Source: a virus | Virus record (IMG/VR): IMGVR_UViG_3300028840_000789 | Span: 3,687-67,686 of that record | Direction: 5' to 3' (one strand) | Length of the DNA stretch: 64,000 bases | Shown: positions 1 to 64,000 of the stretch, piece after piece | Numbering within the stretch: position 1 is the stretch's first letter | Layout: every line of letters begins with the position of its first letter | Notes under the pieces: generated by a model | Seen by the model: only the letters and a program-made list of their open reading frames with translations | Told to the model about the DNA's origin: nothing | Databases searched by the model: none | Position numbers and translations under genes: made by a program

Positions 1-404
1 CGAACAACAACCACACTACCTGGTGTCTGCCATGCGGCCCCAAAATAATAGTAATCAGCGTTGAGAGAACCTAGTGATGCCGCAGTTAAAGCAGCAGCTT
101 GTGCAGCAGTAATTAGTGTCCAATCGGCACTATCAGTAATTTCAAAGTTATCATTTGCAAATAATGCAGCACAATCATCACCACTAAGCTGATAGCCATA
201 TGTTTCGGGTTCATTATTATAGGTCACCCCATATGCTACGACTGTCGCTCCAGAATCTGTAATAAGACCAAGCTCATCTTCCGTAGAGGGAAGAGCGGCT
301 ATAGCCTCTTCAAGTGTAGCAACGTCAGTTAGATTCTTCTTTACGAGCCTATCAAGATAACGAAACTTCTCGTTAGTTCTAAAACCTTTATTATTAACAC
401 TCAT
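1..404 (-). CDS. Partial ORF running off the left edge (MSVNNKGFRTNEKFRYLDRL...), probable virion/tail protein
   Basis: ATG at 404-402; the frame stays open to position 1; the start overlaps the stop of the 404-580 ORF; it continues the tail-fibre block. Confidence 0.6.
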   Translation of the reverse strand, partial: MSVNNKGFRTNEKFRYLDRLVKKNLTDVATLEEAIAALPSTEDELGLITDSGATVVAYGVTYNNEPETYGYQLSGDDCAALFANDNFEITDSADWTLITAAQAAALTAASLGSLNADYYYFGAAWQTPGSVVVV

Positions 405-580
405 TAGTCATCAAGTTTAAGTTTCTCAATCGGTATAATTCGACCAGTAGTGTACTCTTGTATCACCACTAGGGTTAGACCTTCAGGAAGGTCTTTAAGA
501 TAACGTCGAGCTTGCCCTATGTGCATCGTAGGACGAAACTCCTTATCATCTGCATCTTTTAATGTTAATCGTAGTAACAT
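404..580 (-). CDS. 58-aa hypothetical protein (MLLRLTLKDADDKEFRPTMHIGQ...)
   Basis: Translated by hand; fills the gap between flanking genes with a TAATG stop/start overlap; below the ORF-track length cutoff. Confidence 0.55.
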   Translation of the reverse strand: MLLRLTLKDADDKEFRPTMHIGQARRYLKDLPEGLTLVVIQEYTTGRIIPIEKLKLDD

Positions 581-587
581 GATTCTA

Positions 588-3500
588 TTATGTTAAACTA
601 TCAGGATTTGTAACAGTTATAGTAATAGTACCAATATGAATACCACTACTTAAAGCACCATTATCTGTAACTTCAAAGTCCAGAGTAACAGTACCAACAT
701 CTGCCGAAGTAAATGCAATAAACTCACTTCTAGGATCAGCATTACCAGCCCCAAATGCTCCTCCATTTCTTCGTAAGAAGTAAGTATATGGTGCAGTACC
801 GTTCTTTACGGAAACAATTAGATCAGCTGCAGTAATACGAGCAACACCGTTACCTGCTCCATCATCACGTAGTGCAACCGATGCGGTTGTTAATGAGACA
901 GCTTGAATATCGTCAGTTGTAAGACCATCATCGTATTCAAGAATACCTTCTACTGTTCGTGTAAGATTTACGTCTTCATCGGGTACAGTAATAGTACGAG
1001 TAGTAAGAGTGGTGATAGCACTTAGATCGAAATCAAGTTCTTTACTTGAATCACTACTATCAAATAACAGGAAGTTAGCTGTACTAAATTGCGTTTGTGA
1101 CTGTGCTACTCCACCACCTGATCCAGTTGCTCCAAGTGCTTCTCCTCGTCTATCAATATAGCCATCAACAGATCCAGTTTCTTCATCAACCACGTTAAAG
1201 TATTCACCACCAGCAGCAGTACTATATCGTAAGACAACAGTACCGAGTAGAATAGCACATCCTTTTGCGGCAGCAACTTCACTAGGCAATGCGGTTATAT
1301 CATATCCAGCTATATCAAGATATGCGTCACTGTTGTTATTATACTTATTCAACGGTAAGAGAACTCCAATACGTGTACCAACTGATTGACTATTTACAAA
1401 CAGCACCAACGTAAATCGGAATCTGGCACCATTTGTAAGAAGTGAAGCACCTGTTGCATCTACTGTAATATCCTCAAGACCATTAATAGATAAGTATGGT
1501 GTTGTAGGATGATTTAAGCAGAACATTGTAGCAGGACTAGTTATCGCACTGAATGATTGTAAGTGCAACTGGTACATCGTACCCGCATCTACTCCCACTT
1601 CAACATCATCTGGCGTTGATGTAGCATCAATATTTAGATTGATTGCTGCACCGCTTTTCCACGTACCACCAAGCTGTCGAATCTTTTCCCGCTCATAGCT
1701 AAGCATACCACGACCTCCATGAAACAGACCGTCATTATACCTCTGGAATAGATCAACACCAATTGAACCAAATGTAGTTGCATCTCTAATTATCGTAACA
1801 CCACCCCATGCAAATTCTGCTACACCACCAACGGATGGGCTTGTTTCCGATAGGGTTAATTGGGCATTACCATAAGACGTTTCCTCAAAGTAGATATAGA
1901 CTGTTTTAGCAGTTGTAGAAGCACCAGTAAATGTAATACCATTAGCAGATCTAAGTTTGCCTCCCGCACCTGAACCAGTAGTAGCGTCAAGTACATAACG
2001 TGTTCCATTTAGAAGCACAGTAATATCACCACCTCCGTCAGTTTCCGCATCTACGTACAGTGAGCCTCCAACATTAACGAATGAGTAGCTAACTTTAGCA
2101 AAAGTTACTCCACTATCTCTATTTGCAGAACTATCTCGTAGTAACTCAAACTGTTCTACAATCTCGGTAGTAGGGGGTCCTACAAGTCCACCACTTTGAG
2201 CTTCAGTAAGACTATCTGGCTCCAGTTGAGTACCATGTAAGTCATATGTAGGTAGTGCAACAGCACCGCTCCAGTCAATATCTTGTACAGATACAAATTC
2301 TCCATCAAACGTTAGATCACTATCAACACTGGTAAGAGTTGTTTGTCCGTCTACATGAAAGTCCGTAAGAGTTACAGCACCATTACCACTTTGATTAAGT
2401 ATTTCTAGATCACCTGTAAAACGTACTCGTCCAAATTGTAGTGATGCAGTACCACTACCTAAATCTCTTAGTATAACAGTAGAAGCAGAGTTAAGGAAAG
2501 TACTCTCAATCCATTGTGCATCACCTCCACTTCCTCCATTAAACCGAATTTCAACATCGTGTAGGATAGATCTAAACGCAGACTGTCTCATTATAAGACT
2601 CGTCGTACTTGCAGTAAGATTTATAATTATACTAGCACCAGAAGCATTATTAAGAACAGCACCCTCTTGTAAGGTCACGTTCATGAATGCGCTCCAACTA
2701 GTAATAGACATTTGTCCACCTGCTACAAGATACGTTTGGTTTCCAGAAGTAGTAACAGTAAAGTCAAGTCCATGAGTATGTATGGATGAACCTACACCTG
2801 TTACATTACAAGTAAATGTCATATCAGCTCCACCATCGCCAATGATTGCATAACTAACACCGGCCGTCGCATCAGTAAGTGTACCCGCGTTATCACCCGG
2901 ATTGCCACTAAGATGTATTGTAGCATGATTACCTGAGCCAGGACTAGGTACACTAGCAATAGTATCAAATGGATCATTAGCTGTGCCCACTCCACCAGCA
3001 GCAACTGTTGTATCTACATACCAAATTGTTGATGGTGAGAGAATAGAAAGGTTTACCCCAAGAGCACTAGTATTTACATCAAAAGATTCAGCAGTAGGAT
3101 TGTAGTTCGCAGCTGTATTAACATCAAAGTTTGTTATACCCCCACCATAATTAGCAGTTCCACCAATATTAATCTGACCATTATCGAAATCAAATCGACC
3201 ACCTAGAAGATTCAAGTCACCTGCAATCGTGTGAACAACGGCTGTATCTACTCTAGCCCTACCATCATAAATAGTAACATCATTAAGTTGGTTGTTCAAC
3301 TTTAAATTCGTTCCCTCATATATAAAGATGTCAGTACTGGTATTAAGTGTACCAACACTAAGCCCATCACATCCCATAAAGTGGAACTCCGATCCGGCAC
3401 TAGCTAGTGACCAGTTATTACCTGTAATAGTACAGTCAATAGCATAGAACTTAGCAACACATGCTCCTGTTAAACTCGTTGATAGCTGTACATTCTCTGC

Positions 3501-5057
3501 AACTACCGTTACATCACCATTAATTTTTGGTGCAAGTGAAACATACTTACGTCGGTTATTACCAGCTATTAACTTAAAGTAAACAGGATCACCAGTCGTT
3601 AGTGAACTAGTAAAATTGTAAGCTATAAACTCTGCTAGATAGATTACGTAAGCATTGCTACTGTCAGCATTCCTAGCTACAACGGCTTCTTCAATAGTCT
3701 TAAAGGGACTATTCCTAGTTCCACTTCCCGTCGTAGCGACATTAGGATCAACATACAATGCCTTCCAAGTATAGTCAGCAAGGTTATCAAGCGCATCACT
3801 TACAGTAGTACCAGGAATAGTAGAGTCATTGATAATATCATCACTACCAAGATTAGCTACAAGCGTATCAAGTGCAAATATCTGATCATCTATATCATCA
3901 AATAAGGTTTGTGCATCAATACCAATTAGGGTATCGAAGTTAATATCATTAACTACAATAGTGTTAGCTGGAATACCTGCAAGATATGCACCAATAGAAT
4001 CGAGAGCTGCTGTTACAGAAGCTCCCGCCCACGATAGTGAATCATTAGTAATTTGATCTGAACTATAGTCTCCTGCTTGAGCTGTTACAGCTCCAGTTCT
4101 TCCGAATACCGAAGTAACGACATTGACTAGATTAGTATAAACAAATGTCCAGTATATCGCACCACTATCCCCAAGATTACCAGTAAACTCATATACCTTA
4201 CCATCAGATAATACTTGCCATTGCTCTCCATTAGTGATAGTGTTAGCAGCATCCCTTGCAGGAATATCAGCAAACTCACCAGTAATGCCAGCAGCACCAA
4301 GCGAAATAGCATTAGTTAGTGTAGTTTCAAGTGCATCAATATACGTCTGACTATAAGCATAATTATAGACAGCAGTTTCAGTAGTAACCGATGTACTTGG
4401 CCCCGTAATAGTGTCAGTAGGTGTTAAACTAATTAACTCAAGAGCATCAACTCTAGCGACAAGTGCTAGATGGGTAGACTCTTCTACTGGGACAAAGACG
4501 CCTGTCGCAATATTATCAATGATAGCAGGCTTATTAGCAATAGTATTCCAGTCAGCAAGACCAGCTTGTGCTATCTTCCTCCACGTTGTACCCTCATATA
4601 TAACCCAATCAAGTGTGTTAAAAGTTTGATTACCACTACCAAAGTCAATAGTACCCGATTCGGTACATACGTAAAAGAACCCGTTGGTTGTTCCAACAGG
4701 TGATGGACCGAGATCAGCGATAGCATTTCCATCTTGATTCAGACCTGTAACAGCAGAGAATGTTCCCTTAAATACAACTCCACCCGTGAACGTAGCGTTC
4801 AGCGGGAGTAGTTCCCACTTAGTGTTATCCGCTAGGTTACTTGATGTAGCTAACCAAAAGATAGCAGGTTGACCACCATAGTTCTCAACGGTACAAAGCA
4901 TGTATGGATAACGACGTTGCACTGGAATAGCATCACGTTGTGAAATGCTAGCTTTGTTATGACAACCTCCGTATCCCTCATTAGCATAAGTGGTAGGATA
5001 AACATCGCTACCAAACTTAGGTCGTATCGGGCCAGTAACAGTTGTTTGAAATGCCAT
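588..5057 (-). CDS. Large tail fibre/spike (receptor-binding) protein, 1489 aa, with two beta-helix-like modules
   Basis: N-terminal RDAIP..RR...M motif typical of crAss-like fibres; VTSVFGRTGAVTAQAGDY fibre motif; two YVD..G.GT...PF.TI (DUF1565-like) caps; G/T/S/N-rich. Confidence 0.75.
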   Translation of the reverse strand: MAFQTTVTGPIRPKFGSDVYPTTYANEGYGGCHNKASISQRDAIPVQRRYPYMLCTVENYGGQPAIFWLATSSNLADNTKWELLPLNATFTGGVVFKGTFSAVTGLNQDGNAIADLGPSPVGTTNGFFYVCTESGTIDFGSGNQTFNTLDWVIYEGTTWRKIAQAGLADWNTIANKPAIIDNIATGVFVPVEESTHLALVARVDALELISLTPTDTITGPSTSVTTETAVYNYAYSQTYIDALETTLTNAISLGAAGITGEFADIPARDAANTITNGEQWQVLSDGKVYEFTGNLGDSGAIYWTFVYTNLVNVVTSVFGRTGAVTAQAGDYSSDQITNDSLSWAGASVTAALDSIGAYLAGIPANTIVVNDINFDTLIGIDAQTLFDDIDDQIFALDTLVANLGSDDIINDSTIPGTTVSDALDNLADYTWKALYVDPNVATTGSGTRNSPFKTIEEAVVARNADSSNAYVIYLAEFIAYNFTSSLTTGDPVYFKLIAGNNRRKYVSLAPKINGDVTVVAENVQLSTSLTGACVAKFYAIDCTITGNNWSLASAGSEFHFMGCDGLSVGTLNTSTDIFIYEGTNLKLNNQLNDVTIYDGRARVDTAVVHTIAGDLNLLGGRFDFDNGQINIGGTANYGGGITNFDVNTAANYNPTAESFDVNTSALGVNLSILSPSTIWYVDTTVAAGGVGTANDPFDTIASVPSPGSGNHATIHLSGNPGDNAGTLTDATAGVSYAIIGDGGADMTFTCNVTGVGSSIHTHGLDFTVTTSGNQTYLVAGGQMSITSWSAFMNVTLQEGAVLNNASGASIIINLTASTTSLIMRQSAFRSILHDVEIRFNGGSGGDAQWIESTFLNSASTVILRDLGSGTASLQFGRVRFTGDLEILNQSGNGAVTLTDFHVDGQTTLTSVDSDLTFDGEFVSVQDIDWSGAVALPTYDLHGTQLEPDSLTEAQSGGLVGPPTTEIVEQFELLRDSSANRDSGVTFAKVSYSFVNVGGSLYVDAETDGGGDITVLLNGTRYVLDATTGSGAGGKLRSANGITFTGASTTAKTVYIYFEETSYGNAQLTLSETSPSVGGVAEFAWGGVTIIRDATTFGSIGVDLFQRYNDGLFHGGRGMLSYEREKIRQLGGTWKSGAAINLNIDATSTPDDVEVGVDAGTMYQLHLQSFSAITSPATMFCLNHPTTPYLSINGLEDITVDATGASLLTNGARFRFTLVLFVNSQSVGTRIGVLLPLNKYNNNSDAYLDIAGYDITALPSEVAAAKGCAILLGTVVLRYSTAAGGEYFNVVDEETGSVDGYIDRRGEALGATGSGGGVAQSQTQFSTANFLLFDSSDSSKELDFDLSAITTLTTRTITVPDEDVNLTRTVEGILEYDDGLTTDDIQAVSLTTASVALRDDGAGNGVARITAADLIVSVKNGTAPYTYFLRRNGGAFGAGNADPRSEFIAFTSADVGTVTLDFEVTDNGALSSGIHIGTITITVTNPDSLT

Positions 5058-6004
5058 TATGAAATACGAGTTTTAGTAATACCACCAAAAGGAAACTCAC
5101 TTCGGAACATCTTAACCGTTCGTGGGATTCCATAATCATTTGCAATTGCAAGATCAGGTTGCTGGATAAAGCTAGCAGATAACAGGGCCACACCTGTAGC
5201 TGGATCAATATCCGTAAATCCAATGCCCGCAGTACTTATATCACTCTCAATTCCAATAAAGGAATAGTTATTCGTGAATGTTAGATCAGTAGCTCTACTG
5301 GCAGTTAGCAGTTTTCCACCAAGCCCTTTAAGGGTAGCGAAGTCTGGTATTGAGGTCAATGCACTTGAGCCATACCATATAACAGGTAACCATTCAAGAC
5401 TTTGATTGCCATTCGTAGCACCACCTTGATCATCAGTAAGTTGTACATTAATACTAACAGTTGTCCTAGTGTTATATGTAACATTAATACCTGTTATTGT
5501 CTTAGGTATTCTAGGATCAAATGCTTCTTGTGGGAAGATTGCAGGACTAGCAGATACTAGTCCCGCGTTTCCCAGTGCCAGGTTCTCTGGGTTCGCTATA
5601 CCCAATGTGACGGTGAGAGAACCACTAAAGGTTTCACCGAACTCGAATGGCCCCTGGTCAAGCGTTATCGAGCTTATCGTTATGCTCTGATAAGGAGCAA
5701 TTAGATTTTTAATGATCGTGATGATCTCCTCATTACTAATATCAGTTCCGGCAGGGATACCACCGAGACTGACAGTTGTAATAGTATTGTCATCCATTAT
5801 TGGATCACCGATGTAGTTTAATGCAGAAGGCTGCTTAGTTCCATCCCCAACAAGCAAGGCAACCTTACCATTAGGTAGAAAGACAGCGATGGGTCGTCCT
5901 GCTTCAATAGTTTGAGCTAGGGCATCGACATTAACCTTCTGACCCCTGTCAAAAAGAAAGGGTTTGTTCTTTGAGTTAGTATAATCAATTAATGTTAGTG
6001 CCAT
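5057..6004 (-). CDS. Virion fibre-associated protein (Ig-like), 315 aa
   Basis: Position in the fibre cluster; GGIPAGT motif; beta-rich; resembles 10181-11005. Confidence 0.55.
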   Translation of the reverse strand: MALTLIDYTNSKNKPFLFDRGQKVNVDALAQTIEAGRPIAVFLPNGKVALLVGDGTKQPSALNYIGDPIMDDNTITTVSLGGIPAGTDISNEEIITIIKNLIAPYQSITISSITLDQGPFEFGETFSGSLTVTLGIANPENLALGNAGLVSASPAIFPQEAFDPRIPKTITGINVTYNTRTTVSINVQLTDDQGGATNGNQSLEWLPVIWYGSSALTSIPDFATLKGLGGKLLTASRATDLTFTNNYSFIGIESDISTAGIGFTDIDPATGVALLSASFIQQPDLAIANDYGIPRTVKMFRSEFPFGGITKTRIS

Positions 6005-6009
6005 GTCAT

Positions 6010-6483
6010 TTAGATTACTTCACCTTCAAATACGGTAGCGGGCGTCTCCCAACCAAGTTGATCACCGGGACCAACATATATAAGACGATCACCATTAGAG
6101 CCACCAGGTGGTAGACTGATACTACCACTACCACCTGACTGGTTAAGAATGGTTACATTCTCAAGAGATGCTTCAACGTGAGGCCCTATGACCATACCCC
6201 ATCTATAGGAGTAGTCAGACATAAGCTGTCTAAGCGTTGCCTCTGTAATTGAATCATCGAAATACAGGACTGCATTGCCATCCGCGTCAATAACATTAAA
6301 CGTCGGATCATTAAGTTGTGCAATAATCCAATCAGCTTCTTCAATGTAAAGCATGATTCTATTCCAATCAGCTTGACGTTCACGACCTTTATCTTCAAGG
6401 CGTACGAGTTCAGCAGCTTGGTCGGAGAGCCACTCTTTAGCACTACCAATGAAACTAATAATATCTTCTTGTATCGTAGCCAT
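6010..6483 (-). CDS. Tail hub/fibre adaptor-like protein, 157 aa
   Basis: Helical N-terminus, Gly-rich linker and LP.GG..G..L......WE fibre motif; gene order. Confidence 0.4.
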   Translation of the reverse strand: MATIQEDIISFIGSAKEWLSDQAAELVRLEDKGRERQADWNRIMLYIEEADWIIAQLNDPTFNVIDADGNAVLYFDDSITEATLRQLMSDYSYRWGMVIGPHVEASLENVTILNQSGGSGSISLPPGGSNGDRLIYVGPGDQLGWETPATVFEGEVI

Positions 6484-6485
6484 AA

Positions 6486-9400
6486 TTATTGTCCTTCAAA
6501 TGAAATTCCATCAAAACCAATTTGAATAAGCGGTGTTGAAGTAAACTGTTGTATTACTACGTTACCACCTGTTTCAATTCGACCTTCACCTGCTACAATA
6601 TTTGCGACAAATGTTCCACCAAATCCATCGCCTATGGTAGCAGGAAGTGTTACATGAGTACGAATCGTATAGTCAGGTCTATAACCTGCTGGTAAATTAC
6701 CAAGTACACCTGCACTATATAATCCACCGCCTCTCATATGTACAATACCTTTTAAATCTTTACGATAATAAACAGTCCATGAGGGACTAAGTTGTATCCA
6801 TGCAGGGTCATCCCATGAGTCACCGTCGGCTCCATCATCACCTATAATGTTGAGCTTTAGCGTCCAAGTACTAGCACCAGTCTTTGAGTAGACATTACCA
6901 GTATCTGTTGCAATATACGTATCTCCGACTTCACCAAGTCCACCAGCAGGAGCACCAGTACCGTAAAGTATCTGTGCGCCATCTGCACCATCTGCACCAG
7001 GAACACCTACTCCATCTTCACCAGCTTTACCAGCAATCCACCTCGGGATGTCCCACGTGAGGCCACCGTCATAAGAGTTACTATACCACACGGCGTTGCT
7101 ATCGGTAGTACGATACCACCCACCCCCACCAGGATCAGGCCCGGGATAAGTATCATAGGCAGCACCAGGAGTGCTCGGAAGAGTGTCATGGTCGTTACTG
7201 TTGTATAGTATCTTGACTCTATTGTCAGGGAGATCGTTAATACGGAAGTCTGTGGTATAGAGCGGAGGACCAGCCGGTACACCAGTAGGATAAGCGAGAA
7301 CCGTAACCTGCACAAACTGGTTGACCTTGTCTTGATCAAGTACCAGATCGGTAGAATTACTATCCTGTAGAATATGTCCACTGGTGTTACCATCATAATT
7401 CCCATCACTAATAGTGAATTTATAATCAAAACCTGCAACAGGTGTAAGACCAGAGCCAGTATTCTGAACCACTTGCGCTGTGATAGTTTTACTATCACCC
7501 GCTTGATACGTATAGAAGTCAAAGTTGCCATCGCTAGAGGTTATATCAAGTCCTGTAAATCCTTCTGGTTCTAAGACTGTAGCAACTTGCATATAGACCT
7601 TCTTTGTCTCTGCACCGAACGTAACAGTAAGTTCGATGATGGCCTTTGTTTCAGTAGTTGTCCAAGTAATACTAGGCTCGTCAAGTTCAATCCGAGTCTT
7701 AGTCCCACCTGCACCACCAGTCTGTGTAATGGTAACCCATGCGGTATTTGTAAAGCCGCCTGTAACTGCTGTACACGTAACTGTAAATGCTGAGTTTGTT
7801 TGAACAGTGGCTCCCTTGCGTACTTCGATATCAGCTATAACATCTGATAGTTCACCAGCAAGAGGTGTACCTAACGCATCAACTCTAATTGTCTCTAATG
7901 GATTCTCTATGTACACATCAAAAGCAGCTTCACCAGAGACTATCGCTCCAGCATCTACTTTACTAACCATTACCCAATCTTCCAGAGCAGTAAGAGAACC
8001 ACTAGCATCAACTCTAGCTCTTACGTAAACATCGTTCGAGCCTACTAACGTGAATATATCTGTAGCAGTAGTAACATCCCCACCAACAAGTACCAGATTA
8101 TTTTCAGTATCCACATACGTATAAGCGGGTGTTGAAACTCCACTGGGTGAAGTTGCGGTAATTTGTACCCAAGGATCACTAGTAGGATCAGTACCATTAA
8201 GATAATCCCATTCAACATCATTTTTATCAACATTATCGACTTCAGCCCTTACAATAATAACAGCAGGTAATAGCTCATCAGGAGTTGGAGTAGTATCAAG
8301 TAAGAAGCGTGACTGTGTTGCGGATGCGCTAAGAGCACGTCCGTCAAGACCGTCAACGAAGTCACGTACAGAAATCTCTTCAATAAATACAGGACGGGTT
8401 TCATTCGTTCCGTCTAGCAATGTAGTGGGCGTAACGTAACCCGCAGTAATAGCATCCTGTATCTTAGTATTAAGTCCTGCATCATCAAGTATCATCTCAA
8501 CCCGATAGATCGCACGACCAATAACGTCAGCATTGTTAACGATATGTTGTCTAGCTGTACTAAACACAGCAGGACTAGGAATAAAAGCATTATCGTTATA
8601 GATCTTATACCACTTTTGAGTAATCGTTATAGTAGTATCCGCATAAACGTCTTGCGCACCTTTATATAACTCAGCACGAAGCCAGATATCTTCTGGATCG
8701 TGATTCTCAACGCCACCAGTAAAAGATGACCTAAAGGTAGGCTCCTCGAACTGGTTGAGATCAATACCTCCATCATCAGCATATACCTGAATAAGATCCG
8801 CATATGTAGGTACCGATGTAAAAGGTCTTGGTGCTGACCACGGTTCTAAGAAGGAACCATCCGGAAGTATTGCACCTTCAATAACGAAGTTAACCTCAAA
8901 GTTATTCTCCGCACTAAGATAATCAACCCAACCATCAGGAGCAGGATCAACCGTAGTAGGTGTCTCAGCTGCTTGCCAAGTAGGATCGTCATAGTCAGTA
9001 AGGATCGGATAGAGCTTATACTTACGAAGTCGTTGAACTCCGCTTTCCCCGATGATCCTCTCAACTTTCCAATTCGTCCATGAGCCACTTGAACCGGTAC
9101 GTGTTGCAATATAGAAGTGAATTGAAGGATCAAAGTCAGCACTAGGTACCCATCCAGCAGCAACCAAGTTGGCTTCGTTACTACCAGTAGCTACATCTTC
9201 AGTAGGCCCAACAATCGTATCGGGATTAGGCTTACCAGTATTAGAATATCTTACAGTCTCTACATCTTCCTTAACATATTGAGGAACACTCCAACCTTGA
9301 CTAGTTATTATGTTCCCGTCCGCTTCTTGGAGAGCAGTGATCTTCCAGAGATAATCAGTTGCAGGGGCAGCAGGAACGCTGTCACTCCAACCAGTAGGAC

Positions 9401-10181
9401 TATTATTTGGAACGCCACTACTAGTGAAAGCAGGCGGACGATCAGGTCGATCAGACGATAGGGGAGGTGATCCAGTTTTTGTTCCATTCCGTTTAAAGTA
9501 ATTGACCTCACGAACAAATGTAGTCGAACCTTGAGATCGTGGTATAGGTGGTGTAATGTAACCAACAATTGGTGTATCTGTTTCATCGTAATCAAGATAA
9601 GAAATACGATACCATCTGTGGCGTGACGTATCTTCAACATCCTCCCACAAGCTTTCGGCACCAGCAGGGTAACCTGTAACACTATCGTATGGTGGACGCT
9701 TGGGATAGTCGGGATCTTCTGGTAGACCAGGTAATGACCCGTCGTAATCCTCAGCAAACTCAGTTATCTGTGCGTTATCTGGAATAAACTCACTGATAAT
9801 AGACCAATACTCATTCCAGTTATCACTAGTAATATCTCCAATAGAAATGAAATCGGGGTTACGCGACAAGACCACCGTAACCCTCTTGAATCCAATTTTA
9901 ACTGTAGCCGCCATCTGCTCGACCATCCTGTTCGGATGTAGATCAAGCAGACCCGGAGCAGTTCGGTATGGAGGTAAGTAACCGATAGCTTCGCCAGCAG
10001 GAGTTGGCCCATCGCTTGGTGTATCCCAATAAGTAGGATCAGCAGCAGGAGCCTCCAGATAAGGGAAGTTAAACCCTCCCTTTAAGGTGTGACCTATGGC
10101 GATTGAAACCTTCTGATTAAGACTTCGAGGTACATAACCAAGCGAGGTCGAGTAATATTCGTCGGGGTTTATAACTGCCAT
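6486..10181 (-). CDS. Tail fibre protein with short collagen-like repeats, 1231 aa
   Basis: GKAGEDG/GADGADG repeats; GTGAP..GLG..GD.YI motif; P.GWSD..P / YLW / WS.P repeats; C-terminal YRKD..G.VH.RG...LP.GYRP receptor-binding-like domain. Confidence 0.75.
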   Translation of the reverse strand: MAVINPDEYYSTSLGYVPRSLNQKVSIAIGHTLKGGFNFPYLEAPAADPTYWDTPSDGPTPAGEAIGYLPPYRTAPGLLDLHPNRMVEQMAATVKIGFKRVTVVLSRNPDFISIGDITSDNWNEYWSIISEFIPDNAQITEFAEDYDGSLPGLPEDPDYPKRPPYDSVTGYPAGAESLWEDVEDTSRHRWYRISYLDYDETDTPIVGYITPPIPRSQGSTTFVREVNYFKRNGTKTGSPPLSSDRPDRPPAFTSSGVPNNSPTGWSDSVPAAPATDYLWKITALQEADGNIITSQGWSVPQYVKEDVETVRYSNTGKPNPDTIVGPTEDVATGSNEANLVAAGWVPSADFDPSIHFYIATRTGSSGSWTNWKVERIIGESGVQRLRKYKLYPILTDYDDPTWQAAETPTTVDPAPDGWVDYLSAENNFEVNFVIEGAILPDGSFLEPWSAPRPFTSVPTYADLIQVYADDGGIDLNQFEEPTFRSSFTGGVENHDPEDIWLRAELYKGAQDVYADTTITITQKWYKIYNDNAFIPSPAVFSTARQHIVNNADVIGRAIYRVEMILDDAGLNTKIQDAITAGYVTPTTLLDGTNETRPVFIEEISVRDFVDGLDGRALSASATQSRFLLDTTPTPDELLPAVIIVRAEVDNVDKNDVEWDYLNGTDPTSDPWVQITATSPSGVSTPAYTYVDTENNLVLVGGDVTTATDIFTLVGSNDVYVRARVDASGSLTALEDWVMVSKVDAGAIVSGEAAFDVYIENPLETIRVDALGTPLAGELSDVIADIEVRKGATVQTNSAFTVTCTAVTGGFTNTAWVTITQTGGAGGTKTRIELDEPSITWTTTETKAIIELTVTFGAETKKVYMQVATVLEPEGFTGLDITSSDGNFDFYTYQAGDSKTITAQVVQNTGSGLTPVAGFDYKFTISDGNYDGNTSGHILQDSNSTDLVLDQDKVNQFVQVTVLAYPTGVPAGPPLYTTDFRINDLPDNRVKILYNSNDHDTLPSTPGAAYDTYPGPDPGGGGWYRTTDSNAVWYSNSYDGGLTWDIPRWIAGKAGEDGVGVPGADGADGAQILYGTGAPAGGLGEVGDTYIATDTGNVYSKTGASTWTLKLNIIGDDGADGDSWDDPAWIQLSPSWTVYYRKDLKGIVHMRGGGLYSAGVLGNLPAGYRPDYTIRTHVTLPATIGDGFGGTFVANIVAGEGRIETGGNVVIQQFTSTPLIQIGFDGISFEGQ

Positions 10182-11005
10182 TATGATATACTCTTAATTT
10201 GAATACGAGAATTAATTAGGGCACCATTTACACTACGATACAGATTGTAGCTGATGGATTCCGCCCCGTTGTTATACGTTACGGTCTTAACCAACGTCAT
10301 AGGATCAGCCAGTGATGGATCATTAACATCGTCAAAAACAGGTGTAAGATCAGCACGTACCGCAAAGTATGTGTACCACGATCCACCCGATTTAGTTCCA
10401 TCTACATACAGACCAACACCACTTGTATTAATACTGAATGCAAGTGCATCAATAACCGCAATAGCAGCTGCATCACTCGAACCAGATGTTATAAGTGCTT
10501 CAACCTCACCGCGGTAGAAAGCATCGCCGAATCTAAGGTTCTCACTATCAGTCTCTTGGGTTGTACCATCATCCCCTACAAGAGTATAGGTCTGATTAGT
10601 AGTTATCACTTGACTAGAGTATGTTATCGACTTCGTAGAAATAGGCGTAATCACGTTACCATTTATAGCTTGATCAACATCAATACTCCCACCTCCATCT
10701 CTAGTGAACGCCCATGAGAGCGTTACATCGGTTACTGTCACACCTCTTAGCGGGGTGTTACCACTCTTCAAGCTAGGACTGCATACAATACTATCGAGAG
10801 AAAGAGCAGCACTAAAACCCACATACGGATTGTAACTAATCGTGAACGTCTTTTTAGTAGGCGTTTCAGTAGTAGTCACAGTAAGAGGAGGTGTAGTATC
10901 CGTTTGTACTACGATATCCAGAGCGTCACTAGATCCTCCACTAGAGGAACCAGGAACAACAAGACCACTTTGCTTTTCGCAATCGTTACAACCTGTTACA
11001 GACAT
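10181..11005 (-). CDS. Virion fibre-associated protein, 274 aa
   Basis: Gene order; beta-rich; C-terminal YFAV...YNLYRS pattern shared with 5057-6004; N-terminal CxxC. Confidence 0.5.
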   Translation of the reverse strand: MSVTGCNDCEKQSGLVVPGSSSGGSSDALDIVVQTDTTPPLTVTTTETPTKKTFTISYNPYVGFSAALSLDSIVCSPSLKSGNTPLRGVTVTDVTLSWAFTRDGGGSIDVDQAINGNVITPISTKSITYSSQVITTNQTYTLVGDDGTTQETDSENLRFGDAFYRGEVEALITSGSSDAAAIAVIDALAFSINTSGVGLYVDGTKSGGSWYTYFAVRADLTPVFDDVNDPSLADPMTLVKTVTYNNGAESISYNLYRSVNGALINSRIQIKSIS

Positions 11006-11687
11006 CTTGTGCAGACTTTATAAGTTTACCAGCAGTAAGATAATTTCCCTCAAGTGCAGCAGCACGAAATGCCAACTGCTTGATCTTCAACTCCCGTATA
11101 TCAATACGTAGTTGATTGTCCTTTTCATACTCAAGAGGTTTCAAAGTACGAACCTTTGTATTCATACACTTCCGATAGTAACCATCTATAACGGCATTAC
11201 AGATTTTGATACCAGAAGTAGTTTTGATAGCATCAAGATTATCAGATTCAAGGAGTACCCAACTACTACCATCGTAATAGTAAACCTTACTATTATCAGT
11301 ATTAAAATAGAGATCACCAAGAGTACCAGCAGCAACCCTAGTAGTATCCCTCTCGATCGGAAGCATATAGAAGATAAACCAACCATCCTCGGAGTATTCA
11401 ATTTTAAATCGTGTAGTATCAGTGTTCGTAAGACCTAAACCATCACCAATACCGACTACTGCATCAGTGTCGTTTGTGGTAGTGGTCTGAGTAACGAAGG
11501 ATGCTGTACCAGTATCTGGATTAACATGCTCCGCGAAGAAGACGAGGCATCTATCAGCCCGATCCGGATTGGTATCTACTCCCCAACCTCCATCACCATC
11601 CTGTGAATAGTCAAGACTATTCTCATCCACAGCAATGAATGAGAGGTCTTGTGAGGGATACCATGCTTGTTTTAGTACTAGTGCCAT
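10986..11687 (-). CDS. Tail hub-like structural protein, 233 aa
   Basis: GGWG..NP and DGWF beta region followed by a helical C-terminus ending in Cys, like crAss-like tail hub proteins; first gene after the RNAP. Confidence 0.45.
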   Translation of the reverse strand: MALVLKQAWYPSQDLSFIAVDENSLDYSQDGDGGWGVDTNPDRADRCLVFFAEHVNPDTGTASFVTQTTTTNDTDAVVGIGDGLGLTNTDTTRFKIEYSEDGWFIFYMLPIERDTTRVAAGTLGDLYFNTDNSKVYYYDGSSWVLLESDNLDAIKTTSGIKICNAVIDGYYRKCMNTKVRTLKPLEYEKDNQLRIDIRELKIKQLAFRAAALEGNYLTAGKLIKSAQDVCNRL

Positions 11688-11718
11688 AGCTACAATATAT
11701 TATATAATAGTGTAATAA

Positions 11719-14700
11719 TCAATAAATCATTTTACTTGCTGAATAAGCTCGGTAGAATTGCGTGGTCAACGGCATCAACTGGCCCGCTTCCCGCATCCAT
11801 CTACTATGACCCGCATAGATTCCAGACTTAATCTCGTCCTGTCCAAGTATCAGCTTAACAGATGCATCCATAAATGAATACGTATCAGTAATAAGAGATG
11901 CGATAGGAATAGGTCGTCGTATAAGAGTCTCCATTTCAAACGGATTCGCATAGAAGGTAACGTCCATCTGCAATCTTGAAAGAGTATTTAGCAGCGTGTA
12001 GATAATTGCCTTCTGCTGTTCATCATCAGGATTCACCGCCATCTTTAACATCAAAGTTGTTCCTACAATACCAAGCAGGATCACAAGTTCTTGTAGATTC
12101 TTACGGAGGTTAGCAGCATCAACTTCACTAAATCCAGCTTCGTCAAACGTTGTATCAGCAAACATAAGTTTGCGCCCAAGTTGACCAAGTGTGAACAAGG
12201 TTGCCTGTGCCCATCCCATATCTTCGGTACCAGTAAAAGAGATGAATCCAACTCCGGTATTATAACGACCTTTTCGTTTAACACCAAGTATAGCGTCATC
12301 CTTTTCAGCCTCAAAGCGTTGTGCAAAAGCTTCGCCAATCCACCGTCTAAACTGCATGAACATTTGACCCCATACACTTCGGTCAGCAAGAATAGTAGCA
12401 GATGCGTGGTAGTTACCATGATTCATATTCTTAACCGATACGATCTTAGCAGCTATATCAGGTTCAGCTTCAGTCTCATGTATCCACTTACCATTAGCAT
12501 CGTAATGTTCCCATGCTTCACTACCGTCCTCCATCTTATGATGCTTCAGCATAGCAACCATAAGCGGCGCGTAGTTCAAGTATTCCGAGCTTGACATCAT
12601 TGCCAACGGCATCAACCTCTGTGGGAACCAACCTTTCTTGCCTACACTGTTACGCTGATACTCATGAGTAAGATCATCCAGATTAAACTTACGAACAAGA
12701 CTCCGGATTTTCTTAGCAGTATCAGTAGTTATCATGTTGAAGCTTGCGTTACGTCCAATACTATGAAGTGTTAAACCATAACCCGCAGCAAGTTCCTTCT
12801 GTGTATAGAATCTTCTATCAGCAGCAGTAACCCAGTTAGCAATTACACCGAAGTTAATGTTGTTCCATGCTGAGAAGAAGTTCCAGCCCATCCCCTTCAA
12901 CTGTACCATCTTCATTGCAGCCTTAACAAACTTCGTTGGCTTAATTGTTTGACCGAGATTTTCAAGACGCTGTTCGACACGAGCCTTAGCTTTCTCGTAC
13001 TCTTCGTGAGCAAGCTCACCATCGAGATATTGCTTGCGTAACTTGTCGAGAAGATCTTCCATCTCCTTGCGCTCCTGCTTCTCTTCTGTAGTCAACCACT
13101 TGCCCCAGCTACCTTCGTGTTCTTGAGGGATGCCATAGAAGTGTCGCATGAATTGATCAAGTGCACGACGTTGCATTGCAAAAGCTCCTACATTATCCTT
13201 ATACATTAACTTCTTTGTTGCACGATCAATCACGTTTCGACCGTCAGCAGTACGCTGTACCTCTGCGGCATTACTCATGATACGAGATGCGAGTTTAACC
13301 GCCGGCTCAACTCTAGCTTTGTGCTTATAGCTAAGTCCCATCATTACCGAATACTTGAGAGCGGCTTCAAGATCAAATCTCTTATCATGCGCAACCTTAT
13401 CTCTAGCTACAGCTATCATCTCCCGTCTTTCAGCGAGTGTTGGCTCCTGACCATTGTCAGCAATATGTGCAAGACGCATCTTATCAACGATATCATCAAC
13501 AGCAGCTTTATCAGAGGGTATCTTTATATTAAATCCTGTTACAGCTTCGCCCGTAATTGGATCAGTAGATACGAATGCACTCTCTCTTTCATTCTGTGCA
13601 ATCATCTTATTAGCTGCATCCATAATGACACCGATACCAGCTGTAAGACTACCACTGTTCACGATCAGATCACCCACTGACTTCTTGAGATATGCAACTG
13701 AGTTTTGACTCATGTGCTCCACCGCGTGGTCTGGAAGTATCTGCCGGACGTGTCGCATCTGTCTGGTGTAGTAATCATAGAAGCGCAACAAATCTTCATC
13801 TGATGCAATCTCCTTAAAGTTCTCATCAGCATATTCATCAGTACGTGCGATAGAAGGAACATAATCATTCTCCGTTTTCTTCACATCCTTCAGTGCACCA
13901 CGTACCTTAGTATTATCACCATCAATAACACGCTCGCCATACCAATAAGGACTGTTCTCCTTCACCCATTTCCGGATCAACTTGTTACGCTCTTCCTCGT
14001 CCTTGATCTCCTCAGTAATCATTTCTTTAGCATGCTCATAATCGGACTTGTAATTCTCAAGAGCTTCGGCAGCTTGCCCCATCATCTTCTCATACTCCGC
14101 GTCACCAATGATCTCTCGTATTTCATCACGATGTGCTTGATCACCTTCCTTCATTGCAGCCGATAGGAACGTATGATTGTATGCACGATCCTCCTCACTT
14201 TCAAAGACTTCATCAATCTTGAATAATCTTCGGAAATCGAACGTCAGGTTATTCTTACGAATGAAGTCATAATACTTAGTCCAAGCTTCGCCACCTTCTT
14301 TCTTAGCTTCATTAGCAAGCTTCGTTCGCATCCAGTAATACTCCGGCGTGAAGGGTGAAACAGTCCAACCTGTATAACGACCACGTTCATCTTTCTGTCT
14401 GAATAGATCATACAACCTATCACCCTTATAGCCTCGTTCCTTGAGTTTCTTAATAGCTTTCTCAGCAATACCATTGAACTCTTCTTCAAACTCCGCTAGT
14501 TCGTTCTTGAAGTGCATGTCAGCATCCCAAACAAACTTACTAATAACTTGGAACATGGCATTATCAAAACGACTAATATCTAACGTCTGGGCATGTAGCC
14601 AGTCCACGTCTTTCGACTCTTGGAGTATTTGATCAATACCTTTTTTAACACCTACCGACTCCATGTACTTGTTCATCAATTTATCACGACCCTCAGAAAG

Positions 14701-17700
14701 ACGACCTTCAAGTCGTTCAGCAGTATTCTTGTACTCCTCTAACTTAGCAACTAGTTCATTATCAGGATCTTCACGTTCTTCTTGAGTGAACAGCACGTCC
14801 ATCGACTTCTTCCAAAGGTTCACGATTCGTTCCGCCTCGAAGAAATGTTCAGGTCTCATATCATCACCCTTAGCTACAATCTGTCTAACTCGATCAAGAT
14901 CACGAGCAGCAAACAGATCAATCTTCTTGAGTGTCTTACGATTCCGCAAGTTCTTTATCTCACGATTTAGTACTCGAATACGGGATTCAAGTTCCTGTAC
15001 TCGAAGGATAGATCCCTTAACACCACGTATCTGAGCGATAGTACCTTGGATCTCCTTGACACGTTGTTGCCGGTCAGCTATGATCTTGTCAACTCCCTTG
15101 GGCGGTCCCGTACGTGCATATGGATCGGCTTCTATTGGAGCAACAGCACCTGTTTCAAAAGCATGTCCACTAGCCTTCTTACCAATTTCCTGTCTCTTAG
15201 TGTAAGTAACCTGTAGTGCGATTTCCATCGCTCTAGTAAGAGCAGAATTAGGATCGTAGGCATCACCCTCTAAGGATGCGGATATAAGTTTAACAACACC
15301 ATCTTTAATGTCATCCGATGTATTAGCACGTCGTTTGAGAGACTTAGGAAGTTGGATCTTATTCAAGATCTTCTGTACCGCCTTGTCTGTAAGAATCTCA
15401 ACAGCAAACTCATGTATCGCTGTTTCACCTTCAAGCTGTCGCAACCTGCTCTTGAGTGCTTCATCTTCAAGATCATCAATTGCGGCAAACATCTTAGGCT
15501 TCACATACTTCATGATCTCTTCCAACTCTGCATAGAGCTTCTTCATGGTTGAATCAGTCTCTCGCTTCTTCATAACATCCTCCAGCTGCTCCCATGTTAC
15601 CACGTGGAACAACTCGTGGAAGATCACCCGCATTACATCTTCACGTGAGTAACGTCGTTGATGCATTGCCTTACGATAGAATGTAATACTTACCTTACCA
15701 TCCTCAGTCACTTTAAAGAGTGCATCCTTGTCCGTTTCATCCTTACTAGTCTCATCATCATTAACGATAGTTACCTGATTCATTACATCACGGAACCCAT
15801 CCAGCAGATAGTTAGCAAAGTACTCGTATGCAGGAACACCAGTTATACCAGTAACGTGTTCCAAGAGTCTAGTTGCTTTCGGAAACGCAGGAAGAGCATC
15901 GTAGACAGCAGATTGTCGTGGACGTTTAGGCGTCGTAGACTCTGTCTTAATAACAGGGTTCGTACTATCAGTACTGTTAGGTAGAGTACTATTCGGATTC
16001 TCAAGTTCTTGGAAAGCACGTCTATTGTTCTTTTCCATCAACGACTGAATAGGACTATCACCAACTGTACGAACATACTCACTCATACCAAACGTACCGA
16101 GAACTGGTATCTGCTTGTAGATATATTCACCTTCAGCATTAGAACCATCGAAGACATACAATGACCATTGCGGCTTCTTATTTACGATCCGTCGTACCGA
16201 GAAGTACTTCATTGGCCCACCCTTATCTTTCTCATCCATACTCACCAATTCGTTCTGCCACTTCTCATTACCTTCAAGTGCTTCCGGATCAACCATCAGT
16301 ACCTTAGCTTTACCAATCTCTTCGTTATCACTAGCAACGAACATACCAGAGTTACTAGCAGTGATACGCTTAGCATGGTAAGGCTTGTGTTGGTAATACT
16401 GCATGAGGAATGCTTCTGGCTTCATACGTTCACTATCATGCCAAAGAGTATTATCCTTACCAACAGCTCTTTCTAGAAGTCGTCGTCGTAATGGGAACGG
16501 TACGTACCGCGAGAATGAACGAGCATCATGATTTCCAGATAGAATATCATACATCGCCAGATCCATAGCAAGATCATTGGTAGTATATTCTTTACCATTA
16601 AACGTACCAAGTGGTCTATTCTCCTCTAGCAGACTCATGAAACCAGCATGAATGTGCTCCTCTGTTATACGTCGTGCTGATGCATTCTCAATATAAACAA
16701 GAGAAAGACCATCGTTCTTCTTAGTAACATGATGCTTCAATAACCTAAAGAATGCATTGTCAGCAAGCTTACTCTGCTCCTTCAACATCTTGACAATCGA
16801 AGCAAGAGATTTATTAGTCTTAGTATCTTTAGTAAGACGTCCTCGGAGCTGTTGAACATTCTCTGTGAGAGCTGAACTCATATAAGAGGCAACTTCGAGA
16901 GAGATTTGATGTCGTAGTGCGCCTCTTGCGTCGTGGCCTCTATTCCGTAAGCCAGACGTATGTTCTATACGAGAAACAACCTCATTAAAGAAATCGTTAT
17001 CGTAGGGAAGTATCGTTCTCCAAAGTTGGTTGTTGATATGTAAACCAAACTTATAAGCAAGACCATTAATAGTACGAGGATTGAAACTAGTAAGTTCTAA
17101 ACCTTCATCTGCTTCTTCTATGTTCTCAAAGAAGTCACCAAGTAGTGCAGGAGCATTATATATCTTTAGCTGACCTAGCTTCCGTGCATCTTCCTCTTTC
17201 AATACCGAGTGAGAGTAGAACTTAGGAATACCTTTACTATCACTGTTAATTGCAGTAGTAGCAGTCCGTAGGTCATCCCCGAATCGTTTGATATGTACAA
17301 AGTACTCAAGTAAAGCACGCTGTGTTTCAATGTCACTTTCAGTATTAATCTGATCCATCATAGTATCAGAACTAATTTGACGTGCCATATTAAGAAGCAT
17401 ATAATCTTCATTAGATTCTTGCAACGTCTGCTCGAACTCCGGTGAATTATACTTCTCAACTACTTCGGCATAAGCCAACTTAGCAGCACCATTGTTGTCA
17501 GCATCTTCTACAAACGTACCTTGATACTTATTAAGTGCTGTAACATAATCTCTAACGATAGGCTGATTAATGAAAGCTGATATTGTACGCTCATCAAAAC
17601 CACTAACAATCAATGCGTTAATAACAGGATAGGTAGAGTTATTAATATTAAGCTTACTTAATGCACCAATCTTTTCATCATCAAGTGCTGCATTCTGGAA

Positions 17701-20700
17701 GTAAGCCGCAACTTGTGACTTACGAACACCACCATGACCTAACGGATTATCCATACGTGTACCATACTGCTCTCCGAATCGGAACCGTATTTCATGTAAC
17801 CTACCAGTATTCTCGTTCTTAGTAGCAAAGTACATCGGCTTCCCTGACATCTGTACCGTACTCATGAAGGTAGTTACCAGTGAGAATACACCGACGCCTG
17901 CCTTAGCTTGACGTCCAGATAAGTACCTATCTCTCTGATACATACTAGTAGCAGGACTAAAGACACCAGCACTGTTTAGCTTCGAGTCGATCTCGGCAGC
18001 AAGCTCTTCCAACTGACCGTAACCAATAGGATTGGTCATCAGGTCATAAGTCTCGGGCCGTGACATCACCTCTAAGTGTATCTCATGCTGTTCATCCTGG
18101 AGCCGCTTAATCTTACTCTGTAGAATGGCATCTTCCTTATCCCAGATCGTATTAACACTAGCATCGTTCTCACGTTCTTCATCAAGACGTGCTTTCTCAG
18201 CCGCCCACTTCTTCTCAATCTCTGCTTCACTATGCTGATACCTACGCATCTTAACTTGACCATCAGTATCGGTATACGTCTCAAAGTTGAAGAAGTTCAT
18301 GTACAACTTATCCACGTCAAAGTCAGATCCCATCTGTGCAACGAAGTCCCTAGTAGCAATGACCATGTTCTGCTCCATCGGTAAGAACCCTACTATCTCA
18401 ACCTCCGCCATCGAAGACTGATTAGATGTAGGAATACGATAGGCAAAGCTACGTAATAGTTCCGCAGGAATCCTAGTCATATCAATACGTCCATCGTCAT
18501 TCATGAATTGCTCCATCGGAATGACGTTGCCATTATGATCTCTAAAGTTCCACGGTACGATCACCTGTGCAGGTCGAACACGTTTTTGGGGAACAGCTTT
18601 CTTACCAAGCGAACGTTTTTCCACGAAAGTATTTCGGATCGCAGCTTTGATAGCATCTCGACCTTTGTTCGTATTACCGAAGGCAAGAACTATACCAGTA
18701 TTAGGTTTAAGCTTTGGTAGTTCGTCAAGCTCTCTCCAACCTACAAACCCATCAGCAGGGGTATAATAAGTGACATACCACTTGTCAGTAAGATTATCAT
18801 AGAGGCTAACTTTCTTACCTTGATCAATAGCCATCTGAGCAGTCCATGCTCCCTGATCTTCAAGATGATCACCATTGAATCGACCAGTCATGATAATCTC
18901 ACTAGACTCCATAACAACACGGTGACTAGCGCGTATATGCGCTCTAACCAACCTGCCCTTATCACCTTCCGGTATTGATTTGTTAGGTAAGGAAAGAGCC
19001 GCTTGCTCTAGTGCATTACTTGCAGCAGTCTCTTGACCTTCACTAAGTCGAATTGTATTAGCAAGATTTGAAGGAGTTTCCCTATGATGATATGCTGATA
19101 TGTTAAGATTAAACTCGGCAGCCAGTTCTTCTAGAACCATATTCTGATCACCGCCTTCAGTATTAATCTGGAACGCACCACCAGCAAATGTTTCAGTAAA
19201 TTCTGTCTCGGCGGGTTCCAGGATTAACTGTACATGATCTTCGTAACCGATGCCGCGTACGGCTTCACCAGTTTCTTCGGCACTTGCGCGTCGCCAGTTA
19301 GCTCGAACGTTTTCAACATCAAGACCTTGCACCTTAGCAAACTCTTCGGGAGTAGTCTCTGATGCTTCTCGCTTCTGTACGATCTTATAGAAGGCAGCCT
19401 CACTTGGCCCCTCAACTCGAATAACATCACCTTCAGCAAGTGTATCAAACTCTTTATACTGTGTACTGATACCAGTAGCTTCACCACTTTTAAGAGCACC
19501 AAATAATGTCTTAGCCTTCATGCCCTTCGCAGGCTTGTTGTTATCTTTATACGCAACATCAACCTTAACTGACTTCTTATGTCCACCCTTAGCAACGAGA
19601 GCCTTAACTCGCTCCATGCGGTTAACCTCCTCGAACTGCTCTTCTTCAACCATTCGATCCTCTAGTTTCGCAGGCTTTAGTTCACCTTTATAATTATCGG
19701 TAAACACAATACCGTTACCAGGACTATCTAGGAACTTTTGTAAGGCCGCCTCATCATCGAGCATCTCCTTGTTCAGCTTCCAACCATCCTCCGATACCAG
19801 TACGTGACCAGCACCAGGTACTTTATTCTCAAGAACTTTGTTCTGCACAATAGAGTTGAGCAGACTTTCAACACGAGTTCTACTGTTAGAGAACGGAAGT
19901 TGAGCTATAAACTCTGCTTCCGGCAAAGCAAGAAGTGCAATATCGTTATTAGGATAACCACGAGCTATTGCTTCTTCGTGTAGCTTCTTCTGTACGACGG
20001 AAACATTCAGCTCTCTAACACCGGTCTCCTCATTCTTAGGTGACAGTGTGTTAAGTAGGTATTCAGCCTTTGCTTCAAAGAGCTGAGTATAGTTATCCAT
20101 ATATCTCTTAGCAATCTCGGACATCTCGGGATGCTGCAACAGGTCAACTAACAAGAGCTTCCGTTGCTGAGTAGCATCTTTAATACGAGACTTATTAGGA
20201 TTATAAGGTATGTCCTGCTGAATCCTAAAGCCCTCTAAGGGTAGTGCCAGAGTATTTGTAGCATCAAATTCAAAGTCGTCTCTTACATCACCATTTTCAT
20301 CCCAAAGTTGTGAAGTACTAGTATCACCATCTTGAGATATTAATGCACCCAACTTCCAAGCAGAACGTGAAGCAACACGATCTACCCTACCTTGGATCAT
20401 CTTCTGTCGAACCTTATCAATCTCCAAGCCTTCAGTCAGCTGCTTGATCAATGGGATAGAAGATGACTTGATATATACAGCACGTTCAGTTAAGCCATCA
20501 TCTGCACGTCGGTAGTTCCAACGATAGACAGGCTTCTGAGGTTGTAATGCTTTAGTAAGTTCAAAGATCTGTGACAAGTCTTGCTTGGATAGTTGCTTCT
20601 TATCTTCAAGACGTAACCATCTTTCTGCTTGCTCACGAGGTATCATACCTTGACTTACAAGTACATCAAGATGTTCTTCAAGAGTAGTCCACTCCTGTGA

Positions 20701-23700
20701 GTCAGCACCTTTAATAGCAGCGTACTCCTTATGTTTTTTAGCAAGTTCTTCATTAAGTGACCTAGCTTTACGATCATCAACTATACCGTAAATGATGTTT
20801 CTCTTAACGGGATTGAGTACACGCGGACGACCGGGTGCATCATCACCAGCAAGTCGTTTACCAATGTTATCGAATGTGTTACGAACTTGAGCTTGTACAT
20901 CAGCACCTTTAGTCCAAAAGAGTGCAGGATCACCAGCAAACAACTTAAAGATGTTTGTATTAGCTACGAGTGAGTTCATCAAGAAGTCCATTGCCACATA
21001 CTTCATGAGTTTCTCACCACTAGCTGCACTCATGTTTTTGGCATGAGTAAGATAAGAACCATCAACATTCTTGAGATACTTCTTACCATTAGATGAGGTC
21101 TGAATGATCCCGTGTTCTTCCCACTTTGCTATAAGGTCGTTTAGCTTTGACTGGAAGTGCGACGCTACAATATCCTTAATGTTCTGAATATGAGTCTTAC
21201 CATTACTAGCAACTTCGGTTTCCAGATCTGCCATTGGAAGTAAGACTCCATCTTCATCATACAGCTCCTGTACGAGAGTACTACCACCTTCATGATTAAG
21301 TTCCGGAACAAAGTAGAACAATCCTTTACCGCCTTGCATCTGTGGGTTGTCCACGTTGACATTCGTGAAAGCGTGTATCCTATCCATATCAGGCTTAACC
21401 ATCTCCTCGAATAAGATATCAACCATATCGTCTGCTAGATTCTCTTCCGAGTTCATTGCAGTATCAACACCTACAGTAGTCAATGCAGTCAGGTTTTTCT
21501 TACCAGTATTTGGGTAGAGCATATGAACGATACGCTTCGTACCCTTATTCCGCATACGACCATTGTTTGTAAAGAGAGCAAGTTCCAGTACACTAAGTTC
21601 TGGATCAGTTAACTCACCAGTCTCTTTACCTTTCTGACGACCCTCAGACTTATATGCATCAACGAGGAACATATCGAAGACCTCCTGCATGTCGGGATCA
21701 CTTTCCAACAGCTTGGCCCAACGAGCATTCTTGTTGTACGCCATCTCCTTGAGGTTCTCAAGGAGACTTTGTTGAGGATCAAGTAGTAATCTAAAACGAT
21801 CATTCATATACTTATTATAAGCATATCCATAGATCATTTTATTCTTACCATTATAAAAGCTATGTGCATGGACGTCATTGCGGAATATAGCATTATGACT
21901 TGCCATACGACGTATAGCGTTATCTTCAAAGAGAGAAACTTCTTCAATACTTTGACCAGTCTTAGCACTCTGCTGAGCACGCTCCAATAGTATAACAAGC
22001 GCACCAGTCTTAGGCTTAATGCGCTGTGTCCATATACCATTATGCGTAACGGATTCCTCAAGTGCAAGAGGTTCGAGTTCGATACCAAAATGAGAGAGAT
22101 ACTGATCATACAACCGTACTGCTGTATCTAGCCATTCTTGGTAGTCCTTATTCTCTGGCCCCAATCGGTTCTTGACATGCTGCTTGACAGTATTGAAATC
22201 CTTCTCAATCTGTTCAACATCCTCTGCTGTATAACGTACATCACCATCTTCCGTCTGGAACATATCGTCGTTTGCCCGTAGGTTCGACATCCACATATCC
22301 ATCAGCGTCCGTCCTTCAGCAGTTCTGTTCGAGTCAACTACCTTCATACTTTGACCGTCCTGGATGACATACTTCATCTTGACAGCACCCTTAGTCATTT
22401 CAGTAGCAAACTCATTCTGAACTTGCTCACCAGCAGCTTCAAGCTTATCAACTACTTGTGCAAGGTACGGCTGTACGTTACGATCTCTAGCAGATTTGAG
22501 TCGAGCAATAACCTCACTATACTTAGGTGCAGCACCTGCTAAGATAGCTTGCAGTGCAGCATATACTTCATCATGAGCCTCAAACAGTTCAACCATTAAA
22601 TAAGAAGCACGCTTCTTACCATCAGGTCGTCGTCTATCAACTTGGTTGATACCAGATAGGAACAGCTTTAACCGTCCCGATAAGGTATCGTGAGGATTCA
22701 ATTCAATATTAGTCTTATCGTAATCAGTCTTCTCGTTGTATCCTTCAATATCAAGAGACTCATTAGCTTCTTGGTGATCATCATTAGTGTTACCTTCACT
22801 AATCTTGATACCATTGATTCGCTTTAGTCTACTCTTAATAGCCTCAGCAATCTTCGGCCAGTTCTTATCACTGATAATATTTGCAACCTTGTCTGCAACT
22901 TCATCGTTACCATCGGCACGTACGTTCCTTTCTTGCGCCTCAAGATTAGCTTTAATTTCAGCAATGATCTGACCGTAGCTTAGTTTCTTACCCTGTTTTG
23001 CAACAAGCTGATTAAGAACACCAAATGCAAATGAGCTGACAAGTTCGTGTTGCTGTAAAGCAGTAATGCCATCAACACGGAACCTTGCGTATTCATCAAT
23101 GGCCTCTTGGATTATAGGATCACTAATGTCACCTTTCTCTGGTTCAGCAGCAACTGCACCAGTTACAAACGAAGTACCTAATTCATCATCACCGTACTTC
23201 TTAGGCTCGGGCTTAGGTTTAGTCTGTATAGGAGCATCCTCAACAGTAGTACCCTCAAGCTTAGCACGAATCTTTTCAATAACAGCGTTAGGAGTATCCG
23301 ATCCTAATATTGGAATATCTAAACCTTTTGCAACAGATCGTAGTGCATTAGTAATAAAGGCAGGAACACCACCTTCATCTATACTATCAAGTATTTCACG
23401 CGCCTTAGATTCAACTGTAGTAGGACTACCCTTCTTCTTAGGTTCAGTCTTAACTTCAACATCCTCGACCGGTCCCGGCACTTCCGTAGGAACAGTAACA
23501 GTTATATTAGGTTGTTGGAATACAGTATAGTTACCATCACCCAGATCAAACTGTACGACATTAGTAGTATGTACACCTTTAAGAAATGTATCATAAGCCG
23601 TCTCAACAATTTTTGCATCTCCCGTTTCTGTAATAAGAGGATACTTAATCTTACCTGTCTCAAAAGGAGTTTGACCTTGTTGAGCTGGATCAAGACTAGC

Positions 23701-26700
23701 GTGGAAATAACTAAGGGCAACAACATCAGCAACACCTTGATAGAACTCTTCGGAATCAATCAGTACACTATCTTCACCAAGACCAGATCGAAACACCATG
23801 TTCTGATCTTCATCAAGCATTGCTGTCATGTATAGCTTATTCCCACCTATCGCAATGTCAATACCGTTAGGTGTAATATGTATAAAGGAATCGTTTTCGT
23901 TCTCAACCGTCTCCATCTTGTCGCGGAGGTACTCACCCTTTTCAAGGTGTGCAGTATCCATAAAGAGACGTACATAATTCTCAAGACCTTTGGCAGTAGA
24001 TAAGTTAAAGCCAGCTTTTTCAGCAGCTTTAAAAGCTTCTGTAGTAAGGTTTTGTGTAAGATGTAAACGAATAGCTTCTACAATAGAAGTAACGATTTCA
24101 GGTCGTGTGTCTAGTCTTGTAGACATAAGAGGTATAGCAAAGTAGCTATCCTTTGTCTTAGGTACGAACGCATACAAGTGACCACTATTAAGATCGTGTC
24201 CAACATACTCACCCGCAGGTGACTTACCGTTAAAGTATTGAATACCTTTAGAAGTTTTAACACCAATAGAAACATTGGGATCTTTGAAAGCCTCTGCAAC
24301 ACTCATGGGCTTCTTACCAGCAGTAAAGGCTAAGTGACCTTGACTCTTATGCTCGATCTTCGATTGGTAAACTCCCTGCTTCACAATAGCTTCACGTGCT
24401 ATCCGTAGCATCTCTAAATCATCCTCAACATTCTCACCAACAACGCGATTAGGTATGCTATCAGTATCTGCTAGATAACCAATAATCTTACCATTCTCAT
24501 TCTTGATGGCAATAGGAATGTGATCATACTTCTGGTTACCTTCCTTATCAGCACCTTTCTCAACAAGTGATGCGTAAGTATTAGTACCATCATCATAATC
24601 ACGATCAACTTCCAATGTAACCTTAGTACCCTCGGTATAGAACCCGATAGCCAGCATCAACGGATCACGAAGTTCTTGACTCAGCTCATTACCCTCATCA
24701 GTAATCTGATCACCGTTCCTTTGGAAAGGTCTAGAAACATAAGATATTTTATTGTGACCCCACAACAGTAACTTGTTATCGAGATGAACTGTTTGTCCAT
24801 TCTCATCAGTTATAGTCTCACTAGCTTCCTTGTCAAGATCTTTAGCAATACGGTTAATCTCAAGCGGCTTCTCCGTATTAGTCGTATTAGTAGTTGATAC
24901 ATTAGCAGGGTTCTTAGGATTCGTAGCTCCAGTTCCTGGCTTTGCACTACCACCATCCTGACCGTCCCCGCTTTCAGCAGCCTCCTCAGGCGTAAACTTA
25001 TCAGCAATTTGTTCCCATATCTTCTCTTCCTCACCACGCTTAATCGTGCCTTCTATAGGAAGCATGGCAGCGTTCAGACCCTGCATCATGATCACTCGAT
25101 CGACGGTGTCCTTCTTGTAGAAGATCTTAACCATCGCCTTCTTACCATTATCACCAATACCGTCAACAGTAACTTGCGACGGATTCTCATTAGGCTTATA
25201 TACTTTAGGTGGTTTCTTAGGATCAGTAACTACACCGGTACCTGTCTCTTCCGTCTTCTTGGCACCATCTTCTTTCTTACCATCAGTACTCTTACCAGCA
25301 ACTGTGGGATCAGTGTTCTCCTCACCAGATTCTTTCTCAGTCTGCTTCTTAGCAATCTTCTTACCAGCACGTTTCTCTCGCTTAGCCTTAGCTGCATCCT
25401 TCTTACGTTGAGCTTTGTCAGCCTCAGCTTTCTCTTTCATCAGCTTCTTAGCCAACTCAAAGTCTTTCTTAGCTTGCTCTAAGCTAGTAGCATTAGCAAG
25501 CTGACTTGTGACGGAATCCTTGAAACTTCTAATAATAGCTCGTTCCTTGAGATCACGACTAAGTTCATGATCACCATCAAACTCATTAGACTCAATCGTT
25601 GCTTGCTTACGATCAATAGCAGCCAGGTTATCTTGATGCACCTTAATCTTACCTTCCAACTGATCACGTTGCGCCTTCATCTTATTGATCTGACGCGTAA
25701 TCGTATTAGTAGGAGTCTTTTTATGAGGAGGCTCAAGACCCTTATCCTCAAGCATCTTGATCGTACTATTACGTTTCTGAATCTCTTGCTTCATAGCCTC
25801 ATGCTCTTCAATAAGAGTATTCAGCTCATCACGCTCTTTAGTTGCAACATGAATATCAATATCGTCTGCATTGATAGCATCCCCACGTTCCCGTGCGAGA
25901 TCGGAGAGTAACTTCTCCTTGCGGGCACTAATTTTATTGTCAACTTCTTCAAGATGTTTATTAGCAAGTTCTTGATGACGTGACAATCTAAAGATCTCTT
26001 TAAGTCGAGGTTGGAATACAGGATTAGAGTACTTAGCACGTAGTCCTAAGAACTGGTTCTCCATCGTGATCATCCGCTTCTGAAACTGATTAAGTTCAGC
26101 CAGTTCCTCTTCGAGCATAGCAGTGTTCTCATTCGCATCCTTAGCAGCCTTAATTTCAGCCTGCTTATCAGATACCGCACCTTCGAGCGTACGTTCCAAC
26201 TTATCCGTAGTACCACGTTCAAAGTTCTCGTATGCTAAATCAATAAAGCTATCTTCCCGTATATATTCAGCAGCAGCACTCTCACCTTGATTCGTAGCTT
26301 GACGTAATGCAATACCACGATTGATTTGCTCCTGCAACTTGTTCTCGACATAAGCATTGTTACGCTTAATTTGCTCCTGTTGCTTGGTGTAGTCCTCATT
26401 GATACGGTCTTTGTTCATGAGGTCACCAGGACCTTGTATAATACCATATTGTATTGGGCCACCAAGGAATCCCATAACACCTTCAAGAAGAGCTTGTTCA
26501 CTAGTAGCAAACGACCACAAACGTTCCTGCATCGTTGTCGGAATACCATAGTCAAAGACTACACCAGCACGATCCTTAGCTTGAAACTTCGCCTCCTTCT
26601 GAATGACGTTCTGACCAATTTCTTCTACAGATTCACCAACTGCTTGTACAAGTGGGTTATCGACAGATAGCTTCTTAAAGGAATCTCTAAATGCTTTAGC

Positions 26701-27714
26701 TCCAAGTTGACGTGCTTCACGGCGAGTAGATCCAAAACCTCTCATTATATTACCGAGTGCTAACGCATCAGTAAAGATGAAAGCCCGGTTCCACGCCAGC
26801 ATATCATCAGCAGCTTCTCCTGCAATAGTTCTCATTTGCTCCTCAGACATCTCGGGGTTTGATGCCTTCAGTTCGGCCAACGTCTCTTCATACGTCTCCA
26901 TTGCCATCATCTTACCTTCCCCGTAGTTAGTAATCATGGCAGAGGTAAATTGTTGACCTCTCGCACCAAGACCCTCTAGGTAAGGTGATATACCCTCAAG
27001 ATACTTTCCTAGACGAGCTTGACGAACAGCCTGTGCTGCACCACGAGTTCTTGCCAAACCCGCAAGACCTTTACCTGCCCACTTTCCTAATGCTTTTACA
27101 CCAGTACCAACTCCAAGACCGGTAACACCAAAGCCGACTGCTGAATCTAACAGTGATGCAAAAGCACCCCAGTAAAAGCCGGAGTCTCCCATATCAATAA
27201 TAGAACCAGGATCACGTCGATAGATCGGAGCAATATCTTCTCGTAATGCTTCTTTACCTTGTTTAGCAAGATCAGCGATCCAGTTACTACCTGCATCTTC
27301 CTCACCCTGTAGCAAACCTAGATGACTTTCAACATCAAGAATATAAGATGCATCCTCAATAGCTGTTAGAAGACCACCACCAATACCTTGTACAAATGAG
27401 TTAGCAGCTTGATGTGTCCACGGTTGATGTTCAGCACGCCACGTAGTTTGGTTAGCACCATAAGGCATATTCTTATCATACTTACCAAGCTTTTGATAAG
27501 GTGAAGCAAGGTCAAGCATACCATTGTCCATGCCACCTTGTTGCGCATTCTGCTTTAACCACTCTAAGTCTTCATCAGTAGCATCTGGGACAGCTCCTAT
27601 TGGTATAGGCTCTTTAATAGGATCATCCTTTAAAGGCTCTACTCCAAGAGCTTTAGCTAACTCTTCATCGGTCATAAAACCGTCCTGTCGATTCTGTTCG
27701 TTTATATCAGCCAT
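11719..27714 (-). CDS. Giant virion-packaged DNA-dependent RNA polymerase polyprotein, 5331 aa
   Basis: Catalytic GSDFDVDK (nt 18307-18324) preceded by YRIPT; QPQKP, IKSS and TQQRKL two-barrel RNAP motifs; zincin-like HELFH (15604-15618); C-terminal QFRRW / LPD-like region; follows the cargo genes. Confidence 0.93.
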   Translation of the reverse strand: MADINEQNRQDGFMTDEELAKALGVEPLKDDPIKEPIPIGAVPDATDEDLEWLKQNAQQGGMDNGMLDLASPYQKLGKYDKNMPYGANQTTWRAEHQPWTHQAANSFVQGIGGGLLTAIEDASYILDVESHLGLLQGEEDAGSNWIADLAKQGKEALREDIAPIYRRDPGSIIDMGDSGFYWGAFASLLDSAVGFGVTGLGVGTGVKALGKWAGKGLAGLARTRGAAQAVRQARLGKYLEGISPYLEGLGARGQQFTSAMITNYGEGKMMAMETYEETLAELKASNPEMSEEQMRTIAGEAADDMLAWNRAFIFTDALALGNIMRGFGSTRREARQLGAKAFRDSFKKLSVDNPLVQAVGESVEEIGQNVIQKEAKFQAKDRAGVVFDYGIPTTMQERLWSFATSEQALLEGVMGFLGGPIQYGIIQGPGDLMNKDRINEDYTKQQEQIKRNNAYVENKLQEQINRGIALRQATNQGESAAAEYIREDSFIDLAYENFERGTTDKLERTLEGAVSDKQAEIKAAKDANENTAMLEEELAELNQFQKRMITMENQFLGLRAKYSNPVFQPRLKEIFRLSRHQELANKHLEEVDNKISARKEKLLSDLARERGDAINADDIDIHVATKERDELNTLIEEHEAMKQEIQKRNSTIKMLEDKGLEPPHKKTPTNTITRQINKMKAQRDQLEGKIKVHQDNLAAIDRKQATIESNEFDGDHELSRDLKERAIIRSFKDSVTSQLANATSLEQAKKDFELAKKLMKEKAEADKAQRKKDAAKAKREKRAGKKIAKKQTEKESGEENTDPTVAGKSTDGKKEDGAKKTEETGTGVVTDPKKPPKVYKPNENPSQVTVDGIGDNGKKAMVKIFYKKDTVDRVIMMQGLNAAMLPIEGTIKRGEEEKIWEQIADKFTPEEAAESGDGQDGGSAKPGTGATNPKNPANVSTTNTTNTEKPLEINRIAKDLDKEASETITDENGQTVHLDNKLLLWGHNKISYVSRPFQRNGDQITDEGNELSQELRDPLMLAIGFYTEGTKVTLEVDRDYDDGTNTYASLVEKGADKEGNQKYDHIPIAIKNENGKIIGYLADTDSIPNRVVGENVEDDLEMLRIAREAIVKQGVYQSKIEHKSQGHLAFTAGKKPMSVAEAFKDPNVSIGVKTSKGIQYFNGKSPAGEYVGHDLNSGHLYAFVPKTKDSYFAIPLMSTRLDTRPEIVTSIVEAIRLHLTQNLTTEAFKAAEKAGFNLSTAKGLENYVRLFMDTAHLEKGEYLRDKMETVENENDSFIHITPNGIDIAIGGNKLYMTAMLDEDQNMVFRSGLGEDSVLIDSEEFYQGVADVVALSYFHASLDPAQQGQTPFETGKIKYPLITETGDAKIVETAYDTFLKGVHTTNVVQFDLGDGNYTVFQQPNITVTVPTEVPGPVEDVEVKTEPKKKGSPTTVESKAREILDSIDEGGVPAFITNALRSVAKGLDIPILGSDTPNAVIEKIRAKLEGTTVEDAPIQTKPKPEPKKYGDDELGTSFVTGAVAAEPEKGDISDPIIQEAIDEYARFRVDGITALQQHELVSSFAFGVLNQLVAKQGKKLSYGQIIAEIKANLEAQERNVRADGNDEVADKVANIISDKNWPKIAEAIKSRLKRINGIKISEGNTNDDHQEANESLDIEGYNEKTDYDKTNIELNPHDTLSGRLKLFLSGINQVDRRRPDGKKRASYLMVELFEAHDEVYAALQAILAGAAPKYSEVIARLKSARDRNVQPYLAQVVDKLEAAGEQVQNEFATEMTKGAVKMKYVIQDGQSMKVVDSNRTAEGRTLMDMWMSNLRANDDMFQTEDGDVRYTAEDVEQIEKDFNTVKQHVKNRLGPENKDYQEWLDTAVRLYDQYLSHFGIELEPLALEESVTHNGIWTQRIKPKTGALVILLERAQQSAKTGQSIEEVSLFEDNAIRRMASHNAIFRNDVHAHSFYNGKNKMIYGYAYNKYMNDRFRLLLDPQQSLLENLKEMAYNKNARWAKLLESDPDMQEVFDMFLVDAYKSEGRQKGKETGELTDPELSVLELALFTNNGRMRNKGTKRIVHMLYPNTGKKNLTALTTVGVDTAMNSEENLADDMVDILFEEMVKPDMDRIHAFTNVNVDNPQMQGGKGLFYFVPELNHEGGSTLVQELYDEDGVLLPMADLETEVASNGKTHIQNIKDIVASHFQSKLNDLIAKWEEHGIIQTSSNGKKYLKNVDGSYLTHAKNMSAASGEKLMKYVAMDFLMNSLVANTNIFKLFAGDPALFWTKGADVQAQVRNTFDNIGKRLAGDDAPGRPRVLNPVKRNIIYGIVDDRKARSLNEELAKKHKEYAAIKGADSQEWTTLEEHLDVLVSQGMIPREQAERWLRLEDKKQLSKQDLSQIFELTKALQPQKPVYRWNYRRADDGLTERAVYIKSSSIPLIKQLTEGLEIDKVRQKMIQGRVDRVASRSAWKLGALISQDGDTSTSQLWDENGDVRDDFEFDATNTLALPLEGFRIQQDIPYNPNKSRIKDATQQRKLLLVDLLQHPEMSEIAKRYMDNYTQLFEAKAEYLLNTLSPKNEETGVRELNVSVVQKKLHEEAIARGYPNNDIALLALPEAEFIAQLPFSNSRTRVESLLNSIVQNKVLENKVPGAGHVLVSEDGWKLNKEMLDDEAALQKFLDSPGNGIVFTDNYKGELKPAKLEDRMVEEEQFEEVNRMERVKALVAKGGHKKSVKVDVAYKDNNKPAKGMKAKTLFGALKSGEATGISTQYKEFDTLAEGDVIRVEGPSEAAFYKIVQKREASETTPEEFAKVQGLDVENVRANWRRASAEETGEAVRGIGYEDHVQLILEPAETEFTETFAGGAFQINTEGGDQNMVLEELAAEFNLNISAYHHRETPSNLANTIRLSEGQETAASNALEQAALSLPNKSIPEGDKGRLVRAHIRASHRVVMESSEIIMTGRFNGDHLEDQGAWTAQMAIDQGKKVSLYDNLTDKWYVTYYTPADGFVGWRELDELPKLKPNTGIVLAFGNTNKGRDAIKAAIRNTFVEKRSLGKKAVPQKRVRPAQVIVPWNFRDHNGNVIPMEQFMNDDGRIDMTRIPAELLRSFAYRIPTSNQSSMAEVEIVGFLPMEQNMVIATRDFVAQMGSDFDVDKLYMNFFNFETYTDTDGQVKMRRYQHSEAEIEKKWAAEKARLDEERENDASVNTIWDKEDAILQSKIKRLQDEQHEIHLEVMSRPETYDLMTNPIGYGQLEELAAEIDSKLNSAGVFSPATSMYQRDRYLSGRQAKAGVGVFSLVTTFMSTVQMSGKPMYFATKNENTGRLHEIRFRFGEQYGTRMDNPLGHGGVRKSQVAAYFQNAALDDEKIGALSKLNINNSTYPVINALIVSGFDERTISAFINQPIVRDYVTALNKYQGTFVEDADNNGAAKLAYAEVVEKYNSPEFEQTLQESNEDYMLLNMARQISSDTMMDQINTESDIETQRALLEYFVHIKRFGDDLRTATTAINSDSKGIPKFYSHSVLKEEDARKLGQLKIYNAPALLGDFFENIEEADEGLELTSFNPRTINGLAYKFGLHINNQLWRTILPYDNDFFNEVVSRIEHTSGLRNRGHDARGALRHQISLEVASYMSSALTENVQQLRGRLTKDTKTNKSLASIVKMLKEQSKLADNAFFRLLKHHVTKKNDGLSLVYIENASARRITEEHIHAGFMSLLEENRPLGTFNGKEYTTNDLAMDLAMYDILSGNHDARSFSRYVPFPLRRRLLERAVGKDNTLWHDSERMKPEAFLMQYYQHKPYHAKRITASNSGMFVASDNEEIGKAKVLMVDPEALEGNEKWQNELVSMDEKDKGGPMKYFSVRRIVNKKPQWSLYVFDGSNAEGEYIYKQIPVLGTFGMSEYVRTVGDSPIQSLMEKNNRRAFQELENPNSTLPNSTDSTNPVIKTESTTPKRPRQSAVYDALPAFPKATRLLEHVTGITGVPAYEYFANYLLDGFRDVMNQVTIVNDDETSKDETDKDALFKVTEDGKVSITFYRKAMHQRRYSREDVMRVIFHELFHVVTWEQLEDVMKKRETDSTMKKLYAELEEIMKYVKPKMFAAIDDLEDEALKSRLRQLEGETAIHEFAVEILTDKAVQKILNKIQLPKSLKRRANTSDDIKDGVVKLISASLEGDAYDPNSALTRAMEIALQVTYTKRQEIGKKASGHAFETGAVAPIEADPYARTGPPKGVDKIIADRQQRVKEIQGTIAQIRGVKGSILRVQELESRIRVLNREIKNLRNRKTLKKIDLFAARDLDRVRQIVAKGDDMRPEHFFEAERIVNLWKKSMDVLFTQEEREDPDNELVAKLEEYKNTAERLEGRLSEGRDKLMNKYMESVGVKKGIDQILQESKDVDWLHAQTLDISRFDNAMFQVISKFVWDADMHFKNELAEFEEEFNGIAEKAIKKLKERGYKGDRLYDLFRQKDERGRYTGWTVSPFTPEYYWMRTKLANEAKKEGGEAWTKYYDFIRKNNLTFDFRRLFKIDEVFESEEDRAYNHTFLSAAMKEGDQAHRDEIREIIGDAEYEKMMGQAAEALENYKSDYEHAKEMITEEIKDEEERNKLIRKWVKENSPYWYGERVIDGDNTKVRGALKDVKKTENDYVPSIARTDEYADENFKEIASDEDLLRFYDYYTRQMRHVRQILPDHAVEHMSQNSVAYLKKSVGDLIVNSGSLTAGIGVIMDAANKMIAQNERESAFVSTDPITGEAVTGFNIKIPSDKAAVDDIVDKMRLAHIADNGQEPTLAERREMIAVARDKVAHDKRFDLEAALKYSVMMGLSYKHKARVEPAVKLASRIMSNAAEVQRTADGRNVIDRATKKLMYKDNVGAFAMQRRALDQFMRHFYGIPQEHEGSWGKWLTTEEKQERKEMEDLLDKLRKQYLDGELAHEEYEKAKARVEQRLENLGQTIKPTKFVKAAMKMVQLKGMGWNFFSAWNNINFGVIANWVTAADRRFYTQKELAAGYGLTLHSIGRNASFNMITTDTAKKIRSLVRKFNLDDLTHEYQRNSVGKKGWFPQRLMPLAMMSSSEYLNYAPLMVAMLKHHKMEDGSEAWEHYDANGKWIHETEAEPDIAAKIVSVKNMNHGNYHASATILADRSVWGQMFMQFRRWIGEAFAQRFEAEKDDAILGVKRKGRYNTGVGFISFTGTEDMGWAQATLFTLGQLGRKLMFADTTFDEAGFSEVDAANLRKNLQELVILLGIVGTTLMLKMAVNPDDEQQKAIIYTLLNTLSRLQMDVTFYANPFEMETLIRRPIPIASLITDTYSFMDASVKLILGQDEIKSGIYAGHSRWMREAGQLMPLTTQFYRAYSASKMIY

Positions 27715-29708
27715 TATTGGTAGATTCCATTAGATGCCGCAAAATATCGAGCAACTTGTTTAATAGATAGTCTTGCTGGTTTCCCATTGATCGTTGTTCT
27801 AAAGAAAGTTCCTTTACCTATATATTGATCATTATCATCAAATGCATAGTCAGCTTCCCACGTTCCAGTTAGATCACCTAGGGTACCGAGATTAATAGTA
27901 GTGGGTTCCGACACGCGTGTCTCTCCTAGCATCACTTGCCTAGCACCCTCAAAGCCCGCTGCATTAATCTGACGTTCAATTTCATCAGATTGCATCCAAT
28001 ACGTCTCACCTTGGATTGTCCACTCCATCGCCTCCTTATCTACAAGTGGAATATTAAGACCAGCAAGTTGTACTTGGGACTTAAACTTGCGCATCTCATC
28101 ACCATCGTTTAAATCGACACCAGCTTTCTTAGCAAGCTCATGAATAGTATGTTGTTTTCCATCCTTATCAAAGAGCAATGTGCCTGTAAGTGCACCAAAC
28201 TCTGCGGAGGCATCATCACCACGATATACACGTTCAATAGTTTTATGAGTGTCTTCACCAGCAGGAAATCCTATAGGTGTCATAGTTTCATGCTCATCAA
28301 TAAAGCTATTGTAACGATTCTGAATCTTTTCATCAAGTTCCGCTATTAAGGGTGCGCTAGGATCAATCATTCCTTCACCTTTGGGCTTCATCAACTCTTT
28401 AAATACGTCCTCATGTCCAGCTTCTTTATACACATCCTCCATTATTCCGAGCATTCCTCTATGCGTAGTATTGAAAGCTTCCTTATCAAAGGTTCCATCA
28501 CTCTTACGATAAATATCAACATACTCTGTTATATTAGTAACAGGTTGTTCTGAAAGCCGTCTTGCGACAAGATATTCATTCCGTATTGCTGGATCAAGAC
28601 CTTGTAAGAACGCATCTGTGAGACCATTACGTTCCATCTCGCCAAAGCTAAAGGTATCAAGAGTAGGATCACTTTGTACAATAGCCATTCGTGCTTTACG
28701 AAGTCGTGAATTAATGTGGCTTGTTATAGCTTCCTTATTAACCTTCTTAAAGTCTTTAGCAACTGGGTTATTAACAACATGCCGTTTAGTTAGAGCTTGT
28801 GACCAGATGTTATTCTTAGCACCTTCACCTGAAGGATTAAGTGCTCCAGGTATCTGAAAGTTACTCTCAACTCTACTATGCTTTTGATTTGAACCCGCTT
28901 GATACAAGTAGTTATACAAGTAGTCGCGTACACCTTTCTTTAGCGTACCATCAGCATTACGGATCTCACCCAAACCATTCTCCATTGCAACACGTCGAGC
29001 TAACTGATTACCACCTTGTGTTGAATCGGCAAATTCGTCAAGGACTTCATCCACACGATCTCTAATCCGTTGGTCAGTAATACCACTATACTTGCTGGTC
29101 TTTAACATATTGACAGTACCAGCAGCAGTACTTAAACCCATCACCTGCGGGTCACCTGTACTCATATTAGCAATGAGCTTATCCATATGACGTTTAGCAT
29201 CCGATAGATGATCAAGAGCTAACTCCTTACCATGCTTATACGAATGCCAGTTACCTTCATCATCTTGCCATGTACCCGTAGGCGCATTCGGAGTAAAGTC
29301 CCAAATAGTCTGACCCTTTGCCCTCGACTCTCTCATAAACTGCTTCTCGAACTTCTTTTCATCAGCAGTATCTTTCATAGCTTGTATTCTAGGATCAGCT
29401 ACATACTTACGAATAAGTTGTTTGGCACTCCGTTGGAATTGCTTACTCTCAAATGCACCATCATAATCTTCTAACATCAAACCAATATCCTCATCAAATT
29501 CACCAGCAAGTGCATTACGAATATCTTGATCGTTAGCATCTACTTCCATAGTGCCTAGTATCTCCTTTGCCTGCTCCGTAATGAGTTCACCCTCTTCATA
29601 CTTCTTGACGAGGGTGTCCTGCATTCCCGAGAAAGCACCAGTAGTATCAATAGGAGTTGGTAGGTTAAACGGTTGGAAGTTAAATCCAAGTTGCGCCTTT
29701 TGTGCCAT
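27714..29708 (-). CDS. Virion cargo/ejection protein, 664 aa
   Basis: Helical protein directly upstream of the RNAP, the usual position of crAss-like cargo proteins; FQPF.LP N-terminus. Confidence 0.6.
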   Translation of the reverse strand: MAQKAQLGFNFQPFNLPTPIDTTGAFSGMQDTLVKKYEEGELITEQAKEILGTMEVDANDQDIRNALAGEFDEDIGLMLEDYDGAFESKQFQRSAKQLIRKYVADPRIQAMKDTADEKKFEKQFMRESRAKGQTIWDFTPNAPTGTWQDDEGNWHSYKHGKELALDHLSDAKRHMDKLIANMSTGDPQVMGLSTAAGTVNMLKTSKYSGITDQRIRDRVDEVLDEFADSTQGGNQLARRVAMENGLGEIRNADGTLKKGVRDYLYNYLYQAGSNQKHSRVESNFQIPGALNPSGEGAKNNIWSQALTKRHVVNNPVAKDFKKVNKEAITSHINSRLRKARMAIVQSDPTLDTFSFGEMERNGLTDAFLQGLDPAIRNEYLVARRLSEQPVTNITEYVDIYRKSDGTFDKEAFNTTHRGMLGIMEDVYKEAGHEDVFKELMKPKGEGMIDPSAPLIAELDEKIQNRYNSFIDEHETMTPIGFPAGEDTHKTIERVYRGDDASAEFGALTGTLLFDKDGKQHTIHELAKKAGVDLNDGDEMRKFKSQVQLAGLNIPLVDKEAMEWTIQGETYWMQSDEIERQINAAGFEGARQVMLGETRVSEPTTINLGTLGDLTGTWEADYAFDDNDQYIGKGTFFRTTINGKPARLSIKQVARYFAASNGIYQ

Positions 29709-29713
29709 CGTTA

Positions 29714-31396
29714 TTAAGTATTAAGATCTAAATCAGGGTTACTAATTCTTTCCATAAACTGATCAACAGTAAGACCAAGAGACTTAGCCGCTCTTTCGAT
29801 AACGCCTGTATCAGCTTGACCCAAGAACTTCAAGAAGTTGGCCTTATTCACACCACGTTCCATTCTACCAGCTTGTACTTGATTCAGTACGTTCTGGATA
29901 GCAGACTGACGAGCAGCTTGGGTAAGTCCACGGCGTTGGTTACGACGTTGCATGTTCTGCGCCATTGTACTATTAACAGTAGCACGGTTAAACATATCTT
30001 GACGTCTCTCCTGTTGATCTTGTGCGAGATTAAACTGATTCTCAGCTTGCGCTTCTTTCAGTGCAATATCAGTATCAGCTCCAAGAACCTTAGCCATCAT
30101 CGCATTGAGATCAGCACCTGTTACATCTGGACGTTTACTAAAGGTATTGAATTGACCTTCAGCGCGGTTCATCATCTCGTTACGTACAGATCGAAATGGT
30201 GTACTACGTGACGTTGAAAGAGTAGGAGTTATATCACTCTCCAATCTCTTAGCATCCTGTATGTTCTGAAAGCCACCAACAAGGGCAGAGATATTGGCAA
30301 GTGTACTACCAAACTCTGGAGAAGTAACTTTATTTCCTATGTTGCGTATGAAGTCACCTGCATCAGTACGCCACTTTCCACCACCTTCTGGTATATCCAT
30401 CATTGGAAGAGTCGTGGGTAAACCGGGATCAGTTACACCAGGAAGTTGAGGAGGTATAGACTGTAGAGGAAGACCTAGACCATCTTGGGCCTTCATCTTA
30501 CCACCATATCCTAGATAAGCCGCAATATTAACAGGTCTCTTATGAAATGATCCGCCCATCCCCATTGTCTTAGAAAGAGTAGCAGGAACATTAGGACTAT
30601 TAATAGCAGGTTGTGGAGCCTTAGGCTCGATAGTTGTAGGTTTATATCTTGCGTTCTCTACCATACGTTTAAGTACATCAACAGTATCTTTAAGTTCTTT
30701 GTTCTCCATCATCGCATCCATACCTCTATTAAAGACATTTTCCAAAGCAGTTAAAGGACTTCTCTTCGGATCAGTTCCGAGATCAATTCCATCTTCAGCA
30801 AAGTTCTTAGCAAAGTTTGCCATCTGTACCTCATTCTTTGAGTACTGCTCTTTGTTGGCCATAACTTTATTAGCGGCTTCTTTAACAGACATACCACGAC
30901 GTTTTGCCCAACGGGTAAATTTACCACGATTCTCTGGCTTGATCTTAATGCTACCGCCAGCTTTCATCGTCTGTGTCTTACGAGGGGCAGACCCTACCAC
31001 ATCTGCTATCGGACCAGTAGGTCTTTGTGAACCCGCATAACCTGTGACAGCTTTATCACCAATCATTATTTCAACAGGTTTACCTGGAGTAAAGTCTGAT
31101 TCTGGATCGACACTTATAGGAATACCATCAACGTCAAATGATCGTTGAGCATTTGATGCAAGGTCGATTAGAAGTTGTGCAACCTTTTTCTCTGATAGAT
31201 TGGGAGCAGCTTCTTGTATATCCTTTGGACTGACAACAACTCCGCCATCAGCATAAATAGTTTTGGCAGTACCTTTAACTAAAGTACCGCCAATAGGCAT
31301 TCTTTTACGTCTGTTACTGAGATAACGTCTACCGTTTTCACCTAGTTCGGTAACGCTACCACCAGTAGCCTTAGACCATCTTCTATTACGTGACAT
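29714..31396 (-). CDS. Virion cargo/ejection protein, 560 aa
   Basis: IKIKPENRGKFT...ANFAKN motif typical of crAss-like cargo proteins; Q/A/N-rich coiled C-terminus. Confidence 0.7.
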   Translation of the reverse strand: MSRNRRWSKATGGSVTELGENGRRYLSNRRKRMPIGGTLVKGTAKTIYADGGVVVSPKDIQEAAPNLSEKKVAQLLIDLASNAQRSFDVDGIPISVDPESDFTPGKPVEIMIGDKAVTGYAGSQRPTGPIADVVGSAPRKTQTMKAGGSIKIKPENRGKFTRWAKRRGMSVKEAANKVMANKEQYSKNEVQMANFAKNFAEDGIDLGTDPKRSPLTALENVFNRGMDAMMENKELKDTVDVLKRMVENARYKPTTIEPKAPQPAINSPNVPATLSKTMGMGGSFHKRPVNIAAYLGYGGKMKAQDGLGLPLQSIPPQLPGVTDPGLPTTLPMMDIPEGGGKWRTDAGDFIRNIGNKVTSPEFGSTLANISALVGGFQNIQDAKRLESDITPTLSTSRSTPFRSVRNEMMNRAEGQFNTFSKRPDVTGADLNAMMAKVLGADTDIALKEAQAENQFNLAQDQQERRQDMFNRATVNSTMAQNMQRRNQRRGLTQAARQSAIQNVLNQVQAGRMERGVNKANFLKFLGQADTGVIERAAKSLGLTVDQFMERISNPDLDLNT

Positions 31397-31406
31397 AGTT
31401 CTAGTA

Positions 31407-32138
31407 TTAGAATCGTTCTTTACTTAATTTACTAAATTCTTGTGTAGCAAACAAATCTTGATATAATATTTCTACTCGATCAAGCATTGCTAACGAGGTG
31501 TTAATGGTTGGCACGTCTAACGTGTCCATCTTCTCCTCATAGTCTTTCTTATACGAGGCCAGTTTTTCAGCAATTTTGGCATAAGAATCCCTTTTAAAAC
31601 TAAATCCAAACTCCTTAGCTCTATCAACAAAGTCATTTGGCACCTTCAACCGCTTTGAAAACACTGCATCATTCTTTATGACCTCACCACCTTCTACCTC
31701 AACCTCTGCTACTCCATCAAGATTGACATCAACGTCCACTCCACCATTTGCATGGCCAGGGCCGTTTACTCGCATAACATCGCTTGCAATACGACTAGGG
31801 TTGACTTCCATCCCTAGACCCTGTAAGGGTTGATTAGGATTCGTTGCAGCACTCAAATCCATACCAAATGCAGCTTCATTAAACTGATTGTTAAACGCTA
31901 TAGCGTCATTCATGTCAGCGATGTACTGAGCAGAATCAGCAAAGCGTTGTTGACGTGCCCGTGCTTGCGCTGCCTCTTTTTCAGCCTTAGCATCGCCGAG
32001 CAACTTACTAGCAACACCGAAGACGGCACCGACACCCATACCAACAGGACCACCACCGATCCCGCCTACTGCACCTTGTGCAGCGGCACCTAAGATACCA
32101 CCGACATCGCGTCTTGTTTTCATTCTAAAGCATCCCAT
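31407..32138 (-). CDS. Virion cargo protein 1-like (ejection/membrane channel), 243 aa
   Basis: Gly/Ala-rich hydrophobic N-terminal segment; GP.H..GGV...EVEGGE....VFS.RL motif; directly after the muzzle gene. Confidence 0.7.
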   Translation of the reverse strand: MGCFRMKTRRDVGGILGAAAQGAVGGIGGGPVGMGVGAVFGVASKLLGDAKAEKEAAQARARQQRFADSAQYIADMNDAIAFNNQFNEAAFGMDLSAATNPNQPLQGLGMEVNPSRIASDVMRVNGPGHANGGVDVDVNLDGVAEVEVEGGEVIKNDAVFSKRLKVPNDFVDRAKEFGFSFKRDSYAKIAEKLASYKKDYEEKMDTLDVPTINTSLAMLDRVEILYQDLFATQEFSKLSKERF

Positions 32139-35100
32139 TATCTTACTACTTGATTTAGTCCAACATCTATTTCATTGACTTCAAGATCGTCCTGATCTGT
32201 ATTGTCATAAGTTAATTTAACAGCTAAATACATATCAACGAATCGTCTCTTAGCAGCGAGACCAACAGCACTCAAGCGGAGCTTGTTAAATCTCCAGGTG
32301 CGGAAACTTCGTCGTAGGTTGTACGGTGTGTACACACTAGTAAGTTGATCAAGATCTTGTTCACCCAGATCAATCTCGCTATTCCAAGCCTGTATCTTGC
32401 TAAAGGTCTTATCATTGTTATAGACACCATTCGTACTAATACTAGTGTTCCACCCCACGTTAAAGTAATGCTTCGTTAGATCAGCAGGTTCGGAGAACAC
32501 CGCTGTCAACGTCGTATCTTTAACTTGACCATCATAACCAACAGCACGATTATCTATATTGTGTTGGAACAGTTGCCCGTTTTCAACAGCTAATAGATAC
32601 TTACTAGTGTTAAAGAACTTAGTATCAATATAGTCGAACTGGCTCTCCCATGCACCTTGCTCACCTATCTTAGTAGCATAAGACCAAGTCTCGGAAGTGT
32701 TGCTCCCTTTGTTGAACGAAATCATTAGTCTGTCGTAACGATCATCGTAAGCAACTGACATACCCCCCGTATAATTCGGATCAGCGGTATTTTGTAGGTA
32801 AGGATTGTCACCAATTCCATCAATAAGATCTCTGAAGTAGTAACTCATACCTTGCTCACTTATCTGCTTCAACCCTTTCGATAGGATGAATATACGACCA
32901 TTAGTTTCAAAGACATATCCAAGTCGAGTAGTCTTATTGAAGAACTTCTTATCACTACCTAGGTAACCCTCCTCAGCAAAGACAGGTTCTTTAGGTATAG
33001 GATCAAATATGTCACTAGTCCCAAGAACAACTTCATCAACATTAGTAGCAAGCTTCTCACTACCCTTCGTGAGGAATAGTCCCCGCTCGTGGTGTATCAG
33101 TATTTTATCAGTATCAAGTGTAGCAAGATTCGTTATCGTACCACGATCTCGATTCTGCTCATAGTAATCATCAGGTAGAAAGATCCGCCATGATGATAGT
33201 TCACTCTCTACGTTCTGCTTAGGAGAACGAATAACTCGATAAGGATACTCGTCAATATCACTACCTTGCATCTCAGCCGCCCGTGTAAGATTAGCTGCTA
33301 TATGACCACGATTCATATCAATATATGTATCATAAGCCATCGCAGTTCGATAGCGATAGACAGCTTGACCACTTACATCATAATCTGGATACTGTGCAAT
33401 TACAGCTTCGTCTGGTGGAAATAACGTATCAATAGCAGCCTCATACCATATGTCCTCATTAAAACGTCTTAACGCCATGTTGTATCTACTACGAACTGGG
33501 ATCACCATTGATTTCCACGGGATGAAGTCTTGTAATGCTGTATTACTTTCAGGCCACTCACTAATTCGTGTCTCATAGAGATTAGTATAAGTATCACCAC
33601 CATAAAGTTCCGCAACCTCATAGATCTTAGGTGCAGGATCAATAGATGTTTGAGTTAATCCCAAACTACTAATACCTGCATTCTCTAATCTAAAGACACG
33701 TCCAGTTGTTAAACGTATTTGTGCATCAAAAGGTTGGTAGTAGTTAGTCTTTTCATTCAATAGTAAAGCAGCGGCTCTCCAATCACTAAGAGTACTTTCG
33801 GCACCATTTCTTGTTGTAGTTCTAATATGACCCTCACCACCTTTATTCTCTTGCGCCGAGTTATTATATTGGATGTACTTTTGGTCAACTACTTCAAGAT
33901 TCCAATCCTCAACAGGTATTGATGCAGGAGGCGATGTATATCCAGGAAGTATATCAGCCTCCAATAGTCGTTCATTATGCGGATCTTGACGTACCTCATA
34001 GACAAACGTAGATTTAAGATTAGTAATACTTAGACTGGGCTTATCTAATAGTAATCCAAAAGCATGAACTCTTTGCTCGGTACCGATAGTAGATGTATCA
34101 AAAGGCTCTTTAGGGAAGACATATCCTTCTTCAATTACACGACTGTTGGCTGTGGTTCTCTTAGCATACAGTATCTCAAACCCCTGTACCTTATCTAATA
34201 TACCTTGTGGTACTTGAATATTACTAACCGTAATACCAGTAGGCTTAGTATAGATGGTTGCCTGATCTTCTGCTCCTGTATCAGTTTCAACTGACCAGAA
34301 ACCACTAATAGCCCAGTTTCCATCTTGAGCAAAAAATGGACTTCCACTACCAGCAATTGATGTAGATACAGTAAGAAATATATAATCATCAGTATCTACA
34401 TCAATTTTAACAACACCCGCTATAGTGGCAGTATAGGCGTTTCCTGCACCCCCAGCCTCAGCAAAATAATCCGTCTCTTCAATAGTAAAAGTACGAATTG
34501 GTTTATGCGTATCCTCATCACCTTTACTTGTAGCACGCCAAAGAACCACTCTATATTTAGGTGCACCCCCTTTAGTGGTAGCGGTTATATCAACATTAAG
34601 CTTTAGTACAAGTGGATCACCACTAGGAGCCTTCCAGAAGGCGTTGTTTTCAACCGTACCGTACGTTCCAGTAACACTACTAGTCGTAATTAGTGTGCCG
34701 AATGGTACTTTATTCCTAATAACATCAGTAGCTTGTAGAGTTTTATGAATACTATTATCAGCAGCTGGCGTAGGTTCACTGACCTCAAGAAGTGTAGATA
34801 TGTGATCATCTAGTTCTTTAGTAGTAAACTTATGGAAGCGGATATACTTTGTATTCAATGACGGGAAGAGTTCTGTAGGATAGCCTAGATCAGCAGGATA
34901 TCTTTCATCATTCTGGTGGTAGCTCATATTCGCACCTAAGTTCTCAGCAGGTATAAACCAATCACCAAGTGCAACACCATCCATTCCGTACCATCTTATA
35001 AAGAAGGCATATACTTCGTTGTCTTGAAAAGCAACACGATTATATATAACCAGAGGATCAGCGTAGCTACCTTGTTTAGTATCCAAAGGCAACTCGTCTC

Positions 35101-36073
35101 CATAAACCGCACCAATTTCAATGTCATTCGCATATTCTTGATAGTCTATTACAGCGTCAGTTGAGAGATCAGCAGCGTAGAGACGACCTCCCGCTGTAGT
35201 AAAGTCTCCAATACGATCATAACTAGGACGCTGTACTAGCAACTCGATTGGATCAATACTGTTCATACCATCTTCTACTATTGTAACCGCACGTGACAAT
35301 ATACTATCAGCGTCATATTCAGTTGGACAAGCAAGAGTATAGTTAGTTTCAAATGCAAAAGTACCTTCATCAATTTGCTGTAGAACAGCAATCTTAAAGT
35401 CGTCAAACTTTTCATCGAAGTCACGTATATTAACAGATAGTGAAGCATCATTATCTTCAACTACAATAATATTAGATAGTCCTACCCAATTAGTAAACCC
35501 TTCACCTGCATCATACTGGTACGAGATAGAGACCTGGTATGTACCAGCTTTCCACCCACCACCAGACCCAACTGCATTGAGTTCAAAGGTAGGTACTTTA
35601 ATTTCCGGAAATAGTAATGTATCAGCAAGAGTGTCCTGGAGTATACCAGTAGATGCTCCAGTAGTCTGATTTATTTCAATAGTAATAAGACGAGGACGAG
35701 TTACAGCATCAGTAAAAACAACTTCGATATTCAGCTCCCGTGTGTACTTCGCCTTAGCCCTAATAGGGGATGAGGTTGTCCAGCCATAATCAAAAGTATT
35801 GATAACTTCCGTAGACCAATCCTTACGAACTCGTACGATACGATTCGGAAAAAGACCACTCCCTGTATAATCAACTAAGAAGAACAGTAACGTCTCGTCA
35901 GGCAATACCAGCTCACCTATCGGGATGTAGTCACCGAACGTAACTTTCGATTCAACTCCCCATGTATTAGTATAGACTCCGTTAGCATATGCAGCATTAC
36001 GTGCATCACGAAGTCTACCATTCGGATGATACTGAATAGGAGGATCTTTTACAACACCTAATATTGTTTTCAT
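32138..36073 (-). CDS. Tail muzzle / stabilization protein (P22 gp10-like), 1311 aa
   Basis: Size, beta-propeller-like composition; F...EVYAF.I, SWR.F, G.I.NL and IS..GM..YF motifs; follows the tubular ring gene. Confidence 0.8.
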   Translation of the reverse strand: MKTILGVVKDPPIQYHPNGRLRDARNAAYANGVYTNTWGVESKVTFGDYIPIGELVLPDETLLFFLVDYTGSGLFPNRIVRVRKDWSTEVINTFDYGWTTSSPIRAKAKYTRELNIEVVFTDAVTRPRLITIEINQTTGASTGILQDTLADTLLFPEIKVPTFELNAVGSGGGWKAGTYQVSISYQYDAGEGFTNWVGLSNIIVVEDNDASLSVNIRDFDEKFDDFKIAVLQQIDEGTFAFETNYTLACPTEYDADSILSRAVTIVEDGMNSIDPIELLVQRPSYDRIGDFTTAGGRLYAADLSTDAVIDYQEYANDIEIGAVYGDELPLDTKQGSYADPLVIYNRVAFQDNEVYAFFIRWYGMDGVALGDWFIPAENLGANMSYHQNDERYPADLGYPTELFPSLNTKYIRFHKFTTKELDDHISTLLEVSEPTPAADNSIHKTLQATDVIRNKVPFGTLITTSSVTGTYGTVENNAFWKAPSGDPLVLKLNVDITATTKGGAPKYRVVLWRATSKGDEDTHKPIRTFTIEETDYFAEAGGAGNAYTATIAGVVKIDVDTDDYIFLTVSTSIAGSGSPFFAQDGNWAISGFWSVETDTGAEDQATIYTKPTGITVSNIQVPQGILDKVQGFEILYAKRTTANSRVIEEGYVFPKEPFDTSTIGTEQRVHAFGLLLDKPSLSITNLKSTFVYEVRQDPHNERLLEADILPGYTSPPASIPVEDWNLEVVDQKYIQYNNSAQENKGGEGHIRTTTRNGAESTLSDWRAAALLLNEKTNYYQPFDAQIRLTTGRVFRLENAGISSLGLTQTSIDPAPKIYEVAELYGGDTYTNLYETRISEWPESNTALQDFIPWKSMVIPVRSRYNMALRRFNEDIWYEAAIDTLFPPDEAVIAQYPDYDVSGQAVYRYRTAMAYDTYIDMNRGHIAANLTRAAEMQGSDIDEYPYRVIRSPKQNVESELSSWRIFLPDDYYEQNRDRGTITNLATLDTDKILIHHERGLFLTKGSEKLATNVDEVVLGTSDIFDPIPKEPVFAEEGYLGSDKKFFNKTTRLGYVFETNGRIFILSKGLKQISEQGMSYYFRDLIDGIGDNPYLQNTADPNYTGGMSVAYDDRYDRLMISFNKGSNTSETWSYATKIGEQGAWESQFDYIDTKFFNTSKYLLAVENGQLFQHNIDNRAVGYDGQVKDTTLTAVFSEPADLTKHYFNVGWNTSISTNGVYNNDKTFSKIQAWNSEIDLGEQDLDQLTSVYTPYNLRRSFRTWRFNKLRLSAVGLAAKRRFVDMYLAVKLTYDNTDQDDLEVNEIDVGLNQVVR

Positions 36074-36939
36074 ATGAGATAAGCATTATAGAAACCAGGG
36101 TTCTGTTCTTGACCTTTAAAGAAATAATCAGACGCATAAGGATCAAACTTCCACGATGTCCACATCTTAGCAAACCTATCTTGCTTGTCAATGTTCAAGA
36201 TCCTTGCTTCATTAGATGCTCTATGACGATAACTTTCCCAATACTCATGAGCCTTATCATAGTTGAACTCTGGATGTTTGTGACCTTGTAATATAAGACG
36301 ACTTAGTACATAGAAGAATACTGCCTGCTTATATTTGAAAGTATCTACAATCTGAGGTATACCATCTTCATCCATTGGAAACAGCTTGCCGTAGATCCGG
36401 ATATTACCACTAGGAAACGAAGTCGTAATACCATCTTCATCTAGTTGATAATAATGACCAAGAGCAACTGTATTAATATTGTTAACACCAAGACTTCCTG
36501 CAAGCTTGATGATCTTCTCTAACAATTCGTCCTGCAACGCTTGTAGTTCTAAGACATAGCTTGGTGTTGCAGTATCTTTCATATCTTCAAGTGCTTGCCA
36601 TTGAGCATTGAGACGATTAAGTTCATCAAGTCGATATGGATCAGTATCCATCGTATCCTCAACAGTAGAACCAATAGCAGCAGCAGTTAGGTCTGCTCCT
36701 AACGGCAGGCGTCGATTCATATATTCAACATGACTAATTCGTTCAAATCCATATGGGAAAGGAGCTTTATGGTCAGTAACCGTAGCATCCTTATAACCTT
36801 TCTTAGTGTTGGCATGATAGCCAATACCAACGATGGCCTCGCCTATCATGTCGTAAGCATCACCAACCCAGTCGTTACTAATAGGTTTGATGTCTCTCAT
36901 TATCATATCAATGATAACCTTACAGCTAATTTTCTTCAT
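36070..36939 (-). CDS. Tail ring (tubular, P22 gp4-like) protein, 289 aa
   Basis: IGEA...IG, I.TSF..G.I.I....P.DEDG.P.I motifs; gene order. Confidence 0.75.
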   Translation of the reverse strand: MKKISCKVIIDMIMRDIKPISNDWVGDAYDMIGEAIVGIGYHANTKKGYKDATVTDHKAPFPYGFERISHVEYMNRRLPLGADLTAAAIGSTVEDTMDTDPYRLDELNRLNAQWQALEDMKDTATPSYVLELQALQDELLEKIIKLAGSLGVNNINTVALGHYYQLDEDGITTSFPSGNIRIYGKLFPMDEDGIPQIVDTFKYKQAVFFYVLSRLILQGHKHPEFNYDKAHEYWESYRHRASNEARILNIDKQDRFAKMWTSWKFDPYASDYFFKGQEQNPGFYNAYLI

Positions 36940-37417
36940 ATCGAAGTCTCTTTAATGGATCACTACATGATTTAGATAGCAAGGCTTTCGGCTGTTTGGT
37001 TACCTGTAGCTTATAGCGATTACCGCCTTCTTCTACAAACATATTGTTACCAACATTCCAATGATAGAAAACCTCGTCAGTATGATAAACAAACCAAGGT
37101 TCACCACCATTATCGCCTTTGAGAGGGGTAATACCTTGATCTACTAATTGTTGTCGATAGCGTAGACTAGCTGGCATACTAAGAACAGGTTTATTGTAAT
37201 CCCGCTGTTTAGCACTAATACGAAAGGTACCAATCGGTGTACGGACTTGATGTCCATCAACAACCTCCTCAATCAGCCTCTTTAACGTCATCGTTACAAC
37301 TGACCGGAACTGTTCGTAAGGTACTTGCTTGCGGAGTGGGAATGTCTTATATGCCCTCTTTAGGTCTGGCTTCATCAATCTGAATTTCAGGTTCGTAGTC
37401 TTTACGGTTAGTTTCAA
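36926..37417 (-). CDS. IHF/HU-like DNA-binding protein of the crAss-like tail module, 163 aa
   Basis: Helical N-terminus then G..V..P.G.F.I; basic; conserved position between ring genes. Confidence 0.6.
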   Translation of the reverse strand: MKLTVKTTNLKFRLMKPDLKRAYKTFPLRKQVPYEQFRSVVTMTLKRLIEEVVDGHQVRTPIGTFRISAKQRDYNKPVLSMPASLRYRQQLVDQGITPLKGDNGGEPWFVYHTDEVFYHWNVGNNMFVEEGGNRYKLQVTKQPKALLSKSCSDPLKRLRYEEN

Positions 37418-37976
37418 AGTAGAGCTTTTTCATTGCATGAAACAAGTCGTCTGGTATCTCTAGTACAGGAATACAAGGTACACCATTTGCATTCTTTATA
37501 CGACCAACAGTAAGTAAATCAGCAAACACTGCTCTAACAGATACATACTTGATGTTATCAAAGAAGTATAAGTAACCGTTAGCATAGAAGTAATACTGAC
37601 TTTTGGAAAACTTAGTGGTGCGGTAGGCTAGTCGCTCGGGTGTTATAAAAGAGTGGAGGCTTTGTCCATCTGTTCCGCTAACTGATATAAAACCAGGTGC
37701 GTCATCTTGATACATAATAGGTTTAGGAATCTGTTCAACAGTTCGATAAACTTTCTGAGTACTACCAGGCGATAAGCTGAGCGTATCCTCCACTAGAGCA
37801 AGTCGCTCAAGCGTATGTGCATGCATATGAGGTACTGTACGACGCTTCGTAATCTCACGTCTTAGTATCTCGCCTCTTGCTATCGAGAGATCACGTCGAA
37901 TCCGCAACTTGTTCTTAGTTGAATCCGACTGGCCCTCATAAGCAGCAATGTTATCAACAGCTTCTTTGAATAGCAT
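37347..37976 (-). CDS. Tail ring protein (start re-assigned to MLFKEAV, ~209 aa)
   Basis: RT...IPKPI and YYF.NGYLY....V.V.AVF.D motifs; the longer upstream start runs through a terminator. Confidence 0.65.
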   Translation of the reverse strand: MLFKEAVDNIAAYEGQSDSTKNKLRIRRDLSIARGEILRREITKRRTVPHMHAHTLERLALVEDTLSLSPGSTQKVYRTVEQIPKPIMYQDDAPGFISVSGTDGQSLHSFITPERLAYRTTKFSKSQYYFYANGYLYFFDNIKYVSVRAVFADLLTVGRIKNANGVPCIPVLEIPDDLFHAMKKLYFETNRKDYEPEIQIDEARPKEGI

Positions 37977-38002
37977 AATATATGTCAAGTTTTTTATACA
38001 AT

Positions 38003-38032
38003 AAAAAAGGTACGAAAAAATCGTACCTTTTT
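38003..38032 (-). terminator. Intrinsic terminator after the capsid/auxiliary capsid genes (possibly bidirectional)
   Basis: AAAAAGGTACGA-N5-TCGTACCTTTTT inverted repeat with a U-tract on the minus strand. Confidence 0.8.
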
Positions 38033-38084
38033 CAAGTAAAAGTATAGCGAAAGTCAGAGAAAGACTCACTATCATTAGATGATA

Positions 38085-39374
38085 TTAAATACCACCTAAA
38101 CCATCAGCACCGTTCAGAAGCACTCCAAGTACGTCCTCAAACTCAGCTTGACCTCCGTTGTTATCCGTTGACGGGAAAGCAACTTTCAAATGCTGGAATA
38201 GTTTGTGGGCAGTCTTAGCGGTAGCACCCGTTCCGACCTGATGAGGTAATTGATAAACGAAATCGTACTGATCGTAAGTCTCCGTAGATACAGTCTTGAG
38301 GTCATCAAGAGGCATGTACCTGTGAATAAAGTCAGCAGTACCTTTCAGTCCGCGGGCCTCATTCTCATCGGCTTGTACGTCAGCAGCAATACCTGCACCC
38401 TTAGTTCCTGAAACCAGGTAAGAGACTTCGGCATCCTCATATACACTACCAGAGCCAGTAGCGAGTGAGAAGTTGCGTCCTCTTACTTGACTAACAATAG
38501 TCAGACCTAAATTGGTCGTCGGGGCAGTAGCACCAAGGTCTCTTGCATTAGCATTGGCAATCGTTGCACTTGCAAACGGCCATGCCCTATCAAGAACCAA
38601 AGTAGTAGTAGCAGTTCCAGTCTGTGCTTGGAAGAGCTGTCCATTCAAGGAAACATAGTCACCTACACCTACACCATGATTGGCGGAAGTAGTAAGAGAG
38701 GTTGAACCAAGAACAGCGGCAACCGTAGCAGAGTTAGCAAAAGCAGAGCCTCCACCATCAGCAATTGAAACACTAGCTGCAACCCAGCTGTATTTTGTGT
38801 CAGCCTCAATAAGAGCGGCCAGCTTCAACAGCATGGAAAGATCCGTTTCTGAATCATCAGCAGTGGTATTTACATTGAAGATATCTCTGTAAATTGCACC
38901 ACCTTGATCTGAATTTTCAGTATCCAGAATCTTAATCTCAAGAGCGTCATACTTGCTAACAGCAACAGGCGTATTGAGATCACCAGCTGAAACCGTAGCG
39001 GGAGTGGAAGGATCAACTACATAGCCAATACCGAACACCTGATAAACAGGAGCAGTATAAGCAGCAGCTTTATACTTCACAAGACCGTTTGACGGCACAG
39101 GAATGGGTTGAGAAACTTGAGCACCAGATGAAGTTCCAACAGCAATCACAACATGATCACCATCAAAAGAACTATCAGGCACTTTACCAGCGGCATCCGC
39201 GCCACCGTCAATGATAAGGGCTTGCTTGTATGCGTTGTTCGTACTAGTAGGAGAAATCCCATAGATACCAACAGCACCTTCTCTCAGATCCACCGGAGTG
39301 AGAGCGGTGTTAGCACCAGCACTAGACTTGTTGTCAGCATACGCCAAGTCCTTCATAATCATTACTTTACGCAT
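38085..39374 (-). CDS. Auxiliary capsid (decoration) protein, 429 aa
   Basis: A/T/S/G-rich beta protein three genes downstream of the MCP and ending at a strong terminator; C-terminal TYD.Y....L.VAFP motif. Confidence 0.65.
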   Translation of the reverse strand: MRKVMIMKDLAYADNKSSAGANTALTPVDLREGAVGIYGISPTSTNNAYKQALIIDGGADAAGKVPDSSFDGDHVVIAVGTSSGAQVSQPIPVPSNGLVKYKAAAYTAPVYQVFGIGYVVDPSTPATVSAGDLNTPVAVSKYDALEIKILDTENSDQGGAIYRDIFNVNTTADDSETDLSMLLKLAALIEADTKYSWVAASVSIADGGGSAFANSATVAAVLGSTSLTTSANHGVGVGDYVSLNGQLFQAQTGTATTTLVLDRAWPFASATIANANARDLGATAPTTNLGLTIVSQVRGRNFSLATGSGSVYEDAEVSYLVSGTKGAGIAADVQADENEARGLKGTADFIHRYMPLDDLKTVSTETYDQYDFVYQLPHQVGTGATAKTAHKLFQHLKVAFPSTDNNGGQAEFEDVLGVLLNGADGLGGI

Positions 39375-39422
39375 CGTGTATGATATTTAGATGTTAAACA
39401 AATAGATAAATAATTACAAGTA

Positions 39423-40070
39423 TTAACCTTTGAGGTTAGCTATCTTCTCCTGTCGTTGTTCGACGAAGGTGGCTATCTCAACGGTAGCAATATCAATAAT
39501 ACGATATATTGCTTTATTAGTCAAGGGATAAGTATCATTTGGTGACCCCTGGATGTCCCAAACCGTCGGCTGTTTATAGTACAGCATCTTAGCTAAGAGT
39601 ACATCGAAAGTACTATTCTTATATAACCGTAGTTGACTACCTTCAATAATACCATTAACAGATTCAACATGCGTTCCGTAATACGAATCGTCATTTAGCT
39701 CCCATATCTTCTCACTATCTATAATATCAACTCCGTTCCAAGTAGGATCAGGTTGACATCCACTAGAACCAGTTTGTGTTTGAGCACTAACTTGGATATA
39801 GTCTCGGTAATCCGAAGGTAGATTGAATAGGACTGAATCACTTTGTGTAGAAGCAGGATTAAGATCACCAGATGTAACTCTTAGGTAACGTAAATAATCT
39901 TGAGATGTCTCACGATCATCATGGTCACTATTAAGAATTGAATCAATAAAGTCGTTAGTAGCTTTCAAAAGAAAGAGGTCTATCTCCTCCGGTTCTAGAT
40001 TACCGTAAAGGAGATAGCCTCTTGTTTGTAGCTTAGTCTCTAAGAGCAATACAGCTTCTTGCTGTGTCAT
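39423..40070 (-). CDS. Tail ring / head-tail connector protein, 215 aa
   Basis: EEID.FL.KA, F.LP.DY, Y.K.P and II..A motifs of crAss-like ring proteins. Confidence 0.7.
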   Translation of the reverse strand: MTQQEAVLLLETKLQTRGYLLYGNLEPEEIDLFLLKATNDFIDSILNSDHDDRETSQDYLRYLRVTSGDLNPASTQSDSVLFNLPSDYRDYIQVSAQTQTGSSGCQPDPTWNGVDIIDSEKIWELNDDSYYGTHVESVNGIIEGSQLRLYKNSTFDVLLAKMLYYKQPTVWDIQGSPNDTYPLTNKAIYRIIDIATVEIATFVEQRQEKIANLKG

Positions 40071-41143
40071 TTCCTAGCGTTCTTTAGTCTCTGTTTCAAG
40101 ACCGTCAGAGTTTGACTAAAGGAGGGTGATTTGAGTGAAGCAAGAGCTTCGTCATCGTCGGAACCTACTGGTTCACGTTCATTCATCACGACGTTTCCTT
40201 CACGTCTAAGTATGCCATGACTGATAAACGATTCGAGCAGAGCTTTCCACTCCAAATCAGGATCACTCACAACACCATTAAACTCTTCTGGTCGTTGTTC
40301 TTTAAATTCCTCAAGTGCGAGTTCCTTATCATCATCATCCAGATCACTAACCCGGAACACGCCTCTGAGTGTAGGAGGAACATAGCCTGTAGCACCATCC
40401 ATTGGCACACTGGTTTTAACACCACGTCGTGCAACTTCAAGAACCCAATCTCGTCTTGTCTCAGCACCAGCTGCGGTAAGTTCGAGATATGCTCTGCCAG
40501 CTTCTTTGCGTGCGTTCTTACGCGCCACCTTGTCTGTCTTGAGCACTGCCTTATCCTCGATATACGCGATGTAGAATCCTATGTCCAAGTCTTGAACTTC
40601 CGCCCAAGAGTTAGCAACTCTAGGATGCTTCATTGCGTGACGATACATCATTATGTCTCTCATGTACTCCCGTTGGAATACAACGTCACCTTTCCAATTA
40701 ATAGGCACCTTGATGACACGTCCTTCATCAAAGGGTATAGTGATTGAGAAATCATTATAAAAGGTGTCAACTTCGACCCCAAACTTGGGATCATTTGCAC
40801 TAAGTCCGATTAACTCTATTGCAACTTCCGCTAACTCTTCATCAGTAAGAGATCTGTATGCGTGACGGGCACCTGGTTCAGCAAATGCACCAACACGTGT
40901 TCTCGTCTCCGACTGAACTTCTTTAGGAAGGGTAATAAAAGATCGGGTTGCCCTGATCGTTACTTCCTTATAACCTACTACTTTCGATTCGTCCTTCTCT
41001 TCGGTTATAGGAGCAACTGGGGGAGCCGCCTGCTGAGCTACAGGTTGTTCTTCTACTACAGTCTCTGCTACAGCTTCGGCTGTCTTAGTAGATGAAGCAT
41101 TAGTACTCTTAGCAATCGGCTTCCCTTTAGTTGTTCCTGCCAT
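40067..41143 (-). CDS. Conserved crAss-like protein encoded downstream of the major capsid protein, 358 aa
   Basis: Gene order; Y.....HP.VA and F.....D.DL..K.L motifs. Confidence 0.6.
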   Translation of the reverse strand: MAGTTKGKPIAKSTNASSTKTAEAVAETVVEEQPVAQQAAPPVAPITEEKDESKVVGYKEVTIRATRSFITLPKEVQSETRTRVGAFAEPGARHAYRSLTDEELAEVAIELIGLSANDPKFGVEVDTFYNDFSITIPFDEGRVIKVPINWKGDVVFQREYMRDIMMYRHAMKHPRVANSWAEVQDLDIGFYIAYIEDKAVLKTDKVARKNARKEAGRAYLELTAAGAETRRDWVLEVARRGVKTSVPMDGATGYVPPTLRGVFRVSDLDDDDKELALEEFKEQRPEEFNGVVSDPDLEWKALLESFISHGILRREGNVVMNEREPVGSDDDEALASLKSPSFSQTLTVLKQRLKNARK

Positions 41144-41148
41144 CAGTA

Positions 41149-42624
41149 TTATCCGTTAATTGTGTTGAAAACTTTCAAACAGTTCGTTGGCCGCTTGATC
41201 ACGATGCCTTGCGTCTTCATCCTTTCAATGCTAGATGCATCAATGTCAGAAGCAGCAAACATGCTGTCATCAATACCAGGTATCCTTGCCATACCTTGAA
41301 CGACCTTCTTGATCTCCTCACGTCCTTTTTCAGACACGTATTGAACATTAGGCTCACCTTCGTAGATGGACATATCGACAGCGTACATATTGTACGACTC
41401 TATCGGGTATCCTTCTATCGGGTGCTCACCGGAGATCTCAGCCATCGGGCCTCTATCGAACATCGGGTGGTAACGGAAGTTCACTTTATGACCTTCTCTA
41501 GTAACGTAACTTGAGAAGAAGGGGCCATTCAGCATGTACTTACCATCACCTTGCTTTTGCATGATCTTCTGCTCAACGAGGGTGAATGACTTGATCTTAT
41601 CTTCCATAGCACGGGATACTTCATTCATACCACCAGTACCAGTGAAGATTTCGATTGTAACTTTCTGTGCGCCACTAGCATTGAAAACGAGATCATTAAC
41701 AATGGTCTCAATCTTCTTGGTAGTCATCTTAACATAGGTATCTACGTTATCAATCTGCTGAAGCAGACCAGCACCAGAAGTAACAACCTCACCAGAGTCT
41801 TCGTCATCGTTATGGATCACACCATCAGCATCCTTGTTGTACTGTGAATGCCACAGGTCATGCTCCAACTTCTCCCTTAACTGGATGTCCGACAAGTACA
41901 TCTCCCACTGTGACCAGAACTGGAAGGTTCGACCATCAGCTTTGATGTTGTAGACCATCACTTTGTTCCCCATGTTACCAACGATGTTGTAGGTATCCCT
42001 GACAACTGACAGTTGGTTTTGGAGAGCATACGGAGTGTAAGAACGATGTTCAACACCTCTGGAACGATTCTTACTTACCTTAGCAATACCTTGCGCCCAC
42101 TTAACGCCAGCAACAATGTCTTTATAAGGTACGTAAGTATTAGGATTGTTCGTTATGATCTTGAACCTGTAGAGAAATTCTCCATCATTTGGTTTAGGAT
42201 CACCTTGAACACGAACCTCAATCTTAGAGGGAGTGTAAACAGTCTGAGACTTGAAGAACCAACGATCCTTGAAGGGAACGATAAATTCTTGGAATCCTTT
42301 ACCAGGAGTATCAGTACTAGAGTACAACGACCTACTAATTGTAGAGGTCTTCTTGGGTCTTCCCAAGACAGGCCATTTGTATGACAGGTCGGCGGAACCG
42401 ATCTGTACAGACTTAGCGACCCTTCCGAGACCTTCCGTCAGCCACAGCATCGGGAAAGCATAACTTGAATAGGACTGGCTTCCATCACCGTACAAGAATG
42501 TACTTGCTTGGGAGAGCCACTCGCTGTGACTAAGGAAAGCTCTAGCTAAGTGATTCTCAGCAGTGAACTCCTTGTCGTTGAATTGTGCAGTGTACAACTG
42601 CAAATCTTGATTAAAAGCAGCCAT
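41149..42624 (-). CDS. Major capsid protein (HK97 fold, crAss-like), 491 aa
   Basis: Size; NQL...R, G.GLLQQI, FTG.GG, F..Y.T..GH and HP..G.P.ESY motifs; downstream of portal and scaffold. Confidence 0.9.
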   Translation of the reverse strand: MAAFNQDLQLYTAQFNDKEFTAENHLARAFLSHSEWLSQASTFLYGDGSQSYSSYAFPMLWLTEGLGRVAKSVQIGSADLSYKWPVLGRPKKTSTISRSLYSSTDTPGKGFQEFIVPFKDRWFFKSQTVYTPSKIEVRVQGDPKPNDGEFLYRFKIITNNPNTYVPYKDIVAGVKWAQGIAKVSKNRSRGVEHRSYTPYALQNQLSVVRDTYNIVGNMGNKVMVYNIKADGRTFQFWSQWEMYLSDIQLREKLEHDLWHSQYNKDADGVIHNDDEDSGEVVTSGAGLLQQIDNVDTYVKMTTKKIETIVNDLVFNASGAQKVTIEIFTGTGGMNEVSRAMEDKIKSFTLVEQKIMQKQGDGKYMLNGPFFSSYVTREGHKVNFRYHPMFDRGPMAEISGEHPIEGYPIESYNMYAVDMSIYEGEPNVQYVSEKGREEIKKVVQGMARIPGIDDSMFAASDIDASSIERMKTQGIVIKRPTNCLKVFNTING

Positions 42625-42668
42625 TTGTTCTTCTTTACTTTATAAATTAACTTCTAAAACTTAAACAA

Positions 42669-43925
42669 TTAAAATCCGAGCTTTTTACTATTAGCAATCC
42701 CCTCAAAGTCAAGAAGTGGAATACTACCACTACGGCTAGCACTTCCACCACTTCCTCCTCCAGGAGGAGTACGTTTACTATTATCTTTGTTAGCCTTACC
42801 AAACAGGAGCTTGCTTGTGTTTGTCACTATATTAGGTAGTTTGAAATCTTTGTACACAATATAGTCTAACCATAGTTTTTGTGCAAGCGTTAGCTTAGAA
42901 TATTTTTCATCAGACATAGTAGTTACACCATCAGACTTCACAACCTTACCAACATAGTTTTTGAAACCTTCGATGTCCGCAGTAGGAATCTTCAATCCAC
43001 CACCAAAATCATTCTTAGTAACGATCTCAATAGCTTGATTACGTTCCTGCTGTAATGCTTCAAGTTGTGCATCAACAGCAGCTTGTTCTTCCTTCTCATA
43101 CGCCTCAATCTGCGCATCAAAGTCCGCACTTAGCATTTGCTTGGCAGCTTCAGCAGTATCAGCCATCTTACCACCATCTTGGGCAGTCTTAACAATAGCT
43201 TCGATAGCTACGTCATCCACACCCTTTGATTTGTAAGCCTGACGAATCAACTGCTCATATACCTTAGTAACATTAGCTTTAGCTTTGTCATCCATCTCGT
43301 CGGTAATCTTTGGTAACTCATTGGCGAGTATGGCAGGCTTCTGCTGTCGCATGAACAAGCTTTGTATCGGGAGCTTCTTATCCAAGTGCTCCTTCACTTG
43401 CTTCAACATCGGTTGATCCTCGAAGTAGTTCTGTAACTTCTTCTCGAACGCAACTTCATCTCTCTTAGCTAAGTATGCTTGTAACCCTTCCATTGAGTTA
43501 TCAAACGTACCTTCCTCAAGGAAACCTTCAGCTTGCATCAACTGTAATACCGAGTTGTCCTTGCTAACGTAAGCCTCTACAGCTTCCGCATTATCTTCGA
43601 GGAACTTCTTCTCCTCGTCCGTGAGGTTCTCCTCACCTTTTTCAGCAAGCTCCGCTATACGAGCTTCCACTTCTGCACCATCATCTTGCTTTTGGGTAGC
43701 AACGAAATCTTTATGCTTCTCAAGAAGGGCCTTCTCTTCGTCACTGCGCTGATTTTCATCAACACCTAGCAATTGGGTGATCTGTTCCTTTAGCTGATCC
43801 GTCAGCTCATCTCCACCATCACCTGGTTCTTCCGGTGGATCTGGTGGTTCGGGTGATCCACCACCTAGTGGTTTCTTCACCTCAAAGGCAGCTAACTTTT
43901 CAATAGGAATTTCTGGGCCATCCAT
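42669..43925 (-). CDS. Scaffold-like acidic protein upstream of the MCP, 418 aa
   Basis: Very acidic and helical; conserved position between portal and MCP. Confidence 0.65.
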   Translation of the reverse strand: MDGPEIPIEKLAAFEVKKPLGGGSPEPPDPPEEPGDGGDELTDQLKEQITQLLGVDENQRSDEEKALLEKHKDFVATQKQDDGAEVEARIAELAEKGEENLTDEEKKFLEDNAEAVEAYVSKDNSVLQLMQAEGFLEEGTFDNSMEGLQAYLAKRDEVAFEKKLQNYFEDQPMLKQVKEHLDKKLPIQSLFMRQQKPAILANELPKITDEMDDKAKANVTKVYEQLIRQAYKSKGVDDVAIEAIVKTAQDGGKMADTAEAAKQMLSADFDAQIEAYEKEEQAAVDAQLEALQQERNQAIEIVTKNDFGGGLKIPTADIEGFKNYVGKVVKSDGVTTMSDEKYSKLTLAQKLWLDYIVYKDFKLPNIVTNTSKLLFGKANKDNSKRTPPGGGSGGSASRSGSIPLLDFEGIANSKKLGF

Positions 43926-43936
43926 AATATACTAGT

Positions 43937-46363
43937 TTATTTATCAAAACGGTTTTTATTCTCTTTCGCTATCTTGACCTTGTTGATCGAGTCCTGGTGT
44001 TTCTGAGCAATTTCGGAACGCTTAACATTAAGCTCTTCCCTCCGTGCTTGATTAGCTTCGAACTCCTTCTCAACGTCGGCTGTATCAACACCCTCGACGG
44101 GGGCTCCAGTAAGGGCACCAGCGAGTTGGCTATTGGCCTGTATGCTAGCAACCTCGATACGTGTTTGATTATCTTCATCAGTCTTATACTTCTGGAAGTC
44201 AAGTTTCTGTTGTTCAATAGCATTCTGTGCTTCAGCAGCAACTTGTTGTGCACGAGAAGCTTCAGCTTGCTGACTCTGTATTGCCTTCTCCATATCATCG
44301 AGTGATCTCATAAGAGCATCGAAGTTATTAGCCTGGAGAATCTTACCAACCATTGTTGGAGTAGCAGAGTTCTGAGCAAATGCTTGTGTGAGCTGTCGCA
44401 TCGTGTTCAACTTCTCACGCTCCTGCTTGTTACCTTTCACAAAGATAGATAGATCAACAGCAGCCATTTCAAGTGGAGCCACATCAAGCCAATTCAATTC
44501 ACCTTGAGGATTCAAGAACTGAGCCTTCTTACCTTCAGCCCACGCATACTTAGATAGATCAAGTAGACATTGGAAATCTCGCTCTAAGTAATCTTCTACC
44601 TGTAAGAACATCTCTTCCAGAATAAGACTACCTTGTGCAAGAGCGAACTGTGTATTACCAACATCGTCAGAGGCTTTGATGTCTGCCATCTTCTGCCTCG
44701 GTATTCCTGCGATCTCCATGTATTCCAATCGGATTGTCGTTGCAATATCATGCAGGAACTTAATATACTCTCTCATACTACCATCAAGAACCTTGAGAGC
44801 ATTGAGAGCTTGTAATTTCTTAGGATCAGATTCATCAACGAATAGATAACCATGATAGTCACCATAGTACATCATTGAGAACATATCGAGATCAGCTTCC
44901 GGATCGTCAGGTATAATACCATAAGGCATTACTGTCATCTTATCCTTATTTTTAGCCATAGTACGTTCCATCCTATACTTTATAATATTGTATAGTTCTT
45001 GGTGACTGCGACCTTTCTTAACTGGTGTGTTAGGTATCGCACCACGATTACCAAATACACGACCATTGTAAGGTAGCTTAGCCGAAGGCTTTTGAGCTGT
45101 ACCACGTTGTATTGGAAGAGGTCTGATATACTTGTAGAACCTATCGGCAATATTATAACCTTCCCATACTTCATCAACCCATTCCCATATAATCTCATCG
45201 CCCGGCATAGGTTTGTAATCTTCAGTAACTTCTATCGTTTGGCTCCCATCCCCCGTTAGGGATAGTGATGTGAGGAATCCAAGCTTTCGCTTTGACCTCC
45301 ATGTTACGTGACGTACCTCAACGCCATCATATCGAATATGCTTACGGTCAGCAAAGATGTTACCCATCAGTATGTTAACGGCACCTTCTCTACTGGTATA
45401 GTCCATATCAGTACTAGAGTAGTCGTACTTACTGTCAGCAGTAAAGCCACCATAGTGTGATTCAAGCCAATCAATCTCATCATCATCAAGCTCCTCTCGG
45501 AACTTATCAATCACATCACTCACTGTCATGCGTCGTAGTGACCAGGCTGCTTCACCGTCCTCTATGTACTCACAATGTTCATCCGCTATGTAGTCTATCT
45601 GCATTGGCGAATAGACATCAAATACTGTATCAGATCGGAAGACATCACGGAGCGTGTACATCCTACCTACAGTCAGGTAGTCGTACAAGAGCGTTCGTAT
45701 CTTCCTGTCAATCTCGTTGTAGTAGCGTATGTAGTCCAGGGAGTTCTGACCTTTAACAGTCATAGCATCCGGAATGTTCTCTGCTTTGTTCAAGGTCTCT
45801 TCCACCTTCATCATCATATCCTCCATCTGAGCAGGATCTTGCTCAAAGCCAGTAGAGATCTCACCGCCTGTTTGCAATGCCAGGTCATTCTGGAACTGCT
45901 GTATAATAACAGATCGGAGACTATCCTTAATCATAGCTTGTCGCCTATCCTCCACATCAGAGTTAGTAGCAACAACAGAAAAGCTAGTATCTCGCACCAC
46001 GAAGTCACCTATCATCCTGCTAATAACAGGACTAATGATATCGTAGTTACGCATCCTAGCAGGGTCACCTTGAAGCTGTGAGCGTTTACGTTGCTCGTTA
46101 CCATAAGGATACAATACGTGAGTATAATCATCCTCATCAAGTTCTCCAGAAGAGAGACGGTAGAGCACTCGCATCTCGTTCCGCATCTGGGGAGTAATCG
46201 TTGATTGGGCACCGAACCATTCAACGCAATGCATCCCCCACTCTTTCGTCTTCTTCGACTGGGGGATCTTCTGTGGAGGGCGTGCTGTTGTACGACCACC
46301 GATGTCACGGTCAAACTTCGTTCGACCAGGAGTTCCAATTCTATAGTTATCTGGTTTAGCCAT
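43937..46363 (-). CDS. Portal protein, 808 aa
   Basis: PPQKIP..KK..EW, NYDII.P.I....G, W.WV.EVWEG and KLPY.G motifs; coiled C-terminus; adjacent to TerL. Confidence 0.92.
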   Translation of the reverse strand: MAKPDNYRIGTPGRTKFDRDIGGRTTARPPQKIPQSKKTKEWGMHCVEWFGAQSTITPQMRNEMRVLYRLSSGELDEDDYTHVLYPYGNEQRKRSQLQGDPARMRNYDIISPVISRMIGDFVVRDTSFSVVATNSDVEDRRQAMIKDSLRSVIIQQFQNDLALQTGGEISTGFEQDPAQMEDMMMKVEETLNKAENIPDAMTVKGQNSLDYIRYYNEIDRKIRTLLYDYLTVGRMYTLRDVFRSDTVFDVYSPMQIDYIADEHCEYIEDGEAAWSLRRMTVSDVIDKFREELDDDEIDWLESHYGGFTADSKYDYSSTDMDYTSREGAVNILMGNIFADRKHIRYDGVEVRHVTWRSKRKLGFLTSLSLTGDGSQTIEVTEDYKPMPGDEIIWEWVDEVWEGYNIADRFYKYIRPLPIQRGTAQKPSAKLPYNGRVFGNRGAIPNTPVKKGRSHQELYNIIKYRMERTMAKNKDKMTVMPYGIIPDDPEADLDMFSMMYYGDYHGYLFVDESDPKKLQALNALKVLDGSMREYIKFLHDIATTIRLEYMEIAGIPRQKMADIKASDDVGNTQFALAQGSLILEEMFLQVEDYLERDFQCLLDLSKYAWAEGKKAQFLNPQGELNWLDVAPLEMAAVDLSIFVKGNKQEREKLNTMRQLTQAFAQNSATPTMVGKILQANNFDALMRSLDDMEKAIQSQQAEASRAQQVAAEAQNAIEQQKLDFQKYKTDEDNQTRIEVASIQANSQLAGALTGAPVEGVDTADVEKEFEANQARREELNVKRSEIAQKHQDSINKVKIAKENKNRFDK

Positions 46364-48489
46364 TACGCACAGAGTTTTGTTCCGAAGAACTTCCTAACAG
46401 ATTCTTTATGTTTACGCGCGCTTGCTACACGTGTTTGATACTCAAGCTCTTTCATATGATACATACCTATCTTTAACGCAGAAACACGGTCAAAGTTTCC
46501 TTTGCCGTACATTATAAGCTCTTTCAATAGTCCGGGGTCGTTTATCATGTGGAGGTTCTTGACAACCTTTCCATCAGCGGTTACGTGTCTGACCTCATTT
46601 AAGAAGTCTCGAATAAAGACATCACCAGTACGACTCTTCTTATTCTCACGACCACCAGCGATACTCATCCCATAACCACGTCCCAAGTTGTTTTGCATTG
46701 TATCAGTCCAGCCAAATTGGAACTCGGGTTCGAGATATTTAAAGAGATGCTTATTTCTTTTAGCATATCCAACTACATCACCACGGTCATTCTCAATACC
46801 TATCTTAGCATTATAGTACATGGCCAAATCAAACAACCGTTTGTTGTAAGTGTCCATGTCCTCCGGACGACCAATATAACTAGCAACGATAAGATCACCC
46901 GCTTCAAAACCCGGAACGATATTGTTCGGGTTCATCAGCACATACGTTACACCGAGAGATTCAGTATTAGTACTCTTATCAAAGTCATAAGGGTCATGGC
47001 ATATAATATACAAATCTTCTGGCACAAATCCACCTATTTTATAAGGAGGAAAATACTGCACAATAGCACCCTCATAACTAGTAAGATCTTTATGAGGATA
47101 TTGTAGTATAGGCTTTAATGTAAGATCAGGCCAAAAACGAAGTTCCCCGTTTTGATCTACTCTAAGAGTACCGGAAGTTCCGTGTCTCCAAAGTTGATTA
47201 GACTCAACTGTACGTAGGTGCTCTTCCAGCTCCTCTACAGGGAAGATGTTACTACGAGCACGAGAGAAAGCTTCACTTGGTGTGAGTGCTTCCTCCATCT
47301 TGTGTCTACGTAACAGTTCCGGGTCTTGAGTAGATTGTGCTATCTTAGTTCGTATAGACTCTTGGAAAGTATAAGCAGTCTTACGATCACTATTGCCTTG
47401 CTTATCAATGAAACCAATCTTATTCAGATCATCAGGAAAGAAGTAACCACCCCAAGTACCTTGGGCACCCTTGTCCCAGTCGTTGTGTATCCGCATGAAA
47501 TTGTTAGCAGCGGGGCCATAGAAGTTATCCTCGAACGTCTCCCAGTTAGTGTTGTCACCACCACCAGTACCAAAGAGGAGGAGGATTCCGGTAGTATAGA
47601 TACCGTCCTTTAGTGTAGGAAGAGTGGAGGCTAGAGTAGCAGCTAGGTTCGGCCACTTACCAGCTTCTTCCATTAGGATGAGGGTTGCATCCTTACCACG
47701 AAGTGCATCAGGATTATCTCTACAAGTAGATGAAATAATCTGACTCTTATAACCCTTTTCTATTTCAACACCATCAAGTACAAGCTTATATGCATCTTTC
47801 TGGTGGTCAATTCTATCAATAGTTTTACGACGTCTCCAACTAGTAAATTCGTTGTAGAAGTCCACATACTTGTCCACCATAGCAGTAGTACCTTCCGGAT
47901 AAAGGTAGGCACTATCATATGCTCCAATAACAGATATACTATCAGGCTCTCTCTTAAAACGATTTGCTGCAACAGCCGCATTCTTGTATGAGAAACCTTT
48001 ACGACGGGCTTTGCCTACAATAACATGCTTACCACCATATATGTCATCAGGATGGACTGTTACCATCATCTGAAGCTTCTCGATGTACTTTTTACTAGCT
48101 CCCCATCTGGCAATATCTAATATATGGAAGTAGTCATAGTCACCATCCCAAAAGTCAGGAAAGGTTACAATCTTCTTTCCCGCCCGTTGGTTCATGTTCT
48201 TCATCTCCTTACGACTAACCAGACCTTCATAGTTCTGATTAGCAGTAAGCTTGATCTGACTAAAGTTTAGATAGTTATAATGATCTCCAGTAATTCTGAC
48301 CCCACCAACACTATATCCCTGTATACACCTCCGCTCTTGCTCCTTCCAGTAGGTCTGGTACTCAGAATAGGGATCACGGGATACTGGGGCATTAGTATAG
48401 TATCCATACTTCTCGAATGTACGAGCTTCTTCACGAAAGACCTCACTGTTAATCCATATACCATCAGGATTTCTTATATCATGATTCAT
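46363..48489 (-). CDS. terL: Terminase large subunit, 708 aa
   Basis: Walker A KARRKGFS; Walker B LILMEEAG; FGTGG coupling motif; nuclease DPY and NFDRVSA motifs. Confidence 0.95.
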   Translation of the reverse strand: MNHDIRNPDGIWINSEVFREEARTFEKYGYYTNAPVSRDPYSEYQTYWKEQERRCIQGYSVGGVRITGDHYNYLNFSQIKLTANQNYEGLVSRKEMKNMNQRAGKKIVTFPDFWDGDYDYFHILDIARWGASKKYIEKLQMMVTVHPDDIYGGKHVIVGKARRKGFSYKNAAVAANRFKREPDSISVIGAYDSAYLYPEGTTAMVDKYVDFYNEFTSWRRRKTIDRIDHQKDAYKLVLDGVEIEKGYKSQIISSTCRDNPDALRGKDATLILMEEAGKWPNLAATLASTLPTLKDGIYTTGILLLFGTGGGDNTNWETFEDNFYGPAANNFMRIHNDWDKGAQGTWGGYFFPDDLNKIGFIDKQGNSDRKTAYTFQESIRTKIAQSTQDPELLRRHKMEEALTPSEAFSRARSNIFPVEELEEHLRTVESNQLWRHGTSGTLRVDQNGELRFWPDLTLKPILQYPHKDLTSYEGAIVQYFPPYKIGGFVPEDLYIICHDPYDFDKSTNTESLGVTYVLMNPNNIVPGFEAGDLIVASYIGRPEDMDTYNKRLFDLAMYYNAKIGIENDRGDVVGYAKRNKHLFKYLEPEFQFGWTDTMQNNLGRGYGMSIAGGRENKKSRTGDVFIRDFLNEVRHVTADGKVVKNLHMINDPGLLKELIMYGKGNFDRVSALKIGMYHMKELEYQTRVASARKHKESVRKFFGTKLCA

Positions 48490-48777
48490 CTATGACATTG
48501 ATTTTAAACCCATATCGTTGTCCCGCTTATATCGTTGGATCTTGTCAGCTATCTGCTTTGGTGAACCAAGTACTGTAACGAGACTACCGTTATAGTAATG
48601 AATAATAGTTTTAGGCCGAGGATCATCACCAAACCACTGTCCACTATCGTTATTCTCTTCAAGAGCTTGAATAGCATGTACAGGGTCTTGCACAATATAG
48701 GAAGTAACCTCAGTAGGACCGTATGTTTTGTCAGCCCTCTGTGCTCGTGATATCCTCTCTAGCTTTAACATAGTCAT
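48490..48777 (-). CDS. Hypothetical protein (~95 aa)
   Basis: ORF abutting terL; start uncertain. Confidence 0.5.
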   Translation of the reverse strand: MTMLKLERISRAQRADKTYGPTEVTSYIVQDPVHAIQALEENNDSGQWFGDDPRPKTIIHYYNGSLVTVLGSPKQIADKIQRYKRDNDMGLKSMS

Positions 48778-49366
48778 TATAAGTTTTACGATCTGGATCT
48801 TCAAAAACATTTTTAACTCCCCCTCCTTTCATACGACCTCCGCTTGCGCCAAGTCGTAGAGCTTCAATCATCTCTTCAAGGTTGTTCTTAATCTGCTTAA
48901 CTTCTTTCAGTGCCCTAAGCACCTCCGTCGGTCTATAAAGGAAATTACCTTTACTATCCCGCTTATCATAATCAACATTCTCAAAATATGTTATAGTTGC
49001 ATTTGCAGCAGCATAGGCTGAACGAAGTAGACGAACATCGGTTTCCTGATCCATGAACCAGCGATAAACCTCTATCGCTTCCTTCACCTTCTTGTCAGGC
49101 TTCCAATCTGTCAGCTTCAACCGCTCTCTTACCTCAGCATCTCGATCATCCCATTGTGTGTCCAATGGATACTTCTCGATTGCCCATGACTTGTAGTGTA
49201 CCATGTAGTGTACGTACAGGAACTCCTGTAGTACGTTTGATTCGGCTTTTGCCGCACTAACACCTCCGCGTCTCTGACGTGCGAAGAGTTCCTTAAACTC
49301 CGGCAGACACTTGGCCTCCTTGTTTGGAACGGGCCGCCCGTTCTCGTCTTCGATAACTAGATCCAT
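48731..49366 (-). CDS. Conserved protein upstream of terL; possible terminase small subunit, 211 aa
   Basis: E..Y...M.....S and WKPD..V.EAI..Y pattern with a C-terminal GG; position; function inferred. Confidence 0.45.
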   Translation of the reverse strand: MDLVIEDENGRPVPNKEAKCLPEFKELFARQRRGGVSAAKAESNVLQEFLYVHYMVHYKSWAIEKYPLDTQWDDRDAEVRERLKLTDWKPDKKVKEAIEVYRWFMDQETDVRLLRSAYAAANATITYFENVDYDKRDSKGNFLYRPTEVLRALKEVKQIKNNLEEMIEALRLGASGGRMKGGGVKNVFEDPDRKTYNDYVKAREDITSTEG

Positions 49367-49514
49367 TCTTATTACGCTTTACAAACTTACCAATATATGG
49401 TAGCCTAACTGGATCTTCACCTTCTTCCATCTGTGTCTGGACTTCTCTGAAGAAATGTTCGACTATTCTTTTCTCAATACTTTCATGCACCAGGTGCTCT
49501 ACGTGCTTTACCAT
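49293..49514 (-). CDS. Small HU/IHF-like protein, 73 aa
   Basis: Amphipathic helix followed by VRLPYIGKF. Confidence 0.45.
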   Translation of the reverse strand: MVKHVEHLVHESIEKRIVEHFFREVQTQMEEGEDPVRLPYIGKFVKRNKNGSSYRRRERAARSKQGGQVSAGV

Positions 49515-49677
49515 AGTTTACCAACTTAAACTCAAGGCGGTACTTCTCACCTTCCATGTTCGCTATATTATACATAAGAATGAGTTTCTCCTGCCGTGCG
49601 AACGCTCGTGCCCAATCTATCAGGTACATTACCTCCTGCATCGTATCGAAGATCTCATTAGTACGTATTTGTGTCAT
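49483..49677 (-). CDS. Hypothetical protein (~64 aa)
   Basis: ORF; start re-assigned to MTQIR, downstream of the terminator/promoter-like motif. Confidence 0.5.
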   Translation of the reverse strand: MTQIRTNEIFDTMQEVMYLIDWARAFARQEKLILMYNIANMEGEKYRLEFKLVNYGKARRAPGA

Positions 49678-49702
49678 ACACCTATTATATATAATAGTAA
49701 CG

Positions 49703-49724
49703 AAAAAAGCCACATTAAGTGGCT
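49703..49724 (-). terminator. Intrinsic terminator
   Basis: Minus strand AGCCAC-TTAAT-GTGGCT-TTTTT at the stop of the 49715-49987 ORF. Confidence 0.6.
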
Positions 49725-49987
49725 ATAAATTTTGTATAATTACAAGTAACACATCTAGTAGCAGTCCTACCACTAGCCATTCGTATTCGCTCATGAGTTG
49801 TGGGGCCTGCGCACTTCCCGCAATAGTGGTAGAGGTCTTTAGCTCTAGTCACTATATATCTCTCCTTTAGTGTAACACTAGGAGGTAGTTGTTCAGCGTT
49901 ATCTTTCAAAGCGCGGATCAGCCTCTTATGTCGAGGCTGATCTTGTTTGCGCTTGATAACTTTATTCAAGAGAGATGTCCTTGCCAT
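49715..49987 (-). CDS. Basic Zn-ribbon protein, 90 aa
   Basis: CGKC...CVTC motif. Confidence 0.55.
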   Translation of the reverse strand: MARTSLLNKVIKRKQDQPRHKRLIRALKDNAEQLPPSVTLKERYIVTRAKDLYHYCGKCAGPTTHERIRMASGRTATRCVTCNYTKFIAT

Positions 49988-50405
49988 CGCTACCTACGAT
50001 TCCAAGAGTATTCTTTCTTAACTGTTCCTTATTCTCAGCAGCTTTTTCCTTAGCCTTGTCAGCGCGCTCCTGCACTTCTTTCTTGTAGGCTTCCAGATCA
50101 AACCCATCCGGAGCAAACCCACATACATCTTCCGCACGGTTAAGCGAGTAGAAATGGCCTTTAATGTTGACCACACTAATATCACTATACGGTGCGAGAT
50201 ATACATAAGTACCAACGGTGATTCCAAGATCTTCTGCATACCGACTAGTTGCTACTACGCGATACGCCACTTCTGGCTTGGCATCCTCAAGTACTTGGGC
50301 TATCCCATCTTTGAGTAAGATTAGACCTCCTTTAGTAACTTCCTCCTTCTCCAGGTCTAACAGGATGAAGGGATTAATAGGTTTATAATTCAGGTTTGTG
50401 TCCAT
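49962..50405 (-). CDS. GroES-like co-chaperonin (~147 aa)
   Basis: KP....ILL....EEVTKGGLIL...VVA.....VG..V......DV.G Cpn10 pattern; extra charged C-terminal tail. Confidence 0.7.
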   Translation of the reverse strand: MDTNLNYKPINPFILLDLEKEEVTKGGLILLKDGIAQVLEDAKPEVAYRVVATSRYAEDLGITVGTYVYLAPYSDISVVNIKGHFYSLNRAEDVCGFAPDGFDLEAYKKEVQERADKAKEKAAENKEQLRKNTLGIVGSDGKDISLE

Positions 50406-50823
50406 CAGGTATTGATTTAAGAAGTTGTTCAGTAGCTTCAATAATCTGGTCGTCTATCTTCCGCAACGCTTCTTCGACCTCGCTATCGTCACCAGTAAAG
50501 TACATCGTATTATACATATTGTAGAGAAAATTCTGTCTCAGAGAATGTACTGAAATAACGTTAAGGAGCTGATGCCAAACCACCCCTGTAGGAACTACGG
50601 TTGTCACACCGCCTGCAAGCGTGTAGAGCAGACCCCGCACCTCATATAAGTTTTTGAGATGGATTGTATCCGCTACGAACTTCATGTGTTCCTTTTTAAC
50701 AGGTGGTTCAGCACGACGCGTCTCAACGGTAGTCTTTCCTTTCACCTCCTCTAACGTCACTTGCTTAACACGAGGACGTGGTTCAACCTTCTCTGTACTT
50801 TTCCTTGCACTATTGAACGCCAT
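50383..50823 (-). CDS. Hypothetical protein (~146 aa)
   Basis: ORF; start MAFNS overlaps the upstream stop (TAATG). Confidence 0.55.
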   Translation of the reverse strand: MAFNSARKSTEKVEPRPRVKQVTLEEVKGKTTVETRRAEPPVKKEHMKFVADTIHLKNLYEVRGLLYTLAGGVTTVVPTGVVWHQLLNVISVHSLRQNFLYNMYNTMYFTGDDSEVEEALRKIDDQIIEATEQLLKSIPDGHKPEL

Positions 50824-51284
50824 TAGAGAACTAGTATTAATGATATGAGATACAGCATTCCACCAATTGAAGCAATACGCCACCTAGCTGTCCAGCTCAA
50901 GTTGATCTTAGCTGTACTCGTATTACTAGGATTAGCTTTAAAACCGGCAGGATAAGGTAACGCGGCTCCATCTTCATTAGCAATCCTATTACGCGCCATG
51001 TAGTACGACCCATTATGTATAAATGAGTACGTAAACACTAACGGCAACAGTACGATTGCCATAAGTATAGGAGTACCAGTAAAGGCTCCCACACCACCAG
51101 CTACGAAGCCGAACAATAAGATTGCGGCTCGCATAGCAACTAACATAACATGCTCGTTCTTACGAATACCTTTATCATAAGAATCGGCTCCTTGTCTCGC
51201 CCATATAAGAGCGTCGTTTTCGCCCATTAACCACCAGATAGCATTACCTAGTATAAACAGACTGATCATTAGAAAAACATCCAT
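50823..51284 (-). CDS. Multi-pass membrane protein, 153 aa
   Basis: About four hydrophobic segments; H.G.YY..RN motif. Confidence 0.6.
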   Translation of the reverse strand: MDVFLMISLFILGNAIWWLMGENDALIWARQGADSYDKGIRKNEHVMLVAMRAAILLFGFVAGGVGAFTGTPILMAIVLLPLVFTYSFIHNGSYYMARNRIANEDGAALPYPAGFKANPSNTSTAKINLSWTARWRIASIGGMLYLISLILVL

Positions 51285-51286
51285 AA

Positions 51287-51439
51287 CTATTTACTATATC
51301 GTTTTCTTGGTTCACCATCAAATAAAGGAGTGTACTTTATAGTAAGACGATTACCGTTACTATATTGAGCACTACTACCCCAGTACTTACCATCTTTAGT
51401 AAAGATGTACCAAATGCAGAGAGCGTGTTTTACTTCCAT
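51287..51439 (-). CDS. 50-aa hypothetical protein (MEVKHALCIWYIF...)
   Basis: Translated by hand; fills the gap between neighbouring genes exactly. Confidence 0.45.
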   Translation of the reverse strand: MEVKHALCIWYIFTKDGKYWGSSAQYSNGNRLTIKYTPLFDGEPRKRYSK

Positions 51440-51750
51440 TCTATTCCAAGTTTATCACAACGTTCCTTTAAAGCCTCAAGACCAGCACTACCGCATACTA
51501 CCTCCCATCCGTCTCCTTCACTAGTCATTACTGCTCTAAACGCATCATCATCAAGTGCTAGAAAGAAGGCCACTCCCCAGACCTGGATCTTTGGGGGTGG
51601 TCGGTTGAGTATATCGTCTACGAGTTCCTCAAAGATCTCGTCTAATATCTCCCTAGTTAGCTTCGGATACACTTTATTATCCTTCGCTATCTGAGCCATC
51701 AAACCTTTACCATAAGGTACATTAGCTTCATCCTCTATCCCCAGTGCCAT
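51430..51750 (-). CDS. Hypothetical protein (~106 aa)
   Basis: ORF in an operon-like run; start uncertain. Confidence 0.5.
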   Translation of the reverse strand: MALGIEDEANVPYGKGLMAQIAKDNKVYPKLTREILDEIFEELVDDILNRPPPKIQVWGVAFFLALDDDAFRAVMTSEGDGWEVVCGSAGLEALKERCDKLGIEWK

Positions 51751-52099
51751 ACCAGATTGTATTTTCAATACGTTCAAACAATTCCTGTGCTTTTTCATCA
51801 AACTTAGGAAGAGCCGCATGCCACATCTCTATTAGTTCAGCAGCAGAATATATCTTCCTAAGATGATCAAGTTCATCATCACAAGAGAGGAATAGACGAC
51901 CAAGCTTTTTACCATTTACTTCTAAGGTCGGACCAATAATAACCCTCTCTTTTTTGATCTCTTCATGATCATGTTCACAAATTGGGGCATGTGCACCAGT
52001 AGTCCTCTCGACCATGTGACCACATACATCACATACATATGTACCAATGACCGGCCCCTTATCACGACGTCTAGCTACTAATCTCATTATAGTTCCCAT
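51728..52099 (-). CDS. Hypothetical protein with a Zn-ribbon (CDVC...C), 123 aa
   Basis: GTYVCDVCGH...PIC motif. Confidence 0.55.
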   Translation of the reverse strand: MGTIMRLVARRRDKGPVIGTYVCDVCGHMVERTTGAHAPICEHDHEEIKKERVIIGPTLEVNGKKLGRLFLSCDDELDHLRKIYSAAELIEMWHAALPKFDEKAQELFERIENTIWYGTGDRG

Positions 52100-52314
52100 T
52101 TGTTTCTTCCACTAGCTTGATCTAACATCTGTAATGCTTCTGCGAGCTTCCTCACGTCTGGATCTTTGAATTGACCGTAGTTCTTTATGTTCTCCTTCTT
52201 GATCACATTCAATACTAAAAGACGTGCAGCCTCAATAACCTCAACGTAACCAACTGGTACACGAACAGGTTCAAAACCTTCATATATAGGTACATGATCA
52301 TCCTTCGGTACCAT
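52087..52314 (-). CDS. Hypothetical protein, 75 aa
   Basis: ORF overlapping both neighbours. Confidence 0.5.
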   Translation of the reverse strand: MVPKDDHVPIYEGFEPVRVPVGYVEVIEAARLLVLNVIKKENIKNYGQFKDPDVRKLAEALQMLDQASGRNKWEL

Positions 52315-52867
52315 AATTATGATCTAGTTCTATAACATCAAAATCAATACGACTTAGTAATTCTGCAGTATGGATCTTGTACCAATCCTTAAACATAAAC
52401 TTCCATACCCAGGCTGCAAACTCCGAGCAGTATAGCTTCTTGATTGCTTTATCACCTTTGGGGCCTATCCATAGTATACCAAGTGTAAGAATATGTATAG
52501 CTTGCGTAAGAAGTGCCCAGAAATCATAAGGTGTACCTACAGCATCAAGCATCTTCTTACGATCTCCTGGTAAAAGCTCAGCACCGATAGGTCGTATAAC
52601 CATCCACTCTTTCCTCCCGTAACCTGTCCATACTTCATACCGCCTCATGGTTAAACCTTTAGCAACAGCATCTATAACATAGGGCACACCAGTAGTGCTT
52701 ACATAAATAACACCACTATGATTCCATCTGGCCCACATACGTTTCCGTACGTCTAACCATTGAAAGATGCGAATCATCAGTGACAAGTACGTGAGAGGCT
52801 TGTTCCATCGGAATTTAGTATGCTCTATTACTATGTCACCAGTTTTAAGTTCTTTAAAATTCATCAT
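52298..52867 (-). CDS. Permuted papain-like (NlpC/P60 superfamily, YaeF/YiiX-type) amidase/hydrolase, 189 aa
   Basis: LKTGDIV, WNHSG (His), GTPYDF and LYCSEF (Cys) in permuted order. Confidence 0.85.
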   Translation of the reverse strand: MMNFKELKTGDIVIEHTKFRWNKPLTYLSLMIRIFQWLDVRKRMWARWNHSGVIYVSTTGVPYVIDAVAKGLTMRRYEVWTGYGRKEWMVIRPIGAELLPGDRKKMLDAVGTPYDFWALLTQAIHILTLGILWIGPKGDKAIKKLYCSEFAAWVWKFMFKDWYKIHTAELLSRIDFDVIELDHNYGTEG

Positions 52868-53097
52868 GATCTCTTTTTCTTAGGGTTACAATAACTACAT
52901 AATACAGGAGGAGCAGGCTGCGGATCAGCTTCATGCTCACCAAGCACTTCTATCCGCTTCATAAACTTCATGAACTCGTCATGTTCGAGCTTGTTGAAGT
53001 AATACATCTTTTCGTTGATGCGTACAGGTATCTTAGGTTCTAAACTCATTTCCATATACTTAACCACCGTACACCAAATGACAGCAAACCAATCCAT
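52864..53097 (-). CDS. Hypothetical protein with C-terminal CxxC
   Basis: ORF; start uncertain. Confidence 0.45.
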   Translation of the reverse strand: MDWFAVIWCTVVKYMEMSLEPKIPVRINEKMYYFNKLEHDEFMKFMKRIEVLGEHEADPQPAPPVLCSYCNPKKKRS

Positions 53098-53294
53098 ACT
53101 ATGTTAATAGTGAACAGGCTGGTTACAATGTCCATACCTACTTTCCAGTTTGCCATGAGAAAGACTATTCCTATTGCAAACAGTAGTAAACCTATTCCTA
53201 ATTGGAATAGCAACTGGTTCTTTTTAAATCCGGCACTCACCATGAGGAGGCCAGTCGAGACGCAGACAACTGCAACAATTAAATAAAGTATCAT
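53046..53294 (-). CDS. Small membrane protein (2-3 TM), 82 aa; holin candidate
   Basis: Hydrophobic segments separated by a KKNQ loop. Confidence 0.45.
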   Translation of the reverse strand: MILYLIVAVVCVSTGLLMVSAGFKKNQLLFQLGIGLLLFAIGIVFLMANWKVGMDIVTSLFTINIVWIGLLSFGVRWLSIWK

Positions 53295-53716
53295 ATCAAT
53301 CTTTCATTAAATAGTTCACCAGTATGTTGTGTGTTCTCTTGATTCCGAGACACGTGAGGATTAGGTACGTTGGTACCATTAAGAGTACGACCTGCCCCAC
53401 CTCTTATATCATAAACTACAAGTTGGTCACCTATAAGGGCAACACGTGTAGTAGGATTATCCAGCATCTGACCCATTAGTTCAGTATCTGGAACCTCAGC
53501 TGACATCGTAAAAGGTTCTGCTATCTTGGCCAACCTTTTATTATTACGTATCTTCTCAAGGTCTATTTCGTTACGTAGTTGTCGAATCTCTTCTTCAAGG
53601 TCAGCAATTTTACAAAAGACTTCTTCAATGTCTTTAACACGTACGAGAGCACGACCACCTCCTGCTTTTTCTATCAGGTGCAGTACCTGTCGGTTAATAT
53701 AATCATCATTTCCCAT
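53291..53716 (-). CDS. Hypothetical coiled-coil protein, 141 aa
   Basis: ORF with a heptad-like segment. Confidence 0.55.
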   Translation of the reverse strand: MGNDDYINRQVLHLIEKAGGGRALVRVKDIEEVFCKIADLEEEIRQLRNEIDLEKIRNNKRLAKIAEPFTMSAEVPDTELMGQMLDNPTTRVALIGDQLVVYDIRGGAGRTLNGTNVPNPHVSRNQENTQHTGELFNERLI

Positions 53717-53749
53717 TTATACCAATTAATTTTTCAATCTCTTTAAAAT

Positions 53750-54100
53750 TCATAACGCATTAAATCCAATAATACCCTTTATTTGTCTTTCACTCATTCT
53801 TGATTCCCCCTTGCATGAGCAACGGAAATGTAACCCATCTATTACGTCATCAAACTGGATGATGTTGTTTGTCCAGACATTCTGTATCTTCAGCATCTTA
53901 CAATACTGTAGAAACTGCGTAAATATGGGTTCCGGTAGGATAATGTGAACACCTAGTGGTGTCGTGGGTTCTCCTGTAACAGGGCTAATTCTAGCATCAG
54001 TCTTGTACGACTCTAAGTGCTCTAGCAGTTTATAACCAGTACTATACTCCGTTATTTCCAGCTTCGGGACTTTGCTTGACAATAGATTCTCCGGCATCAC
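53750..54100 (-). CDS. Hypothetical protein, ~116 aa
   Basis: ORF in the minus-strand run. Confidence 0.5.
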   Translation of the reverse strand: MMPENLLSSKVPKLEITEYSTGYKLLEHLESYKTDARISPVTGEPTTPLGVHIILPEPIFTQFLQYCKMLKIQNVWTNNIIQFDDVIDGLHFRCSCKGESRMSERQIKGIIGFNAL

Positions 54101-54341
54101 AAATTGGGTTATTAGTTCTTATTAAACAAGGATCTTCATTAATACCACGATATACCTTATAGGCTCTATCGGTATTGATATCTACGATACGAAATTCAGT
54201 CTTAGTGCCTAATGCACCACGTCTGGCATTGTTCGTCTCCAGGTTGAGCACATTCGTCAAGGCCCACTCTTTATCACCATAGTACACTTCTGTAGGTAGT
54301 ACTTCACCATCCACTATTAGGACTAGCCTCAAATTCGGCAT
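54042..54341 (-). CDS. Hypothetical protein (~99 aa)
   Basis: Start re-assigned to MPNLRL, just after the upstream stop. Confidence 0.5.
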   Translation of the reverse strand: MPNLRLVLIVDGEVLPTEVYYGDKEWALTNVLNLETNNARRGALGTKTEFRIVDINTDRAYKVYRGINEDPCLIRTNNPICDAGESIVKQSPEAGNNGV

Positions 54342-54342
54342 C

Positions 54343-54666
54343 CTAAACAAAGGAATTAACTGCTTCATCAGGTTTTGTACGTTTGTCAATAGTTTCGTTA
54401 AATTCTCTCTGACCATACGCATCAATAGCGCGGCTGATAAGACGTTCTGTATCACGTCCCCAAATCTTAAAGATCACACGGTTCACGTAATGATCGTACA
54501 CCTCCACTAGGAAGGGTTCCTTCAACTTCTCGGATGCAAACAAATGGTCGGAATCTTTCAGCAACGCTGTGTAACGCTTCATCTTCTTGACTTTCTTCTG
54601 CGCGTTCTTCACTGGTGGCTGTGCCTTACTGACCTTCGCTTGCTTGAGCATCTGCTTTAAACTCAT
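54343..54666 (-). CDS. Basic hypothetical protein, 107 aa
   Basis: ATGA overlap with the upstream HTH gene. Confidence 0.55.
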   Translation of the reverse strand: MSLKQMLKQAKVSKAQPPVKNAQKKVKKMKRYTALLKDSDHLFASEKLKEPFLVEVYDHYVNRVIFKIWGRDTERLISRAIDAYGQREFNETIDKRTKPDEAVNSFV

Positions 54667-54980
54667 CTCTTATGTATTCTCTGTATATTAAGACCTACTA
54701 AATTAACCTTATACACCCCTCTGGCTGTTCCAGTGGGACGTGTTATAAAACGATGTTCGTAAAGACGACTAATATATCTCTTTACTGTTATCGTACTGAT
54801 ACCTAAAGCCTGACTTATTGCTTCACGATTGGGTATATCATTATGCCATATATCACCATTCGCTTGCAATAGGATCATCTTTAAGACCTGTGCGGACTGA
54901 GGGCCGGCTCTTGTAGCAACCTCAAAAATATCGTACCGTCCTAGAGGCATTAGTCGGAGAGTAACTCGCTTGCTTTCCAT
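54663..54980 (-). CDS. RepL-like winged-helix DNA-binding protein, 105 aa
   Basis: REAISQALGISTITVKRYISRL HTH followed by an RG.Y.VN wing; first gene of the minus-strand block. Confidence 0.75.
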   Translation of the reverse strand: MESKRVTLRLMPLGRYDIFEVATRAGPQSAQVLKMILLQANGDIWHNDIPNREAISQALGISTITVKRYISRLYEHRFITRPTGTARGVYKVNLVGLNIQRIHKR

Positions 54981-55000
54981 TTGCTATACTTAAACATACT

Positions 55001-55032
55001 GCAATATACAAAGGTCTTACTCCATTTCCTAA
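55001..55032 (-). promoter_or_regulatory. Candidate Bacteroidota-type housekeeping promoter for the minus-strand block
   Basis: Minus strand TTAG-N20-TATATTGC, resembling the -33 TTTG / -7 TAnnTTTG consensus, about 20 nt before the ATG. Confidence 0.4.
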
Positions 55033-55056
55033 TTAGTAACGAAAATAATGTAGAAA

Positions 55057-55176
55057 ATATTTGGTTCAATATTTAGCTCCTAAAAATGGTTCAAGATGTT
55101 GGTCTTAGAGAGTACCGTCCTGTTGGTCTTTGGAGTACCAAGATATTGGTCTTTAGAAGGCACAGGATGTTGAACC
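55057..55176. repeat. Iteron-like direct repeats with a 23-24 bp period, flanked by GGTTCAA/TTGAACC inverted copies
   Basis: TGTTGGTCTT at 55097 and 55121, TATTGGTCTT at 55144, TGTTG at 55168; GAGTACC follows the first two. Confidence 0.7.
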
Positions 55177-55488
55177 AGGAATCGACCTTAACTTCTTCTC
55201 TGTCAGAGAGTTAACCCTCTATCCCCCTATAAAAGTTACACATATAGAAATAATATTCCATATTATACTTATGAACCACGAAGTCGGATCAATTAGTATT
55301 CCCATCATGGGTAACTTTACTACCCGCTTACCTTCGTGGGTAACTGTATCACTAGGTGCTCCCCTGCTAGGTAGCCTATCGTCATGGCCCGATAGGGATG
55401 CTAAGTGTGTAATAGCAACGAGTTACCCTTACTATGATACAAGATACGGGTGATATTGCCCTTACTTTGTTACACGTGTCGTATAGGG

Positions 55489-55573
55489 TGGTCATAGAAA
55501 AGACGGTACCTCTATATATGCTGATAATAGACCCCCGGGTGGTATATATGCTGATTTTTCATGGCCATAGAAA
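55489..55573. repeat. Nested direct repeats upstream of the plus-strand block
   Basis: TATATATGCTGAT at 55513 and 55543 (30 bp apart), bracketed by TGG(T/C)CATAGAAA at 55489 and 55562. Confidence 0.65.
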
Positions 55574-55681
55574 TTTTGGTAGTGTTTTTACGGACGTGGG
55601 AACCACCTTAAAGAACCGACCCCTCCGAAAGGAAGAGGGTTCATACCCCCGTGGTCTTACTTTAACTAAAATAATTATCTT

Positions 55682-55981
55682 ATGAGCTTTTCAGAATTAT
55701 TCAAAGGTTCAGCTAAAATGGCTGACGTAAAAGATCTTGAAATCGGCGATGCTGCTGATGGCATATTGACTTCAGTATGGACGAACAGCGACGCGTCGCA
55801 TTTCTTCGGGTCTGTCACCGTTGGTGACAAAAAAGTACGTGGTATCATAGGTTCTGTTGAAGACTATGATGCTGAGACACTTGCCGATAAGATCGGTACA
55901 ACAGTCGAAGCGGAGTATCGCGGCACGTACACGGATGATAATGATAACGAGCGTCCATCTTGGGCACTTCGTGGCATCTAA
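55682..55981 (+). CDS. Acidic beta-rich protein (OB-fold-like?), 99 aa; first gene of the plus-strand block
   Basis: AT-rich leader typical of Bacteroidota genes; followed by a terminator. Confidence 0.7.
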   Translation: MSFSELFKGSAKMADVKDLEIGDAADGILTSVWTNSDASHFFGSVTVGDKKVRGIIGSVEDYDAETLADKIGTTVEAEYRGTYTDDNDNERPSWALRGI

Positions 55982-55984
55982 ACT

Positions 55985-56010
55985 AAGGGAGCTTCGCTCC
56001 CTTTTATTTA
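55985..56010 (+). terminator. Intrinsic terminator
   Basis: AAGGGAGC-TTC-GCTCCCTT followed by TTATTT directly after the stop codon. Confidence 0.75.
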
Positions 56011-56292
56011 TATGAGATTTAATGTCAATCGGTTGTCTGGCACACCACATACACTTACAACTTTTTTAATGAGGTGAACAGTCAAACGATTGTACTTTAG
56101 GTATACTTACTATAAATATATGTACTACAATCCAGATGGTACTATTAATGTTACTGGTGATCGCAGTTGGGACGCTAAGTAACTAATAGTACTTGATATA
56201 GATGTGACACATCTAACGATGCACATCGACTCAAGCAGGTGAAGTATAGTAACCTGCTTGTTTTACTTTGTATCTCACTAACTAACATACAT

Positions 56293-56673
56293 ATGATACA
56301 TGAAAAATGGTTTGCTATAATCGCAGCAGCTGCTTTTATAGCTCTTGTTACAATCCTTGGTACTCAATGTGAAAGCAGGAGTGGCAAGCTTTCTAAAGCT
56401 CAAGCAATGGAGGGTGTTACACACCGAGCTGAATTTGGTGTCAGTGATTATACATTGCATCTTGATGATACTATTATTGGTCATGAGAACATACTTGGTA
56501 TGTCTCAAAATGAAGAGATGATAGTATTGATCAAGCAAGAAGACAGTGTCGAGTACACATGTACTTTATTTGATGATGAGTTTACTGCTGTTTATCACAT
56601 ACCACGTCATGGTAATCCTGTGCTTGCAGCGTGTATTGCTCATGTTCCTGTTGAGTGGCATAAGACAGAGTAA
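56293..56673 (+). CDS. Exported or membrane-anchored protein (~126 aa)
   Basis: Start MIHEKWFAIIAAAAFIALVTILGTQC after an A/C-rich leader; hydrophobic N-terminus ending in Cys (possible lipoprotein). Confidence 0.65.
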   Translation: MIHEKWFAIIAAAAFIALVTILGTQCESRSGKLSKAQAMEGVTHRAEFGVSDYTLHLDDTIIGHENILGMSQNEEMIVLIKQEDSVEYTCTLFDDEFTAVYHIPRHGNPVLAACIAHVPVEWHKTE

Positions 56674-56692
56674 CTTTAATAACCACAACCTA

Positions 56693-56806
56693 ATGTTACT
56701 CTTCTTTATTGCCTACAGCTTGCTAGGCTTGCTGTGGATGAGTGCATCTGTTCTTGATGCACCTTATGGAATTGAAACTCCAAATGGTTTAATCATAATC
56801 AAATGA
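56693..56806 (+). CDS. 37-aa membrane peptide
   Basis: MLLFFIAYSLLGLLWMSASVLDAPYGIET...; A/C-rich leader. Confidence 0.5.
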   Translation: MLLFFIAYSLLGLLWMSASVLDAPYGIETPNGLIIIK

Positions 56807-56810
56807 AAAC

Positions 56811-56927
56811 ATGGAAACTCTAAAGAAAGTGCGTGTTGGTAAGGAGTTACGCAAGAAGCAGATTGAAATAATCCTAGTCATTTCTACGATGCTCGGATTA
56901 TTTAGCCTTGCGGTAGCTCAACTATAA
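56811..56927 (+). CDS. 38-aa membrane peptide (basic N-terminus plus TM)
   Basis: Translated by hand: METLKKVRVGKELRKKQIEIILVISTMLGLFSLAVAQL. Confidence 0.5.
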   Translation: METLKKVRVGKELRKKQIEIILVISTMLGLFSLAVAQL

Positions 56928-56941
56928 ATTATATGATGAAA

Positions 56942-57252
56942 ATGATCAGCGATACTTTAACTAGTATCGCTGGTTTCACCGTCGAATGATCACCTCAACG
57001 TGGTGACGGTGTCTAGTAGCCCATTACGCGGTGAAGCTAACGATCATAAGGGAAAAGGATGTCTATCAGTTAGTGATAATTCCGTACTAAAAGCACTAAC
57101 GATACTAGCCTTACCGCTAGACAGGATCTAGTGAGTAGACTAATAACTATGCAAGCGTATACGCTGTTAGTCATAGTAAGTCGCTGTTTGATCAGCAGAG
57201 ATGTAAGCAAGGTGACACATGGTCGGACATGATGTGAGACATCCTTTCCCTT
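56942..57252 (+). ncRNA. Unassigned, highly structured intergenic RNA with two adjacent domains
   Basis: 10-bp perfect hairpin 56947-56972; 16-bp closing stem 57048-57064/57237-57252 enclosing at least five hairpins; no ORF of 60 aa or more. Confidence 0.6.
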
Positions 57253-57286
57253 TTACTTTGAAACTTTCACTAACATACAATATACT

Positions 57287-57481
57287 ATGAAAGAGTTCAG
57301 ACTATATACTAGAGACGATGGTGCTACGTGTCACATTAAGTATGCTGATCAATTGGCACCTAGTGTAATTTACAAATGTACTGCTCCTGCTACTCATGTC
57401 ATTGGTAAGGGCAGACTACGTTGTAAAGAGCACTTCGAGAAATGGTTGAAAAAACAATCACGTAAACATAATACACTATGA
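57287..57481 (+). CDS. Small Cys/His (Zn-finger-like) protein, 64 aa
   Basis: C...C...C..H pattern; AT-rich leader. Confidence 0.6.
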   Translation: MKEFRLYTRDDGATCHIKYADQLAPSVIYKCTAPATHVIGKGRLRCKEHFEKWLKKQSRKHNTL

Positions 57482-57789
57482 GTAGATTTCATATTCAATT
57501 AGACGAACATAGATCAATGTCTTATGGTTATGATCGTCCACTTCAAGGATACTTCATTCAGATATATGATGAACGATATGCTTGGAAAGAAGAGAATACA
57601 CCAGAAGAAAATGAGGCAGCGGAAGCTGTTGATTGGACTGGTGAAGGTGAGGTAGAGAGTTATGCTACTAATAATATGCTTCTTGCAAAGAAGGTTGTTA
57701 GTCGTAGCAGGATACTTGAGATACTTGAGGAGAATGGTGTTCCAGAAGATCACCTACATCAAGTGGCTCTTGATCTACCAATCGTATAA
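57478..57789 (+). CDS. Hypothetical phage protein, 103 aa
   Basis: YGYDRPLQGYFIQI motif; ATGA overlap. Confidence 0.7.
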   Translation: MSRFHIQLDEHRSMSYGYDRPLQGYFIQIYDERYAWKEENTPEENEAAEAVDWTGEGEVESYATNNMLLAKKVVSRSRILEILEENGVPEDHLHQVALDLPIV

Positions 57790-57897
57790 GAAAACAGGAG
57801 TGATGTGCCTGCTGGCAGTACCGCAATTATTTCCATAATGCCTGATGGCCAGTCGCCTTCACTCCTTAACAAAGAAACTAACTTAAACAAATATACT

Positions 57898-58146
57898 ATG
57901 GGAACATTTAAAGAAATGCTACTTCAACATCCAGATGTTGAATATGTCACAATACCATCTAAAACAGATGCGGACTTCCAGAAGGTGCTGAACCAATGGA
58001 AGCATGATTATTACTTTGTCCTCCTTGATCACCATTGGTATCGAGGTAAAGATGATAAGCTGTTTCATGGAGCACTCGTTGCTCGTGTTTCTAGAGAGAT
58101 TGCTTATAGTTTAATTGATCTTGAACATAGATTACTTAATTCTTAA
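57898..58146 (+). CDS. Hypothetical protein (~82 aa)
   Basis: Start MGTFKEM after the leader AAACAAATATACT; the upstream GTG start lies inside a hairpin. Confidence 0.65.
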   Translation: MGTFKEMLLQHPDVEYVTIPSKTDADFQKVLNQWKHDYYFVLLDHHWYRGKDDKLFHGALVARVSREIAYSLIDLEHRLLNS

Positions 58147-58150
58147 CGTC

Positions 58151-58426
58151 ATGGAAGATTATTATGAAGATTATTATGAAGAAGATCTGGACGAGTGTCA
58201 TGCTCCCCCTTTAGATGATCCTGATGATCCTTATCATGCTGAAAATAAAGCTCATTTTCAAGAGCTTGATTTTATTGATGGTAAGCGGAATGTTTATGAT
58301 CGTGAGTATGATCTTGTACGCGATCCGAAACATACGAATGATGGTATCCAATTTGATCACAACTTGCTGATTATTATTGGTATTATAATTTTGGGCATAC
58401 TGATTGGTATGGCCGGTAATGTCTAA
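58151..58426 (+). CDS. Acidic protein with a C-terminal TM anchor (~91 aa)
   Basis: MEDYYEDYYEED...; C-terminal LLIIIGIIILGILIG. Confidence 0.6.
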   Translation: MEDYYEDYYEEDLDECHAPPLDDPDDPYHAENKAHFQELDFIDGKRNVYDREYDLVRDPKHTNDGIQFDHNLLIIIGIIILGILIGMAGNV

Positions 58427-58443
58427 CTAAAACAAATAAACTA

Positions 58444-58776
58444 ATGAAACGATTCCTGATTGCTTTAAGCATCCTGTCTATCTTATTGATAGCAGGATGC
58501 CTCAATTACACCTTTGGTCAACAAACTCGCTTTGGTAAAAGCGGTACAATTGGTCGTGGTGTTTACTCATGTCCTACTTACACTGGTCACGATCCATTCT
58601 TTGCAAAGAAAGTAAAGATACGTGGTTCAAAGAGTGTAAGAGAGATAAGAAAGATTGAGCGTAAACGAGACAAGTCACCTTACTGGTACAAGACTCGTGC
58701 TCAAATGATTGCTGAAAAGATATTGCCCTGGAATTGGGGTGATCGAAACCGCAGAAGAAATGTATGCAGAAGGTGA
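58444..58776 (+). CDS. Basic exported protein / putative lipoprotein, 110 aa
   Basis: MKRFLIALSILSILLIAGC signal with a lipobox-like LIAG-C. Confidence 0.6.
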   Translation: MKRFLIALSILSILLIAGCLNYTFGQQTRFGKSGTIGRGVYSCPTYTGHDPFFAKKVKIRGSKSVREIRKIERKRDKSPYWYKTRAQMIAEKILPWNWGDRNRRRNVCRR

Positions 58777-58993
58777 TGAAAGTGGATGGAAGAAGTGGAC
58801 AGGTCATCTACGACCTTGTCCACTTGTTTTTTGTCTCAGACTTAAACGTGGCTGGAGAGTACATTTTAAACAACAAGATGACTTAGCTTATGCTGATTAT
58901 TATAATCAGCGTGGAGAGTTAATCTTGTTAGTTCACTTAAAGATGAACTTAATTAAAGTTGATCAACAATTTACCGATTTTATACTTAACTAA
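58760..58993 (+). CDS. Hypothetical protein (~77 aa)
   Basis: ATG at 58760 overlapping the upstream gene end. Confidence 0.5.
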   Translation: MYAEGDESGWKKWTGHLRPCPLVFCLRLKRGWRVHFKQQDDLAYADYYNQRGELILLVHLKMNLIKVDQQFTDFILN

Positions 58994-59000
58994 TGAAACA

Positions 59001-59363
59001 ATGAACAAGATTCAATTGATTGTACTAAGTGTACTCACGGTAGGCTTTGGGCTTACCTTGTACGGTGTTGTAGTCGATAGCAGTGTATTCACGCTGTCAG
59101 GTGCTACAGTAATGTTCGGAACCATGCTATGGTTCTTGCTGACAATGATAGGCGGTGAGGATAAGTCACAGTTTGTAACTCAATACCATCTTCTATCAGT
59201 GTTGGAACAGCTTGCTGAAACAGATAAGCTGATAATAGATCGAGTAGATGCTCATCATAAGGTTCTTGAGCTTCATACAAAGGCTCTTGAGGTGCTTGGT
59301 GACAAAGTATTTCCTGTCAAATCTAAAGATTTTACTGATGCACTTCGTAGGTCACAAAATTAG
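59001..59363 (+). CDS. Two-TM membrane protein (~120 aa)
   Basis: MNKIQLIVLSV... with two hydrophobic helices, then a helical soluble tail. Confidence 0.65.
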   Translation: MNKIQLIVLSVLTVGFGLTLYGVVVDSSVFTLSGATVMFGTMLWFLLTMIGGEDKSQFVTQYHLLSVLEQLAETDKLIIDRVDAHHKVLELHTKALEVLGDKVFPVKSKDFTDALRRSQN

Positions 59364-60230
59364 TCTGATTGTATTGGCACTAGTTGTGCTGATTATGCCA
59401 GCTTGTCTAACAGACAAAGAAGAAGTTGAAGTATATGTAGGTGAAGGATACTATCGTGCCATAATATTGATTTTGATGGTGCTACTAGTTATTCACCTAT
59501 CGCATACATACAACCGATTAGTACGTATAACCTACGTAATGCGCGTGTTGCTGGAGATTCTGTTCTAGAACTAGTTGACAAAATAGTAACTGATTGTTTC
59601 ACTCTTGAAACACACAGATGCTATGATGGACCAATTGGTGCTACAACACTTAACGCTCTTGGTGGTAAGTTTGGATTTAACTTAATCTGGAATGATGATT
59701 GTGATGTTACTGATATTACAGTAATCAAGAATGAATTATCTTCCAAGCGATATCCTAATCCGTTCTCTACCTATGAGTTTAATGTAGGCACATTCTGGAC
59801 AGAAGGATCAGTCTTCGATAAAGATGATATTTATACATCTCCTTATCGAGAACCTGATACAGGTATAATCTGGATACCAGAGCTGTACGCTCCAAGCGAA
59901 CCAACATACAACTGGAAGTTTTGGCTTTCAATCAATGGTAAAACTTACAAGCTTGAGACGCAAATACGTTTCGATAATAATACTCTTATTCCAGAGGATG
60001 CGAAATGTACAGCATTTGCGTTGCCTGTTACTTGGATATCTGTTGATGTAACACGTAGTGGTTATTGTAATTTGTTCACATTTACTGTTGCAGAGCAGAT
60101 TGATGTGAACTATTATGAGATTCAGTTTTCAACTGATGCTGTTGAGTGGGAGACTGTCGGAATGGTAGCTCCTCTTGATTTTGATAAAGGAACTTATACT
60201 TATGACTTTGAACATTGTAACAATGAGTGA
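59338..60230 (+). pseudogene. Frameshifted lipoprotein gene (~297 aa if joined) ending in a T9SS-cargo-like 'LPV' Ig domain
   Basis: Signal peptide ...LIVLALVVLIMPA-CLTDKEE in one frame; a 261-codon open frame 59445-60230 in the -1 frame with no ATG and no GTG/TTG until 60021. Confidence 0.65.
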
Positions 60231-60828
60231 AAAGAAAAATGAATTAGCAACAAAACATGTTACTGTAATTGGTGGTACTCTCATTAACCTACGAGATGCG
60301 GATACTTTTGGTGAAGCAATCGGCGATCTTTTTGTAGAGTTTGCTGATGCACCTGCATTTGATGCATGGTCACTAGATGTACATGAGCAAATCGTGGAAG
60401 GTAATTCACCTCATGATGGTAGAATCTCTGATCTACTATTAGAAGGTTTAAATATTGCCATGAAAGAGGGTGTTACTGAAGTGACTCCTCAATTCGTTGT
60501 TCATATAAGCCTGGCTATTGGTAGAATGTTACAGTCTGCTGCTAGTAGGCGACACGAACGCATGGAAGAACTCATGAACGAAAGCATGGGAGAACTCAAT
60601 GACAAGATGAAAGACTTAATGGAACATCTACATTTGGGTGAAACTACTCCGGAAGAGTGCCATGATTGTGAACATTATGATGAGTGTACCAGCCCTTTAA
60701 AGGCTGATAAGAGCGAGATAGCGGAGTACAAGGGACAGATGGAAGTGGACGATGATCTTGCTACTCTGATTAAGGAAGTGCAGGATGAGATTAAGAAAGA
60801 GTTGAATGGTGATGATGAGGAGCCTTAA
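60223..60828 (+). CDS. Acidic hypothetical protein with a CxxC...C motif (~201 aa)
   Basis: Start MSEKKNEL overlapping the upstream stop; CHDCEHYDEC. Confidence 0.7.
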   Translation: MSEKKNELATKHVTVIGGTLINLRDADTFGEAIGDLFVEFADAPAFDAWSLDVHEQIVEGNSPHDGRISDLLLEGLNIAMKEGVTEVTPQFVVHISLAIGRMLQSAASRRHERMEELMNESMGELNDKMKDLMEHLHLGETTPEECHDCEHYDECTSPLKADKSEIAEYKGQMEVDDDLATLIKEVQDEIKKELNGDDEEP

Positions 60829-60847
60829 ATAGGCTGGAACCAAGTTG

Positions 60848-60878
60848 GGGGGCAAGGAAACTTGCTCCCTTCTTTTAT
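60848..60878 (+). terminator. Terminator-like hairpin directly upstream of the twister ribozyme
   Basis: GGGGGCAAG-GAAA-CTTGCTCCC followed by TTCTTTTA. Confidence 0.7.
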
Positions 60879-60879
60879 T

Positions 60880-60940
60880 ATATGTAGTAATGTAGCCAAT
60901 GACGGTCACAAGCCCGTATAAAATACAGAGTGATACATAT
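60880..60940 (+). ncRNA. Twister self-cleaving ribozyme, type P1
   Basis: P1 ATATGTA/TACATAT; U^AA cleavage site 60888/60889; P2 TGTA/TACA; P4 ACGG/CCGT with loop TCACAAGC; pseudoknots CAC/GTG and GC/GC; conserved GA on the 3' side of L1. Confidence 0.9.
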
Positions 60941-60958
60941 GAACTTAATTAAAATACA

Positions 60959-61624
60959 ATGCGTAAATTTGTCTTAACATTAAGCGTGTTGATCATGATG
61001 GTCAACACTGCTTACGTGAGTCCCCACGAAAGCGGGACAGATGATGGCGTTCGTGTTGGTGATACTAGAAATGGTTGGCAAAAGTTTGTTGATCGTATTA
61101 AGTATGGCCAAGATGATGCTGAGTACAAGCGGTTCAATCCTATCTATGCCTTTAAGAAGGAGATAAAGATGATGGGAATGCACCGTGATAAGGTTCGCAA
61201 GAAAGCTAAACGACTAGCTCGTAGATTTAATGGTCGTTATGCTGAAGGCGAAGGCTTTAAGGGCGTCTACTATATATTTGTAGAGTGGACAATGCCAGAC
61301 ACTAAAGGTTATTTAAGATACCACCGGAACTATTACTATTTCAAAGGTGGGCCATTCTTAGATGGCTATCAGTATGTTACTGGTGAAGAGGAGCTATACA
61401 GCTTGATCTTAAAGAGTTGTGAGATTGCTGCCAAAGGTGGTAGTCAGGAGTGTAAACGTGTAAAACCTCATAGATATCTTATTAGTAGGTTTGACATTGC
61501 AAACTTGTACACGTTTCACAATCCGATTGACCATGTATTTGTATCATTCGGTGCAGAACATGATCCTGCTGGTATTAAACCAGATCGTTTTCAAATGAGT
61601 GTTTATCGTCAAGAATTAATGTAA
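60959..61624 (+). CDS. Exported protein with a signal peptide, 221 aa
   Basis: MRKFVLTLSVLIMMVNTA N-terminus; AT-rich leader following the ribozyme. Confidence 0.7.
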   Translation: MRKFVLTLSVLIMMVNTAYVSPHESGTDDGVRVGDTRNGWQKFVDRIKYGQDDAEYKRFNPIYAFKKEIKMMGMHRDKVRKKAKRLARRFNGRYAEGEGFKGVYYIFVEWTMPDTKGYLRYHRNYYYFKGGPFLDGYQYVTGEEELYSLILKSCEIAAKGGSQECKRVKPHRYLISRFDIANLYTFHNPIDHVFVSFGAEHDPAGIKPDRFQMSVYRQELM

Positions 61625-61848
61625 TGGATGATATAACAGCGCGGGAACTTCTTGCTTTTATAAGTAAGAATCTACAGATGCCTCACTTTGGTTTGTATCC
61701 TCCAGAGGATGCTCATAGAATGGCGACTGTTAATGCCTTGCGTCTTATTGATAAGATTGCAGAGATGCGTGGTCTTGACTATGAGACTAACGGAAAAGAG
61801 TTTAATCAAATAATTGAAACATTCGAACATGGCGAAGAGAAAAGCTAA
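61624..61848 (+). CDS. Hypothetical protein, 74 aa
   Basis: TAATG coupling to the upstream gene. Confidence 0.6.
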   Translation: MDDITARELLAFISKNLQMPHFGLYPPEDAHRMATVNALRLIDKIAEMRGLDYETNGKEFNQIIETFEHGEEKS

Positions 61849-62332
61849 AGGTGGCTACAACCAATCACGACCTACTGAACGTAAGCGTGGTAAAATGAGC
61901 AGACGTGTACGTGACCCCAGATGTGATGAGGTTGCTACCGTAAGAGGATTTGTCAACAAGCTCCAACAGGGTAGGCTACGTACTGGTGGAAATCAAATGT
62001 CAAAGCGATTGCTCAATGATATGATTCACTCCAAGAAGAAATCAGCCTTTAAAGATGATCCTACTGGACATACCAATGCGGATTTGAATCGGTGTTCCGA
62101 ATCATCCCGGCTTAAACTTGCTATTCGTGTAGCGTCTACTTATAAAAGACGTGGTGCAAGGGAGATCTATGGTATGCCAAAGGATGCTTGGAGACGAATG
62201 GTCAAACGTGCAAAGCGAGGTGCTCAAGAGGTACATGGTAAAACACAACCATCTGCCAAAGAGAAGCGCCTTCAAAAGATTACTGGTCTACCCTATAGCC
62301 AGGTAAGAGAAATGATAGCAGCGCAGAAGTAA
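61829..62332 (+). CDS. Highly basic protein (~167 aa), probably nucleic-acid binding
   Basis: K/R-rich; start MAKRKAK; C-terminal helix-turn-helix-like KITGLPYSQVRE. Confidence 0.65.
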   Translation: MAKRKAKGGYNQSRPTERKRGKMSRRVRDPRCDEVATVRGFVNKLQQGRLRTGGNQMSKRLLNDMIHSKKKSAFKDDPTGHTNADLNRCSESSRLKLAIRVASTYKRRGAREIYGMPKDAWRRMVKRAKRGAQEVHGKTQPSAKEKRLQKITGLPYSQVREMIAAQK

Positions 62333-62397
62333 GTGGAAGAGGTGCTGTAAACTATACTCCAATTAAAACAAGTATTAACGGAAAAAATCGTAGAAAA

Positions 62398-62937
62398 ATG
62401 GAAAGTCGTTTATTGATTGTAACTGGAATATCGGATGAAAAGACCGATAAGAATGGAATGCCTTATGTAACCGTATCGGTTAGTCAGCCATCTCGTAAGA
62501 GAATTACTGACGAGGCAACAGGTGAGTCTTACATTGTTAAGACAAAAGCTCGAAGTACTGCATTTAATGCGTGGAAACATAGCTATTTGGAAGTTGCTGG
62601 TATTGCCAAGGATCTTGGGAAAGAGATCGAAGCACTCAAGCCTAACGAGTATGCTGATGCCAAGCCTGATTTCGCTTATACCCTTGAAGAAGGTGACCGC
62701 GTAGAAGGCGACATCATCACTCGGGAAGTCGAGCCTTATTCAATCGTGAATGAGGAGACTGGTGAAGAGCGTGAGGTTGATACCTACAGTTGTGCTGTTC
62801 TCGGTAACACATCCGATGCTTCTTTTAAGAACCTCATTAAGCAGACCTTTAACAGGAATGGTCATGAGGTACTGGAAGGTGCTGTCGATGATGCTGTTAT
62901 CGCAACTAAAACACGTGAGAACGTATTTCAGGACTAA
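62398..62937 (+). CDS. OB-fold / ssDNA-binding-like protein, 179 aa
   Basis: K.DKNG.PY and G..V.G.I....VEPY.I pattern; beta-rich and acidic; followed by a terminator; function inferred. Confidence 0.5.
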   Translation: MESRLLIVTGISDEKTDKNGMPYVTVSVSQPSRKRITDEATGESYIVKTKARSTAFNAWKHSYLEVAGIAKDLGKEIEALKPNEYADAKPDFAYTLEEGDRVEGDIITREVEPYSIVNEETGEEREVDTYSCAVLGNTSDASFKNLIKQTFNRNGHEVLEGAVDDAVIATKTRENVFQD

Positions 62938-62967
62938 ATAGTCCATCTGGAGGATAGTTTAATCATG

Positions 62968-63004
62968 AAAGCAGGGGGAGAGATCCCCTTGCTTTTACTT
63001 ATTT
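62968..63004 (+). terminator. Intrinsic terminator
   Basis: AAAGCAGGGGGA-GAGA-TCCCCTTGCTTT followed by TACTTATTT. Confidence 0.75.
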
Positions 63005-63020
63005 ATTAATAGAAGAAATC

Positions 63021-63485
63021 ATGAAAGAAGAATTAATATCATTTGAAACAGCTTTACTGGCTAGGAAGAAGGGATTCCGGTTCACTAGTTATCGTAAGGC
63101 AGGGTATCTTACTCATGACTACTACAAGCATCCGGAAGGAAGTTTTGTTGAAAGAGATGATGAAGGCGATATCTTTACTGAACCACAATGGAGATCATCT
63201 ATAGTTAATGGTCAAAGATCTAAACTTAGAATGAGTCATCTATTAAATGATCGTATTGTTTATGCTTTTACTCAATCACTAGTACAACGGTGGCTAAGAG
63301 AAGAACATGATATTCATGTATGGGTACAACCTAACTATATAAGGCGTGATGGTAAACAAACTTACTCTTATTACGTTACAGGAAGTCCCCCCTCACAAAG
63401 AATATCTAATGCAGTACAAATTGGTACTTACGAAGAAGCATTGGAACAAGGTCTTATTAAAGGTCTTAAATTAATAGAATTATGA
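63021..63485 (+). CDS. Conserved Bacteroidota-phage protein of unknown function, 154 aa
   Basis: ISFETA.L...KGF, TQSL.Q.WLRE.H.I.V and TYEEALE.GL motifs. Confidence 0.75.
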   Translation: MKEELISFETALLARKKGFRFTSYRKAGYLTHDYYKHPEGSFVERDDEGDIFTEPQWRSSIVNGQRSKLRMSHLLNDRIVYAFTQSLVQRWLREEHDIHVWVQPNYIRRDGKQTYSYYVTGSPPSQRISNAVQIGTYEEALEQGLIKGLKLIEL

Positions 63486-63880
63486 AAGAAGCCGAATACA
63501 AGAGAAGTGAACTTTGGTATAATCGTAAAACCAAAGAGAAAGAACCTATTCCTGAGATGACACCTGCTCAATTAAGCATTAAGATTCGTATTACAGGTCG
63601 TCGTATTCGAGATCACAAAGCAAAGCTGGATAAAATATATGATCTCCGAAGATCCCTGATTCGAACAATGGTAAAGAAAGGGAATCGAATAAAGACATTG
63701 GAAGAGCTACAATCCCACAGCAGCTTTATTATTACCGGGCCTGCTGTAACAGGTTCACCTGGTGCTGTCATCAATTATCCTACAGTTGTTGAACATGGTA
63801 TTGATATTGATGACTATCTTGAGAAAGGTTACTTCATTAAGTTTGAAGAAATATCCGAAGATGATGAAGACAATCTCTAA
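63482..63880 (+). CDS. Hypothetical protein, 132 aa
   Basis: ATGA overlap; I.EMT..QL motif and coiled segment. Confidence 0.65.
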   Translation: MKEAEYKRSELWYNRKTKEKEPIPEMTPAQLSIKIRITGRRIRDHKAKLDKIYDLRRSLIRTMVKKGNRIKTLEELQSHSSFIITGPAVTGSPGAVINYPTVVEHGIDIDDYLEKGYFIKFEEISEDDEDNL

Positions 63881-64000
63881 AGAAAGGGTATATAGAATCT
63901 AGCTCCACTCCTTAGAGGGCGGAGGACTTGGACAAGCAAGAGTTGGTCACTTGCATTTGTCATAGGAATTGTGTATATTACTGGATTCCACAAAGATATG

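Follow-up and report, generated by a model that had tools for sequence, protein, structure and literature searches.

Terminator-type hairpins and a single predicted twister ribozyme in the early-type gene block of an uncultured marine crAss-like phage

The plus-strand gene block at the 3' end of the 64-kb window (the whole stretch of viral DNA that was analysed) holds folded RNA in several of its intergenic gaps, and the question arises of what these folds do to the transcript that contains them. The initial annotation had proposed an early polycistron cut into units by a mix of self-cleaving RNAs and RNase III-type stems. The source is an uncultured marine crAss-like phage and the block is its early-type region. 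Three of its proteins (TerL, portal and major head protein) have crAss-type PHROGs as their matches. TerL shares 34-35% identity with that of the Flavobacterium phage FpV4, and crAss-like phages of Cellulophaga and Bacteroides are among its 159 records. Judging from the relatives of the phage and from the absence of Shine-Dalgarno sequences, the host is probably a member of the Bacteroidota. A DFDVD motif in a 5331-aa virion-type ORF would fit early transcription by a virion RNA polymerase. The early genes are mosaic, with one of 24 tested proteins common to the 15 related loci. A divergent gene-free region (54981..55681), which presumably holds early promoters, separates the minus-strand late block from the plus-strand block; it shows no excess folding over shuffles (z -1.15 on the plus and -1.40 on the minus strand). 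Short direct repeats occur in this region.

Fold energies were scored against dinucleotide shuffles (mostly n = 200; n = 100 for 56928-57286). Five of the seven folds initially listed are real, and two, 55600-55655 within the divergent region and 63903-63989, failed the controls. Three of the five beat their shuffles as listed, one did so once extended, and one is the twister ribozyme described below. The z value was -3.96 for 56172-56260 (0/200 shuffles as good), -5.67 for 56928-57286 (0/100) and -3.70 for 57796-57866 (1/200). The fold at 56024-56095 reached -2.62 (4/200) and, when widened to 56003-56122, forms a 38-bp hairpin with z of -4.04 (0/200). The fold at 55600-55655 is unsupported, with 13/200 shuffles equally good (z -1.63), as is the plus strand of 63903-63989 (z -1.12, 26/200). 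The latter lies in the last gap (63881..64000; z -0.96 on the plus and -3.03 on the minus strand), which is incomplete because the 3' end of the window is the contig end. For 60880-60940 the energy z is only -1.95, and its identity as a twister rests on covariance models.

Tested as whole gaps, five of the nine in the plus block have z of -3.38 or lower, compared with z below -3 in 4% of 54 plus-block coding windows and z below -1.2 in none of five minus-block gaps. The coding windows of the plus block are themselves mildly structured (mean z -0.97; 19% below -2), which makes a z near -3 less remarkable than it seems. The earlier impression that the structural block is almost foldless was nearly right, the exception being a late minus-strand gap at ~37975-38084 with a strong fold that includes a terminator. 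Folding in the plus block is biased toward the plus strand: z is more negative on this strand in 6/9 gaps, and, owing to G-U pairs, the plus-strand RNA is more stable than its complement for 8 of 11 elements.

On balance, and with slightly better than even confidence, we read the locus as an early-type plus-strand block in which RNA hairpins working in the plus-strand transcript are the main punctuation, with one twister. Terminator-like sites number 17, against 5.2 ± 2.1 in shuffles, and the best three are on the plus strand at 55985, 60847 and 62966. These sites, T1, T4 and T5, qualify by consensus scan as canonical terminators, each a G+C-rich stem with a U-rich tract after a stop codon. 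T1 (55985..56003; 8-bp stem with 5 G-C pairs, then TTATTTATAT) is directly 3' of a 99-aa gene (55682-55981). T4 (60847..60870; 10-bp stem with 6 G-C pairs, then TCTTTTATTA) is 3' of gene 60226-60828, with a stability of -18.0 on the plus strand versus -11.2 on the minus strand. T5 (62966..62997; 14 pairs, 6 of them G-C, then TTTTACTTATTTATT) is 3' of gene 62398-62937 in a gap (62938-63020) with z of -3.38 on the plus and -1.35 on the minus strand. Two further plus-strand stems are followed by UUUUACUU. The first is T2, a terminator-like 9-bp stem (56232-56260) that lies with hairpin H4 (56201-56227) in 56201..56270 and leads into TTTTACTTTG; the second is the closing helix of spacer B, described below. 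Both tails read UUUUACUUUG; at 200 nt, the span of the spacer-B helix is uncommon among terminators. Exact TTTTACTT sites occur on the plus strand of the block at 56261, 57251 and 62993, all three directly 3' of a stem, and the same stem-then-TTTTACTT pattern is found in a late gap and in a relative, L123. T1, T2, the spacer-B closing helix, T4 and T5 are thus predicted intrinsic-terminator-type stems with U-rich tails. Because three canonical intrinsic terminators lie inside it, the block is not one obligate polycistron, contrary to the initial proposal, and together with the stem-UUUUACUU sites they make much of its structure ordinary termination signals. Such stems would break the block up into short units or create segments that differ in read-through.

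The one fold that had been called a recognisable ribozyme was borne out as such, both by a match to RF03160 and by our own P3-less model. Covariance models place a type-P1 twister without P3 on the plus strand at 60880..60940, 13 nt 3' of T4 and 26 nt 5' of the next start codon (60959). P1 joins 60880-86 with 60934-40 through 7 Watson-Crick pairs plus G-A, a mismatch at the innermost position that is present in 7/56 relatives. All four pairs of P2 (60891-94 with 60924-27) form, and P4 (60902-04 with 60915-17) consists of A-U, C-G and G-C. Pseudoknot T1 joins 60907-09 with 60930-32 (C60907-G60932, A60908-U60931, C60909-G60930), and pseudoknot T2 joins 60895-96 with 60912-13 (GC with GC). The predicted cut falls between U60888 and A60889, a U-A dinucleotide next to P1.

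At its curated thresholds Rfam gave no match in the 64-kb window. The RF03160 score of 50.1 bits (E 4.8e-9) is under the curated cut-off of 67.2 because P3 is absent, a helix described as optional in the type-P1 family (PMC5408937). Our own model R1, built from 50 phage twisters with the window excluded, scored 68.9 bits (E 2.4e-19) as the sole hit in 64 kb, the next score being 10.2 bits. In the RF03160 alignment UAA, GC, GGUC-CAAGCCCG, UAAA and GAG-G are all matched. The conserved L1/L4 nucleotides are kept, and the single core change is a compensated one, the A-U middle pair of pseudoknot T1: among 116 distinct viral twister examples the L4 variant A pairs with a partner U in 109, while the canonical L4 C has partner G in 80/99 and partner U in 1/99. 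Across 50 independent phage twisters the three stems covary, with pairing in 94.5% of cells versus 71.7% when shuffled (0/500) and both-sided changes at 9/11 stem pairs. The element therefore has P1, P2, P4, both pseudoknots, the U-A cut dinucleotide and the L1/L4 nucleotides of the type-P1 twister, and departs from it in its score under the Rfam threshold and in its middle pseudoknot T1 pair, A-U, which is common in phage contigs. Judged by its sequence, 60880-60940 is a genuine and functional-looking member of the twister family, for which cleavage is predicted.

The surroundings of the twister also find parallels. A strong hairpin ends within 8 nt of the cut site in 43 of 58 similar twisters, compared with 157 of 559 random positions, and an ATG ORF of at least 40 aa begins within 40 nt downstream in 30/58 (a count without control). 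No twister was found in phi14:2 or FpV4, the closest cultured relatives. An optional P0 hairpin just upstream of twisters is described in the literature (PMC5408937). The upstream hairpin in the window differs from P0 in lying 9 nt from P1 and in carrying a U tract, features that make it terminator-like rather than a stacked P0.

In the favoured scheme of hairpin punctuation with one twister, the ribozyme would act when the polymerase passes through T4. The predicted cut would leave an upstream RNA with the T4 hairpin and a 2',3'-cyclic phosphate at its end, and a downstream message that begins with a 5'-OH and is folded into the ribozyme core. The position of the twister at a gene junction supports the view that it would split read-through RNA there; we infer cleavage, read-through, the transcribing polymerase and any RNase III step in the block. 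Among the listed sequencing runs that contain this DNA, none is of RNA. Such an arrangement has precedent. In 2011 Perreault et al. [quoted passage not shown] In the haloarchaeal virus HF2, a hammerhead is described 13 nt 5' of an early gene for a helicase, and a 5' end has been mapped close by (PMC3088659). The window has in common with these cases an intergenic ribozyme that lies in a phage early region, just 5' of a start codon. In contrast, its ribozyme is single and of the twister class, belongs to a crAss-like phage, has a terminator as partner and flanks no gene on both sides.

Spacers A (55982-56292) and B (56928-57286), both non-coding and 300-360 nt long, have whole-spacer z values of -5.4 and -5.7. 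Each consists of several independent hairpins one after another rather than a single large RNA. In spacer A the first element is H2 (56005..56118), a long imperfect plus-strand hairpin of 38 bp including 3 G-U (dG -28.6, z -4.04, 0/200; -27.8 on the plus strand versus -21.2 for the complement). H3 (56138..56193) is a 23-bp hairpin with z of -3.57 (0/200), at -21.5 on the plus and -14.5 on the minus strand. A 20-codon ATG frame overlapping it is probably not a gene. Spacer B starts with a perfect 13-bp plus-strand hairpin (56944..56975; dG -18.8, z -8.13, 0/200), located 17 nt past the stop codon of gene 56811-56927 and terminator-like with a weak plus-strand U tract. Its domain 2 is a branched 65-nt fold (56973..57037; z -2.90, 0/200) and its domain 3 a multibranched 205-nt fold (57048..57252; dG -67.8, z -4.11, 0/200), both on the plus strand; the latter has 67 bp including 7 G-U, and its closing helix of 16-17 bp runs into TTTTACTTTG.

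Both spacers finish on the plus strand with a shared 3' module and leader, at 56261..56292 (TTTTACTTTG...CACTAAC...ATG at 56293) and at 57251..57286 (ATG at 57287). The similar leader noted earlier at two folds was confirmed: TTACTTTN{3,12}CTAAC occurs at 56263 and 57253 only, two sites against 0.13 expected, and at least two sites were seen in 0/100 shuffles. This module, the last 35 nt, is the only part common to the spacers (local alignment score 32; shuffles 19.3 ± 2.4, maximum 31). No homologues of the spacers were found, and neither they nor the neighbouring genes have alignable relatives; in 41 other viral contigs the leader motif had no meaningful context. Two relatives that share gene 57478-57789 also have folded gene-free gaps, of 338 nt in L134 (z -3.98) and at least 792 nt in L123 (z -2.41). 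Most likely, the spacers would provide structures that protect 3' or 5' ends or serve as nuclease targets, or a stable early non-coding RNA.

In Cellulophaga phage phi14:2, two early long non-coding RNAs are reported to be abundant, with transcription that exceeds that of most genes from the first time point on (10.1101/2020.03.07.982082). That spacers A and B are each a gene for a stable, early, non-coding RNA of this kind, ending at a terminator-like stem with its UUUUACUUUG tail, is unlikely but deserves weight. Both phages are marine and crAss-like, and in both the early region has two long stretches without genes close to its start, as far as phi14:2 is described; both spacers are strongly folded, the same 35-nt module closes them, and L134 and L123 have folded gene-free gaps of their own. 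However, no promoter is identifiable for the spacers, the Bacteroidota -7 motif is not enriched, and the two spacers have nothing beyond this module in common. At 705 and 1697 nt, the phi14:2 stretches are longer than the spacers, and their folding mostly does not exceed that of shuffles (z +0.87 to -2.70 in four pieces); one of them holds a tmRNA-like gene, whereas the window has no tmRNA. A blastn comparison with phage records detected no similarity of the spacers to the phi14:2 intergenic RNAs, and no Rfam family is shared.

A single long virion-polymerase transcript cut in T7 fashion by several self-cleaving RNAs and host RNase III is distinctly less probable. In T7 early mRNA, RNase III cuts double-stranded stems that lie between cistrons and extend for about two helical turns. 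Two stems here, H2 and the 26-bp H5, would be long enough as candidate RNase III substrates. H5 (57796..57866, plus strand; dG -27.5, z -3.70, 1/200) is an imperfect hairpin without a U tract between genes 57478-57789 and 57898-58146; it matches no credible Rfam family and is a candidate RNase III site or stabiliser, while H2 is a candidate double-strand RNase target. As in T7, long imperfect hairpins lie between early genes, and the predicted cuts would leave hairpin-protected 3' ends; unlike T7, the candidate stems are only two, terminators are present internally and the host is probably a Bacteroidota member. Sequence alone cannot show RNase III recognition, and no demonstration of RNase III-type processing in Bacteroidota phages turned up in the literature searched. 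One real ribozyme at a junction, the DFDVD motif of a virion-type polymerase and the existing proposal of ribozyme processing (PMC3088659) speak for this model. Against it stand the three internal terminators and the failure of two of the seven listed folds.

The ribozyme count also argues against it. The supposed mix of self-cleaving RNAs came down to one, as no second known ribozyme reached significance on either strand of the 64 kb with Rfam and our twister model. HDV-like ribozymes form a nested double pseudoknot in which the first P1 pair is G-U, P1.1 is built from GG after P1, and the catalytic C lies in J4/2. A weak hint of such a ribozyme was an HDV-like match in domain 2 of spacer B (56977-57047; RF02682, 17.5 bits in a search of 401 nt, E 0.66). 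A P1 of 7 bp, a P2 of 6 bp and CUAA can be drawn there; the first P1 pair is C-G, the GG after P1 is missing and J4/2 would have ~8 extra nt. Lacking two core features, this candidate was rejected.

It is quite improbable that the folds other than the terminators and the twister are functionless, lineage-specific self-complementary filler between mosaic early genes. The lack of homologues anywhere, the mosaicism itself and the slight folding excess of the block's coding DNA are in keeping with filler; several independent domains, each with 0/200 shuffles as stable, the whole-spacer z values and the plus-strand bias are not. In coliphage N4, extruded DNA hairpins serve as promoters for the virion RNA polymerase, and a like role in DNA for the present stems is very improbable, given that 8/11 elements are more stable as plus-strand RNA through G-U pairs, that the stems vary from 9 bp to a 200-nt multibranch fold, that the best three are textbook terminators after stop codons, and that the conserved motif lacks meaningful context in other contigs. 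What favours it is that the same conserved sequence follows two stems just 5' of a gene, that the phi14:2 virion polymerase is reported to use only denatured DNA in vitro, with early promoters of no known motif (10.1101/2020.03.07.982082), and that spacer B, folding about equally on both strands (z -5.81 and -5.33), may for this reason act at the DNA level.

Overall, the block with its terminator-type hairpins and one twister is a fresh example of an already known arrangement and not a new processing system. It is a long shot that the spacers, with their UUUUACUUUG...CACUAAC module, represent an undescribed class of phage early RNA element that sets the ends and lifetimes of early messages together with the terminator-twister unit. 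If so, examples of the class would be a cis-acting RNA that controls terminator read-through or a cassette with an unrecognised self-cleaving motif, and the early messages so shaped would be those made by the virion RNA polymerase.

The most fitting description of the plus-strand block at ~55.6–64 kb is an early region punctuated by terminators, with a single twister ribozyme and two spacers that are stacks of hairpins and specific to the lineage. The initial annotation had read seven folds in this block as a possible mRNA-segmentation system, an early polycistron that may be cut by a mix of self-cleaving RNAs and RNase III-type stems. The underlying observation is largely real, and segmentation holds in spirit at one junction, that of the twister, but the reading was over-extended elsewhere.

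The window comprises bases 3687–67686 of a 67,686-nt linear viral contig, so that the two share one end, and the estimated completeness of the contig is 76%. Its large terminase, portal and major head protein match crAss-type PHROG families. The terminase query returned 159 phage records, every one below 60% identity, the best being Flavobacterium phage FpV4 and relatives (34–35%), and crAss-like phages of Cellulophaga and Bacteroides were also among them; terminase relatives in viral contigs reached only 42–45% (5 loci). No near or distant DNA similarity to the window was found among 50,697 phage records, and 20 proteins scanned from the plus-strand block and its neighborhood gave no Pfam or PHROG match with E below 0.005. 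The 5331-aa ORF at 11719–27714 (minus strand), a candidate giant virion RNA polymerase fusion, is far longer than the phi14:2 enzyme. Its DFDVD motif, at residue 3131, is of the type described for crAss-like virion RNA polymerases in a preprint (10.1101/2020.03.07.982082). Plus-strand genes have A/T-rich leaders that lack a Shine-Dalgarno sequence, which fits a Bacteroidota host. The plus-strand block is putatively early, by its position and by analogy with phi14:2. Window DNA was found in one sediment and one seawater metagenome, and no RNA run was among the listed sequencing runs holding it. Contigs from both DNA runs equal the window sequence except for one inserted T; they share lengths and break points, possibly representing one data set filed twice, and do not count as independent support. 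The 262-codon open frame at 59445–60230 (plus strand) has no ATG before 60162. In the other assemblies an extra T after 59461 joins the ATG at 59395 to this frame, and hence the window contig probably has a one-nucleotide assembly error or variant there.

Each listed element was folded against dinucleotide shuffles. Three are clearly stable: 56172–56260 (z −3.96, 0/200 shuffles), 56928–57286 (z −5.67, 0/100) and 57796–57866 (z −3.70, 1/200). The fold at 56024–56095 is borderline (z −2.62) and constitutes the inner portion of a 38-bp hairpin, 56005–56118, that is itself stable (z −4.04, 0/200), while 55600–55655 (z −1.63) and 63903–63989 (z −1.12) are indistinguishable from their shuffles. Taken as whole gaps, five of the nine in the plus-strand block have z ≤ −3.38, compared with a mean of −0.97 for 54 coding windows of the same block (19% below −2, 4% below −3) and with values between −1.2 and +1.1 for five minus-block gaps. 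The statement that the structural block has almost no such folds is right, although a flat "none" would not be: one late gap, at ~37975–38084 (minus strand) and 3′ of the 429-aa gene at 38085–39374, contains a pair of hairpins, a CTTTTACTTG tail and also a strong terminator with a 14-bp stem and U run. For the ORF called at 37347–38075 (minus strand), a later ATG near 37974 is the probable start. In 8 of 11 elements the plus-strand RNA is more stable than its complement, through G-U pairs, and this bias favors a role of the folded elements in the transcript.

Much of the folding is accounted for by terminators. A consensus scan found 17 terminator-like sites, where shuffles gave 5.2 ± 2.1, and the three best on the plus strand (55985–56003, 60847–60870 and 62966–62997) each lie just past a stop codon. 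Terminator-like arrangements are also formed by a stem followed by TTTTACTTTG at 56232–56260 and by a 16–17 bp helix that closes 57048–57252 and is again followed by TTTTACTTTG, both on the plus strand; the tail adjoining such stems is UUUUACUUUG. A promoter reading of the TTTTACTT tail was set aside in favor of a terminator U tract, because on the block's plus strand each of the three exact sites comes after a stem, and the stem-then-tail pattern recurs in the late gap and in the relative locus L123. Neither TTACTTTR alone nor TTTTACTT alone is enriched, and the Bacteroidota −7 motif TAnnTTTG gave 54 matches versus 48 ± 6.8 expected, with none in the plus-block gaps. The 701-nt divergent gene-free region at 54981–55681 contains short paired direct repeats (e.g. 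55110/55133, 55299/55328 and 55423/55456) as well as two copies of TATATATGCTGAT, near 55513 and 55541; all of them may serve as promoter or operator sites. Most of what looks like "structured RNA" in early regions of this kind consists of ordinary termination signals.

Two plus-strand spacers have a more elaborate organization. Spacer A (55982–56292) is a series of terminator T1 (55985–56003), hairpins H2 (the 38-bp hairpin at 56005–56118), H3 and H4, and terminator-like stem T2 (56232–56260), with z −5.42 for 55975–56295. Spacer B (56928–57286) opens with a perfect 13-bp hairpin (z −8.13) and continues with two larger folds, a branched domain of 65 nt and a multibranched one of 205 nt. As had been proposed, a similar leader is shared, and it closes both: the pattern TTACTTTN{3,12}CTAAC occurs only at 56263 and 57253, versus 0.13 expected, and it is the sole similarity of the two spacers (local score 32 versus 19.3 ± 2.4, maximum 31). 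Its 41 single matches in viral contigs lie in unrelated contexts and are consistent with chance. H5 (57796–57866, plus strand) is a lone 26-bp hairpin that lacks a U tract. The length of their predicted pairing makes H2 and H5 candidate RNase III substrates.

The proposed multiplicity of self-cleaving RNAs did not survive Rfam searches at E ≤ 10 of 55000–64000 and of each spacer alone, in which only the twister is credible. Punctuation by tRNA or tmRNA was dismissed, as neither was found. Permissive scans of each spacer alone returned generic hairpin matches and one HDV-like match at 56977–57047 (17.5 bits, E 0.66 in a 401-nt search). HDV-like ribozymes have a G-U first pair in P1 and a GG that forms P1.1; at 56977–57047, P1, P2 and CUAA can be drawn, but both of these features are missing and J4/2 would be over-long, and the candidate was rejected.

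Sequence comparison reached one early gene. The 103-aa protein at 57478–57789 (plus strand) has five homologues with 53–59% identity and ten more distant loci; a six-sequence alignment shows 36 invariant residues, and no Pfam or PHROG family was matched. It is the only conserved early gene found, as the single one of 24 tested proteins to recur in its 15 metagenome loci, which share no other gene among those tested and no intergenic similarity. Seven of these loci searched with Rfam at E ≤ 0.01 gave nothing, and the spacer sequences matched neither the fetched loci nor phage records. Folded gene-free gaps do occur near the shared gene in two relatives: L134 has one of 338 nt (z −3.98), and L123 has one of at least 792 nt (z −2.41). 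This is a recurrence of kind and not homology. The remaining spacers are lineage-specific, which limits their comparative analysis. For the 221-aa protein 3′ of the twister, no homologue but itself was found among 72 candidates, and no locus in viral contigs. A contig of about 93.9 kb also carries the same proteins.

Cellulophaga phage phi14:2 (NC_021806.1) also has long gene-free early stretches, reported in the preprint as highly transcribed and left unexplained by its authors (10.1101/2020.03.07.982082). In contrast to the window spacers, these are mostly no more folded than shuffles, and one of them contains a tmRNA-like gene, which the window lacks; the parallel is positional only. The tmRNA-like gene lies at 4031–4502 (plus strand; RF00023 46.0 bits, cut-off 47, E 6.8e-16), where ARAGORN calls a tmRNA with the tag GSSVQKLAMVA and the GenBank record has no RNA feature. 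The preprint counts this stretch among abundant early long non-coding RNAs, with its function unexplained, in passages that do not draw the tmRNA link (10.1101/2020.03.07.982082).

That one of the folds is a recognizable ribozyme is borne out. Rfam at curated thresholds gave no match in the whole window; at E-value thresholds, 60884–60936 matches twister-P1 along the full model with 50.1 bits (cut-off 67.2) and E 4.8e-9, the optional P3 hairpin being absent. By hand, P1 (60880–86/60934–40, plus strand) has 7 pairs, P2 has 4 and P4 has 3, and the pseudoknots comprise a GC/GC T2 contact and a CAC/GUG T1 triplet; P1, P2, P4, T1 and T2 are given as defining twister features (PMC5408937). The sole consensus departure is an A in place of C in the L4 loop, with U in place of G in the GAGGG strand. 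Among the matches listed from samples of viral contigs, the A form is partnered by U in 116 of 123 occurrences (109 of 116 distinct), and the canonical C form by G in 80 of 99 and by U in 1. A covariance model, R1, was built on 50 of 56 distinct P3-less phage twisters, with the window excluded. In these 50 the three stems pair in 94.5% of cells versus 71.7% in shuffles (0/500), and both sides change in 9 of 11 pairs. Under R1 the window element scores 68.9 bits (E 2.4e-19), and all else in the 64 kb, on either strand, at most 10.2 bits. By sequence and structure, 60880–60940 is thus established as a twister family member, with self-cleavage predicted.

R1 also detected an unannotated twister (38.4 bits) in the GenBank crAss-like genome cr273_1 (NC_055904.1), at ~29480–29543 (plus strand), with a different compensated T1 pair, UCC/GGA; it lies 120 nt 3′ of a small gene, and no annotated genes occupy the next 1.5 kb or more. 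Twister-P1 searches at E ≤ 0.01 found none in phi14:2 and FpV4, the control genomes being also silent in that search. At E ≤ 1, three of four terminase-relative records had no match and the fourth a weak one (E 0.107).

The window twister starts 9 nt 3′ of the U tract of terminator T4 (60847–60870), its cut is predicted at U60888/A60889, 13 nt behind the T4 stem, and a start codon follows at 60959, 26 nt past the GAGUG strand and 18 nt past the end of P1. Such a layout is typical: a strong hairpin ends within 8 nt of the cut site in 43 of 58 comparable phage twisters versus 157 of 559 positions drawn at random from the same loci, and an ATG ORF of at least 40 aa starts within 40 nt downstream in 30 of the 58, a count taken without a control. 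A hairpin upstream of a twister is described as an optional P0 (PMC5408937); that of the window differs in carrying a U tract and being set apart from P1, and therefore reads as a true terminator. The cutting of long phage transcripts into shorter mRNAs by ribozymes is a published idea, described in the same sources as unproven (PMC3088659; PMC6765202). In the simplest mechanism, read-through RNA would be cut behind the hairpin, the 3′ end of the upstream RNA would stay protected, and the downstream message would start with a 5′-OH inside a compact fold.

Twister ribozymes are widespread, but to our knowledge no biological function has yet been proven for them in bacteria and phages. The present locus offers a clean, testable order of terminator, ribozyme, 18-nt leader and gene. 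Since the stereotyped layout of hairpin, twister and start codon recurs in dozens of phage contigs, it points to one simple role, suggested here to be a hairpin-capped end for the upstream RNA and a fresh 5′ end for the downstream message.

Follow-up and report, generated by a model that had tools for sequence, protein, structure and literature searches.

The window (the whole 64-kb stretch of DNA analysed here) comes from an uncultured marine phage that, judged from its genes, is a distant member of the crAss-like group. PHROG profiles identify a crAss-type major capsid protein (MCP), portal and large terminase (phrog_11589, 7.5e-74; phrog_6547, 2.1e-90; phrog_6681, 2.2e-108), and an ORF of 5331 aa is a candidate giant virion protein. 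When the MCP was used as a tblastn query, 97 phage records were matched, with the best of them, Crassvirales such as cr127_1, reaching 30% identity (E 4e-54) across 97% of the query. From near 55271, a + strand block of small ORFs of unknown function runs divergently from the structural block, and the RNA element described here lies on the same strand as every ORF between about 55271 and 64000. ARAGORN finds no tRNA in the 64-kb window, and an Rfam scan of the same sequence shows no second ribozyme or RAGATH RNA. A crAss-like phage without a tRNA near the element is what an earlier, sequence-only reading of this DNA had proposed; the same reading placed the element in a putative early region. 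Region 59500-62500 has no match among 50,697 phage records (blastn, distant mode), and an exact 29-nt pattern is absent from viral contigs. DNA contigs of two metagenome runs are identical to 60500-61300 and may be the source data; a search for RNA runs that contain the sequence found none.

The element lies in a 130-nt intergenic spacer between two co-oriented genes. The upstream gene in the ORF list (60175-60828, +) encodes a protein with an acidic C-terminus, of 217 aa if read from the TTG at 60175; translation may instead begin at an ATG, either at 60202 or at 60223. It matches phrog_1733 weakly (E 0.0085), falls into no Pfam family and has no relative in viral contigs. The downstream ORF (60959-61624, +; 221 aa) is the first in a tightly packed + strand series that extends to 62937. 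Its N-terminus, MRKFVLTLSVLIMMVNTAYV, looks on inspection like a putative signal peptide, as had been suggested. No PHROG or Pfam family matches this protein, no relative was found in viral or metagenome contigs, and its ESM Atlas matches are unnamed clusters only; for both flanking ORFs, ESM Atlas, PHROGs and Pfam gave nothing usable for function. Among nine neighbouring ORFs, two match a PHROG (function unknown) and none rises above the Pfam cut-off. The signal-peptide-like genes at 59001 and 60959 were compared as possible paralogues, which the comparison rejected.

Within the spacer, a hairpin of 10 pairs (6 G-C) with a GAAA loop occupies 60847-60870 (+) and is followed by a T-rich tail, TCTTTTATTA (60871-60880, +). 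The G+C-rich stem and U-tract make this a putative intrinsic terminator, and it was recovered both by a consensus scan and by folding of 147 nt, in keeping with the GAAA-capped terminator hairpin noted earlier. The terminator scan of the region gave 12 sites, compared with 3.9 +/- 2.2 in shuffled sequences. The 5' strand of stem P1 of the element overlaps the 3' end of the T-rich tail, and the gap between hairpin and P1 is too short for a promoter. In the 147-nt minimum free energy (MFE) fold the hairpin and the ribozyme are separate modules, followed by an unpaired, A/U-rich leader (60943-60958, +) that has no Shine-Dalgarno motif. From the extended P1 to the ATG at 60959 there are 16 nt, and from GAGUG to this ATG 31 nt (26 nt between).

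On its sequence and predicted fold, the element at 60878-60942 (+) is a type-P1 twister ribozyme without the optional stem P3. According to section 8 of PMC5408937, stems P1, P2 and P4 and pseudoknots T1 and T2 are essential to twisters, and P3 is optional. In the MFE fold, P1 comprises nine pairs (60878-60886 with 60934-60942, +), and the mismatch G60887/A60933, at the inner P1 pair, adjoins the cleavage site. The triplet U60888 A60889 A60890 (60888-60890, +) aligns with model positions 5-7, which places the predicted scissile bond at U60888^A60889 (60888-60889, +), next to P1; the U-A definition of this site follows PMC5408937 section 8. Model alignment and fold agree on P2 (UGUA with UACA; 60891-60894 with 60924-60927, +), P4 (ACGG with CCGU; 60902-60905 with 60914-60917, +) and loop L4, UCACAAGC (60906-60913, +). 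The 5-nt linker CAAUG stands in place of P3 (60897-60901, +), and the internal-loop strand GAGUG occupies 60928-60932 (+). Both pseudoknots are present by complementarity: T1, between L4 and L1, joins CAC (60907-60909, +) to GUG (60930-60932), and T2, between L4 and the junction after P2, joins GC (60895-60896, +) to G60912 and C60913. The junction 3' of P4 contains one additional A. By counting, G60928 should correspond to the conserved catalytic guanine, which PMC5408937 names G45 in the Oryza sativa twister and G48 in env22.

The sequence-only reading fared well on these details. The letters and their segmentation at 60880-60940 are correct to the base, the pairing of P2, P4 and the CAC/GTG pseudoknot that it described is all present, and its distance of 70 nt between A60889 and the start codon at 60959 is confirmed. 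Its cut at 60888/60889 agrees with the site predicted by homology, and the G that it named as catalytic, at 60928, opens the GAGUG strand, the position that counting matches to G45/G48.

The assignment to the twister-P1 class is upheld by two covariance models. With Infernal, Rfam model RF03160 (twister-P1) gave 50.1 bits with an E-value of 1.6e-10 for a 301-nt query, and the same score with an E-value of 3.4e-8 when both strands of the whole window were searched. The match spans 60884-60936 (+) and covers model positions 1-68, the full length, with P3 (16 model positions) deleted; the ribozyme thus measures from 53 nt (core match) to 65 nt (with the extended P1). The score falls short of the curated gathering score of 67.2 bits, which is a curation threshold rather than a biological feature, because the optional P3 is deleted, and an Rfam scan at default gathering thresholds reported no match for this twister. 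Apart from the twister, the Rfam search of the window at E<=1 gave only mir-92 (E 0.087). For model R1 we used 40 independent phage twisters that lack P3 and left out the copy in the window; R1 gave 67.0 bits (E about 2e-16; 60882-60938), its single match in the window (94,028 bases searched). UAA, L4 and GAGUG agree with the RF03160 consensus, the 10 or more strongly conserved nucleotides of L1 and L4 that mark the class are present, and MFE folding of 60878-60942 recovers P1, P2 and P4 (-13.8 kcal/mol, z -2.28; 5 of 200 shuffled sequences fold equally well).

Comparison with other phage copies adds covariation to the evidence for the stems. In an alignment of 41 P3-less phage twisters (A1, which includes the copy in the window), 81.4% of cells are paired, compared with 68.8% after shuffling (reached in 0 of 500 shuffles) and 21-45% when the partners are slid. 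Pairing is 99.4% in P2, 98.8% in P4 and 100% in both T1 and T2, where the inner pseudoknot pairs were set by the search pattern. Covariation is seen in the inner four pairs of P1, in all four P2 pairs (both sides change) and in the outer P4 pair (AU 25, GC 6, GU 4, CG 3, UA 1). The middle T1 pair is AU in 38 copies and CG, GC and UA in one each, and C/G, G/C and U/A variants are likewise seen at this pair in phage copies that contain P3; both T2 pairs are invariant, with 3' partners fixed by the search pattern. The 40 independent copies (A3) have 27 invariant columns, and, as seen in A1, the copy in the window carries the identical letter in all 27. The inner P1 pair is unpaired in 4 of the 41 copies, and the additional A after P4 is also present in two other loci (L095 and L081).

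A single core pattern is found in at least 112 stretches of IMG/VR, in most of which a hairpin, a twister and a gene follow in this order. We considered 94 distinct IMG/VR twister contexts, including that of the window, with crude ORF calls. A same-strand ORF stops within 60 nt upstream in 66 of the 94 contexts versus 99 of 470 random control positions, and a same-strand ORF starts within 60 nt downstream in 58 of 94 versus 128 of 470. Hairpins of at least 5 pairs that end no more than 20 nt from the cleavage site are found in 69 of 93 contexts versus 410 of 930 control windows, and the mean MFE of the 45 nt upstream is -13.4 kcal/mol in the contexts versus -6.9 kcal/mol in the controls. The 8 nt that follow the hairpin include five or more T in 6 of 93 contexts, P1 has nine pairs in 7 of 93 (the window's own included), and a 5-nt linker, hence no P3, is present in 46 of 94. 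The window twister is a fairly ordinary example of a class that is common between phage genes. The rarity implied earlier does not hold, given this recurrence and given that section 13 of PMC6765202 already places bacterial twisters near phage genes and records a proposal that they process polycistronic transcripts.

The proposed survey for the same placement had a divided outcome. The layout recurs in many phage contigs, as above, but in IMG/VR records related by their MCP (52-69% identity) a twister was found in 0 of 6 at E<=0.01, in a sample where only one record is at least 90% complete and five are fragments. Five named Crassvirales sampled by MCP similarity also yielded no twister. The named crAss-like phage cr273_1 carries a degenerate copy (32.7 bits) with altered loop L4 and GAGNG, and a crAss-type MCP is present in 2 of 48 twister-bearing IMG/VR records. 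Twisters among crAss-like phages appear sporadic. In 19 phage loci, each with a parsed twister, RF03160 reports no twister at its gathering score, and in four further loci all seven twister matches fall below the same score; since this threshold misses every phage twister examined, routine annotation under-reports phage twisters.

Taken together, we think it probable that the spacer contains a genuine minimal twister that cuts its own transcripts and physically uncouples the two cistrons. In this scenario, a + strand transcript that reads past the hairpin would contain the twister and, by homology, would cut itself at U60888^A60889. The upstream product would be an RNA that ends 18 nt beyond a stable hairpin in a 2',3'-cyclic phosphate. 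The downstream product would be an mRNA with a 5'-OH end that begins with the compact ribozyme fold, followed by the 16-nt A/U-rich leader and the start codon at 60959. The cistrons would thus be separated at a processing site independent of polymerase and RNase, or the ribozyme may serve as a fail-safe for the terminator. Self-cleavage, passage of the polymerase across this site and a rise or fall of downstream expression are predictions of the model, and few transcripts would carry the ribozyme if the hairpin terminates efficiently.

A possible but rather doubtful alternative is that the twister is active and that its net role is negative, or serves the upstream gene. Cleavage would then be a back-up for 3'-end formation, the downstream RNA would undergo 5'-OH-dependent decay as in glmS, and the downstream genes would rely on a promoter of their own or be silent at that time. 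The hairpin and T-tract do resemble an intrinsic terminator, a combination that the T counts above mark as unusual among phage twisters, and RNase degradation after glmS cleavage is described in PMC6765202 (section 13). A 15-nt motif directly after P1 (60939-60953) recurs once in the window, upstream of another gene, and might have a regulatory function or act as a promoter. However, there are two copies only, and short two-copy repeats often arise by chance; moreover, the distance to the start codon differs, 5 nt at the twister versus 43 nt (58958-59000) at the second copy. The 13-mer GAACTTAATTAAA likewise has two exact copies; when up to two mismatches are allowed, it is no more frequent than expected by chance. 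A sigma-70-type promoter scan gave 33 sites versus 26.0 +/- 6.8, again chance level, and an 11-mer search of the eight intergenic regions of the block found no promoter-like motif common to them, its best result being one weak word shared by three regions. The close gene starts downstream of 58 of the 94 twisters are a better fit to a leader role.

We consider it very improbable that the element is a twister by descent only, a catalytically weak or dead relic kept by chance in the spacer. The mismatched inner P1 pair (G/A), the additional A after P4 and the absence of P3 would suit such a relic, and the copy in cr273_1 is clearly degenerate. No conserved orthologous site, which would signal purifying selection, was found, as the searches above gave no relative of the locus or of the flanking proteins. 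Against decay, all invariant positions and the P2, P4, T1 and T2 pairs are intact, nearly half of the phage contexts also lack P3 (46 of 94), and both a mismatch of the G/A type and the additional A occur in otherwise canonical copies. The identical sequence in two metagenome runs carries little weight here, as it may be the source data. Finally, chance resemblance in A/T-rich intergenic DNA, or a plain stable hairpin, could be read into the modest z-score and the score below the Rfam gathering threshold, but it is effectively refuted by the E-value over the whole window, by the score with the independent model R1, and by a full-length match that includes both pseudoknot partners, a feature outside the scoring of covariance models.

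A broader version of the cistron-uncoupling model, which we offer tentatively and regard as doubtful, is that hairpin, twister and leader form a widespread, portable phage 'cistron insulator' that would generate transcript ends independently of the polymerase and of host RNases. In this phage the terminator U-tract would double as the 5' strand of P1, so that termination and ribozyme folding would be alternative fates of one nascent RNA, with all transcripts ending close to the hairpin in either case, and the ribozyme-capped mRNA might escape decay that depends on the 5' end. CrAss-like phages transcribe with their own RNA polymerases. Such an insulator would suit them, because these polymerases may ignore host-type terminators.

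What bacterial and phage twisters do biologically is still undefined (PMC6765202, section 13). The arrangement of hairpin, twister and gene likely acts to cut read-through or polycistronic RNA. The context in the window is clean, with no tRNA, one ribozyme only, a terminator-like hairpin just upstream and a gene that starts shortly downstream, and this simplicity makes the locus a convenient test case for whether twisters split such RNAs. In the papers searched, the only link between self-cleaving ribozymes and crAss-like phages was a remark in a preprint on hatchet ribozymes.

The twister class was reportedly defined by Roth et al. 2014. Structures of the O. sativa and env22 twisters are described in PMC5408937, where cleavage is reported not to require P1. 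Like other type-P1 twisters (RF03160), the window twister is organized as P1-P2-P4 with T1 and T2, a U^A site by P1, conserved L1 and L4, and termini in P1. Unlike the typical RF03160 member, it lacks P3, has an additional A after P4, scores below gathering, and has an unusually long P1 of 9 bp that is A/U-rich with an inner G/A mismatch.

The nearest core is that of L088, which has an identical P2, CAAUG linker, and P4 and L4 core, and whose leader, like that of the window, is A/U-rich with TTAATTAAAAT; L088 is a complete record of 117,753 b with a weak match to a crAss-type MCP profile in PHROGs. The nearest layout is that of L041, where the hairpin leads into a T-tract forming a P1 of 9 bp. 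In most other copies, unlike here, the hairpin abuts P1 (the commonest spacing is 4 nt) and there is no T-tract, and there the hairpin may be an optional P0 stem rather than a terminator. Five similar-looking loci resemble the spacer in the ribozyme and the A/T-rich leader only. L088, L043, L101, L108 and L024 were rejected as relatives of the phage (0 of 5 with the window's MCP as query), and tblastn of 18 window ORFs against all twister loci gave no matches.

The window twister also resembles hammerhead II, pistol and hatchet ribozymes as a small self-cleaving RNA between phage genes, although its fold class differs from these and from that of theta ribozymes. Theta ribozymes are HDV-like and adjoin phage tRNAs. 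Hammerhead II and pistol ribozymes co-occur with twisters in the phage loci examined, and a 2026 preprint (10.64898/2026.03.07.710320) describes hatchet as largely confined to Crassvirales. A second point of comparison is the glmS ribozyme, and, unlike glmS, twisters are not known to depend on a ligand. As in glmS (PMC6765202, section 13), the self-cleavage predicted for the leader would produce an mRNA with a 5'-OH end, and the primary transcript would not share the fate of this mRNA.

A 130-nt spacer separates a 217-aa ORF (stop codon 60826-60828) from a 221-aa ORF (ATG at 60959) and contains two plus-strand elements. The first, at 60847-60870, is a hairpin of 10 pairs (6 G-C), capped by GAAA and followed by the tail TCTTTTATTA; a consensus scan classes it as terminator-like, as a sequence-only reading had claimed. 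The ribozyme candidate starts 8 nt past this hairpin, and the letters which that reading quoted for it are present. On the plus strand, the nine pairs of P1 join 60878-60886 to 60934-60942, and its inner end has a G60887/A60933 mismatch; next come the UAA triplet (60888-60890), P2 (60891-60894 with 60924-60927), GC at 60895-60896, complementary to G60912-C60913 (pseudoknot T2), and a 5-nt linker (60897-60901). P4 (60902-60905 with 60914-60917) encloses the loop L4, UCACAAGC, whose CAC (60907-60909) can pair with GUG (60930-60932) to give pseudoknot T1; the remaining stretches are AUAAAA (60918-60923) and GAGUG (60928-60932). P1, P2 and P4 all appear in the MFE fold of 60878-60942, which has -13.8 kcal/mol and a z-score of -2.28; 5 of 200 shuffled sequences fold equally well. 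When the whole spacer is folded (60829-60975), the hairpin and the ribozyme form separate modules and the 16-nt leader before the ATG is unpaired. No Shine-Dalgarno motif is present in the A/U-rich leader ahead of ATG 60959; its lack is usual in Bacteroidota and their phages.

All defining sequence and structure features of a twister are present, and its proposed identity is supported. The Infernal comparison with the Rfam twister-P1 model (RF03160), which had been proposed as a check, gives a full-length match (model positions 1-68) of 50.1 bits, with E values of 1.6e-10 on 301 nt and 3.4e-8 on both strands of the 64 kb. Run with default settings, the Rfam scan reports no match in the window at the gathering score, because 50.1 bits falls short of the required 67.2; score is lost because 16 positions of stem P3 are deleted, and PMC5408937 (section 8) describes P3 as optional in the class. 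The sole other window match at E<=1, to mir-92 (E 0.087; 42695-42770, minus strand), lies within an ORF on the same strand (42669-43925) and is taken as noise. Our own covariance model, built from 40 distinct P3-less IMG/VR twisters with the window's copy excluded, scores the element at 67.0 bits (rough E 1.9e-16) as its sole match in the window; over 94,028 bases searched it returned 4 matches, the other three in loci already matched to twister by Rfam. From its sequence, we consider the element a new representative of an established ribozyme class, in a setting that is also familiar, a phage intergenic spacer.

The RF03160 gathering score is no useful bar for phage twisters here. Across 19 IMG/VR loci, each with a parsed twister, no twister match reaches it, and all 7 in four further loci (32.7-61.5 bits) fall under it. 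The twister loci that we examined also carry hammerhead II, pistol, RAGATH-4, RAGATH-16 and ROOL RNAs. Hammerhead II (loci L003, L009 and L027), pistol (L015 and L024) and RAGATH-4 with RAGATH-16 (L004) reach their gathering scores, unlike the twisters in the same loci. The Rfam threshold hides this whole set of phage twisters. None of these five other RNAs was found by Rfam in the 64-kb window; nor does the window hold any tRNA, which bears out the earlier remark that none lay nearby. Elsewhere, a 96.5-kb IMG/VR contig (L007) has a P3-less twister (6769-6832, minus strand) 8 nt upstream of a ROOL RNA (6153-6760, minus strand; 337 bits), with nine tRNAs near the two; twister cleavage there would define the ROOL 5' end. 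In a 173.9-kb IMG/VR record with a weak match to a crAss-type major capsid protein (MCP), three twisters (58.8-61.5 bits), four tRNAs and a tmRNA are interspersed inside 8 kb (1895-9902, minus strand).

A 20-position core pattern from the window, searched in IMG/VR, matched at least 112 stretches. Type-P1 twisters could be parsed at 110 of the 114 occurrences among the matches listed, a count that includes the window's own (the exceptions are in loci L008, L022, L026 and L080). The matches listed represent 94 distinct contexts, 46 with a 5-nt linker as in the window's copy. In an alignment of the 41 distinct P3-less copies among them, 81.4% of named-structure cells are paired, compared with 68.8% in shuffles (0 of 500 as high as observed) and 21-45% with slid partners, and 16 of 23 pairs have both-sided changes. 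Because the inner P4 pairs and L4, and with L4 the 3' partners of T2, were set by the search pattern, and the parser picked the register with the best P2 among the few possible, the informative covariation is that of P1 (inner four pairs), P2, outer P4 and middle T1. The window's copy has a standard pair at every informative position except the innermost of P1, which is unpaired in 4 of the 41 copies.

A layout with the twister between genes is general in the 94 distinct contexts among the matches listed, the window's own included. ORFs were called crudely, as the longest ones of 40 aa or more, and 470 random positions in the same loci served as controls. A same-strand ORF stops within 60 nt upstream in 66/94 contexts (99/470 controls), one starts within 60 nt downstream in 58/94 (128/470), and both hold in 37/94 (18/470); the element lies inside a sense ORF of 80 aa or more in 9/94 (277/470). 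By a loose criterion, 69/93 contexts among the matches listed have a hairpin (5 pairs or more) whose end lies no more than 20 nt from the cleavage site (410/930 control windows), and the mean MFE of the 45 nt upstream in these contexts is -13.4 against -6.9 kcal/mol in controls. In most copies among the matches listed this hairpin adjoins P1 (commonest spacing 4 nt) without a T-tract, at least 5 T within 8 nt after the hairpin being found in only 6/93 contexts. Hairpins abutting P1 probably represent P0, the optional stem of PMC5408937. Unlike most phage copies, the window's hairpin has a T-tract, the last bases of which form the 5' strand of P1, and its spacing of 17 nt lies at the outer limit of those observed. 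A single clearly similar junction occurs among the matches listed (locus L041); this arrangement of twister and terminator-like hairpin is slightly unusual.

Two other sequences bear on twister arrangement. In MT835475.1, two plus-strand twisters (2498-2549 and 2910-2968), 412 nt apart, flank one small ORF, each with a hairpin before it and a purine-rich, ribosome-binding-like stretch and then an ATG after it; judged by this arrangement, the pair looks like a clear case of per-cistron processing sites. A single 171-nt contig of depth 3 from sequencing run X2, which aligns to window positions 60887-60921, carries the twister of a different organism, with 5 differences over 35 nt. Letters resembling the 3' end of a further twister and a hairpin precede it and hint at tandem copies.

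The source record is linear, 67,686 b long and an estimated 76% complete, and the window covers its bases 3687-67686. The description of this phage as crAss-like holds, at a distance, because of its matches to crAss-type MCP (phrog_11589, 7.5e-74), portal (phrog_6547, 2.1e-90) and large terminase (phrog_6681, 2.2e-108), a 5331-aa ORF (11719-27714, minus strand) as large as a crAss-like giant virion protein should be, and an MCP about 30% identical to those of Crassvirales. By tblastn the MCP matched 97 phage records, all below 60% identity; the best 15 of the 97 are Crassvirales or crAssphage (about 29-30% identical across 96-97% of the query, with E values as low as 4e-54), and 29 are Flavobacterium phages. 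The phage DNA was found in contigs of one sediment run and one seawater metagenome run, not in gut samples.

Minus-strand genes run from 54980 down to 588, and a plus-strand block of small ORFs, the proposed early region, extends from ~55271 to the record end, with the twister ~5.6 kb in and co-oriented. Of nine neighbouring ORFs, two have PHROG matches, both to function-unknown families, and none has a Pfam match above cut-off. The block has ORF-poor gaps at 56807-57286 (~480 nt) and 59569-60222 (~650 nt), which have no Rfam match at E<=1 and no shared motif. Its next sizeable spacer holds a stronger terminator-like hairpin (14 pairs; 62966-62997, plus strand) with no ribozyme after it. A 15-nt exact repeat, ATGAACTTAATTAAA, occurs on the plus strand at 58943-58957 and, beginning within the 3' strand of P1, at 60939-60953 (90% identity over 20 nt). 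Each copy opens a short ORF (16 codons at the first, 12 at the second), and a gene whose product has a hydrophobic N-terminus follows, 43 nt on (58958-59000) at the first and 5 nt on at the second; with two copies only, the repeat may be due to chance.

Twisters are sporadic among crAss-like phages in sequence data. Five named Crassvirales chosen by MCP similarity gave no twister match at E<=0.01. A sixth phage, cr273_1 (Suoliviridae; NC_055904.1), added outside that choice after blastn of the ribozyme, has a weak twister-like element (2497-2552, plus strand; 32.7 bits) with altered L4 and GAGNG, in a ~2-kb stretch without annotated genes; it may be a decayed or divergent twister. Of the 48 IMG/VR records with twisters among the matches listed, 2 show a match to a crAss-type MCP, and the twister core of one record with such a match (L088) is almost identical to the window's. 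Our literature search returned no paper joining 'self-cleaving ribozyme' with 'crAss-like'; some matches for twister, ribozyme and 'crass' were to Neurospora crassa, including both occurrences in PMC6765202. A passage of a Crassvirales review mentions ribozymes solely as introns, and a 2026 preprint (10.64898/2026.03.07.710320) describes hatchet ribozymes as largely confined to Crassvirales. The window's twister is of value mainly as a clean test case and as an illustration of what the Rfam threshold hides.

The element lies between genes and on the same strand as its neighbours. According to PMC5408937, twisters cut at the U-A step adjoining P1, which is itself dispensable for cleavage, and both a conserved guanine (G45 in O. 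sativa, G48 in env22) and the cleavage-site adenine (A7 and A6, respectively) are implicated in catalysis. By position, G60928 would be the equivalent of the catalytic guanine. A plus-strand transcript extending past the hairpin would fold the ribozyme and cut itself between U60888 and A60889. Because no promoter fits between 60870 and 60878, the ribozyme would be made only from transcripts that come through the hairpin. Cleavage would leave an upstream RNA whose 3' end lies 18 nt beyond a stable hairpin. The downstream RNA would start with a 5'-OH and a compact fold, and its leader, rich in A and U, would be free. The twister is probably a processing site that separates one cistron from the other and acts as a back-up to the terminator, and its cleavage may either raise or lower downstream expression. 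A 2019 review (PMC6765202, section 13) places bacterial twisters near phage genes, where they may process polycistronic RNAs, with their function undefined. The same section notes that in the glmS ribozyme a 5'-OH end can set off decay.
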